40,088 nucleotides of DNA from Eubacteriales bacterium. GTDB lineage: Bacteria; Bacillota; Clostridia; Christensenellales; MGBC116941. Made by a program: the position numbers and the translations under genes. The stretch lies in the NCBI GenBank assembly GCA_031550915.1, contig JAVBOF010000018.1:1-40088 (forward strand), written 5' to 3'. The first letter of the stretch is position 1. Each line of letters opens with the position of its first letter. Shown here piece by piece: positions 1-40,088 of this stretch. The notes under the pieces were generated by a model. It was not told where the DNA came from. It saw only the letters and a list, made by a program, of their open reading frames with translations, and did not search any database.

Positions 1-1218
1 CAAAAGTACTGAGCTGATTTTTTTGCGCACCTTTTTGCGCGTCATTTCAACAAGCCCGAGCCCTGTCATGCCAATTACGTTTGTCTTTGTCCTGTCTAAC
101 TTCAGCGCTTCTTCCAAAACGGCAATCACCTGTTCTTTGCCCCTTTGTTCCTTCATATCGATAAAATCAATAATGATTATCCCACTTATATCCCTTATGC
201 GAAGCTGGCGGCTGATCTCTTTGGCCGCTTCGATATTGGTCTGCAGTACGGTGTCCTCAAAATCATTGCTGCCGACATATTTTCCGGTATTTACATCTAT
301 GACCGTCAAAGCTTCGGTTTCGTCAATTATTATATATCCGCCGCTTTTTAACCATACCTTCTTGTTCAAAGCCTTTTCGATCTTGGATTCCAGCTCGAAA
401 TAATCAAAGATATCGTAATGCTCGTCAAAATACTTGATCTTTTCCATCTGCCTTGGGGCGATCAGCCCGGCGATCAGCTGCACACGCTGGAAATACTCGA
501 TGTCGTTTATATACATAGCATCGACATCCTCGGTCAAAAGGTCCCTCACAGCCCTGTATACGAGGCTTTCTTCGCTATGGATCAAACGCGGAGCGCGTAA
601 AAGCCTGCTTTTGGATTGAAGCTTGTTCCAGAGGCCTGTCAACAACTCAAATTCATTTATAAAGTCTTCCTTTTGTTTGCCCGCGGCTGCCGTCCGGAGA
701 ATAACGCCAAAATCCTTTGGTTTTATGTCCTCGATTATCTTTTTTAACCGCAGTCTCTCCTGCTCGTCGTCTATCCTTCGCGAAACGCCGATATAGTTTG
801 CCGTGGGCATCAACACCAGCAGTCTTCCCGGCAGGGATATATGCGTAGTTACCCGCGCGCCTTTCGTACCTATAGGGTCCTTCAATACCTGCACCAAAAG
901 CTCCTGCCCCTGCTTTACTATATCCTTTATACTGGTGTTCTCAAGCTTATCCACTACATCGCTTTTGCCGCCAAACTCAAAGTCGGATTTATCCACCATG
1001 ATATCCCCGGCAAAAAGGAACGCGTTCTTTTCCAACCCAATATCTACAAACGCGGCGTGCATACCGGGCAAAATGTTCGCAATACTTCCCTTGTAGATAT
1101 TGCCTACCATGCGTTCGCTTCCCAGCCTTTCAACGTATATCTCGGCAAGGTCCCCGCCCTCGGTCAGCGCAACCCTGGTTTGAAAAGGGTTGATATCCAC
1201 TATCAATTTTTTTTTCAT
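1..1218 (-). CDS. rng: Ribonuclease G/E family protein (Rne/Rng/CafA), 3' end cut by window edge
   Basis: Minus-strand frame is open from ATG at 1218-1216 to position 1. It is absent from the ORF track because it has no stop in the window. Hand translation: MKKKLIVDINPFQTRVALTEGGDLAEIYVERLGSERMVGNIYKGSIANILPGMHAAFVDIGLEKNAFL (S1 domain) ... GGYIIIDETEALTVIDVNTGKY ... GIIIIDFIDM (RNase E/G catalytic core). The plus-strand ORFs at 23-1245 are Ser/Leu-rich shadows. Confidence 0.85.
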   Translation of the reverse strand, partial: MKKKLIVDINPFQTRVALTEGGDLAEIYVERLGSERMVGNIYKGSIANILPGMHAAFVDIGLEKNAFLFAGDIMVDKSDFEFGGKSDVVDKLENTSIKDIVKQGQELLVQVLKDPIGTKGARVTTHISLPGRLLVLMPTANYIGVSRRIDDEQERLRLKKIIEDIKPKDFGVILRTAAAGKQKEDFINEFELLTGLWNKLQSKSRLLRAPRLIHSEESLVYRAVRDLLTEDVDAMYINDIEYFQRVQLIAGLIAPRQMEKIKYFDEHYDIFDYFELESKIEKALNKKVWLKSGGYIIIDETEALTVIDVNTGKYVGSNDFEDTVLQTNIEAAKEISRQLRIRDISGIIIIDFIDMKEQRGKEQVIAVLEEALKLDRTKTNVIGMTGLGLVEMTRKKVRKKISSVLL

Positions 1219-1285
1219 AAAGTATTCACCCTATATAAATATTAACGCAGTTCCACCCGCGCATTATTCGTAAATATCAGCCCGA

Positions 1286-1945
1286 CTAAAGCTCAAGCAG
1301 GCTCTTTCCGTCGCTTGTCAGCAAGCTTTTTCTGCAAATGCCCAAAAAGAGTTCTTTTTCATCCATCTCTGCAATTTTTGAAATGTATGAAAGCAGGAGC
1401 GATGGGTTCAAATTCGCTTTACTGCCGCTGGCAAGCCTCATCATAAGCGTATCGCCCTCTATTTGCGCAGTGAGTATCATTGGGCGCACATCCTCTGAAA
1501 CAACGCCTTTTTTGCCTCTTCTTTCAAGCACTATCTCATTTTTTTCCATTATACCATCAATTATAGGCGCAATAACAGATTTACGATCCTTCGCGATATC
1601 CACGGAATAATCAGCCATTGCAATCTGCGACATCAGCGAAGGATATGCGTCCACTAGCCTGCATTGCACCGCTTCTATCCCCTGCGGCAAGCATGCGTTC
1701 AGCGTCTGCAAAAATTCATCCTGATTTACCGGCTCCTCCAGCGCAATATCGAGATATTCAGCGTCAGAAGCATACCCCAGCGAAAGCGCCGATGCAAAGG
1801 AAAGTACGGGATGCGGGTTAAAGCCTCTGGAGTAGGATATCTTGATGCCGCTTCTGCGGAATGCCCTGCCAAAAAGCCTTTGCAGGTCAAGATGCGATAT
1901 ATAGCATGTGTTCCCCGCCTTGCGAAACTTTACTATCATACGCAT
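1286..1945 (-). CDS. Radical SAM-associated protein (DUF2344 / TIGR03936-like)
   Basis: The ORF track gives 1286-1996. The likely start is MRMIVKF (ATG 1945 or 1939), and the 1939 ATG forms an ATGA overlap with the upstream radical-SAM stop (1936-1939). N-terminal MRMIVKFRKAGNTCYISHLDLQRLFGRAFRRSGI...YSRGFNPHP is typical of this family as I remember it. Confidence 0.75.
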   Translation of the reverse strand: MRMIVKFRKAGNTCYISHLDLQRLFGRAFRRSGIKISYSRGFNPHPVLSFASALSLGYASDAEYLDIALEEPVNQDEFLQTLNACLPQGIEAVQCRLVDAYPSLMSQIAMADYSVDIAKDRKSVIAPIIDGIMEKNEIVLERRGKKGVVSEDVRPMILTAQIEGDTLMMRLASGSKANLNPSLLLSYISKIAEMDEKELFLGICRKSLLTSDGKSLLEL

Positions 1946-3762
1946 AGGCTGCACCCGCTGTTTTGCAAACCGCAGGCGCGGCAGCCCTTTCGGCAATCTT
2001 CAATCGTTTTACCTTCACGCGAACGCGCCCTCTCACTGCGCAAAAAATCCGTATCAATACCGTAGGATATGTGCGCATACGGTAAAAGCCGGTTCTCCGG
2101 CGTCTCACCCGCGGCTATTTCCTGTGCGTCCATGCCAAATTCCGCAAAAGCTTCAAGCCACTTATCAAAATCGAAGTATTCCTTCCATCCGTCAAATTTA
2201 CAACCCTTTTCAAAGGCGCGGAATATGATTTGTGAAAGCTCCCTTCCTCCTTTGGCAAAGACAGCTTCAAGCATACTGCTTTTAACATCATGCCAGCTGT
2301 AATCAACATAGCGCTGTCTAAAGCATTCCTTCAGATAACGCTGTTTGCCGATCAGGGTATTCATGGTATTCTGGCCCTCCCATTGGAACGGAGTATGCGG
2401 CTTCGGCACAAACGAAGACGTACTTACCGATATCCGGAGCCCCTTTGCGCGCTTATCCTTAGGTATTGCGTAATATCTCGCGGCGACGGCTTCGACCAAA
2501 GCTACGATGCCGTCCAGATCCTCCATCGTCTCGGTTGGAAGGCCTATCATAAAATATAGTTTAACGGAATTCCACCCGGCTTCAAAAGCCTGTCCAACGC
2601 TCTCCAACAGGTCATTCTCTTCAACGTTCTTGTTAATGACATCCCGCAGCCTTTGCGTACCGGCTTCAGGAGCAAATGTCAGCGAAGATTTCCTTACGGT
2701 TGTCGTTTCCTTTATATGATCCCTGCCATATGAATCTATGCGCAGTGACGGAAGAGCCAGTGAGACCCTTTTTTCTTCAAGCTCGTCCCTAAGCTCCGTA
2801 ATAAGCTCCCTCAGGCCAGAATAATCGCCCGAGCTCAGCGAAGCGAGCGACACCTCATCATATCCCGTGGAATCCACTAGCCGGATGGCGCAATCCTTCA
2901 GCGTCTGCACATTGCGCTCCCTCAGCGGCCTGTATATGTACCCGGCCTGACAAAACCTGCATCCGCGAGTACATCCCCGCATTATCTCAAGGCTTATCCT
3001 GTCATGCACTATATCGACATACGGCACAATGAAGCTTTCTGGGTATAAAGCCGCGTCAAGGTCTTTTACAAAGGTCTTTTCTATTTTTACATCCTTGCCC
3101 CCGCCGTCCTTAAAGCCCGTGATGACGCTTCCTTCCATCTGCGGGAACACCAGCGAAGGAACATAGGCGCCCTTTAGCTTAGATACACGCTTCAAAAAGC
3201 CTTCCCTCGGTTCATCGGAGCGTTTCCACTTTATATATTCATCCAATATATCGTTGATTATTTCCTCGCCGTCGCCCAACACGAAAATATCGATAAACTC
3301 CCAAAGTGGCTCCGGATTGCAGCAGCAAGGCCCGCCCGCTATTACAAACGGCCCTTCCCTACGCTCCGCAGTCCTAAGCGGCACGCCCGAAAGGTCTAGC
3401 ATATTTAATACATTGGTATAGCAAAGCTCGTACTGCAGCGTGAATCCGATGATATCGAACGCCTTCAGCCCTGTCGCCGTCTCAAGCGAAAAGAGCTCGA
3501 TCCCGTCCTCTCTCATCCGTTGCTCCATATCTCCATAAGGGGCAAATACCCTTTCACAATAAGAGTCCTTGCGAGCGTTTATGATGTTGTATAATATCTT
3601 CATTCCAATATGGGACATTCCGACTTCATACGCGTCCGGAAAGGCGAAAGCAAACCGTATATCTACGCCATCCGTTGTTTTTACAACTGAATTATATTCT
3701 CCGCCACAATATCTGCCGGGCTTTTCAACGCTTTTCAGCGCCTGTTTTATCTTTGGATCCAA
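1936..3762 (-). CDS. B12-binding-domain radical SAM protein (TIGR03960-like), function unknown
   Basis: 608-aa ORF. Radical SAM CxxxCxxC in MRGCTRGCRFCQAG (codons at 2950-2973). The N-terminal half resembles a B12-binding-like domain. A second CX3CX2C-spaced Cys cluster sits at the extreme C-terminus (CRKGCRACGLQNSGCSLCV). Confidence 0.85.
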   Translation of the reverse strand: MDPKIKQALKSVEKPGRYCGGEYNSVVKTTDGVDIRFAFAFPDAYEVGMSHIGMKILYNIINARKDSYCERVFAPYGDMEQRMREDGIELFSLETATGLKAFDIIGFTLQYELCYTNVLNMLDLSGVPLRTAERREGPFVIAGGPCCCNPEPLWEFIDIFVLGDGEEIINDILDEYIKWKRSDEPREGFLKRVSKLKGAYVPSLVFPQMEGSVITGFKDGGGKDVKIEKTFVKDLDAALYPESFIVPYVDIVHDRISLEIMRGCTRGCRFCQAGYIYRPLRERNVQTLKDCAIRLVDSTGYDEVSLASLSSGDYSGLRELITELRDELEEKRVSLALPSLRIDSYGRDHIKETTTVRKSSLTFAPEAGTQRLRDVINKNVEENDLLESVGQAFEAGWNSVKLYFMIGLPTETMEDLDGIVALVEAVAARYYAIPKDKRAKGLRISVSTSSFVPKPHTPFQWEGQNTMNTLIGKQRYLKECFRQRYVDYSWHDVKSSMLEAVFAKGGRELSQIIFRAFEKGCKFDGWKEYFDFDKWLEAFAEFGMDAQEIAAGETPENRLLPYAHISYGIDTDFLRSERARSREGKTIEDCRKGCRACGLQNSGCSLCV

Positions 3763-3899
3763 TTGACCTCCAAATCAGCGGAAACATATGGATAACTTTG
3801 TACCGCCGACCCTGTTTCTTTGACCGTTGTTCTGTTTTAGTACTATACCACCTAAAGGCCAATCTTTCAACACGCTTTGGCATAGCGCCATTCAAACGG

Positions 3900-4775
3900 C
3901 TATAGTAGGTCTTTCAGTTTTACCGTGGTCCCATATCCAATCATGCCTTCAAGAAGCATGTCCTGCGTTATATGTCCGATTATACCGCCCCTGCCGTCCA
4001 GTACACAGACAATATGGTACCTGTTCGGACGGAACATCGCGACGATCTTGCCCCCCGTTTCAGAGCCCTCCGCGGCAATATACCGTATCTTCATATTTCC
4101 ACGGCGCCCCATAGCGCCCTTCCTGCCCGCCATAGTTTTTATAACTGCGTACGGCTTTTTTTTCATCTCTGCGAAAGCCGAAAGCAAAAGCATTGCCGCG
4201 ACGCCAAAAACCATTGGTTTTAAGCTGCCAGCGGCAAGGTAGTATATCCCCGCGGCAACCATACCCGCTGCAATTAAAAAGCTCAAAAATATGCATATTG
4301 ACTCGGCGGTCTTTTCATTAACAGCAAAAGAAAGGGCCGCACGAAGCGCCCTTCCACCATCCATTGGAAACGAAGGCAACATATTGAAAACGGCTATCGC
4401 CATAGAACATTGCGCAAACATCCGGAACCCGTCCTGCATAAATGGCATCCAGGCGCCAAAGCATATGCATGCGGTCGCGCAGAAAAAGCTGAATACAGGG
4501 CCAACGAGGGCAATGACGCATTCGGCGCCCTGCCCGGCAAATTCCAGCCCCTCAACGACGGCAACGCCGCCCAACGGCATTATATCAAGGCTTTGTACCC
4601 TCAACCCAAACATCCTTGCCGCAAAAGCATGGCTCAGTTCGTGCAGAAGCACCGCCGTAAACATATTCACAAGCAAAACAACGTCTCCAAACAATAAAAG
4701 GAGCGGTATTGCCGGTATTATCAGCAGGTTCAGCCTTATTCGAACATCCAGTATGCATCCAATATAAAGATTCAT
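3900..4775 (-). CDS. spoIVFB: Site-2 (M50) intramembrane metalloprotease with C-terminal CBS domain, SpoIVFB-like
   Basis: HExxH in LLHELSHAF. Second M50 motif NxxPxxxxDG in FNMLPSFPMDGGR. Multiple TM helices and a C-terminal CBS-like region. Its start lies 4 nt after the stop of the upstream degenerate LytM gene. Confidence 0.75.
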   Translation of the reverse strand: MNLYIGCILDVRIRLNLLIIPAIPLLLLFGDVVLLVNMFTAVLLHELSHAFAARMFGLRVQSLDIMPLGGVAVVEGLEFAGQGAECVIALVGPVFSFFCATACICFGAWMPFMQDGFRMFAQCSMAIAVFNMLPSFPMDGGRALRAALSFAVNEKTAESICIFLSFLIAAGMVAAGIYYLAAGSLKPMVFGVAAMLLLSAFAEMKKKPYAVIKTMAGRKGAMGRRGNMKIRYIAAEGSETGGKIVAMFRPNRYHIVCVLDGRGGIIGHITQDMLLEGMIGYGTTVKLKDLL

Positions 4776-4778
4776 ACA

Positions 4779-5606
4779 TTACTTTGTATCCGTCTGGTTC
4801 ATCGTCTCCTGGGATTCGTCATCCGTCGCGTGAAAGCTCGTTCCCAGATAGACCGAAGGATCTACCGCCACACCCTGGCGCAATACGGAGAACCTGGCCT
4901 GTTGCCCGGAAGCCAATTGCGCAATGGATTCGCCCTGCAATAGTGTATCCCCTTCGGCAACCTCAGGTATTCCGTCAAAACTGTATCGCGATGAAAGCTG
5001 TCCATCATGCTGCAGAGTTACGGTACAAAGTTCATCCACGCTCTCTACGCTTTGTACAAGACCGTCCTCCGCGGCAACTACCTGCGTATTTTCCGTCGCC
5101 ATTATCGTCACGCTGTCGCTAAATCCTTCCTTAAAGGCTGTTGTGACTATGCCTTCGACGGGCAAAAGCATGTTTGTTCCGGCCGCAGCCATCACTTCTT
5201 GGGATTCTGCGTTGGTATTCTGCACAAACTTGAGCTTTCCAAGGCTGTCATCAATGCTCAAATCGAAAGTTATCGCCGTTTTCACCCCATCCGTTACACT
5301 TTTTGCAAACGGCGAATCTATGTTTTTCAGAAGCAGCATACAAAGGCATACCGCGGCGCAAACAATTAGCCTCATAACCAAAGTCCGCATACCGCCGTCA
5401 TCCCGTTCCTCAGTCTTTGTGCTATTCGGCAAAACAGCCGTCGCCCGCCGTCTGCGCCGTACCAGTCCCAAAGCCGGCGCAGCATTTGAATCCTTACGCC
5501 CTTCATCATCAGGTTTGCTTTCAGCTATTGCTTCGTTTTCTTTTGGTGTACCCTGCACAATAAACGGAGTCGTCTCCAGCTTCCTTATATACCCGTTGTT
5601 ATCCAT
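4779..5606 (-). CDS. Membrane protein with degenerate LytM/M23 domain (SpoIVFA-like)
   Basis: The track ORF is 4779-5753. The likely start is ATG 5606 (MDNNGYIRK), preceded by AGGAGGG (5613-5619 on the reverse strand). One TM helix (LIVCAAVCLCMLLL). The C-terminal LytM-like fold lacks the HxxxD and HxH zinc ligands. Position immediately upstream of the spoIVFB-like gene matches the spoIVFA/FB pair. Confidence 0.6.
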   Translation of the reverse strand: MDNNGYIRKLETTPFIVQGTPKENEAIAESKPDDEGRKDSNAAPALGLVRRRRRATAVLPNSTKTEERDDGGMRTLVMRLIVCAAVCLCMLLLKNIDSPFAKSVTDGVKTAITFDLSIDDSLGKLKFVQNTNAESQEVMAAAGTNMLLPVEGIVTTAFKEGFSDSVTIMATENTQVVAAEDGLVQSVESVDELCTVTLQHDGQLSSRYSFDGIPEVAEGDTLLQGESIAQLASGQQARFSVLRQGVAVDPSVYLGTSFHATDDESQETMNQTDTK

Positions 5607-5814
5607 GCGATACCCTCCTATTGCCCTATGATTTAAAATATATGCAGGCAAAAAAATAATATTATCAGCGTGAAGGACAAATCGGGTTGATAAGTGATTT
5701 TTTATCAACGCCGTTTGATATGTTACTGTTCTAAATGATCCCTGTATCGACATAATAAGTGTCCGGTTTCGTCAAAACTTTACAAATGAATACATTCTTA
5801 TGACGCCGGGACTT

Positions 5815-5844
5815 ATTGATAAATCAAGCCTTTTGGGTTAAAAT
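5815..5844 (+). promoter_or_regulatory. Candidate sigma-A type promoter of minCDE
   Basis: TTGATA (5815-5820), 18-nt spacer, TAAAAT (5839-5844), about 47 nt upstream of the minC ATG. Confidence 0.35.
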
Positions 5845-5890
5845 TATTGGGTCATATTTATTATTATTATTTTTGTTGGGGAGCACCAAA

Positions 5891-6562
5891 ATGCAGGAAG
5901 AATATATAGTATTGAAAGGCCGTAAGGGCGGCTTTGAAATAATACTTTCACAACGGGCGACTTTTTTTATGATAAGGGAAGCGCTTATAGAGAAGCTCAA
6001 TATGAATAAGCGCTTTTTTGAAGGAAGCAATACCAAGGTACGGATAATAGGCAAAAAACTTTCTTTAGCCCAGCAGAGAGAGATAAAGACGATGCTGGAA
6101 AATGCATACGGCATGAACGACGTAGAGTTTTATAAGGATGCGCCGCCCGAAGATGTCAAAACTGACGCGGAGGTTGAAATATCGTCCGCGGTGGCAAGCG
6201 GCTTTATCCGCAAGACTATACGCAGCGGACAAACCATCGAAAGCGAAGGCGACATCGTTATTTTGGGCGATGTGGACACGGGCGCCCAGCTTATCGCCAA
6301 GGGCAGCATATGCGTAATGGGAGAGCTGAAGGGCTCGGCACACGCCGGCTGCAAAGGCAATGAGGATAGCGTAGTATCCGCGCTTGTATTAACGCCTACG
6401 CAATTGAAGATAGCCGATCTGTCTTTGCTTTCAACCGAAGGACAGGAGTACCAACCCCTGTATCCCGAGATTGCAAGGGCGGAAAAAGGCGCAATCGTTA
6501 TTGAACCGCTATATATCCCGCAGGACGCGAGGAAACGAAAACGAAGGATCATCAACAGATAA
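5891..6562 (+). CDS. minC: Septum site-determining protein MinC
   Basis: ATG 5891 (MQEEYIVLKGRKGG) follows GGGGAG. The C-terminal beta-helix repeat is GDIVILGDV..GAQLIAKGSICVMGELKGSAHAG. It is followed by minD and minE. Confidence 0.85.
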   Translation: MQEEYIVLKGRKGGFEIILSQRATFFMIREALIEKLNMNKRFFEGSNTKVRIIGKKLSLAQQREIKTMLENAYGMNDVEFYKDAPPEDVKTDAEVEISSAVASGFIRKTIRSGQTIESEGDIVILGDVDTGAQLIAKGSICVMGELKGSAHAGCKGNEDSVVSALVLTPTQLKIADLSLLSTEGQEYQPLYPEIARAEKGAIVIEPLYIPQDARKRKRRIINR

Positions 6563-6575
6563 TACGGAGGACGCA

Positions 6576-7385
6576 ATGGCTCAGGTATTCGTAATAACAT
6601 CCGGAAAAGGCGGCGTTGGAAAAACCACAACCACGGCTAATATCGGGGCAGGCCTTGCCGCTAAGGGGTATAAAACGGTGATGCTGGATACGGATATCGG
6701 ATTGCGTAACCTTGACGTGGTTTTGGGCCTCGAAAACAGGATAGTATTTGATATAGTCGATGTCGCGGAGGAGAGGTGTAAACTGCGGCAGGCGCTGATT
6801 AAGGATAAACGATTCCCCTCCCTTTTCCTTATGCCCGCTTCCCAAACCAAGGAAAAAAGCGCAATTACCCAGCAGCAAATGATAAAGATAGTGGATCAGC
6901 TAAGGCATGATCATGATTATATAATCATAGACTGCCCTGCCGGAATAGAGCAGGGCTTTAAGAATGCTATCGCGGCGGCAGACCGCGCAATTATAGTTAC
7001 GGTGCCGGAGGTATCGGCCCTGCGTGATGCGGATAGGATCATCGGCCTGCTTGCGGCAAACGATATCACAGATATGAAGCTTATCATCAACCGGCTCCGC
7101 GCCGATATGGTCAAAAGCGGCGGCATGCTGAATATCGACGATACGCTTGATATTTTGGGCATTGACCTTTTGGGCGTCGTTCCAGAAGACGATAATATTT
7201 TGAAGTCCAGCAATACCGGCGAACCGATCGTCACCTTGGATAAAACCCCCGCAGGAAAAGCCTTCGGTAATATAGTCAGCAGGATAATGGGCGAGGATGT
7301 TCCGATTTGTGCGATAGAAGAGGAATCCCGGCTTATGCAAAGGCTGCGCAAGCTGTTTAACGGAAAACAATTGCGGAGGGCATAG
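6576..7385 (+). CDS. minD: Septum site-determining ATPase MinD
   Basis: ATG 6576 follows GGAGG (6566-6570). Deviant Walker A is MAQVFVITSGKGGVGKTT. It has a C-terminal amphipathic tail. The longer track ORF (from 6471) overlaps minC and is rejected. Confidence 0.95.
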   Translation: MAQVFVITSGKGGVGKTTTTANIGAGLAAKGYKTVMLDTDIGLRNLDVVLGLENRIVFDIVDVAEERCKLRQALIKDKRFPSLFLMPASQTKEKSAITQQQMIKIVDQLRHDHDYIIIDCPAGIEQGFKNAIAAADRAIIVTVPEVSALRDADRIIGLLAANDITDMKLIINRLRADMVKSGGMLNIDDTLDILGIDLLGVVPEDDNILKSSNTGEPIVTLDKTPAGKAFGNIVSRIMGEDVPICAIEEESRLMQRLRKLFNGKQLRRA

Positions 7386-7391
7386 ATAGAA

Positions 7392-7658
7392 ATGGGATTT
7401 TTACAAAACCTCTTCAAAAAACCCGATGCCAGTAAAAATATCGCAAAGGAAAGGCTGCATCTTGTCATAATGCATGACAGGTGCGAGTTTTCGCCTGCTT
7501 TCCTTGAGAATATTCGCAAGGATATGGTCGAGGTCATTTCCAAATATTTGGTTGTCGAAGAAAAAGATTGTTTTATTGAATTATCTCGAAAAGAGAACCA
7601 ATTTGGTACTGTTTTATCTGTTATATCCGCAAACATGACAATAAAAAGGCAAAAATGA
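7392..7658 (+). CDS. minE: Cell division topological specificity factor MinE
   Basis: 88 aa, MGFLQNLFKKP...AKERLHLVIMHDR is the typical MinE N-terminus. It starts 6 nt after minD. Confidence 0.9.
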   Translation: MGFLQNLFKKPDASKNIAKERLHLVIMHDRCEFSPAFLENIRKDMVEVISKYLVVEEKDCFIELSRKENQFGTVLSVISANMTIKRQK

Positions 7659-7724
7659 AATTTTTGCTGGCTTTTAACTGTTTGTTATGATAAAATTTCT
7701 CAAATACATTTGAGGGATTTTTTT

Positions 7725-8966
7725 ATGCTCACTCGTTTAGCTTGCCAACCGATCCTCGATCTGAAGGATAAAGTCTACGCTTATGAGATCCTTTATAGAG
7801 ACAGCGAGGAAAACGCATACAGAGAAGGTACCGACGGTAATATGGCTTCTTCCAGAGTTATGGTAGACAGCTTTTTTGGGTTCGGGATAGATAAACTCGT
7901 AGGAAATAAGATGGCTTTTATCAATTTTACCGAAGAACTTTTGGAAAACGACGTCGCAACTCTCTTTCCGAAGGAGAAGCTTGTTGTAGAAGTGTTGGAG
8001 ACCGTCAGGGTGACCGATACCATAATCGATAGGATAACAACATTAAAAAAAATCGGCTACCAGATAGCTTTAGATGATTTTATGCTTACCGAAGAAATAG
8101 AACCGCTCATAAAGATCGCGGACATTATAAAGCTGGATTTTCTCGAAACTACAATGCCTATGTTGGCGGAATACATAAAAAAGACCTCCCGTACCGGTCT
8201 TAAATACCTTGCCGAAAAGATCGAATCCAATCAATCCTACAATATTGCAAAGAAACTCGGTGTTTCCTATTTCCAGGGTTTCTATTTTAGTAAGCCAATT
8301 GTATATTCCGAATCCGATCTGAAACCGCTTCCAATAAATGAGATGGATCTGCTTCACGCGGTAGATAAAAAGAATTTCAACTTCAACGTTGTCGCAAATA
8401 TCATCAGGCAGGATGTTTCGCTCACATATAAGCTGCTTAGGCTGGCAAATTCCGCCGGCTTTGGATACCGCATGAGGATCAACGATGTTTTGCACGCGCT
8501 TGCGGCCCTCGGTGAAGTCGAAATAAAAAAATGGGTGACTTTGGTTTCCATGATGGGTCTCTGTCAAAACCATCCCCTGGAACTGTTGCGGCTTTCGCTC
8601 CAGCGCGCAAAGTATATGGAGGAGATCGCATACCTCAAAGGTATGAAAGACGCCGCTCCGGGCATGTTTATGACCGGCCTGTTTTCGCTTTTGGAGATTA
8701 TGCTCAACCGGGACTATTTCACCATATTCGAAGAGATTAGCGTTGCCAAAGAGGTTCAGGATGCCTTACTGCATAAAAAAGGCCCCTACCGAAAATTTCT
8801 CAGGCTGGTTATAGCTCACGAACAGGCAAATTGGGACAGGTTCTATGAGGCTGTGGAAAAGCTTGGGCTCAGTGAAGAAAAGCTTATGAACAGTTTCATA
8901 TCCGCCAGCGACTGGAGCAACAAGATAGTCTCCATCGCGGAGGACGAAGAGACAAGAGAAAAATAA
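7725..8966 (+). CDS. EAL domain + HDOD domain protein (putative c-di-GMP phosphodiesterase/effector)
   Basis: ATG 7725 follows GAGGGA. EAL-family catalytic columns are present: EILYR, FINFTE, VVEVLE, ALDDF, IIKLD, AEKIE, QGFYFSKP. The C-terminal half has an HDOD-like LLRLANSAGFG. Confidence 0.85.
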   Translation: MLTRLACQPILDLKDKVYAYEILYRDSEENAYREGTDGNMASSRVMVDSFFGFGIDKLVGNKMAFINFTEELLENDVATLFPKEKLVVEVLETVRVTDTIIDRITTLKKIGYQIALDDFMLTEEIEPLIKIADIIKLDFLETTMPMLAEYIKKTSRTGLKYLAEKIESNQSYNIAKKLGVSYFQGFYFSKPIVYSESDLKPLPINEMDLLHAVDKKNFNFNVVANIIRQDVSLTYKLLRLANSAGFGYRMRINDVLHALAALGEVEIKKWVTLVSMMGLCQNHPLELLRLSLQRAKYMEEIAYLKGMKDAAPGMFMTGLFSLLEIMLNRDYFTIFEEISVAKEVQDALLHKKGPYRKFLRLVIAHEQANWDRFYEAVEKLGLSEEKLMNSFISASDWSNKIVSIAEDEETREK

Positions 8967-9005
8967 TCAAATTGTAAAAACTTTGTCAATGTTTAGATGC
9001 GGGCT

Positions 9006-9034
9006 TTGCCTGCATTTCTTATCTCTGTTATAAT
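9006..9034 (+). promoter_or_regulatory. Candidate sigma-A type promoter of rodA
   Basis: TTGCCT (9006-9011), 17-nt spacer, TATAAT (9029-9034), about 60 nt upstream of the TTG start. Confidence 0.4.
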
Positions 9035-9095
9035 AATCGGATAAACTGGCAAGTATTATGATAGTATTCAGCCAAAGAGACATGGAGCAATACCA

Positions 9096-10283
9096 TTGAG
9101 ACGTTTTAATAAAAAAGCATTAAAAGGCTTCGATTGGATCACCCTCATTCTGGTGACAATAATCGTCCTATACAGCAATATAATCCTGGCGAACGCTTCC
9201 GCAAAGCCATTCACAGGTGAAGAAGCCGGCATACTCGATATCATTGCCAAGATAGATTTCCAGTATGTCAGCAGGCAGAGCCTTTGGTTTTTTATAGGCC
9301 TCGTATTGATGGTCGTTATATGCTTTATAGATTACGAAAACCTTGGCCAGTACGTTAAGATAATCTATATAGCCAATGTAGGTTTTTTGCTTCTGCTAAT
9401 GATATTCGGAACCGAAAAAGGCGGCGCGCAGGGCTGGTTCAGCTTGATCGGGGAACGCACTATCCAGCCTTCAGAGTTCTGTAAGATAAGCCTTATTCTT
9501 ATGCTGGGCAAGATGATATCGACCAAAATCGAATCCAACGGCGGGCCGTTGCGGTTCCGCGATATGCCTTTATTGCTGCTGGTATTACTCGTACCGTTCG
9601 TCATAGTCGCAAGACAGCCGGATCTTGGCACGGCGGCGGTATATATCGTTATCTTCATAGGTATACTGTTTATGGCAAAAACAAGCTTTAAGATAATCGG
9701 CGCTTTCTTGGGCGTGGGAATAATATCCATCCCAATAGCCTACCAGTTCCTGGAAGACTATCAAATAAAGCGCTTGATGCCATTTTTGAATGCCGGAGAT
9801 ACATCCTCACAGAATTCGTCTGCATTCGACCAGGTCGCACAGTCCAAAACCATGATAGGCTCTGGACAGGTGACCGGCAAGGGCCTTTTTTCCGAAGGGA
9901 CCCTTACACAGCTGGATTACATGCCTCAAAGGCGAACAGATTTCATCTTTGCCGTAACGGCCGAATCCGTCGGCTTCATCGGCGGCATCATTCTTCTAGT
10001 GTTGTATTTCGTATTGCTTTTCAGGCTTTTGTATCTGGCATCACAGGCGCCCACTTTGTTCGGCTCTTTGATAATCGTCGGCGTTATGTCGATGCTGTTC
10101 TTCCATATTGTCGAAAATATAGGCACGACAATGGGCCTGCTGCCGCAAACAGGGATTCCGCTTCCTTTCTTTAGCTACGGGGGAAGCAACATGCTAACCA
10201 ATATGATTGCCATAGGCTTTGTTCAAAGCGTAGCGCTTAGACGGCAGAAGAAGACCCTCGAACCCGCTATTACCAATTTTTAA
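9096..10283 (+). CDS. rodA: SEDS family peptidoglycan polymerase (FtsW/RodA/SpoVE), RodA by context
   Basis: TTG start at 9096 follows GGAG. About 10 TM helices. Conserved motifs: RTIQPSEFCKI, RQPDLGTA, RTDFIFAV, PLPFFSYGGSN. Its location after minCDE is the usual rodA position in Clostridia. Confidence 0.8.
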   Translation: MRRFNKKALKGFDWITLILVTIIVLYSNIILANASAKPFTGEEAGILDIIAKIDFQYVSRQSLWFFIGLVLMVVICFIDYENLGQYVKIIYIANVGFLLLLMIFGTEKGGAQGWFSLIGERTIQPSEFCKISLILMLGKMISTKIESNGGPLRFRDMPLLLLVLLVPFVIVARQPDLGTAAVYIVIFIGILFMAKTSFKIIGAFLGVGIISIPIAYQFLEDYQIKRLMPFLNAGDTSSQNSSAFDQVAQSKTMIGSGQVTGKGLFSEGTLTQLDYMPQRRTDFIFAVTAESVGFIGGIILLVLYFVLLFRLLYLASQAPTLFGSLIIVGVMSMLFFHIVENIGTTMGLLPQTGIPLPFFSYGGSNMLTNMIAIGFVQSVALRRQKKTLEPAITNF

Positions 10284-10375
10284 CTTTTTCTTGTCTGTTA
10301 TGCGACAAACGCGCGTGAAAGCTGAATTTAACGGTTTTGTTTATTTAAATACGCCTTTAACGGATTTCGACAAAT

Positions 10376-10951
10376 TCAATCAAACAACTTAAGCAGCTCG
10401 TTCATTCTTTTTTCCGCATATTCCCTGCCGGAAGATACTATTTTATCTATCTGCAAAAATAATGATACCTCAATGCCGCAGGTTTGAAGGGTATCCTTAA
10501 CAAACGCGCCTTCGATTGGGTTGTGAAAATAGCTGTTATAATAATCTATCGGTGTCTCCATTGTATTTATCACAATAGCTTTTTTCCCTTTTAAGAGCCC
10601 TATCATCTCCCCGTGCTCTCCATATTTATATGCCCATCCCAGCAACAATACCTTATCACAAAAGCCTTTAAGGACTGCAGGCATAGTCCCCCACCACGAA
10701 GGAAAAGGAAAAACCAGAACATCTGCCTCTTCGATCTTTCTTTGGTATTCTTCAACATGGGGGTCGGCGCTTTCACCCGTTCTCCAGCGCGATAGATCCT
10801 CCTCCCGCATGACCGGGTCAAACCCGTCGGTAACAAGGTCTATCCTTTTTACCTCTTCGCCTTTCTCTAAAAGCTTCGCGGATATCCCTTCCGCCGCGGC
10901 TGCATTGAAACTTCCGTTATACGGGTGGCTGGATATGATCAAATACTTCAT
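10376..10951 (-). CDS. Flavodoxin-like fold NAD(P)H-dependent oxidoreductase (Flavodoxin_2/quinone reductase family)
   Basis: 191 aa. MKYLIISSHPYNGSFN ... EADVLVFPFPSWWGTMPAVLKGFCDKV is characteristic of the YwrO/KefF/MdaB-type family. Confidence 0.75.
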   Translation of the reverse strand: MKYLIISSHPYNGSFNAAAAEGISAKLLEKGEEVKRIDLVTDGFDPVMREEDLSRWRTGESADPHVEEYQRKIEEADVLVFPFPSWWGTMPAVLKGFCDKVLLLGWAYKYGEHGEMIGLLKGKKAIVINTMETPIDYYNSYFHNPIEGAFVKDTLQTCGIEVSLFLQIDKIVSSGREYAEKRMNELLKLFD

Positions 10952-11196
10952 TTTAACCTCTCAAAATGCTTTTTATTTACTATTTGTGTTTTTCCCGGTT
11001 TTATTCGTTATATTGCTCTTACAGTGTTAAGGCATACTTGTTTGCAGCGTTCCATTTTATATCGCGCAATTCATTGGTAAGTGCAGAAACAAGATAATTA
11101 TTTGAGGAGCCCCTGTCCGGCCAATGGTTTATATTGACAAGGATGACAATGGCATATTAAAGTAAAAAGATAAGTTTTTTGAGGCAGTGATTTATT

Positions 11197-11985
11197 ATGG
11201 ATAAGAGGCGCATTTTTACATATTGGGTAAATAACGAAAACGCGGTCATACCGGATTATATCAAAATGTGTATGGAAACCTGGGAGCGGCATATAAAGGA
11301 TGTCGAAATCATAACGATCGATCACTCTAACCTATCCCAATGGATCGACATAACCTTTGATATCAATCATTTCAAACAGCTTACCTTGCCCATGCAATCC
11401 GACATATTATCCTATTATGTCCTGCACAAGCACGGCGGCATCTATATGGATGCCGATACCATCGTTTTTAGCGATATATTCAACGAAATAGCCCAATTCG
11501 ATAAAAGTAAGATCTATATGTTCGGGGATAAGGCGCAAAATACATGTCATGTAGCGTTCATTGCCAGCCTGCAAAAAAACAACAGGGCACTGTTTGATGG
11601 GATAAAAAAAGTCCAGTCCAATGTTCAAAAGCTTTTTAACCAACAGATCGAGCTAACTTGGGATCTGTTCAGCAATAGTATATACCATGAATTAATCCAA
11701 AAATATGACACAGCTTTTGAGATACTGGACAAATACGAAACCGGCGCTATTCTGGAGCATGTTTTGCAGCTAGATGATAAGTGGAAGGATTACCTCTGTT
11801 TCTATTTCGACAATAAATCAAAAATAGACCTTGAAAATATAGTCGGCAGGATAAAATTCGGTGCCGTGCTTTTGCATAATTCCTGGACGCCGGATAATTA
11901 TAGAGAAGCTTCAAGGGAAATGATCCTTAACGACGGATTATTGATTTCCCGATTGCTAAAATATGCCTTAGGCTATCCGTTATAG
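11197..11985 (+). CDS. DXD-motif glycosyltransferase (capsular polysaccharide synthesis / Caps_synth-like)
   Basis: 262 aa. N-terminal IFTYWVNNENAVIPDYIKMCMETWERH and the DXD motif in GGIYMDADT resemble the PF05704/PF04488-type families. Confidence 0.6.
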   Translation: MDKRRIFTYWVNNENAVIPDYIKMCMETWERHIKDVEIITIDHSNLSQWIDITFDINHFKQLTLPMQSDILSYYVLHKHGGIYMDADTIVFSDIFNEIAQFDKSKIYMFGDKAQNTCHVAFIASLQKNNRALFDGIKKVQSNVQKLFNQQIELTWDLFSNSIYHELIQKYDTAFEILDKYETGAILEHVLQLDDKWKDYLCFYFDNKSKIDLENIVGRIKFGAVLLHNSWTPDNYREASREMILNDGLLISRLLKYALGYPL

Positions 11986-12150
11986 ATTTTTACAATAAAT
12001 CTCATATTCAACCTTTCCATTCCAGGATCATTTTTTTTAACGCGTCGCAGGATGATTTTACTGTAAACTCTTTACATTTATGTCTATATTCTGTAACATG
12101 TCTCTTTAGGGATATTTTATTGCAAGCAGCGTGATTTGGAGCAGACAGTA

Positions 12151-13260
12151 ATGAAACGAATAAAAAACCTTTTTTACCAGCACTTTTTTAATTCAGAACT
12201 GCCTTTTGAATATAGGGTGATATCCTATTTTGGCATTATAACTATAGTATTCTCTGTCGTTTCCGTAATCGGTAATTTGTATATAGGACTCTCTTTGTAT
12301 ACATGCATACCTCAAGTGGTCTCTACGGCTTTATCCCTTGTATATTTCTTTTCTTCCTATGCATTAAGGCTAAAGATGATGAAACCTCTTACTTTCATCA
12401 TCGGCTGCGTTTATTTGCCGGCCCTGTTCTTTTTAAGCGGCGGGATCAACGGGACAGGCCTGTTATTTGGAATGTTAGGCATCCTGATATTCTCGCTTGT
12501 CTTTACCCAAAAGACGCGAATAATAGTCCTTTTAATCTATGGGCTGATATTTGTTGCTTTTCTCACCTTGCAGCGTATCTTCCCCGATATTTGTATGGAC
12601 TATCCGGATGAATTCACCCGTTTCTTGGATTTTATTATCTCAGTAATACTGTGTATAGCGGCAATCGCAATGATAACCGCTTCAGTAGTCCGCTCTTATC
12701 ACGTTGAGCACGCAAAGACAAAAAAGCTGCTTGAAAAGGTTGAGCAGCAAAACGCGGAGCTAGAAATCCTTTCGATAACGGATCCGCTTACAAATGTATA
12801 CAATCGCAGGTATTTAGACCAATTTTTGGATTTGGAGATATCTTCATACAAGGAAACCGGACGCGGCCTTTGCGTGATGATGATGGACCTTGATGAGTTT
12901 AAGAAAATAAACGACAGCTTTGGACACGGCTTTGGCGACGAGGTTTTAATAAACTTCTCTAAATGCGCCGTCAGCTCGCTGAGGGATTACGATATTATGG
13001 CAAGATACGGCGGCGAGGAGTTTGTGGCGGTGCTGACGCTTTGCACCCCTCAGGACGCGTACCTGATTGCGGAACGGATACGTGAAAAGACCTCTTCGAT
13101 GGTTTTCCGTTTTAACGCCAAGATCCATGTCAGTATCGGCATAGCCGTGGCAAACGACGATGATACTTCACAAAGCCTTACCGCAAGAGCCGATAAAAAC
13201 CTGTATACCGCAAAATCTTCCGGCAGAAACCGCACAATCATCGATGGCATGGATAAGTAA
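12151..13260 (+). CDS. Membrane-anchored diguanylate cyclase (GGDEF domain)
   Basis: ATG 12151 (MKRIKNLF). About 6 N-terminal TM helices and a coiled linker. GGEEF at 13009-13023 (RYGGEEF) with an RxxD I-site (RDYD) 5 residues upstream. DLDEFKKINDSFGH metal/substrate motif. Confidence 0.9.
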   Translation: MKRIKNLFYQHFFNSELPFEYRVISYFGIITIVFSVVSVIGNLYIGLSLYTCIPQVVSTALSLVYFFSSYALRLKMMKPLTFIIGCVYLPALFFLSGGINGTGLLFGMLGILIFSLVFTQKTRIIVLLIYGLIFVAFLTLQRIFPDICMDYPDEFTRFLDFIISVILCIAAIAMITASVVRSYHVEHAKTKKLLEKVEQQNAELEILSITDPLTNVYNRRYLDQFLDLEISSYKETGRGLCVMMMDLDEFKKINDSFGHGFGDEVLINFSKCAVSSLRDYDIMARYGGEEFVAVLTLCTPQDAYLIAERIREKTSSMVFRFNAKIHVSIGIAVANDDDTSQSLTARADKNLYTAKSSGRNRTIIDGMDK

Positions 13261-13270
13261 ACTATATATC

Positions 13271-13310
13271 AAAACGGCTTCCATTCTTTGACGGCAGCCG
13301 TTTTTTGTTT
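13271..13310. terminator. Putative bidirectional intrinsic terminator between convergent GGDEF and hybrid kinase genes
   Basis: AAAACGGC (13271-13278) pairs with GCCGTTTT (13297-13304). An A-run precedes it and a T-run follows. The loop is long (18 nt), so confidence is only moderate. Confidence 0.45.
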
Positions 13311-13319
13311 TGCTGATAT

Positions 13320-16300
13320 TTAGTTTTTATAGGCTTCTATCAACTCCGGCTGCTGCGATATAATCTCGATCGACGCAAGCGTTTTCTCATATACTGCAAT
13401 GAAGCCCCCTATCTCAGGATCGTCCGGGCTTACGGTACCAGTTTTTACCATAGATTCCAGCAGCTTGATACCCTCATATATATTATCTAAAGAAAGGTTA
13501 GCGCTTACGCCTTTAAGAGCATGAGCCTTTTGCGCGGCTAATTCCATATCCCCGTCTTTAACTGCCTGCAAAAACTCGTCCTTTATTGTATTCTGAGAGA
13601 ATGTCTGCAAGAGTTTAGAATATATCTTCGAATTGTTAGCAAGCATCTTCATGCCGTTCGCGACGTTCACGCCGAATAATCCCGGCGAACCGGATGTATC
13701 CGATCCGGCACCTCCTCCACCTGCAAAATCATTGTTTGAAAGGTTTTTCCCGCCGTTCCCAACAAGGAATTTATCTAATTCATTAAACATCTTTTCTTCA
13801 TCGATAGGTTTGCTAATGTGGCCGTTCATACCGGCTTCAAAAGCCCTGACGATATCCTCCTTAAATGCATTTGCAGTCATCGCAACTATTGGAATTGTTT
13901 TTGCCGTCTTGGCAGCGCTTCCACGGATCAGCTTTGTGGCCTGATATCCGTCCATATTAGGCATCTGGACGTCCATCAATATCATATCGAATCTGTCCGG
14001 ATCGTTCTCGAACATGGATACCGCAACCGCTCCGTCATTTGCCTCCTCAATTTCTACTTTAGTAGATTCAAGAAGGCTGCACAATATCTCCCTATTTATC
14101 TCAATATCCTCAACAATGAGGATTTTCTTTCCCTTATAAGATATATCTCTGCTGGATCTCGAAACTTTCCGGTTATTTACATCAAATCCAACCGTTTCAT
14201 TTATCGTATTTATAATGGTAGACGGAAAGACCGGCTTTGGCAACATTTTTTTGATACCTAATTCCATTGCCTCAGTTTCAATATCGGTAAAATCATACAT
14301 GGACATGAGAACCAGCGTTATATCCTCTTGCCCCAGTTTCCTTATTTCTTTTGCCGTTTCAAGCCCGCTCATACCATTCATTTTCAGGTCAAGGAATACG
14401 AGCTTATACCCCTGATCAGATTTTTTACTGTTGTTTATGGTTTCTATCGCTTCGTACCCGGAGCTCGCGGTCGTACAGCTGATGCCGTTGTTCTCCAATA
14501 TCGATTTAATATATTCGCATATCTCCTCGCTGTCGTCAACCACCAAAACCTTTAGTTCATGCGCGTGCGCTCCCGGCAGCATGGTGTTCACAAGCCCGCT
14601 TCCGTCCATAACCCCTACCGTAACTTCGACGTGGAAACAGGAGCCGTTTGTATAGCTGTCATCGATGCTGATGGAACCGTTCATCAGCTCGGCAAGCCTT
14701 TTGCTTATCGCGAGGCCCAGACCTGTGCCGCCATAATTCTTCGTGATGCTGCTATCGGCCTGCTCAAACGCCTGAAAAAGTCTTGCCCTCTGCTCATCGC
14801 TGATTCCGATGCCTGTATCGGTTACCTTGAATTCCAATACGACGTCTTTATCCCTTCTTTCCTTTGCCGAAACCGTCAACCCTATCCTTCCGTTTTCCGG
14901 CGTAAATTTAACGGCATTGGACATAAGGTTCAAAATTATCTGCTTTAACCGCATAGCGTCTCCGTAAAGGTTTCTCGGGACGTTGTTTTCTATCTTTACC
15001 ATCAAATCGTGCTGCTTTTCATCCACCTTGACGGCAATAACGTTAATGATCTCTTCAAGCGCGAATTCGAGATCAAACGGCTCATACAGCAGATCAAACT
15101 TGCCGGATTCGATCTTGGAAAGATCGAGTACGTCGTTGATTATCGCAAGCAGATGTTCGGAAGAGATTTCGACTTTATCGAGGCAATCCTTTATCTTGGA
15201 AAGATCGTTGGATACCTGCGCGATCTTCGTCATTCCGATTATCGCGTTCATCGGTGTGCGTATCTCATGGCTCATATTCGAAAGGAACTGACTTTTAGCA
15301 CGGTTTGCGGCTTCAGCCTGATTCTTTGCTATAAGCATCTCCTTTTCCATCATTATCCTATCGGTTATGTCGAAGGTCAAACCTACTGTTCTTATGGATT
15401 TGCCATTTTTATCTTCAATAGTTTTACCATAGTTGTTTATATAACGGATAGAGCCATCCGGGAAGGTCAGCCTGATATCCCTTGCAATATTGGCGTCTTG
15501 CACATTAAGGTTTGTGATGCCCTGGAGGTAGGTTTCCGCTTGACCTTCATCCATAAGGCTATTAAACAGGGAATACAGATCCTTCACGGTCATATTTAAT
15601 TCACTCTGTTTTGGAATCCTGTAAATGCCCGCAAGAATATCGTCATAATTTACTTTATCATTTTCATAATCTATTTCCCAAACTCCCGTACGGGACGCGT
15701 TCAGAGCTATTTCAAGGCGCTCTTTTACATCGCTGACTTCCTTTTGCAGCTTGTTTATCTCCGTTATATCCCTCATTACGCAACCGACGCCGTTGGTTTC
15801 TCCGGCTTCGTTCTTTATCGCAAACAAAGTTACTGCAACGGTCGATACGGTTCCGTCCTTTTTGATAAGGCTGCATTCCGTCTGCCACGTTCCGTCGGTC
15901 GCCGCGATAGTATATCCATGACGAATCAGTTTAGCCGTATCCTTATCGTGTATAAGCTCCGGTGTAAGGTCTAACCCTATCTCTTCTCTGTCCCATCCCG
16001 CCATTTTGTAGGCGCCGTCGTTTAAATACATTAAATTCAGATCCATATCAGAGGCGCTTATAAAATCACTGGAGAACCTTGTTATTGCGGATTGTATCTG
16101 TATATCTATCCTTATCCGCTTCTCCTCGGTGATATCCTTGGATACCGTACCAATACCTATGGCTTTGCCGTCATCGTCCCGTATAGCGAATATCTGCTGT
16201 AAAACATCTATACGAGAGCCGTCTTTGCGGATCATCTGCGTTTCGCCGCGCCATTCATAAGCCTCCTCCGCTGGAAGCGCCATAAGCTCTTTGGCCAAGG

Positions 16301-17819
16301 AATACACCATCTCCGAAGTCGGGTCGTCATGTACCGCGCCGGGATAGAGTTTGTCCTTATCCGTTTCTTCATCCAACCCCAGCATCTTAAACGCTCCGGG
16401 GTTCGCATAAATGTGCTTGATATTCTCATCAGTGGCAGCGACGAAATCATTAAACGATTTCAAAAGGGCGGCTTGCACCTGCGTTTGCTTTATCAGCATC
16501 TTCTGGCCGGTGATATCCATTATTATGGTCCCCAGGGCGATGCGTTTGCCCTCTCTATCTTTGATTGCAACTATGGTTTGCAGGCAATCCTTATGTATAC
16601 CGTCCTTAGTGACTATGCCAACTTCTCCGCTCCATTCCTCGTGGTCGAGCATATAGGGCATAACGGTATTCTTCAGATACGCCGAGCTCCTTTCATCATG
16701 CAGCATCATCGGTTTATCCAGCTCTGAATATTCATATCCCGAAAGCTTCCGTGCTCCGTCGTTTATATAAAGCACACGCATATTGTTGTCACATACTGAT
16801 ACGAAATCCGGAAGGTTATCAAAAATAGCCGCTTGTATTGTAAGAAGCTCCTCGCCTTCCTTTTGTTTGGTAACATCTGAATATACTTCAAGCCGGGCAT
16901 TGTTGTCCGTGCCCCAGTTGATATTGGATAGCTGGCAATTATACCATTTTTTTGCTTTTTCCGAATGTACAAGTTCCCCAGACGTCCCGCCATGCTCGGA
17001 TTCACGCGTACCCCATATCTCGGAATAAGGCTTATGCAAATCTCCATCAAAACTATTTTGGGCAGTTTTGTTCGAATACAGAAGATTCCTACCGTCGCCG
17101 GAGAATATCCGTACTGCCACATTCATGGCATTCAGCGCGTCATATATGCGTTCCCTGTCCCGCTGAATCCTTCTTATCAAAGGTATGTTATATATGCATA
17201 TTCCGATCAGAATAATTATCATCCCTGTTGCAAATATAACAAAAGGTACAGCGGAAAACGAAAAGAACAGCTTTTTAAAAGGTATTTGGTTGAATACCGA
17301 GAGTACCGCCCCATGACTTTCAAATTTATAGCACGTACCAAGCACAAGCATTCCGTTCCTGTCTCTGTTAAACGACGGCGTGCTCATCTCCCCCAGCTTA
17401 GTGTTCAAAACCATCTTACTGTTATCTTCAGAGAGTTTTATATCCGGGGTTTTTCTAATATCGAGCGATGTCACATATTGCGGAAATACCTGGTTGTTAT
17501 AGGCGACCCTGGATAATACCGTTTGAGAATCTATCGGGCCCATCTTGGATTCGGAAGTATAAAGAGAGTTGACAACATCCGTAAGGGTTATGTCGATATC
17601 GCCCGTTTCTAAGAATGATTTGTCGATCATACCTTTTAACATCATGACTTCATTTTCAACAAGGTCTTTTTGATACTTTGAATAAGAATAGTAAGCGTTT
17701 ATGAACATTGATGCAAGTACGGTTACCAGACCGATGCAAAAGAAAAGAATGATCATTTGCACACGCTTTTTATAAGATTTTTCTGCATACTGGCTCTGCC
17801 GCATATACGCCCTCTTCAT
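13320..17819 (-). CDS. Hybrid sensor histidine kinase: 2 TM + extracytoplasmic domain, ~5 PAS, HisKA, HATPase_c, REC, REC, Hpt
   Basis: 1499 aa. TM helices near residues 20-45 and 186-215. Repeated PAS-like segments. H-box SNMSHEIRTPMNAIIGM (His codon 15267-15269). N/G boxes: NLMSNAVKFT, DTGIG, GTGLGLAIS. REC1 is VVDDS...FLDLKMNGMSG...LPKP and REC2 is IVEDI...LMDVQMPNMDG...ISKP. A Gly-rich linker precedes the Hpt AHALKGVSANL (His codon 13521-13523). Confidence 0.9.
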   Translation of the reverse strand: MKRAYMRQSQYAEKSYKKRVQMIILFFCIGLVTVLASMFINAYYSYSKYQKDLVENEVMMLKGMIDKSFLETGDIDITLTDVVNSLYTSESKMGPIDSQTVLSRVAYNNQVFPQYVTSLDIRKTPDIKLSEDNSKMVLNTKLGEMSTPSFNRDRNGMLVLGTCYKFESHGAVLSVFNQIPFKKLFFSFSAVPFVIFATGMIIILIGICIYNIPLIRRIQRDRERIYDALNAMNVAVRIFSGDGRNLLYSNKTAQNSFDGDLHKPYSEIWGTRESEHGGTSGELVHSEKAKKWYNCQLSNINWGTDNNARLEVYSDVTKQKEGEELLTIQAAIFDNLPDFVSVCDNNMRVLYINDGARKLSGYEYSELDKPMMLHDERSSAYLKNTVMPYMLDHEEWSGEVGIVTKDGIHKDCLQTIVAIKDREGKRIALGTIIMDITGQKMLIKQTQVQAALLKSFNDFVAATDENIKHIYANPGAFKMLGLDEETDKDKLYPGAVHDDPTSEMVYSLAKELMALPAEEAYEWRGETQMIRKDGSRIDVLQQIFAIRDDDGKAIGIGTVSKDITEEKRIRIDIQIQSAITRFSSDFISASDMDLNLMYLNDGAYKMAGWDREEIGLDLTPELIHDKDTAKLIRHGYTIAATDGTWQTECSLIKKDGTVSTVAVTLFAIKNEAGETNGVGCVMRDITEINKLQKEVSDVKERLEIALNASRTGVWEIDYENDKVNYDDILAGIYRIPKQSELNMTVKDLYSLFNSLMDEGQAETYLQGITNLNVQDANIARDIRLTFPDGSIRYINNYGKTIEDKNGKSIRTVGLTFDITDRIMMEKEMLIAKNQAEAANRAKSQFLSNMSHEIRTPMNAIIGMTKIAQVSNDLSKIKDCLDKVEISSEHLLAIINDVLDLSKIESGKFDLLYEPFDLEFALEEIINVIAVKVDEKQHDLMVKIENNVPRNLYGDAMRLKQIILNLMSNAVKFTPENGRIGLTVSAKERRDKDVVLEFKVTDTGIGISDEQRARLFQAFEQADSSITKNYGGTGLGLAISKRLAELMNGSISIDDSYTNGSCFHVEVTVGVMDGSGLVNTMLPGAHAHELKVLVVDDSEEICEYIKSILENNGISCTTASSGYEAIETINNSKKSDQGYKLVFLDLKMNGMSGLETAKEIRKLGQEDITLVLMSMYDFTDIETEAMELGIKKMLPKPVFPSTIINTINETVGFDVNNRKVSRSSRDISYKGKKILIVEDIEINREILCSLLESTKVEIEEANDGAVAVSMFENDPDRFDMILMDVQMPNMDGYQATKLIRGSAAKTAKTIPIVAMTANAFKEDIVRAFEAGMNGHISKPIDEEKMFNELDKFLVGNGGKNLSNNDFAGGGGAGSDTSGSPGLFGVNVANGMKMLANNSKIYSKLLQTFSQNTIKDEFLQAVKDGDMELAAQKAHALKGVSANLSLDNIYEGIKLLESMVKTGTVSPDDPEIGGFIAVYEKTLASIEIISQQPELIEAYKN

Positions 17820-17890
17820 CCGTCGATCAAGCGGCAGATAATAATAGACAGGTACAAGTCTGTTGCCGCCATAATTAGTTATATTACCAT

Positions 17891-17917
17891 CTTATTGCTT
17901 CATTTTCAAGCAATAAG
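17891..17917. repeat. Perfect 10-bp inverted repeat in the divergent kinase intergenic region
   Basis: CTTATTGCTT (17891-17900), 7-nt spacer CATTTTC, AAGCAATAAG (17908-17917). Confidence 0.8.
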
Positions 17918-18035
17918 GCCTTTTACATAATTCCGTTTTTAGGGTACTACATTTGCAAATTTTAGTGGATTTATTTATTTTTTGTTGTATACTATGATAT
18001 AAGTGTAATTATAAATTCAGGTGGTTGTGTTGAAG

Positions 18036-20516
18036 ATGGTTGATAATTCCGGAATTATCGTTTCTTTGGGTTGCGTTGCGCACAAGCTGCATAGCGAACA
18101 AAACGGCGCGGTACTTTCATTTGGCGCGCTCGAAAATGTGCTCGGTATTGTTCTGGAAACGCTTGGCGCATATAGGATATCCTTGGCCCGGTATTCCTAT
18201 TCACATGATATACAAATCGTACAGGTTTGCGGGGAAACGTGTACAAACCATTTGCCGCAAGAATTGTTCGAAAAGCTGGCTGCAAGGCTTAAGGAAAAAT
18301 GCCCAAATCCTCTATACGGAAGCGAGCTTTCCTCTTTTCTATATTCAAACGAAAAGGAATATATCAAAAACAAAACTACGGCTTATATCCCGATCTCATC
18401 CGGTGAAACAATATATGCCGTTATTTTGCTTGAATCCGAAGCCGATTTTATGCAGAATAATGACCTAAAGGCGTTTTTATTGGCGGTTTGCGAAATGCTA
18501 ACCACCGCAGAAAAAACCCATTTTTACGCTGATACCGTATGTCCTGACAAAAACATGGTTGCAATGCCGAAAGGTATACAGGATAAAAGAGAAGATATCC
18601 TGTCGCAGATGAGCCTAGAAATACGAACACCGATAAACGCCATAATCGGTCTGGCGCGGGTCGGAGCCGGGTCCGGCGATATAGAAAAAGCAAGAGAATG
18701 CCTCGAAACGATTGAATCGTCCTCCGTAGATCTCTTAAAGACGATAAATGATATCCTCGATATGACCGCTTTAGAGGCTAACAAAATGGTACTGGAGCAC
18801 AGGCCGTTTGATTTAGAAAACATGCTGATGAAACTTGTCAATGTGATTTCCCATAAAACCGCGGACAAGAATCAAAAGCTGCATATACATATACATATCG
18901 GAACGCCGAATCTTTTCTTTGGCGACGAGGCGAGGCTTTCGCAGGTGGTCCAAAACATACTTTCAAACGCCATAAAGTTCACCAGCCACAACGGCAAGGT
19001 GCGTATAGATGTCAAAGAGGTATCAAGGGACGCGGAGTATTCCTGTTTGGAGTTCCGCATCAAGGATACGGGCATCGGCGTTCCAAAGGAACGTCACCCC
19101 CACCTAATCAAGCTCTTTGAAAAAGCGAACGGCGAAGGCGGCCGAAGGTTTGAGGGCAAAGGCCTCGGTCTGGCGATTTCCAGAAACATCATAGACCTAA
19201 TGAATGGAGATATCCGCTTTGAAAGTACAGAAGGCAAAGGAACTGAGTTTGCCTTTACGATAAAACTGAAATATATCGAAGTGCCTACCCAGCACCGTTC
19301 AAAGTTCTCCGAGGATATTGTTTCCACGCTGAGGATCATAAACGTGGATGATACGCAGGAAACCTCTGATTATTTCGAGCAAATAATGGAAGGGTTCAGC
19401 ATTAAGACGGATACCGTACCAAATATCTCCGCGTGTATCGCGGAGCTGGACAAGGCAATAAAATCCGGTAATCCCTATAACCTTATCTTCGTCGATTGGA
19501 ATATGCTGAAAAGCAGCGGATTGAACACCGCCCGAAGCATATTTACAAAATATGGTTGCTGGATCATGGTATTGATACCAACCGCGCAGCGCAGCGAATC
19601 CTTGATCGATTCGCGTGAATTCGGCATTATAAAATATATAGACAAGCCTTTTTTCCCGTCAATGCTTTTCAACGCCCTACAGGAATTCATACATTTCCGT
19701 GAAGAGCCGGTCGGATCGGATCTATCCAGAAAGTATATCTTCTCCGGTCATACGGTTTTGCACGTTGAGGATTTTGAAATTAACAGGGACATTCTCGGAA
19801 GATCTTTGGAAGCCGCTAAAATAAACGTTGTCCCTGCAGAAAACGGTAAAATTGCCTATGAGCTATTTAAAGTGAACCCCGATATGTACGATCTTATCCT
19901 TATGGATATAAATATGCCGATTATGGACGGATATGAAGCAACCGAGCTAATACGCTCCTTGCCTTTTCCAAAGGCCAAAACCATACCGATACTCGCTGTT
20001 ACGGCAAATGCCTTTGAAGAGGATGTCAATCGCAGTAAAGCAGTTGGCATGAACGGCCATCTGACCAAGCCGGTAGATTTGGATACCTTGTTTTCGCTCA
20101 TGTCCAAGCTATTCTCTGAAAAGAGCTTAGGGAGCAATATCGGGGCGGAAAGTGAAATAATCTTAGAGAACGCAAACCGTGAATCCAACAAATATATTGG
20201 CTATGACGAAGCCCTCCGGCACGTGAATAACAGCCGCCGCGTATTAAAAACGCTTTTAACGAGTTTCAAGAACAATACCAAGCTGGATAAACTCGTGGAT
20301 GCAGTCGCCGCGGATAATTTTTCTTCCGCCGCAAAAATAGCTAAGGAGATCATGCAGGTTGCAGAAAACCTGTATCTTTTTGCGCTTGTAGATAGTTTGG
20401 CGGTTTTAATTATGCAGTTTAACGATAATTATGTACTAGAAGAATCCATGATGGACTTGGAAAATGTATACTCTATTACCTCAAAACATATAGAGGAGCT
20501 TGTTAAATCGCTATAG
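18036..20516 (+). CDS. Hybrid histidine-kinase-like protein lacking both phospho-acceptor His: GAF-like N-term, HisKA(H->L), HATPase_c, REC, REC, degenerate Hpt(H->K)
   Basis: Start is ambiguous (GTG 18021, TTG 18030, ATG 18036; AGGTGG at 18019-18024). There is no TM segment. H-box reads SQMSLEIRTPINAIIG (Leu CTA at 18615-18617). N/G boxes are intact (QNILSNAIKFT, DTGIG, GKGLGLAIS). REC1 is NVDDT...IFVDWNM...IDKP and REC2 is HVEDF...LMDINMPIMDG...LTKP. The Hpt-like helix is AAKIAKEIMQVAENL (Lys AAG 20343-20345). Confidence 0.85.
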   Translation: MVDNSGIIVSLGCVAHKLHSEQNGAVLSFGALENVLGIVLETLGAYRISLARYSYSHDIQIVQVCGETCTNHLPQELFEKLAARLKEKCPNPLYGSELSSFLYSNEKEYIKNKTTAYIPISSGETIYAVILLESEADFMQNNDLKAFLLAVCEMLTTAEKTHFYADTVCPDKNMVAMPKGIQDKREDILSQMSLEIRTPINAIIGLARVGAGSGDIEKARECLETIESSSVDLLKTINDILDMTALEANKMVLEHRPFDLENMLMKLVNVISHKTADKNQKLHIHIHIGTPNLFFGDEARLSQVVQNILSNAIKFTSHNGKVRIDVKEVSRDAEYSCLEFRIKDTGIGVPKERHPHLIKLFEKANGEGGRRFEGKGLGLAISRNIIDLMNGDIRFESTEGKGTEFAFTIKLKYIEVPTQHRSKFSEDIVSTLRIINVDDTQETSDYFEQIMEGFSIKTDTVPNISACIAELDKAIKSGNPYNLIFVDWNMLKSSGLNTARSIFTKYGCWIMVLIPTAQRSESLIDSREFGIIKYIDKPFFPSMLFNALQEFIHFREEPVGSDLSRKYIFSGHTVLHVEDFEINRDILGRSLEAAKINVVPAENGKIAYELFKVNPDMYDLILMDINMPIMDGYEATELIRSLPFPKAKTIPILAVTANAFEEDVNRSKAVGMNGHLTKPVDLDTLFSLMSKLFSEKSLGSNIGAESEIILENANRESNKYIGYDEALRHVNNSRRVLKTLLTSFKNNTKLDKLVDAVAADNFSSAAKIAKEIMQVAENLYLFALVDSLAVLIMQFNDNYVLEESMMDLENVYSITSKHIEELVKSL

Positions 20517-20562
20517 TTTTGATATAATCTTTTGGATAATTGGTTTCTAGGGGGAACGAATT

Positions 20563-21639
20563 TTGTCGATGTCCAGCATCCTTATAGTTGACGATGTTGA
20601 AATCAACAGGCTGATACTTAGAGAGATACTTTCTGCCGATTATGATATTCTTGAGGCAGAGAGTGGTCTTGAAGCCATAGATCTATTATACAATATCGGA
20701 GATCTGCCACAGGCCGTTCTATTGGATATTATGATGCCCGGCATGGATGGTTTCGAAGTCCTTTCCATGATAAAATCCAACCCCCGCACGGATAAGATCC
20801 CGGTTCTGTTCATCACGGCTGCCGACGCCAGCACAAACGAATCCAAGGGCTTGAAGGAAGGCGCCGCCGACTATATCTCCAAACCGTTCAACCCCGATGT
20901 TGTCAAGGCCAGGGTCGAGAGCCAGATACAGCTTAAAAAATACCGTGACGGGCTTGAGATCATGCTAGAAAAGAAAACGGACGAGCTTATCACTACGCAT
21001 GAACGCACTTTGGAAACGCTTGCAACTATAATCGAATACAGAAGTCTTGAAAGCGGTACGCATATCCGCCGCTCAAGCGAACTATCAAGGGTTTTGATCC
21101 ATGCGCTTTTAAAGCATGATAATTTCAAAAAAGAACTAGTTAACATTCATTATAATTCAATAATAAAGGCGGTTGCCCTTCACGATATCGGTAAAATAGG
21201 CATTCCCGACAGCATTTTACTCAAGCCCGGCAAATTGACGGATGAAGAATTTGCCGTAATAAAAGAACATACGCTGATAGGCAGTAAAATAATCGAAACT
21301 ATTGCAGAAAACGCCTTCGACGATGCAATGTATCTTACACATTGCCGCGAGATATGCAGATACCATCACGAGCGGTGGGATGGCAAAGGATACCCCGATA
21401 AGCTTTCGGGGCTGGACATACCCCTTTCCGCAAGGATACTGTCCATAGTTGATGTGTATGACGCGCTTGTAAACGAACGTTGCTACAAGCCCGCTATGTC
21501 GCACGAAGCCGCGATGGATATTATAAGAGAAGGCATCGGCACTCAGTTTGATCCCGACATCGGAGAGATAGTCCTCGGCATCAGCGATAAGTTCAAATCA
21601 ATCGAAAAGACGATCAAGGATGAAGAACAGAACAATTAA
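20563..21639 (+). CDS. Response regulator with HD-GYP output domain (c-di-GMP phosphodiesterase, RpfG-type)
   Basis: TTG 20563 lies 7 nt after AGGGGGA; an alternative ATG is at 20569. REC: ILIVDDVE...VLLDIMMPGMDG...FITA...ISKP. HD-GYP: ALHDIGKIGIP and HHERWDGKGYP. Confidence 0.9.
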   Translation: MSMSSILIVDDVEINRLILREILSADYDILEAESGLEAIDLLYNIGDLPQAVLLDIMMPGMDGFEVLSMIKSNPRTDKIPVLFITAADASTNESKGLKEGAADYISKPFNPDVVKARVESQIQLKKYRDGLEIMLEKKTDELITTHERTLETLATIIEYRSLESGTHIRRSSELSRVLIHALLKHDNFKKELVNIHYNSIIKAVALHDIGKIGIPDSILLKPGKLTDEEFAVIKEHTLIGSKIIETIAENAFDDAMYLTHCREICRYHHERWDGKGYPDKLSGLDIPLSARILSIVDVYDALVNERCYKPAMSHEAAMDIIREGIGTQFDPDIGEIVLGISDKFKSIEKTIKDEEQNN

Positions 21640-21652
21640 CGCTTTGGCGCGA

Positions 21653-21681
21653 ACCCTGCAATAATCATGCAGGGTCTTTTT
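21653..21681 (+). terminator. Intrinsic terminator after the REC-HD-GYP gene
   Basis: ACCCTGCA (21653-21660), 7-nt loop, TGCAGGGT (21668-21675), followed by CTTTTTAT. Confidence 0.75.
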
Positions 21682-21689
21682 ATGTCATT

Positions 21690-23093
21690 TCAGCAATGAG
21701 GTATATTAGTATGATTTGCTATTTCGGAGCTTAGCGTGCAGATATCCTCCGGCGCCAGATCGTGGATATTTGGCCTTCCCGCCGCCCGCGCAAACACTTC
21801 CAGCTCGTGCGCGCTGACCTTAAGAAAATTGTGCAGTCTCTTGGCGCTGTTGTCTATATGCAGCCTCTTTCTAAGGTCTTCATCCTGTGTGGCGACGCCA
21901 ACCGGGCATTTGCCCGTATGGCATATCCTGTATTGCTGGCAAGCCGCAGCCATAAGCGCAGCCGAAGCAATGGCAATGGCGTCCGCGCCCATCGCCAAAG
22001 CCTTGACAAAATCTGCCGGTACCCTTAGCCCGCCTGTAATAACAAGGTCCATATCCGGACAATTCTCTAGAATGAACTTTTTTGTGCGGTAAAGGGCGTA
22101 TATCGTCGGTACGGTCGAAGCATCCTTCAAGGTTTTGGGGCTTGCGCCAGTCGCTCCTCCCCTGCCGTCTACGGTAACGAAATCCGCTCCGGCAAAGGCG
22201 ATGACCTCCATATCCTTCTCTATATGGCCTGCAGCTATCTTTATCCCTATCGGTCTGCCCCCGGATATTTCCCGAAGGTCGTCGACCAGACCCTTCATAT
22301 CCTGTTTCGTCTTTATATGCTTAAACTTTGCGGGGCTCAGGATATCCTCCCCCATAGGCTTAAAACGTATCTTTGCAATTTCTTCTGTCACCTTTTGCCC
22401 CGGCAGGTGGCCGCCCATACCCGGCTTTGTTCCCTGCCCTATTTTTATCTCTATCGCGTCAGCGTTCTGCAGATTCTCTGTAGTTACGCTGTACAGGTTC
22501 GGTACATATTCGAATATATACCTATGCGCGTTTTCCATCTCCTCCGGCAATATTCCGCCTTCCCCGCTGCACATCGCCGTACCGCTTAAGGCACTGCCTT
22601 TCGCAAGCGCGATTTTTATCTCTTTTGACAGGGCGCCGAATGACATATGCGAAACATAAACCGGTAAAGCTATCTCCATTGGTTTTTTTGCCTTCTTGCC
22701 TATTACCGTGCGCAAGCTGACTGCTTCGTCTTCATCCATCGGAAGCGTATGCAATTGTGCCCCCAAAAAGAGAATGTCATCCCAGGATGTGCTTTTAAGC
22801 TTGGTTCCCATAGGCTCTATTATAGATTCACCGGAAACAGCCATCTGATGGATAGTATCCATATGCTTTTCATTATCGCTTCCATGCATAGCAAAATCCT
22901 TTGGATAAGCAAGCGGGTTTTCATACTGAACAACTTCGGCACTCTGGGACTTTCCTTCCAATTGCTTCCTGTAGACGTATTTGGGGCATTCGCATGTCGG
23001 GCAGGTATAATCCGGCTCCAACTCCTCCCAAAGGTAGTTTTGTTCACTCTCGTCAAACAGGTATCCGCACACGCAGCATCTATAAACTGCCAT
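21690..23093 (-). CDS. FMN-binding glutamate synthase family protein (GltB central-domain-like) with N-terminal rubredoxin-type zinc/iron finger
   Basis: 467 aa. N-terminus YRCCVCGY...YTCPTCECPK has two CxxC pairs. The core has SHMSFGALSKE...CSGEGG...KIGQGTKPGMGGHLPG...VDGRGGATGA, typical of GltS FMN-domain homologues. Confidence 0.8.
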   Translation of the reverse strand: MAVYRCCVCGYLFDESEQNYLWEELEPDYTCPTCECPKYVYRKQLEGKSQSAEVVQYENPLAYPKDFAMHGSDNEKHMDTIHQMAVSGESIIEPMGTKLKSTSWDDILFLGAQLHTLPMDEDEAVSLRTVIGKKAKKPMEIALPVYVSHMSFGALSKEIKIALAKGSALSGTAMCSGEGGILPEEMENAHRYIFEYVPNLYSVTTENLQNADAIEIKIGQGTKPGMGGHLPGQKVTEEIAKIRFKPMGEDILSPAKFKHIKTKQDMKGLVDDLREISGGRPIGIKIAAGHIEKDMEVIAFAGADFVTVDGRGGATGASPKTLKDASTVPTIYALYRTKKFILENCPDMDLVITGGLRVPADFVKALAMGADAIAIASAALMAAACQQYRICHTGKCPVGVATQDEDLRKRLHIDNSAKRLHNFLKVSAHELEVFARAAGRPNIHDLAPEDICTLSSEIANHTNIPHC

Positions 23094-23197
23094 AGAAAAA
23101 CCTCCGAATAATAATAAAAATCAAATACAGGGCAGTCTTTTGGTCAATAATTTGCTTCATCCATCGATTACGCAATAATCGGGACCTTCCCAAAGCC

Positions 23198-23992
23198 TCA
23201 TTCCACAAAAACCAGAGTTTTGCCGTCGGGCGTTTCCATCCCCAGCTTGCCGATATCCACATACCCAAACCTGCTCAAATAATGCCTGGCCCTTGGTATA
23301 TCGATGGTCCTTATCCCTTTGCCATTTTCAACTTTCAGAATAGCAGCATCCGGTGCCGAAGGGTCGAAGCCGAGCATCGACGTAAGCGAAGTCTTTATCT
23401 TGCTTGCCATTCCTTCATAATCCCTGGCCTCAATATCTTTTTTGCCGCAAAGCCAGCTTCCGCCCACGGCCAAAACAAAGCCTTCTTTTATGTACTGGCG
23501 AATATTGCCTGCATCAATGCCACCCGTCGGTACAAATTTTATATTCGCAAAAGGCGAAGACAGCGAACGCATAGCCATTATACCGCCGAAATTATCAGCG
23601 GGAAAGTACTTGACGGCCGTCAGCCCGAAGTCAATGGCCCGCATTATCTCGGTTGGCGTGACGCAGCCGGGTAAGACGGAAACATGCTTGTCTATGCATA
23701 GCCTCACAATTCCGTCAGAAAATCCGGGGCTGACTATGAATTCGGCCCCTTCATCTATACATTCCACGCATTTATCTTCGTTCAATACCGTACCTGCGCC
23801 AACAAGCATTCCGGGTACATGCTTCTTTATCCGTTTAATTGCCTCGATGCCTGCGGGCGTCCGCATAGTTATCTCCATAATGCCCAGCCCGCGTTCAAAA
23901 AACGTTTCCGCAACGGGCACGGCTACATCCGCATCATCGATCACAATAACAGGGACAATGCCAAAAAGGCCTATTTTATCCAATACATCCAT
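23198..23992 (-). CDS. eda: KDPG / 4-hydroxy-2-oxoglutarate aldolase (Eda) with ~55-aa C-terminal extension
   Basis: Likely start is ATG 23992 (MDVLDKIGLFGIVPVIVIDD); the track ORF extends to 24076. Motifs: MEITMRTP, GAGTVL, Schiff-base Lys context AVKYFPA, PTGGI. The tail after about residue 210 (GFDPSAPDAAILKVENGKGIRTIDI...) is not part of a standard Eda. Confidence 0.8.
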   Translation of the reverse strand: MDVLDKIGLFGIVPVIVIDDADVAVPVAETFFERGLGIMEITMRTPAGIEAIKRIKKHVPGMLVGAGTVLNEDKCVECIDEGAEFIVSPGFSDGIVRLCIDKHVSVLPGCVTPTEIMRAIDFGLTAVKYFPADNFGGIMAMRSLSSPFANIKFVPTGGIDAGNIRQYIKEGFVLAVGGSWLCGKKDIEARDYEGMASKIKTSLTSMLGFDPSAPDAAILKVENGKGIRTIDIPRARHYLSRFGYVDIGKLGMETPDGKTLVFVE

Positions 23993-24105
23993 AAAGCCCT
24001 CCAATGATACTTCGCCAATCCGGCTGATAACTTGATTTTTTCCTGATTTTGTGCTATTATATAACAAGTATAACATTTATATCTCTCCTTTTGAAGGTGT
24101 TTTGT

Positions 24106-24843
24106 TTGGAGCGTAAAAACAAGAATATATTGATAGCGATACTCATAATCTCCATCATCTTTGTTGGCGGTTTTAATATGCTGCCTTCGCTTGCAAGCTC
24201 CGGACCCGCATTAGCCGGCGAGGACGAGACTGGCATAGATATCGGCAGCGATGGCGGAGATTTGCCCCAGATCGATATCACACAGGGAGATGAGCAATTC
24301 GGACCAATTCAGCGTCCGGAAACGTCAGAAGACCCTGTTTTGGATCCAGAACTCACTCCAGATAATCCCAACAATTCATCCCGGCCCGCACCTACCCAGC
24401 GGCCTGCGTTTATCTCGATGACCGCGGAGATATCCGTCGGCGGCAAAGACTTCCGTCCAGTCGACGGAGGGGTATACCTGATCGAAGCGAATACCGACAG
24501 CCTTTTCTGGTCAGATATCGTTTTGCGCGTTACGGTAACGAACGAAACCGGCAATGCTATAGATGATGCCAAAGTAGATATTGGAGTGGGTAAACCGATA
24601 CAACTGGAGGATGTAAACAGCGGCGGCAAAACCGTTGCTTTGGGCGCATTGGCGGACAAAGAAAGCAAAACCGTTACGATCGCTTCCCGGCCTAAGGCGG
24701 AGGAATTCAAAATTGCCAATTTCAACGATTATCTTCTTAGCCTCGCGGTCGGCCAAAAGCCTTCTACCGATGTACTGCGCGTTGAAGCGCACGCCGGCAG
24801 CTTTTCAGCCTCAAACCAGTGCAGGCTGGCACTGGATAGATAA
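24106..24843 (+). CDS. Hypothetical membrane-anchored/secreted protein with acidic Pro-rich linker and beta-rich C-terminal domain
   Basis: TTG 24106 lies 6 nt after GAAGGTG; the track start at 24049 is less likely. N-terminal TM/signal anchor NILIAILIISIIFVGGF. The low-complexity D/E/P linker is followed by VTVTNETGNAIDDAKVDIGVG, which is CARDB/adhesin-like. I recognised no family with confidence. Confidence 0.5.
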   Translation: MERKNKNILIAILIISIIFVGGFNMLPSLASSGPALAGEDETGIDIGSDGGDLPQIDITQGDEQFGPIQRPETSEDPVLDPELTPDNPNNSSRPAPTQRPAFISMTAEISVGGKDFRPVDGGVYLIEANTDSLFWSDIVLRVTVTNETGNAIDDAKVDIGVGKPIQLEDVNSGGKTVALGALADKESKTVTIASRPKAEEFKIANFNDYLLSLAVGQKPSTDVLRVEAHAGSFSASNQCRLALDR

Positions 24844-24854
24844 AGGATAAACCA

Positions 24855-24877
24855 AAAGGCCTCGCGGCCTTTTTTCT
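24855..24877 (+). terminator. Intrinsic terminator
   Basis: AAAGGCC (24855-24861), loop TCGC, GGCCTTT (24866-24872), then TTTTC. Confidence 0.75.
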
Positions 24878-24971
24878 TTGCCTTTTATCCGAAAAATCGA
24901 AGCGGAGGTACATTGACAGTACAACTTAAATTAATATACACTGGGCATAGATACAATCATTGGAGGCAACG

Positions 24972-25451
24972 ATGGCAAGAAAGTTCAACGAATCGCTTTC
25001 CGGCTTGGTTTTTGGAATCTTAGCCAAGGGCATTTTAGCCTGTTCAAAATTGGACGAGCGCGTTTCTAAAGAGATAACGACCTGGGAGGAAGGCTTTACC
25101 GTAATGCTTTCCGCGTCAGCCGAAACAAGGACAATAATCGGCATCAGGGATGGAGCTTTGCGCGTTTTGGAAACGGACGACAACTCTACGGAAACGCTGG
25201 AAATAGCTTTCAAGAGCCCGGAAAAAGCAATAAAGGTATGTATAGGACACAGTGGTTTATCAGACGCTTATGCCCAGCATGCCTTCGTACTAAAGGGCGA
25301 TATCTTCAAATGTATGTCGCTGGTACGCATCGTGAATATCGTCGAAAACTATCTGTTCCCTGCTTTTATAACCAGAAAGGTTTTGAAGCAGCGTCCCCCA
25401 AAGCTGGTTTCAAGCTTTAGGGTATATGGCAAAACACTTTTTGGATCATAA
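24972..25451 (+). CDS. SCP2-like (sterol-carrier/lipid-binding fold) domain protein
   Basis: ATG 24972 lies 5 nt after GGAGG. The pattern ...LEIAFKSPEKAIKVCIGHSGLSDAYAQHAFVLKGDIFKCMSLVRIV resembles the SCP2 C-terminal consensus (...A...G.l...GD......l). The assignment is tentative. Confidence 0.45.
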   Translation: MARKFNESLSGLVFGILAKGILACSKLDERVSKEITTWEEGFTVMLSASAETRTIIGIRDGALRVLETDDNSTETLEIAFKSPEKAIKVCIGHSGLSDAYAQHAFVLKGDIFKCMSLVRIVNIVENYLFPAFITRKVLKQRPPKLVSSFRVYGKTLFGS

Positions 25452-25467
25452 TTTGACGGAGGTAAAA

Positions 25468-26655
25468 ATGAGAATACCCGAATACTTTGAATTTATGAAT
25501 TCTGTGAAGATACTGTCCGGCAAAAACGCGCTGGAAAATATACCGTTTGAGCTTAAAAATCTTGAAGCAAAACGCACTATGGTACTGACAAACCAGATGC
25601 TGCTGGATCTTGGTATAACGGAAAAAGCAATAGCGGGTATGAAGGCTGAAAATATGGATCCCTGCTGTATCTACGCTGATATACCAAACGATTCATCCGT
25701 AACAATAGTTAACGGCATTAAAAAACTCTATATAGAAAACGACTGCGACAGCCTGCTGGCAATAGGCGGAGGCTCGGTAATAGATACAGCGAAAGGAGTT
25801 CGCATGCTGCTCAGTCAAAACTGCGAAGATCTTTTGCAACTGCAAGGCTGTGAAGCCATAACAAAAGGCAGACACATACCGTTCATCGTCGTACCGACGA
25901 CCGCGGGTACCGGCTCTGAAGCTACGTTGGTAGCCGTCATCGCCAATACCGAGAAGAACATCAAAATGGAGTTCATCTCATATAATCTGTTACCCGATTC
26001 CGTCATATTGGACGAGCGTATGACGCTTCCTATGCCGCCAAAACTCACCGCTTCAACCGGCCTCGATGCCCTTAGCCATGCGATAGAAGCCTATACATGC
26101 CTGCAAAGCAACCCTATAAGCAGTGCATTTGCCACAATAGCGGTCGAGCTCATATCAAATAATCTTATCAACGCGATAAACCGGGGCAACGATGCGCAGG
26201 CCCGCCTAGCAATGGCTAACGCGTCTTTGATGGCAGGCATAGCTTTTTCCAATAGTATGGTCGGCATTGTTCACGCTATCGGGCATGCTTGCGGCGGTGT
26301 GGCACATGTACCGCATGGCGACGCTATGACTATACTGCTGCCGCACTGTATGGAATATAATCTGGACTATTGCGGAGAGGACTACGGTAAGCTGCTCCTT
26401 TACTTTGCTGGAGAGGATAAGTATGTCTCAACCCCCAAAGCGGAGCGCGGAAAAGCATTTATTGCCTGCGTCGCTGATTTTATAAATGAAGCGAACAAAC
26501 TAACCGGTATCCCAACAAAGCTATCCTCCTGCGGCGTGACGGAAGATCTGCTGGAGCAGATAGCCAAAACCGCTCTGAACGATGGAGCAATGATCGTCAA
26601 CCCCCGGGAAGCGGGTTATGACGATGTCGTCGAAATCTTAAAGAAAGCGTTGTAA
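25468..26655 (+). CDS. Iron-containing (group III) alcohol dehydrogenase
   Basis: ATG 25468 follows GGAGG. Motifs: GGGSVIDTAKG, VPTTAGTGSE. Metal ligands lie in GLDALSHAIEAY and VHAIGHACGGVAHVPHGDA. Confidence 0.9.
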   Translation: MRIPEYFEFMNSVKILSGKNALENIPFELKNLEAKRTMVLTNQMLLDLGITEKAIAGMKAENMDPCCIYADIPNDSSVTIVNGIKKLYIENDCDSLLAIGGGSVIDTAKGVRMLLSQNCEDLLQLQGCEAITKGRHIPFIVVPTTAGTGSEATLVAVIANTEKNIKMEFISYNLLPDSVILDERMTLPMPPKLTASTGLDALSHAIEAYTCLQSNPISSAFATIAVELISNNLINAINRGNDAQARLAMANASLMAGIAFSNSMVGIVHAIGHACGGVAHVPHGDAMTILLPHCMEYNLDYCGEDYGKLLLYFAGEDKYVSTPKAERGKAFIACVADFINEANKLTGIPTKLSSCGVTEDLLEQIAKTALNDGAMIVNPREAGYDDVVEILKKAL

Positions 26656-26687
26656 CGTATGGTTATGGCTCTTGCGCGATAAAAAAT

Positions 26688-27491
26688 ATGAATAATTTTG
26701 TGTTTGCATTCTTATTAACGCTAATCGCTGGCCTTTCTACGGGAATTGGCAGCCTTATTTCTTTGGTCGCAAAAAAAACCAGTACGCGGTTCCTGTCCAT
26801 TGCCCTCGGTTTTTCCGCAGGGGTCATGATTTATGTTTCTATGGTCGAGATACTGACGATCGCGCGGGATTCGTTGAAGTCCGCACTGGGTACAAAGCAA
26901 GGCGAATGGATAACGGTCCTTGCTTTCTTTGGCGGTATTCTTATAATCGCAATTATAGATAAGCTCGTGCCGTCAGGAAACAATCCCCATGAAAGCAAAA
27001 AAGTAGAAAGCATGCACGAGGATACGGCTTCAAAAAGCGGCAAACTTATGCGCATGGGCGTTATGACCGCTCTTGCAATCGCCATACACAATTTCCCGGA
27101 AGGGTTGGCGACTTTCACCTCCGCATTGAAGGAACCAAAGCTTGGCATAGCGATAATGATAGCGGTAGCGATACATAATATACCCGAAGGTATTGCGGTA
27201 TCCGTCCCTGTATATTTCGCGACGGGCAATAAGAAGAAGGCTTTTTACCTATCGTTCCTGTCTGGTCTTTCGGAGCCTGCCGGTGCGTTGATAGGCTATT
27301 TGCTGCTCTACCGTTTCTTCAACGATGTAATGTTCGGAGTTCTTTTCGCGGCGGTTGCTGGAATAATGGTATTCATATCTTTGGATGAACTGCTGCCTAC
27401 GGCAAGGGAATACGGAAAGCCCCATCTTGCGATATACGGGCTTGTCGCAGGCATGATGGTAATGGCTGCGAGTTTGATACTTTTTATGTAA
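26688..27491 (+). CDS. zupT: ZIP family zinc transporter ZupT
   Basis: 267 aa, about 8 TM helices. AIAIHNFPEGLA and AVAIHNIPEGIAV are the signature ZIP motifs. Confidence 0.9.
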   Translation: MNNFVFAFLLTLIAGLSTGIGSLISLVAKKTSTRFLSIALGFSAGVMIYVSMVEILTIARDSLKSALGTKQGEWITVLAFFGGILIIAIIDKLVPSGNNPHESKKVESMHEDTASKSGKLMRMGVMTALAIAIHNFPEGLATFTSALKEPKLGIAIMIAVAIHNIPEGIAVSVPVYFATGNKKKAFYLSFLSGLSEPAGALIGYLLLYRFFNDVMFGVLFAAVAGIMVFISLDELLPTAREYGKPHLAIYGLVAGMMVMAASLILFM

Positions 27492-27509
27492 ATTACGAGG
27501 CGAAATGAT

Positions 27510-27535
27510 AGGGCTGCTTGTTGCAGCCCTTTTAT
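27510..27535. terminator. Intrinsic terminator between convergent zupT and pgi
   Basis: GGGCTGC (27511-27517), loop TTGTT, GCAGCCC (27523-27529), then TTTTAT. Confidence 0.7.
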
Positions 27536-27576
27536 ATGTCATCCTAATAGCCCGCTAAATAAGCGAGAATACCTCG

Positions 27577-28965
27577 TTATATCAAATAGTCATTGCTGCC
27601 CTGCGCTTCCAAAAGCTCCTTGCACAGGTCTTCATAACCTTCCCTGCCCATCAACGCGTAGGTTGCGTTTTTGCCCGCTTCTACGCCCGGCTGGTCGAAG
27701 GCGTCTATGCAAAGCAGCTCTCCCGCAATCGCAGTCTGCATCTCCAAAAGATAGACGAGCTGGCCAAAAAAGTACTCGTTCGCCCTAGGCAAATAGATCG
27801 TCATATTCGGTTTTCCTGCTTTAGTAACAGCGTATTCCGTCGCCTTTCGTTCGCTGTCGATCAATTCGCTCAAGCTGTGTCCGCACAAAAAATTGATATT
27901 CGCATATTCCTCAAAGCCTTTCGATATCTCGAATTCGGAGGAAAAAGTATCCAAGGCAAGAAACACCAAATTTTTATCGTCCGGCCCTTCGGTATAAAGC
28001 TGTACCTGCGAATGTTGGTCGGTGACCCCCAGCGCTTTGACCGGAGTTTGCCCTGTATGCACAACCTTGCCATCCAAATCATACTTTTTGCCAAGCGATT
28101 CCGCCCATAGCTGCGCAAACCAATCTGCCATGTACTTCAGAGTATCCGCGTACGGCATCATTACCGTTATGTTTTTGCCCTTGCACATGCATATATGCTG
28201 CAAAGCCGCGCACATGAAGGCGGGGTTTTTATAAACATCCGCAACGGAGCATATCTTATCCATATCCGCCGCGCCCTGCAGCATATTTTCGATATCCATA
28301 CCGCAAACTGCTGCGGGTAAAAGGCCAACGGGGCAAAGCTGGCTGAACCTGCCGCCAACGCCTTCCGGTACTATAAACTTCTTGAACCCATATTGTTCCG
28401 CAAGCTTACAAAGGTTGCCCTTCTCGATATCCGTCGTCACAACGATGTTTTCCGCCCATTTTTCTCCAAGCCTTTCTTTTAAAAGACTGCTTATTATAAG
28501 AAATTGCGCCATGGTTTCACTAGTACTGCCAGATTTTGATACTATATTGAAACATGTTTTTTCTATTTCAATAACATCCAGCAAAGACGTCATTCTTGTT
28601 GGGTCCACATTGTCCTCAACATACAGCTTTGGACCCCTGCGCTTATCATCCGGCAGTTCGTTCCAGCGCAAATGGTTCAGCATCTGCTGCGCAGCTATCG
28701 GCCCCAATGCGGAGCCGCCGATGCCAAATACCACAAACGCTTTAAAATGCTGTCTAACATGCCCGGCAAAGGCCTTGATATCGGCGACGATTTCCTCTTG
28801 CGAATATGGCAGGTCACGCCATACCATCCCGCTTCGTTTGTTTTCAATGCGTTCAAATATCCGGGCCGCGCCTTTCTGTATATTATCCAATTCCTGTTTC
28901 TTCACGCCATGCTTGCCCACACATATTTCCATCATATTACGGTAATCCAAACGAATATTATCCAT
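27577..28965 (-). CDS. pgi: Glucose-6-phosphate isomerase
   Basis: 462 aa. Motifs FGIGGSALGP, VSKSGSTSET, GGRFS and GVTDQHSQVQL are typical of the short Firmicutes-type PGI. Confidence 0.9.
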   Translation of the reverse strand: MDNIRLDYRNMMEICVGKHGVKKQELDNIQKGAARIFERIENKRSGMVWRDLPYSQEEIVADIKAFAGHVRQHFKAFVVFGIGGSALGPIAAQQMLNHLRWNELPDDKRRGPKLYVEDNVDPTRMTSLLDVIEIEKTCFNIVSKSGSTSETMAQFLIISSLLKERLGEKWAENIVVTTDIEKGNLCKLAEQYGFKKFIVPEGVGGRFSQLCPVGLLPAAVCGMDIENMLQGAADMDKICSVADVYKNPAFMCAALQHICMCKGKNITVMMPYADTLKYMADWFAQLWAESLGKKYDLDGKVVHTGQTPVKALGVTDQHSQVQLYTEGPDDKNLVFLALDTFSSEFEISKGFEEYANINFLCGHSLSELIDSERKATEYAVTKAGKPNMTIYLPRANEYFFGQLVYLLEMQTAIAGELLCIDAFDQPGVEAGKNATYALMGREGYEDLCKELLEAQGSNDYLI

Positions 28966-29076
28966 AGTTAATTTCCTTCTTTATCTTTAATATTTTTAAT
29001 TAATTCCAATTACCTAGATAAAACACCGCCAACAAAGCATATACATTATCAAAAGACATTATTCGGAGGCTTTCAT

Positions 29077-29592
29077 TTGCAAACAAAAACCACCGTCAAT
29101 CATAAACTCATCCTTTTCTGTACAGCGGCATCTTTGATATGCCTGCTTATCATAATATTCTTCCTGCCGTCCATAAAAGTCCGCTCGGTATTTGGCTCCG
29201 CTCCAACCGAAACCGGAAAATTAATCGTCAGAGTGGAGGATGGAATGAGCGCCAAACCGCTGGCAGGCGCCAGGGTAGTTGTAGCGGAAACCGGAAAATC
29301 GTATATTACCGACGCAAACGGCAAAACCGAGACGATCACAGTGCCAATACTCCGCAATGAAAACATGTCTAAGGTGCTTCCGCAACCTTGGGGAGAGATA
29401 ACTTTGATAGTGTATGCAGATGGATATCTTCCCTACGTACTGGTGCATGGAATGATTTTACCTGACCAAACACGCAACGGGCCGGATATCCTGATGTTTC
29501 GTAAAGAAAACGCTGAAAGCGGGCAACCTTTCACTATAGTAGAAGCCCCGAATAAGCTTTGGGTAAACGAGTTGATAAAAAAGTTTGAATAG
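29077..29592 (+). CDS. Hypothetical membrane-anchored protein with carboxypeptidase-regulatory-like (CarboxypepD_reg) beta-sandwich
   Basis: TTG 29077 lies 7 nt after GGAGG. N-terminal TM helix LILFCTAASLICLLIIIFF. LIVRVEDGMSAKPLAGARVVVAETGKSYITDANGKTE matches the CarboxypepD_reg pattern. Confidence 0.5.
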   Translation: MQTKTTVNHKLILFCTAASLICLLIIIFFLPSIKVRSVFGSAPTETGKLIVRVEDGMSAKPLAGARVVVAETGKSYITDANGKTETITVPILRNENMSKVLPQPWGEITLIVYADGYLPYVLVHGMILPDQTRNGPDILMFRKENAESGQPFTIVEAPNKLWVNELIKKFE

Positions 29593-29593
29593 T

Positions 29594-30400
29594 CTATTCG
29601 AATATTCTTTTCATTAACGAGAGTGATTCAAAAAGGCTTTCATCTGTATCAAAATTATCGGCATATACCTCAACGATCAAATTGCCGTCATAACCTATCG
29701 CATCCAGTTCATTTTTCAACCGATAAAAATCAAAATGCCCATCTCCGGGAAGGCATAGTCTTGTTCTATCCCGCTCCTCGATGTAATCGCAAATATGTAT
29801 GTTCGCGAGCCTCCGTCCCATCTTTGAAAGGTAATCGAATGGCGAATGCCCGCTCATAACCGCCTGCTTCACATCCAAAGTAAAATAGACGTTATCGCTC
29901 TCGCAGTGCTTCAAAAGCCCCTGTTCAAAGCCCGGGTAATGGTAGATGCACCAATGTACGTTTTCCAGGGTAAAACGCAAACCATGCTGCTTTGCAGTCT
30001 CCGCAAGCCTGTCTATATGCGGCGCGATGTTTTCAAACTTCGTGCTGTAATCATTCGTCCTCTTCAAAAGCATAGGTCCGTGCAAAACATACATAGACGC
30101 TTCCAGCATATTTGCCCTGTCCATCAACGTTCTAAAGACATCGAAAGCGTCGCTTCTTTGCCTTTCGTTGCGCGAAAACAGCTGCGGTTCAAACTGAGTA
30201 GATACCGGATGTATCGACTGTACTCGAACACCGTACCTTAAAGAGATATCATGCAGATCCTCTACAAAGGACGGTTCATATTCGCTTGCCGAACATAAAA
30301 AAACTTCGCACAGATCCACACCCTGCCTGCCGATATCCTCCAATGCTGCTTCCGTGTGTTTTTTTGAATAATAGCAGGCCGTCGAGAGTCCAACTTTCAT
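29594..30400 (-). CDS. Sugar phosphate isomerase/epimerase (xylose isomerase-like TIM barrel, AP_endonuc_2 family)
   Basis: 268 aa. The pattern of conserved acidic/His residues (LENVHW..., ICDY..., PGDGHFDF) is typical of the family. The substrate is unknown. Confidence 0.7.
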   Translation of the reverse strand: MKVGLSTACYYSKKHTEAALEDIGRQGVDLCEVFLCSASEYEPSFVEDLHDISLRYGVRVQSIHPVSTQFEPQLFSRNERQRSDAFDVFRTLMDRANMLEASMYVLHGPMLLKRTNDYSTKFENIAPHIDRLAETAKQHGLRFTLENVHWCIYHYPGFEQGLLKHCESDNVYFTLDVKQAVMSGHSPFDYLSKMGRRLANIHICDYIEERDRTRLCLPGDGHFDFYRLKNELDAIGYDGNLIVEVYADNFDTDESLFESLSLMKRIFE

Positions 30401-30421
30401 ATCTTGCCATCCAATAACAAA

Positions 30422-30925
30422 TTAGAATTCCCCAACTTTGCGCGCGCAAAGCATTACATATGCAGCGCTAGAAAGGCGGTTTACCGCCTGGATTATATCC
30501 TGTCTGTCGTTATCCATCCTTGCAAAGGAGGCGACAGCCCATCTTTCCATCTCCCGTATCTTTGTCCTAAGTATGTTTATCAGTGCGGATATCTCATCGA
30601 TATCCGTCTCCCTGAAAGAAAAAGCGCATCCATAGAACCTGTCCGGAAAATGGGAGCGCTCGTGCAGCTCATCCGCGCTCATCCCCATCAAAGAGAAATC
30701 GTTCATCGGTTTTTGAAGAACATCTGCGCGCATAAGCTTTCCGCAGATATCCAGCAGTTCGCCCATACATTTTGCAACGTTTTCTTCGCCGCTTTTCCTT
30801 GCCACTGTGCCTATATACAGGATTATTGATTCAACGGTATCCAGACACCCGCGAAAATGTATGCTGGCATCATCCTTGCGTATCTCCTCTTTGCCCCTTA
30901 AAGATGTCATAAACTGTTTTTTCAA
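30422..30925 (-). CDS. PduO-type cob(I)alamin adenosyltransferase family (Cob_adeno_trans-like) protein
   Basis: 167 aa; start is TTG 30925 or ATG 30910. MTSLRGKEEIRKDDASIHFRGCLDTVESIIL resembles the HLRG...K.HPRI.FRGKLD.L motif of clostridial EutT/PduO-like adenosyltransferases. The rest is predicted helical bundle. Confidence is medium. Confidence 0.5.
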   Translation of the reverse strand: MKKQFMTSLRGKEEIRKDDASIHFRGCLDTVESIILYIGTVARKSGEENVAKCMGELLDICGKLMRADVLQKPMNDFSLMGMSADELHERSHFPDRFYGCAFSFRETDIDEISALINILRTKIREMERWAVASFARMDNDRQDIIQAVNRLSSAAYVMLCARKVGEF

Positions 30926-30948
30926 TTGCCATCCCCCCCGATATACGC

Positions 30949-31065
30949 CTATAGCTGAACCTTAGATATATTATACATTGCAAGCAGGATATATACCAAA
31001 GCGATAAAAGCCACTGCAAATATAACTATTTTAACAATGGTAAAATACTTCTTTTTTTCTTTCAT
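30949..31065 (-). CDS. Small hydrophobic peptide, 38 aa (below ORF-track cutoff)
   Basis: Hand translation: MKEKKKYFTIVKIVIFAVAFIALVYILLAMYNISKVQL*. The ATG (31065-31063) lies 5 nt after GAGGGA. A candidate promoter is TTGACG (rc 31136-31141), 18-nt spacer, TAGTAT (rc 31112-31117). It has a basic N-terminus and one TM helix. Confidence 0.45.
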   Translation of the reverse strand: MKEKKKYFTIVKIVIFAVAFIALVYILLAMYNISKVQL

Positions 31066-31249
31066 ATTGTCCCTCATCCGCAACCCTGCTTCTGTAAATT
31101 TTATATAATTCATACTATCAAAAATTAAACTTTATCGTCAAGTCAATTAAAAAGCGATATACTCCTTTCTATACAAAAGAGCCTATGACATACCCATACT
31201 TTGGCGCCATCGGCTCTTCCTATATTCTTTTTAGTAATCCATCGGGAAA

Positions 31250-32434
31250 CTATTCCTGCCGGAGGGCTTCGATCGGGTCAAGAGCGGCCGCCTTGCCCGC
31301 AGGATAAATGCCAAAAAACAAGCCTATACCGATCGCGAACAAGGAAGATATCAGCAGGGTTTTTGACGATATAATGAACGGGACTTGAACAATGGAAGAA
31401 AACCCAAACGAGGCGAGCATACCGAAAGTAATGCCAAACAGCCCTCCGATCACCGCGTACGCAAGGGATTCGATCATAAACTGCAAAAGTATTTGCCCTT
31501 CGGCTGCGCCCAGTGCTTTTCGGATACCAATCTCCTGAGTGCGCTCCTTTATGCCTACAAGCAGTATATTCATAATTCCTATACCGCCGACTAAGAGTGA
31601 TATCGCCGCAATCGCAGCTATTACAAGCCGGAAAGTGCTCAGGATGTTGTCAGCGGTTTCCATCTCATTGGAAAGGTTGAACATCTTGAATCCGCCGGTG
31701 CCAAAATGACGCGTTTTCAATATATTCAAAGCTTCTTTGCCAATGCTGTCCATGCTCTCGTTATGGTTGTCCGCAGACACCGATATGGATATCTCGTCTA
31801 TTGTGTCCATATTAAAAACCGCTTCCATTGTCTTAAGCGGTATATAACATTTTCCCGAAGCGCTCGATGCGAACAAAACGCCGCCTTTTTCTACACCTAC
31901 GACCATAAACGGTCTGCCCTGCAGAATAACTTTTTGAGAAATGGGGTTTTCGCCTCCAAACAACTCTTTTGCTATTTCTTCGCCTAAAACTATCGTCTTT
32001 TTGCCGTTTTCAGTATCCTTTTCATTCAGGAATCTGCCCCTTCCCAGACGAATATCTTCGATCTCCAATAGCTTTTCGTCGGTTCCCATGATTTCGGCGT
32101 TTTGCTTCCTTCCGTCTGTGGTCATCAACGTGCCTTTCCGGTATGAAGCCATACTAACTGTATGCTCCTGCATCCTTTTTTCAACGGCTGCCGCGTCACT
32201 CTTCGTTATCAGGCTCTCCTGGCTCAATTTGTTATTGGCAGTATATAGCCATATCCGGTTAACGCCCAGCCTCTGCAATTCGCCGTCTATACGCACGCTG
32301 CCCCCGTCACCGAGCGATATTACCGCTATCATGGAAGCAATGCCTATAACAATACCAAGCATCGTTAAGACCGTCCGCATCATGTTTGCGCGCATCTGCT
32401 GGAAAGCCATTTTGATGTATTCGAATAGCGTCAT
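31250..32434 (-). CDS. ABC transporter permease, MacB/FtsX type (MacB_PCD + FtsX domains)
   Basis: 394 aa. N-terminal MRANMMRTVLTMLGIVIGIASMIAVISLGDG, an extracytoplasmic domain and 3 C-terminal TM helices. ATGA overlap with the upstream ATPase stop (32431-32434). Confidence 0.9.
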   Translation of the reverse strand: MTLFEYIKMAFQQMRANMMRTVLTMLGIVIGIASMIAVISLGDGGSVRIDGELQRLGVNRIWLYTANNKLSQESLITKSDAAAVEKRMQEHTVSMASYRKGTLMTTDGRKQNAEIMGTDEKLLEIEDIRLGRGRFLNEKDTENGKKTIVLGEEIAKELFGGENPISQKVILQGRPFMVVGVEKGGVLFASSASGKCYIPLKTMEAVFNMDTIDEISISVSADNHNESMDSIGKEALNILKTRHFGTGGFKMFNLSNEMETADNILSTFRLVIAAIAAISLLVGGIGIMNILLVGIKERTQEIGIRKALGAAEGQILLQFMIESLAYAVIGGLFGITFGMLASFGFSSIVQVPFIISSKTLLISSLFAIGIGLFFGIYPAGKAAALDPIEALRQE

Positions 32435-33108
32435 TCAGTACCAGCCGCCTTTATCAATCCGCCATTATGCAGCGTAATGCACTTGTCTGCAAAGGCGGCT
32501 ACCTCTTTGGAATGTGTTATTAATGCAATGGTCACGCCTTCTTTGTTGAGCTTCTTAAACAATTTCATAATCTCACAACCTGTACTTTCATCCAAATTGC
32601 CCGTAGGCTCATCCGCCAAAATAAGTTTTGGTTTATTTACCAGTGCGCGCGCTATGGCCACCCTTTGCTTTTGCCCGCCGGAAAGCCTGCTGGGGTTATG
32701 CAAATACCTGTCTGCAAGGCCTACCTTGTCAAGCATCTCCATTGCTATCGCGCGCCTAGCGTTCGCCGGTATTCCCCTGTATATCATCGGCAATTCCACG
32801 TTTTCTATGGCGTTGAGCTTGGGAAGCAGATAAAAGGATTGAAAAACAAACCCTATTATATTATTGCGCACCTTCGAAAGTTTGTTGGAGCTTAGGCCGG
32901 AAACGTTCTTGCCCTCCAAAAAGTAATCCCCTGCATAATCCTTATCCAGGCATCCAAGTATACTCATCAGTGTAGTTTTGCCGCTGCCCGAAGGCCCCAT
33001 TATAGCCATAAAATCACCGTCGTATATACGCAAATTAATGCCGCTAAGCGCGCTCACGCTGCCTTCACCATTCTCGTATATCTTCGTAACGCTTTCGATC
33101 CTAATCAA
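32431..33108 (-). CDS. ABC transporter ATP-binding protein (MacB/LolD-like)
   Basis: Likely TTG start at 33108 follows GGAGGTGG. Walker A GPSGSGKTT, signature LSGGQKQR, Walker B LILADEPTGNLD. Confidence 0.9.
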   Translation of the reverse strand: MIRIESVTKIYENGEGSVSALSGINLRIYDGDFMAIMGPSGSGKTTLMSILGCLDKDYAGDYFLEGKNVSGLSSNKLSKVRNNIIGFVFQSFYLLPKLNAIENVELPMIYRGIPANARRAIAMEMLDKVGLADRYLHNPSRLSGGQKQRVAIARALVNKPKLILADEPTGNLDESTGCEIMKLFKKLNKEGVTIALITHSKEVAAFADKCITLHNGGLIKAAGTE

Positions 33109-34285
33109 TTGCCACCACCTCCATACCATCCCGCAATTCCTTAGGCGGCGCTATTACGACCTCGTCGCCAAGCGCCAATCCTTCCGTTATCTCCGCGAAG
33201 AAATCGTCCCTCAGACCGGTTTTGACTTTTCGCTTGTGTACTTTTCCACCCTGTAAAATAAAAACCTCATCATCGCTTGTAAATGCGTCCAGGGATAAAA
33301 CGGGAACACTCTTTGTTTCGTTCGTTATCAAAGCAACATCCACGCTTTGGCCGGGCACTGCCGTAAAATGAGCGGGCATCTCGATATTTACCCTGCCCGC
33401 GTTGATCATGCCCTGCTCGCTAGCAAACGGCTCTATCATGCTGTTTATTTCGTTTATTTGCCCGGTGGTATATAGTCCCGGATCGGAGGGATGGGTCACC
33501 TGTGCCTTTTGCCCTATCGAAATCTTGCCCATTTCCCGCTCAAATACATAGGCATCTATACTTACATGCTTATCGTCGCCGATTACCATCGCTCCCGCAC
33601 CCGCCACGATACCATCCCCTGCCTTTATTCCGCAGGACAACACCTTTCCCGCTATCCTGCTTTTAACTTTCAAATCTTCCTTTTTCTTTTCCAAGGTATT
33701 AAGCTTTTTTTGCGCCGTTGATAACTCAATAGTATCAGCATCCATACCGGAAGCCGCAACGGATACATCAGCCGCGGTAAAAGAATTGACAGGCAGAGTA
33801 TTCTCCAATGCGTCCGGATTAAGCCTTAATTGTGAGACCAAATTGTTAAAATCCTCGTAATCATAGCCGCTGTTTTGGGCAAGAGCCAATGCAGCTTTTG
33901 TCTTCTTGTCGATCATCGAAAGACTACCTGTGGAGCCGGAAAACACCTCCGATGTACCCGCTCTGTCTTTCACCGCCATATATTCACCCAGCGCCTCTTC
34001 GATTTGTATATCCAGATCGGTACTCCGCAATGAGAACAAAACATCCCCTTTACGTACCGTTTGTCCGTTTTTTACATAGACTTCGTCTACGATGCCGGCG
34101 GAAGGCGCGGCGGCGGCGTATTCGCCTGAGGATACCACCGTGCCCATCGCGTCTACGGCAACAACTATATCGCCTTTTTCAATAACAGCCGTCTCAACTT
34201 CCAAAGCCACCGGCCTTTTGGCGATGACTAGATACGCCGAAAGCAATATCGCAAAAGCCCCAATAATGATAAACGCCTTTTTCAC
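33101..34285 (-). CDS. Efflux transporter periplasmic adaptor subunit (HlyD/MacA-like membrane fusion protein)
   Basis: Likely GTG start at 34285 (VKKAFIIIGAFAILL) follows AGGGGGGA; the track ORF extends to 34351. It has an N-terminal anchor, a lipoyl/barrel-sandwich motif (GIVDEVYVKNGQTVRKGDVLF), a coiled-coil hairpin and a beta-barrel. Confidence 0.85.
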   Translation of the reverse strand: MKKAFIIIGAFAILLSAYLVIAKRPVALEVETAVIEKGDIVVAVDAMGTVVSSGEYAAAAPSAGIVDEVYVKNGQTVRKGDVLFSLRSTDLDIQIEEALGEYMAVKDRAGTSEVFSGSTGSLSMIDKKTKAALALAQNSGYDYEDFNNLVSQLRLNPDALENTLPVNSFTAADVSVAASGMDADTIELSTAQKKLNTLEKKKEDLKVKSRIAGKVLSCGIKAGDGIVAGAGAMVIGDDKHVSIDAYVFEREMGKISIGQKAQVTHPSDPGLYTTGQINEINSMIEPFASEQGMINAGRVNIEMPAHFTAVPGQSVDVALITNETKSVPVLSLDAFTSDDEVFILQGGKVHKRKVKTGLRDDFFAEITEGLALGDEVVIAPPKELRDGMEVVAID

Positions 34286-34400
34286 AATCGTCCCCCCTAT
34301 TAATTGTAAGGAAAATCTTATGCCAATATTATTCTGCCTTTTGAAAGGCAAGTTATTCCGTTATGGCTATAAAAAAAATCATAACCCAGGACAAAAAACG

Positions 34401-34449
34401 CTTGCATTAATATTCATATATATTGTATAATAATGAAATATTATTTATG
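34401..34449 (+). promoter_or_regulatory. argC promoter overlapped by ARG-box-like (ArgR/AhrC) operator sites
   Basis: -35 TTGCAT (34402-34407), 18-nt spacer, -10 TATAAT (34426-34431). ARG-box consensus is wnTGAATwwwwATTCAnw. Box 1 at 34401-34418 (TGCAT-TAAT-ATTCA) matches 13/14 core positions. Box 2 at 34422-34439 (TGTAT-AATA-ATGAA) matches 11/14 and is offset by exactly 21 bp. Box 3 at 34432-34449 (TGAAA-TATT-ATTTA) matches 12/14. Confidence 0.5.
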
Positions 34450-34461
34450 GAGTTGTTTATT

Positions 34462-35496
34462 ATGATAAAAGCTGGGGTTTTGGGGGCTACAGGATACGCG
34501 GGAGCCGAATTGGTGAGGCTTTTGCTATCACACCCAAACGTTGAATTGGATTGTCTGGCATCCCACAGCCATGGAGGAAAGCGGATGCAGGACCTGTACC
34601 CGAGCTTTTTGGGCTGCGGAGATCTGGTTTTAGAGGATATAAATATCAAGGATATCGCCGGCAGATGTGACGTCGTTTTCACGTCTCTGCCGCACGGAGC
34701 CTCCGCCGACACTGTCGCGGAGCTTTACAGGAGCGGCGTAAAGGTCATCGACCTCAGCGCCGATTTTCGCTATAACGATAAGGAAGTATACGCTCAATGG
34801 TATGGTTTGCCGCACGCGTATCCGGAGCTTTTAGCCAAATCGGTTTATGGTTTGCCGGAATTATACAGGGATAAGATAAAAAAAGCCGAGCTAATAGGTA
34901 ACCCTGGCTGCTATACAACATGCTCTATTCTTGCGCTTGCCCCGATCCTAAAAGCGGGTCTTATTGAAAACAAGAATATCATTATAGATGCGAAGTCTGG
35001 CGTCAGCGGCGCGGGAAAAGGACTGCGGGACGATTTGATGTTCTGTGAATCGCATGAAAACACAAAGGCTTACGGAATTGCCAAACACAGGCATACTTCC
35101 GAGATAGAGCAGGAATTGAGCCTTGCGGCTGGTGAAAATATAACCTTGAGCTTTACCCCGCACCTGCTTCCTGTAAAACGGGGCATACTCTCCACGATAT
35201 ACGCGAACCTGAAGCCTGAGGCTTGTGTCGAGGACATCCGGGCGGCGTATGAAGCGTATAAGACCGAAAGTTTCGTCGGCGTATACGAGGAAGGCCTTCC
35301 GGAACTGAAGCACGTAGTTGGCTCCAACCGCTGCGCAATAGGATTTGTGATAGATGAAAGACTGCACAGGCTAGTCGTAGTATCCGCGCTGGATAACCTA
35401 ATCAAGGGCGCCGGAGGACAGGCGGTGCAGAATATGAACCTTATGTTTGGATTGGACGAAGCAACGGGGCTGGATAAAGCGGCCTGGTATCTATAG
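34462..35496 (+). CDS. argC: N-acetyl-gamma-glutamyl-phosphate reductase
   Basis: ATG 34462 (MIKAGVLGATGYAGAELVRLL). Active-site motif GNPGCYTT. Confidence 0.95.
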   Translation: MIKAGVLGATGYAGAELVRLLLSHPNVELDCLASHSHGGKRMQDLYPSFLGCGDLVLEDINIKDIAGRCDVVFTSLPHGASADTVAELYRSGVKVIDLSADFRYNDKEVYAQWYGLPHAYPELLAKSVYGLPELYRDKIKKAELIGNPGCYTTCSILALAPILKAGLIENKNIIIDAKSGVSGAGKGLRDDLMFCESHENTKAYGIAKHRHTSEIEQELSLAAGENITLSFTPHLLPVKRGILSTIYANLKPEACVEDIRAAYEAYKTESFVGVYEEGLPELKHVVGSNRCAIGFVIDERLHRLVVVSALDNLIKGAGGQAVQNMNLMFGLDEATGLDKAAWYL

Positions 35497-35508
35497 GAGG
35501 ATAAACTT

Positions 35509-36387
35509 ATGGCAAACAACGGACACAACACATTGATTGAAAAAGCAAATATTCTTATTGAAGCCCTGCCCTATATACAAAGGTTAAGCGGCAAAACAGT
35601 CATCATTAAGTACGGCGGAAACGCTATGCTAAACGATTTGCTTACAGAAAAGATACTGCAGGACGTAACTTTGCTGAAATACGTTGGAGTAAACCCGATA
35701 CTCATTCATGGCGGCGGCCCAGAGATAAACTCGCTTATGGATAAACTCGATATTAAATCCGGCTTCCACAACGGTCTGCGCATAACGGATGAGCAGACGA
35801 TAGAAGTTGTGCAGATGGTTTTGACGGGAAAGATCAATAAGGCCATCGTCGCAAAACTAAACACGCTTGGAGGAAAAGCTATCGGGCTGTGCGGCATAGA
35901 CGCGAATTTAATTTTATGTGATAAAAAGGCACCGGTAGATGGCGTAGATCTTGGATATGTAGGCGAGATCAAGTCTATAAATACAAAGCTTCTCTCCTAT
36001 CTCGTGCAGGATGAATATATACCGGTGATCGCCCCGATAGGAGTCGGCGACGACGGCCAAAGTTACAATATCAACGCGGATACGGTTGCCGGGGAGATAG
36101 CCGCATCGCTCAGCGCGGAGAAGCTGATTTTCCTAACGGATATCGATGGTATAAGGACGGAACCAAAAAACCCAGAAACGCTCATGCATACGATAACCGT
36201 CGGAGAGATACACGATTATATCTCCTCCGGCATTATAGACGGCGGAATGATACCGAAGGTGCAGGGGTGCATCAAGGGCATCGAGCAGGGCGTCAACAGG
36301 ACACATATTTTAGACGGCACGATAGAGCATCCGATTTTGCTGGAGATATTTACGGATAAAGGTATCGGCACTATGGTCACGAAATAA
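35509..36387 (+). CDS. argB: Acetylglutamate kinase
   Basis: 292 aa. Motifs [30 protein letters not shown]. Confidence 0.95.
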
Positions 36388-36398
36388 CGGAGGCGTTT

Positions 36399-37589
36399 AT
36401 GGATATCAAAAAGATCATTGAACTGGATGAAAAATACTATTTTGGAACCTTTGGCAAACGTACGCCTTTGATGTTCACCCACGGTAATGGCTGTAAGCTA
36501 TATGATTCCGAAGGCCGTGAATATACGGATTTTTTCGCAGGCATCGCCACAAACTGCCTTGGCTACGCCCATGAAGGTTTGACCAAGGCTGTCAAGGAGC
36601 AAGCCGGCGCTATCATGCACTGCTCCAATATTTATTACATCGAAGCGCAGTCCCTGCTTGCAGAAAAGCTTTGCAGTCTGACGGAGTGCAACAGGGTCTT
36701 TTTCTGTAACAGCGGCGCGGAAGCAAACGAAGGCGCGATAAAGCTCGCACGTAAATATTTCTATGGAAAGGGCGATAAGCGATACGAGATATTGACCGCG
36801 CAAAACAGTTTTCACGGTAGGACTATGGCAACACTCGCGGCAACGGGGCAGGAAAAATACCACAAGCCTTATGATCCGCTGACCCCGTCGTTTAAGCACT
36901 TTGTATATAACGATATCGATTCAGTCAAATCATTGATATCGGATAAGACCTGTGCTATCATGGCTGAAACGGTCCTTGGTGAGGGTGGCGTCATACCCGG
37001 AGATATTGATTTTCTCAATGGCCTGCAAAAGCTCTGCGAAGAACATGGATTGCTCTTTATACTGGATGAGATCCAGACAGGCGTATGCCGCACAGGCAGT
37101 TTTTTCAGCTTCCAAAGCCTTGGCTTCACACCTGATATATGCACGCTGGCGAAGGCGCTCGGCGGCGGTATTCCCATTGCGGCTATACTCGCAAAGGATC
37201 ATGTGGCGAAAGCTTTCATTCAGGGCGATCACGGAAGTACCTTCGGAGGCAACCCCCTCGCGTGCGCATCTGCACTGTATACCTGCTCCTATCTGCTGGA
37301 TAATGGCTTTGAAGGCAGAGTAAAAGAACTGGGCAAGTATCTGCTCCAAAAGTTGAAAGAAGCAGTTGAAGGCAGCGAAAATATAGTTGAGATACGCGGC
37401 CGCGGTCTGCTTGTGGGTATAGAATTAAAGGACGGCTTCCCCGCCGCGGACATGGTCCGAAAAGCAAGGGAAAAAGGCTATATAATCGGTACCGCAGGTG
37501 TGAACACATTGCGGCTCGCGCCGCCGTTGATCGTAGAAAAAGATGATATCGACGGGCTTTGCTTATGCCTAAAAGAAATTCTTATGTAA
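36399..37589 (+). CDS. argD: Acetylornithine aminotransferase (class III PLP)
   Basis: 396 aa. Motifs NSGAEANEGAIKLAR, LDEIQTG, PLP-Lys context TLAKALGGG, THGSTFGGNPLA. Confidence 0.9.
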   Translation: MDIKKIIELDEKYYFGTFGKRTPLMFTHGNGCKLYDSEGREYTDFFAGIATNCLGYAHEGLTKAVKEQAGAIMHCSNIYYIEAQSLLAEKLCSLTECNRVFFCNSGAEANEGAIKLARKYFYGKGDKRYEILTAQNSFHGRTMATLAATGQEKYHKPYDPLTPSFKHFVYNDIDSVKSLISDKTCAIMAETVLGEGGVIPGDIDFLNGLQKLCEEHGLLFILDEIQTGVCRTGSFFSFQSLGFTPDICTLAKALGGGIPIAAILAKDHVAKAFIQGDHGSTFGGNPLACASALYTCSYLLDNGFEGRVKELGKYLLQKLKEAVEGSENIVEIRGRGLLVGIELKDGFPAADMVRKAREKGYIIGTAGVNTLRLAPPLIVEKDDIDGLCLCLKEILM

Positions 37590-37601
37590 TGTGGAGGAAA
37601 T

Positions 37602-38603
37602 ATGAAAATAGATTTTGGTCAAAAACATTTGCTTACCTTGCAGGATTATTCAAAGAAGGATATCCTGACCGTTTTATCAGTAGCTTTGAAGTTAAAGGAG
37701 CAGACAAAAAAAGGTATCCCTCATAAACTATTGGCTGGAAAGACACTTGGCATGATCTTTGCGAAATCCTCTACGCGAACAAGGGTAAGCTTCGAAGTCG
37801 GCATCTACCAGCTTGGCGGTATGGGGCTTTTCCTGAATACAAATGACATCCAGTTAGGCCGCGGCGAAACCATAGAGGATACCGCAAAGGTGCTTTCACG
37901 TATGGTGGACGGTATAATGATTCGGACGTTTGCCCAAAAGGATATAGATGACCTCGCAAAATATGGTTCTATACCAATAATCAATGGACTTTCAGATCTC
38001 CTTCACCCATGCCAAGCCCTTGCGGATATTATGACGATTATCGAGTATAAATGCCTTGGCGGAGTGATAACTGCGGATAGCCTCGATAAGATCGATTTTT
38101 CCAAGCTAAAGCTTGCATATGCCGGTGACGGCAACAACGTAGCCCATTCCCTGGCGACGATCTGTTCTAAGCTCGGCATCAATTTTTCTCTGGCTCACCC
38201 TCTTGGTTACGAGCCGGTTGATTTCGTAATCGAAAATTGCAAAAAGAACGCCTCGGCTTCCGGAAGTATATTGACGGTAACAAATGATCTTCCCGAAGCC
38301 ATAGAGGACGCCGATGCCGCCTATACGGATGTTTGGTCAAGTATGGGGCAAAACGCCCCGGATAAAGAGAAGCGCGACCTTTTCCTCCCCTATCAAATTA
38401 ACGCCGACAGCTTTTCCCATGCCAAATCTGATGCGATATTCCTGCACTGCCTGCCTGCGCACAGGGACGAGGAAGTTACCGCTGAAGTTATCGACGGCAA
38501 AAACTCCGCGATATTCGATGAAGCCGAAAACCGCCTGCATGCTCAAAAAGCAGTCATGGCGCTTTTAATGGGCAACAATCTGGAGCTGGAGGCTATGATA
38601 TGA
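37602..38603 (+). CDS. argF: Ornithine carbamoyltransferase
   Basis: 333 aa. Carbamoyl-phosphate motif SSTRTR, HPCQALAD, ornithine motifs DVWSSMG and HCLPA. Confidence 0.95.
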   Translation: MKIDFGQKHLLTLQDYSKKDILTVLSVALKLKEQTKKGIPHKLLAGKTLGMIFAKSSTRTRVSFEVGIYQLGGMGLFLNTNDIQLGRGETIEDTAKVLSRMVDGIMIRTFAQKDIDDLAKYGSIPIINGLSDLLHPCQALADIMTIIEYKCLGGVITADSLDKIDFSKLKLAYAGDGNNVAHSLATICSKLGINFSLAHPLGYEPVDFVIENCKKNASASGSILTVTNDLPEAIEDADAAYTDVWSSMGQNAPDKEKRDLFLPYQINADSFSHAKSDAIFLHCLPAHRDEEVTAEVIDGKNSAIFDEAENRLHAQKAVMALLMGNNLELEAMI

Positions 38604-39112
38604 GCCGAAAGATCGTCGTAAGAAAAGCTACCAGTGACGATATCCTTAATATTGCTTCGATCACGGGCGAAGCATTTAGAAAATATGCTAAGGATCTGGG
38701 GCAGCCGGAAAACGTCAAAGCTTTGAATGAAAAGGAAAGCGATATCCTTTCCGATATCCGAAACAAAAACGTTTTCGTAGGTACATTAGACGGTGAGATG
38801 GTCGGCTCTATACGTTTTGAGATTATAGGTCAATGCGCTTATATAAGCAGGTTTGCCGTTACGCTTATCGCCCAGGGCTGCGGTATGGGCCGCGCGCTGA
38901 TAAACGCCGTCAAGCAGGAATGCCGTGCGTTAGGGCTGAAGGCAATTCTTTTGCATACTTCCTCCCGTATGGCCAGTCTGGTACGGTTTTATTACGGGCA
39001 AGGTTTTTTTGTATACAGTACCGCAATGGACAGGGGTTACGTTAGAGCGCTGCTGGTTTTTGATATCGAAGATAATGATTTGGATATGGAGGCTATCGCC
39101 GGCGATAGATAG
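38600..39112 (+). CDS. GNAT family N-acetyltransferase
   Basis: 170 aa. The ATG overlaps the argF stop (ATGA at 38600-38603). Acetyl-CoA motif A is AQGCGMGRALINAV. Confidence 0.85.
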   Translation: MSRKIVVRKATSDDILNIASITGEAFRKYAKDLGQPENVKALNEKESDILSDIRNKNVFVGTLDGEMVGSIRFEIIGQCAYISRFAVTLIAQGCGMGRALINAVKQECRALGLKAILLHTSSRMASLVRFYYGQGFFVYSTAMDRGYVRALLVFDIEDNDLDMEAIAGDR

Positions 39113-39173
39113 AATTATAGCCCCTGCTTTCTTTTTCCATGAAAGGATAGATGAAAAGAAAAGCGATTATTAT

Positions 39174-39217
39174 AAAGGCTCTAATCTTAGTGTAACACTG
39201 TATTAGAGCCTTTTTAT
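39174..39217. terminator. Bidirectional intrinsic terminator between the GNAT gene and purD
   Basis: AAAGGCTCTAAT (39174-39185) pairs with ATTAGAGCCTTT (39202-39213). It is flanked by an A-rich 5' side and TTTTAT on the 3' side. Confidence 0.7.
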
Positions 39218-39285
39218 ATATTCGTCTTTGTTACTTTTCTTTCAAAGAAAGGCAATACGCCAATCGTTCCTTCTTCTATACTCGT

Positions 39286-40088
39286 TTACTTCTTTATGCC
39301 TATATCCTTGCGGTAGAAAATGCCGTCAAATTTGACCTTCTCGATCTCAGCATAGGCTTTTTTCCTTGCCTCTTCTATATTGCTTCCCACTGCGCTCACG
39401 CCCAGCACCCTGCCTCCGGCGGTAACGATACCGCTACCTTTTTTTGCTGTACCCGCATGGAAAACAAACGCGTCCTTAACGGCATCCAATCCTTTTATAG
39501 TTTTACCCGTCTCATATTTACCCGGATAACCGTCCGAAGCGGCTATAACGCAAACAGCGGAATCCTCGCTCCATTCTATTTCGATCTCATCCAGCCTTTC
39601 ATCGATAACCGCGTCGAAAATGTCGACGATATCCGTCTTAAGCAACGGTAGGATGACCTGCGTTTCAGGATCTCCAAACCTTGCGTTATATTCCAAAACC
39701 CTTGGACCCTTTTCTGTGAGCATAAGACCAAAATATAAAACGCCTTTGAATGTTCTTCCTTCGCTGTCCATGGCACGTATCGTCGGCTCAACAATCTTCT
39801 TTATGCAGAATTCTTCTATCTTCTTCGTAAACAACGGGCTTGGTGCAAAGGTGCCCATCCCTCCGGTGTTCAAGCCTTTATCTCCGTCTAAAGCCCTCTT
39901 GTGGTCCTGGGAGCTCACCATAAGTTTATAGTTTTTTCCATCCACAAATGCCAAAAGCGATAATTCTGGCCCTTCCATAAAGTCTTCAACTACAACGGTC
40001 GTTCCCGCATCGCCAAAAACCTTATCTATCATCATCGAATATAGGGCTTGCTTTCCCTGCTCGTAGGAATCGCATATTATAACACCCT
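39286..40088 (-). CDS. purD: Phosphoribosylamine-glycine ligase, C-terminal part (5' end beyond window)
   Basis: The minus-strand frame is open to the window end. ATP-grasp and C-domain motifs: VVEDFMEGPELSLLAFVDG, DHKRALDGDKGLNTGGMG, LEYNARFGDPETQ, HAGT...GGRVLGV. Confidence 0.9.
   Translation of the reverse strand, partial: GVIICDSYEQGKQALYSMMIDKVFGDAGTTVVVEDFMEGPELSLLAFVDGKNYKLMVSSQDHKRALDGDKGLNTGGMGTFAPSPLFTKKIEEFCIKKIVEPTIRAMDSEGRTFKGVLYFGLMLTEKGPRVLEYNARFGDPETQVILPLLKTDIVDIFDAVIDERLDEIEIEWSEDSAVCVIAASDGYPGKYETGKTIKGLDAVKDAFVFHAGTAKKGSGIVTAGGRVLGVSAVGSNIEEARKKAYAEIEKVKFDGIFYRKDIGIKK

Follow-up and report, generated by a model that had tools for sequence, protein, structure and literature searches.

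The locus described here raises the question of whether a hybrid histidine kinase that lacks both of its phospho-accepting His residues still has a function and, if so, what that function might be. The gene lies at positions 18036 to 20516 on the forward strand of the window (the whole 40,088-nucleotide stretch of DNA that was analysed), and it encodes an 826-aa protein for which the open reading frame, Pfam matches and an AF2 model gave the domain order GAF-DHp-CA-REC1-REC2-Hpt-like. The start codon is ATG, and an in-frame GTG is also present at 18021. A Pfam search with the protein returned HisKA at residues 185 to 248 (42.4 bits, above the cut-off of 26.9 bits), HATPase_c at residues 296 to 412, two Response_reg domains, and no match to Hpt. 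In the AF2 model, the pLDDT was mostly >90 over the core domains and the C-terminal bundle.

The DHp (HisKA) helical hairpin spans residues 179 to 247 (18570 to 18776, forward strand), with AF2 helices at residues 179 to 212 and 216 to 247. It was found that the phospho-acceptor His column of this hairpin is occupied by Leu194, encoded by CTA at 18615 to 18617, whereas the H-box of the neighbouring 1499-aa kinase has His851, encoded by CAT at 15267 to 15269. Leu194 aligned with the phospho-accepting His of kinases with solved structures (GacS 7z8n and RetS 6dk8; HK853 was also matched), and the same column holds His in all 119 of the closest relatives. Of the 127 H-box motifs found in the 120 best database relatives, 126 contained His, and the one that did not was that of the 826-aa protein itself. 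Leu194 was not seen in any orthologue or conspecific sequence, a collection of 15 billion sequences contained the protein as a singleton, and the loss of the H-box His is unique to the window's protein within its lineage. A search for His over residues 163 to 254, the DHp included, found none. Because CTA differs from CAT and CAC at two positions, a single miscalled base cannot explain Leu194. The E195-x-x-T198 phosphatase motif, directly after Leu194, is kept. With no H-box His, the protein is not predicted to be a catalytically competent HisKA-type kinase, and its recognisable histidine kinase core without a phospho-acceptor His places it among the pseudo-histidine kinases.

The second loss is in the C-terminal Hpt-like helical domain (20202 to 20510, forward strand), which was recognised by a family profile and by AF2 helices with pLDDT of 89 to 97. 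The profile matched the solved Hpt domains 7c1i (E = 1e-5), RcsD 1sr2 and 3myf, and its His column, which in the 826-aa protein holds Lys770 (codon AAG at 20343 to 20345, forward strand), aligned with the phospho-His of solved Hpt domains. When the Hpt-like domain alone was used as the query, no PDB Hpt was reached. The family profile and the AF2 model indicate an Hpt fold (PF01627), and the phospho-His of the HxxKG helix is missing from it. The Hpt K and G columns beside the His column are gone too, and the only His residues of the domain, H729 and H818, lie outside the acceptor helix. The corresponding Hpt His of the neighbour kinase is residue 1433 (13521 to 13523). Loss of the Hpt His recurs in the kinase lineage of the 826-aa protein, where it is absent in 5 of 13 domains. 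The Hpt of one relative, P0003, has Arg in the His column, with the codon AGG a single step from the AAG of the 826-aa protein, and the loss probably predates the split between these two proteins. A non-phosphorylatable residue in the His column of an Hpt-fold domain is also seen in Arabidopsis AHP6, a pseudo-HPt with Asn for His. However, AHP6, a plant protein, is free-standing and acts to inhibit a relay, whereas the Hpt-like domain described here is fused to a kinase without an H-box His and is too divergent for Pfam Hpt.

These alignments, against the 119 relatives, solved kinases and solved Hpt domains, bear out the central claims of a preliminary description of this DNA: both phospho-accepting His residues are lost, no alternative His lies in either helix, the Hpt K and G columns are lost as well, and the four codon positions given above are as it had placed them. 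The label of pseudo-kinase that it offered is justified, as neither canonical His is present while the ATP-binding core and receivers are kept. It had proposed a comparison with the Pfam models, in which the HisKA match had Leu in the His column, and it had asked whether orthologues conserve Leu and Lys; Leu was conserved in none of them. Its view that the loss of both His residues is unusual was overstated, as there is a recognised class of pseudo-histidine kinases, which Collins & Childers 2021 defined (as cited in PMC12632262), a published survey found His to be absent in 0.9% of HisKA and 0.9% of Hpt domains (PMC12632262), and Hpt His loss is recurrent.

The CA (HATPase_c) domain (18801 to 19274, forward strand; Pfam 99.7 bits) kept 15 of 15 invariant positions. 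The N box, G1 and the G2 core (GxGLGL) are retained, with N307/N311/K314, D344xGxG and G376LGL present, and the sequence is that of a predicted HATPase_c domain with N, G1 and G2 boxes. Substitutions are seen at four near-invariant residues of the ATP lid and G2 flank (F358I, Q363K, G373E and T375K). The preliminary description had stated that the ATP-binding boxes and receiver residues are retained; this held for the N box, G1, the G2 core and the receiver Asp and Lys residues, and the four substitutions qualify it for the ATP site.

Both receivers have their Asp and Lys residues. REC1 (19332 to 19703, forward strand) contains D437/D438, D487 and K537; its Thr/Ser column is ambiguous (IPTA vs ISVS), and P491 is replaced by Leu. 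REC2 (19752 to 20126, forward strand; Pfam residues 574 to 687) is a canonical hybrid-kinase receiver with E578/D579, D624, T656 and K678. It kept 13 of 13 invariant positions, aligned with the receivers of AHK4, RcsC and SLN1, was 50% identical to REC2 of the neighbour kinase, and is predicted to be a phospho-accepting receiver (PF00072). The best full-length structural match to the 826-aa protein was ShkA of Caulobacter (6qrj; E = 2.7e-25, 518 aligned columns), which has the same DHp-CA-Rec1-Rec2 order but retains the His and is an active kinase. In ShkA, Rec1 is a pseudo-receiver with S255/P256 in place of the acidic pair, and it binds c-di-GMP (10.1101/675454), whereas Rec1 of the 826-aa protein, judged on the acidic pair, is not a pseudo-receiver of this kind, having kept D437/D438 as well as the Asp and Lys.

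Residues 1 to 168 (18036 to 18539, forward strand) form a cytoplasmic GAF-fold domain, as indicated by AF2 and Foldseek. This domain had no Pfam match and no homologue among 1.84 billion representatives. In pairwise comparisons the N terminus matched those of P0003 (E = 1e-6) and a second relative, P0002 (E = 3e-5), and the P0003 N terminus passed the Pfam GAF cut-off. The AF2 model of residues 1 to 180 had a pLDDT of 80.3 and a pTM of 0.76, and its best Foldseek matches were GAF-containing structures, including the isolated GAF domains Nlh1 4g3k and PtsP 3ci6, with query-normalised TM-scores of mostly 0.5 to 0.62. The GAF identity is supported at the level of the modelled fold. A short Pro-containing non-helical linker follows (18540 to 18569, forward strand), for which AF2 gave no helix and a pLDDT <50 at residues 168 to 178, and where the orthologues have a Cys-rich PAS-like module of about 120 aa and a coiled coil. 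Both P0002 and P0003 have the GAF domain together with the Cys-rich PAS-like module. From the AF2 model and the alignment, the 826-aa protein has retained the GAF domain but neither the PAS module nor the helical GAF-DHp linker, and the loss of the Cys-rich PAS module is unique to it. Of the earlier proposal that the sensor had been replaced by a GAF-like domain, the GAF fold was upheld, but to speak of replacement is imprecise: the GAF domain is also present in P0002 and P0003, and it was the PAS module that was lost.

The kinase gene is separated by a divergent intergenic region (17820 to 18035), with an AGGTGG ribosome-binding site at 18019 to 18024, from the gene of the 1499-aa hybrid kinase (13320 to 17819, reverse strand), which has a membrane sensor, PAS repeats, HisKA, HATPase_c, REC, REC and Hpt. 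Both His residues of this neighbour are intact, and its Hpt is the only His-bearing Hpt within the window. On the 3′ side of the 826-aa kinase gene is a gene for a 356-aa REC-HD-GYP response regulator (20569 to 21639, forward strand, with the start as in the database entry; Pfam Response_reg and HD_5), which contains the motif HHERWDGKGYP and is predicted to be a c-di-GMP phosphodiesterase and a conserved operon partner. The pairing of the two genes was confirmed as to their co-orientation. We looked for a terminator-like site between 20516 and 20569 and saw none, and a terminator-like hairpin (21653 to 21675, forward strand) ends the two-gene unit. A promoter-like site at 20500 to 20528, just before the REC-HD-GYP gene, could let the regulator be expressed apart from the kinase gene. 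Genes for GGDEF and EAL-HDOD proteins were also seen near the 826-aa kinase gene.

The preliminary description had treated the 826-aa protein as a paralogue of the neighbour kinase, which it matches domain for domain. The match itself was confirmed, at 35% identity over 614 aa by BLASTP (E = 4e-113) and collinear across DHp, CA, REC1, REC2 and the Hpt region. However, the core is closer to P0002 (45.5%), P0003 (43.1%) and P0004 (40.7%) than to the neighbour (37.7%), and the genes for these three proteins each precede a REC-HD-GYP gene. A recent copy of the 1499-aa kinase was therefore rejected, and the 826-aa protein is a divergent orthologue of P0002, P0003 and P0004 in a separate kinase lineage. 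By sequence, the family consists of RpfC-like cytoplasmic hybrid kinases, with GAF and/or Cys-PAS and then DHp-CA-REC-REC-Hpt, encoded directly upstream of REC-HD-GYP genes. The likeness is to RpfC/RpfG of Xanthomonas, a HisKA-HATPase-REC-Hpt kinase adjoining a REC-HD-GYP c-di-GMP phosphodiesterase (PMC3749722), and the comparison is one of arrangement: a kinase gene with a co-oriented REC-HD-GYP gene was found in several genomes, namely in the window and at P0002, P0003, P0004 and P0034. RpfC differs from the 826-aa protein in that it is membrane-bound, senses DSF and has one receiver and both His residues, whereas the 826-aa protein is cytoplasmic, with a GAF domain, two receivers and neither His. 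With H1 and H2 absent, an H1-D1-H2-D2 relay from the 826-aa kinase to the regulator is not predicted.

The regulators beside P0002, P0003 and P0034 are 67%, 75% and 51% identical, respectively, to the REC-HD-GYP regulator of the window. P0034 is collinear with the 1499-aa neighbour, and its gene lies directly downstream of the REC-HD-GYP gene on the same strand. A free-standing Hpt beside P0003 is 46% identical (E = 2e-38) to the Hpt of the neighbour kinase, C-terminal tail included, and at loci L005 and L010 free-standing Hpt genes lie immediately upstream of the HD-GYP regulator. Because free-standing Hpt genes occur at L005 and L010 and beside P0003, whose own Hpt is His-less, the HD-GYP regulator appears to be a client of Hpt proteins. 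P0002 keeps both His residues, and the L018 protein keeps His with a degenerate ATP site.

We suggest that the 826-aa protein, a divergent RpfC-like orthologue, may act as a phosphate sink or phosphatase branch on a relay in which the HD-GYP regulator is fed by the Hpt of the neighbour kinase, a reading that we consider plausible, although somewhat short of an even chance. The protein would neither autophosphorylate on a canonical His nor pass phosphoryl groups onward through its own Hpt, and within a relay its receiver Asp residues would solely accept them. As donor, the Hpt of the divergent 1499-aa kinase would be the likely candidate; it is the sole His-bearing Hpt at the locus, proteins related to that kinase or to its Hpt adjoin HD-GYP regulators elsewhere, and the 50% identity of the two REC2 domains also links the 826-aa protein to the neighbour. 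The 826-aa protein and the HD-GYP regulator would then be competitors for Hpt~P, which the former would drain through receiver autodephosphorylation, possibly aided by a His-independent E-x-x-T phosphatase activity of the DHp. Phosphatase activity has been reported not to require the HisKA His (PMC12632262), and the phosphatase motif of HisKA domains is described as D/ExxT/N (PMC12963549). The net result would be that phosphorylation-dependent c-di-GMP hydrolysis is damped or timed. As to the order of events, the Hpt His would have been lost first, in an ancestor common with P0003, an external Hpt replacing that step, and the H-box His and PAS module would have been lost later, when this regulator was also served by a second, complete kinase. 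Against the sink reading, an intact CA domain is not obviously needed by a pure sink, and Leu194 occurs in no other sequence, so that selection for the pseudo-state appears to lack support from conservation. The losses of the PAS module and helical GAF-DHp link, with 21 deviations in 120 columns, form a pattern that also fits early decay.

Such decay, which we judge to be rather unlikely, would make the gene a redundant kinase that lost its sensor and both His residues after the 1499-aa kinase took over the regulator, functionless but with a reading frame not yet broken. It would account for the independent loss of three features (H1, H2 and the PAS module), for Leu in a singleton and in no orthologue, and for the non-helical GAF-to-DHp linker of the model. 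The neighbour by itself supplies a complete H1-D1-H2 relay, and kinases of the P0034 type serve an HD-GYP regulator without a second kinase. At columns conserved in at least 90% of sequences, the 826-aa protein has 21 deviations in 120, where the median is 2; however, most of these deviations are conservative (e.g., K to R, F to I, S to T and M to L), the reading frame is unbroken across 826 codons, and every core domain is folded in the AF2 model. Of 44 columns invariant in the 119 relatives, it differs at four (K185R, F188I, H194L and S244T), all in the DHp (4 of 15), whereas all 29 of the invariant CA, REC1 and REC2 positions are kept (one-sided Fisher p = 0.010). The confinement of these changes to the DHp argues against simple decay. 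The protein has 83 unique changes vs 66 in its sister P0003, which keeps H1, a difference that is not significant (p = 0.19); a rate not significantly above that of P0003 counts against decay, but it also leaves the domain-specific signal dependent on few sites. The HD-GYP regulator has changed at the same rate as the orthologue beside P0003 (22 vs 26 unique changes), and because these rates are equal, its pathway appears to be still in use.

We regard as unlikely a phosphorylation-independent scaffold or adaptor, in which the core, the receivers or the Hpt-like bundle would serve to bind a partner (the HD-GYP regulator, the 1499-aa kinase or a GGDEF protein). The confident fold of the His-less Hpt-like bundle, the recurrence of such domains in the lineage, which suggests a His-independent role, and the GGDEF and EAL-HDOD genes in the vicinity are consistent with it, but the receiver catalytic residues and nucleotide-binding core that the protein has kept would be superfluous for a pure scaffold. 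Precedents are DivL of Caulobacter and PsmA of Streptomyces (PMC4211667, PMC12963549), which, like the 826-aa protein, have a HisKA/HATPase_c core whose acceptor column is filled by a residue other than His, and the interaction of the RpfC receiver with RpfF, a phosphorelay-independent role of that kinase (PMC3749722). The DivL structure 4q20 was a strong sequence and fold match, and PsmA is likewise a hybrid type with a receiver (PMC12963549). However, DivL, whose His column holds Tyr, lacks receivers, is conserved and senses DivK~P, and PsmA has lost its ATP-binding motifs and ExxT (PMC12963549) and has no Hpt. The 826-aa protein, in contrast, has kept the ATP-binding core, ExxT and two receivers, has a degenerate Hpt, and has its pseudo-state in one sequence.

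A DHp heterodimer with the 1499-aa kinase seems slightly less probable again. By analogy, the 826-aa protein might block autophosphorylation of its partner, as RetS does with GacS, or trans-phosphorylate the partner His, as CheA4 does with CheA3. The DHp hairpin is kept and the CA core is intact, the two kinase genes are adjacent and divergent, and structures of the RetS kinase region were among the close sequence and fold matches. RetS of Pseudomonas aeruginosa shares the HisKA-HATPase-REC-REC architecture; it inhibits GacS autophosphorylation (PMC5992135, PMC8498467), and it acts on the signal of another kinase instead of phosphorylating a regulator of its own, siphons phosphate and dephosphorylates the GacS receiver (PMC5992135). 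Unlike the 826-aa protein, RetS has a periplasmic sensor, retains its H-box His and lacks an Hpt-like domain, and its interaction with a partner was shown experimentally, whereas for the 826-aa protein such an interaction is a prediction. Moreover, the DHp identity to the neighbour, at 47%, was the lowest of the pairs compared, the two proteins come from different kinase lineages, and the DHp is the most drifted domain, with ATP-lid residues substituted. The preliminary description had put forward trans-phosphorylation, a sink or a gate as possible roles; on these comparative data, we favour a receiver or sink role over trans-phosphorylation.

An artefact of sequencing, assembly or binning, or a rare allele, is very improbable: although the sequence is known from a single metagenome-assembled contig, with no second copy in any collection searched, the Leu codon differs from a His codon at two positions, the Hpt helix is altered at the His, Lys and Gly columns together, the frame is intact, the flanking DHp residues have diverged too, and loss of the Hpt His was seen independently in P0003.

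Taken together, these results identify the 826-aa protein as a new member of the pseudo-histidine kinases, a class that is uncommon but has been recognised already. Annotation pipelines would call it a kinase, an activity that is not to be assumed. If the gene is merely decaying, it represents ordinary redundancy-driven gene loss. If it is functional, it would be a compact case from nature in which a two-component kinase has been turned into a modulator that accepts phosphate and acts on a c-di-GMP phosphodiesterase pathway. We tentatively propose that it may represent a receiver-only hybrid kinase, in which a nucleotide-binding, His-less transmitter with receivers and an ExxT DHp would be a dedicated sink or phosphatase on the Hpt-to-HD-GYP relay of a second kinase, setting the gain or timing of c-di-GMP hydrolysis, and that the locus may record the loss and outsourcing of the Hpt His first and the loss of the H-box His next. 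In that case, intermediate stages would be preserved among the relatives, in P0002 (both His residues), P0003 (Hpt His lost, external Hpt) and L018 (His, degenerate ATP site), and together with the 826-aa protein this comparative series would be useful for understanding the origin of multikinase networks and pseudo-kinases.

The 826-aa hybrid kinase encoded at 18036-20516 (+) is collinear with the transmitter half of a 1499-aa hybrid kinase whose gene is transcribed divergently from it (13320-17819 (-)); the two share 35% identity across a match of 614 residues (E = 4e-113). A Pfam scan of the full protein gave matches to HisKA (residues 185-248), HATPase_c (296-412) and two receivers, and none to Hpt. 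The H-box phospho-His column is occupied by Leu194 (codon CTA, 18615-18617 (+)) and the Hpt phospho-His column by Lys770 (AAG, 20343-20345 (+)), where the 1499-aa neighbour has His851 (15267-15269 (-)) and His1433 (13521-13523 (-)), respectively; the coordinates of all four codons in the preliminary description proved exact on rechecking. When aligned to solved structures, Leu194 lay opposite the His of the 'msHEirtp' motif in GacS (7z8n) and RetS, with HK853 and DivL as further strong matches, and of the 127 H-box motifs present in the 120 best relatives from the database, 126 had the His, the sole exception being the 826-aa protein itself. The C-terminal domain alone gave chance matches only in a single-sequence search of the PDB, and its Hpt character was seen once a profile of 13 related C-terminal domains was used: this profile matched the Hpt domains of 7c1i, RcsD (1sr2) and 3myf, and its His column, which holds Lys770, fell on their phospho-His. 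It was also found that residues 163-254 and the C-terminal acceptor helix contain no His, as originally described, and so no substitute lies nearby. Alignment to relatives and to solved structures thus confirms that both phospho-accepting histidines are gone.

The rest of the protein is predicted to be well folded. In an AlphaFold2 model based on a 120-sequence alignment, most of the DHp hairpin, the CA domain, REC1, REC2 and the C-terminal helical bundle had pLDDT values above 90, and the best structural match was full-length ShkA, in which the DHp-CA-Rec1-Rec2 order is identical. For the N-terminal 170 residues Pfam gave no match, and a search of 1.84 billion representatives detected no homologue. 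They were not folded in this first run, but a model built from a dedicated alignment of four sequences (pLDDT 80, pTM 0.76) matches GAF domains in the PDB. This region also shows weak, collinear similarity to the N-termini of the related kinases P0002 (E = 3e-5) and P0003 (E = 1e-6), the latter of which passes the Pfam GAF cut-off. Therefore, the GAF-like label given to it earlier stands. Several relatives, P0002, P0003 and P0004 among them, have a coiled coil and a Cys-rich PAS-like module just upstream of the H-box; the 826-aa protein has neither, and its GAF domain is joined to the DHp by a short Pro-containing linker without a helix, modelled at low confidence. The Cys-rich module (C-W ... 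C-x2-C-P), which possibly binds a metal or is redox-active, is common to P0002, P0003, P0004, P0006, P0009 and the kinase at L006 4382-5977, and at the aligned place (about 18540-18569) the 826-aa protein retains just 'VCPDKNMV'.

The 826-aa protein had been regarded as a paralogue of its neighbour, a view that did not hold. The kinases closest to it are P0002, P0003 and P0004 (39-41% identity overall, 41-46% in the core), whereas the neighbour is 38% identical, and each of the three is followed by a same-strand REC-HD-GYP regulator gene, as is the 826-aa protein gene. The regulator in the window (20569-21639 (+)) shares 67% identity with the one that follows P0002 and 75% with the one that follows P0003. 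Comparison of these sequences indicates that the 826-aa protein is an orthologue from a kinase lineage distinct from that of the 1499-aa neighbour. Another kinase on the P0002 contig was considered as an orthologue of the neighbour and was rejected, having a single receiver and 37% identity.

No orthologue sharing Leu194 was found. At 90% identity the protein clusters with no other; when 5.8 billion clusters were searched with the full-length sequence, nothing above 41% identity appeared apart from the protein itself, and a phmmer run of the N-terminus on 1.84 billion representatives recovered the protein and a single short match, of residues 11-60 to the 3410-aa protein P0121 (E 7e-7). A profile search with alignment A5 for orthologues sharing Leu194 returned nothing, no relative turned up when metagenomes were scanned with N-terminal peptides, and in GTDB genomes, scanned with the HD-GYP regulator as query, there were related regulators, none with a His-less HisKA upstream.

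The H-box His is kept in all other relatives examined. By contrast, 5 of 13 C-terminal domains in the alignment lack the Hpt His: besides Lys770 in the 826-aa protein, the column holds Arg in P0003, Asn in P0006, Ser in the L018 protein and Gln in the L006 protein. Because the P0003 operon is the closest by regulator identity (75%) and a single base change separates its Arg codon, AGG, from AAG, the Hpt His was probably already gone in the common ancestor of the 826-aa protein and P0003. At L018 4342-5958 (+), in the Clostridiales MAG Nt197P3bin80, there is a kinase of the converse degenerate kind, a sensor-less HisKA protein that keeps its His (SHELFTP) and has lost the CA G1 ('ACTGTS') and G2 ('YGEIELSL') boxes; it has one receiver and the Hpt-like domain, and the downstream HD-GYP regulator is 52% identical to that of the window. 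The L006 kinase (4382-5977 (+), Synergistaceae MAG), beside a 60% identical regulator, is PAS(Cys)-HisKA-HATPase plus the Hpt-like domain, with no receiver and with a His two residues before the Gln.

No terminator-like site was found between the 826-aa protein gene and the HD-GYP regulator gene, and one follows the latter at 21653-21675. A promoter-like site within the 3′ end of the kinase gene (20500-20528 (+), TTGTTA-17-TATAAT with an upstream TG, 10/12 matches) could give the regulator its own transcript. The two kinase genes are flanked by three genes related to c-di-GMP, all inside 14 kb: besides the HD-GYP regulator gene, a partial EAL + HDOD protein is encoded at 7710-8966 (+) and a membrane GGDEF cyclase (GGEEF motif) at 12136-13260 (+). 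Upstream are minC, minD and a rodA/ftsW-family gene (5816-7385 (+), 9096-10283 (+)), and therefore the locus belongs to ordinary chromosomal DNA rather than to a mobile element.

This regulator family appears to be served by Hpt donors, as judged from gene neighbourhoods. Free-standing Hpt genes (115-123 aa, His intact) stand beside REC-HD-GYP genes in several genomes, immediately upstream at L005 5548-5892 (+) and L010 5609-5965 (+), and a divergently transcribed one of 123 aa is found beside P0003 (L002 459-830 (-)). The P0003-adjacent Hpt is 46% identical and 70% similar over its full length to the Hpt of the 1499-aa neighbour (E = 2e-38), including its distinctive C-terminal tail. Furthermore, the kinase P0034 is collinear with the neighbour (43% identity over 833 residues), with its N-terminal sensor region aligning and its Hpt tail matching, and its gene lies directly downstream of a same-strand REC-HD-GYP gene whose product is 51% identical to the window's regulator. 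The neighbour, whose Hpt is encoded at about 13320-13700, has the sole His-bearing Hpt within the window and is the probable kinase for the HD-GYP regulator. The conserved hybrid kinase and REC-HD-GYP gene pair of the 826-aa protein lineage resembles RpfC/RpfG, in which a hybrid kinase relays phosphate through its own Hpt to a REC-HD-GYP c-di-GMP phosphodiesterase (PMC3749722).

Lacking both histidines, the 826-aa protein would be barred from the H-box and Hpt steps of a relay and would accept phosphoryl groups on its receivers only. Its REC2, a receiver of the canonical hybrid-kinase type that shares 50% identity with REC2 of the neighbour, is therefore a plausible client of the neighbour's Hpt. 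The protein would then compete with the HD-GYP regulator for phosphorylated Hpt and drain phosphate, possibly aided by a putative His-independent phosphatase activity of the DHp. The motif E195-x-x-T198 is intact, a D/ExxT-type motif has been assigned the phosphatase role in HisKA kinases (PMC12963549), and their phosphatase activity reportedly does not depend on the His (PMC12632262). Such draining would parallel two of the three ways in which RetS attenuates GacS (PMC5992135). We put forward tentatively the overall account, of a divergent orthologue that lacks both histidines and competes for and drains phosphorylated Hpt; the phosphate-sink mechanism taken by itself is possible but doubtful.

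The protein may instead be a redundant kinase in early decay, which we consider somewhat unlikely. Among the 120 columns with conservation of 90% or more, it departs from the common residue at 21 (median 2), four of these deviations being ATP-lid or G2-flank residues; it has lost the PAS sensor, and Leu194 occurs in no other relative in the cluster, phmmer and metagenome searches. However, at the 44 columns invariant in 119 relatives it differs at only four (K185R, F188I, H194L and S244T), which are 4 of the 15 in the DHp compared to none of the 29 in CA, REC1 and REC2 (one-sided Fisher p = 0.010), and the ExxT motif survives. In addition, the HD-GYP regulator and its orthologue beside P0003 have evolved equally fast, and so the pathway appears to be in use. 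In relative-rate tests, the 826-aa protein was faster than P0002 and not significantly faster than its sister P0003; lineage-specific acceleration was therefore dropped in favor of the invariant-site pattern.

That the protein is a phosphorylation-independent scaffold is improbable, and a DHp heterodimer with the 1499-aa neighbour, as raised in the preliminary description, is more improbable still. An artefact behind the apparent loss is very hard to believe: CTA is two bases from the CAT/CAC of the orthologues and the neighbour, and the Hpt His, Lys and Gly columns are changed together, so that a base-calling error is not credible. The descriptive part of our account is nearly certain.

Pseudo-histidine kinases are a recognised class that includes DivL, PsmA and RocA. 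The 826-aa protein, known from a single unreplicated sequence on a metagenome-assembled contig, is a further member, which in contrast to PsmA keeps the ATP-binding core, the ExxT motif and the receivers, and in contrast to DivL is of the hybrid type, having receivers as well as a dead Hpt. In a published survey, the His was lacking in 0.9% of HisKA domains (722/76,471) and 0.9% of Hpt domains (90/10,312) (PMC12632262). The chief interest of the protein lies in the comparative series to which it belongs, of partly degenerate kinases around one conserved HD-GYP regulator.
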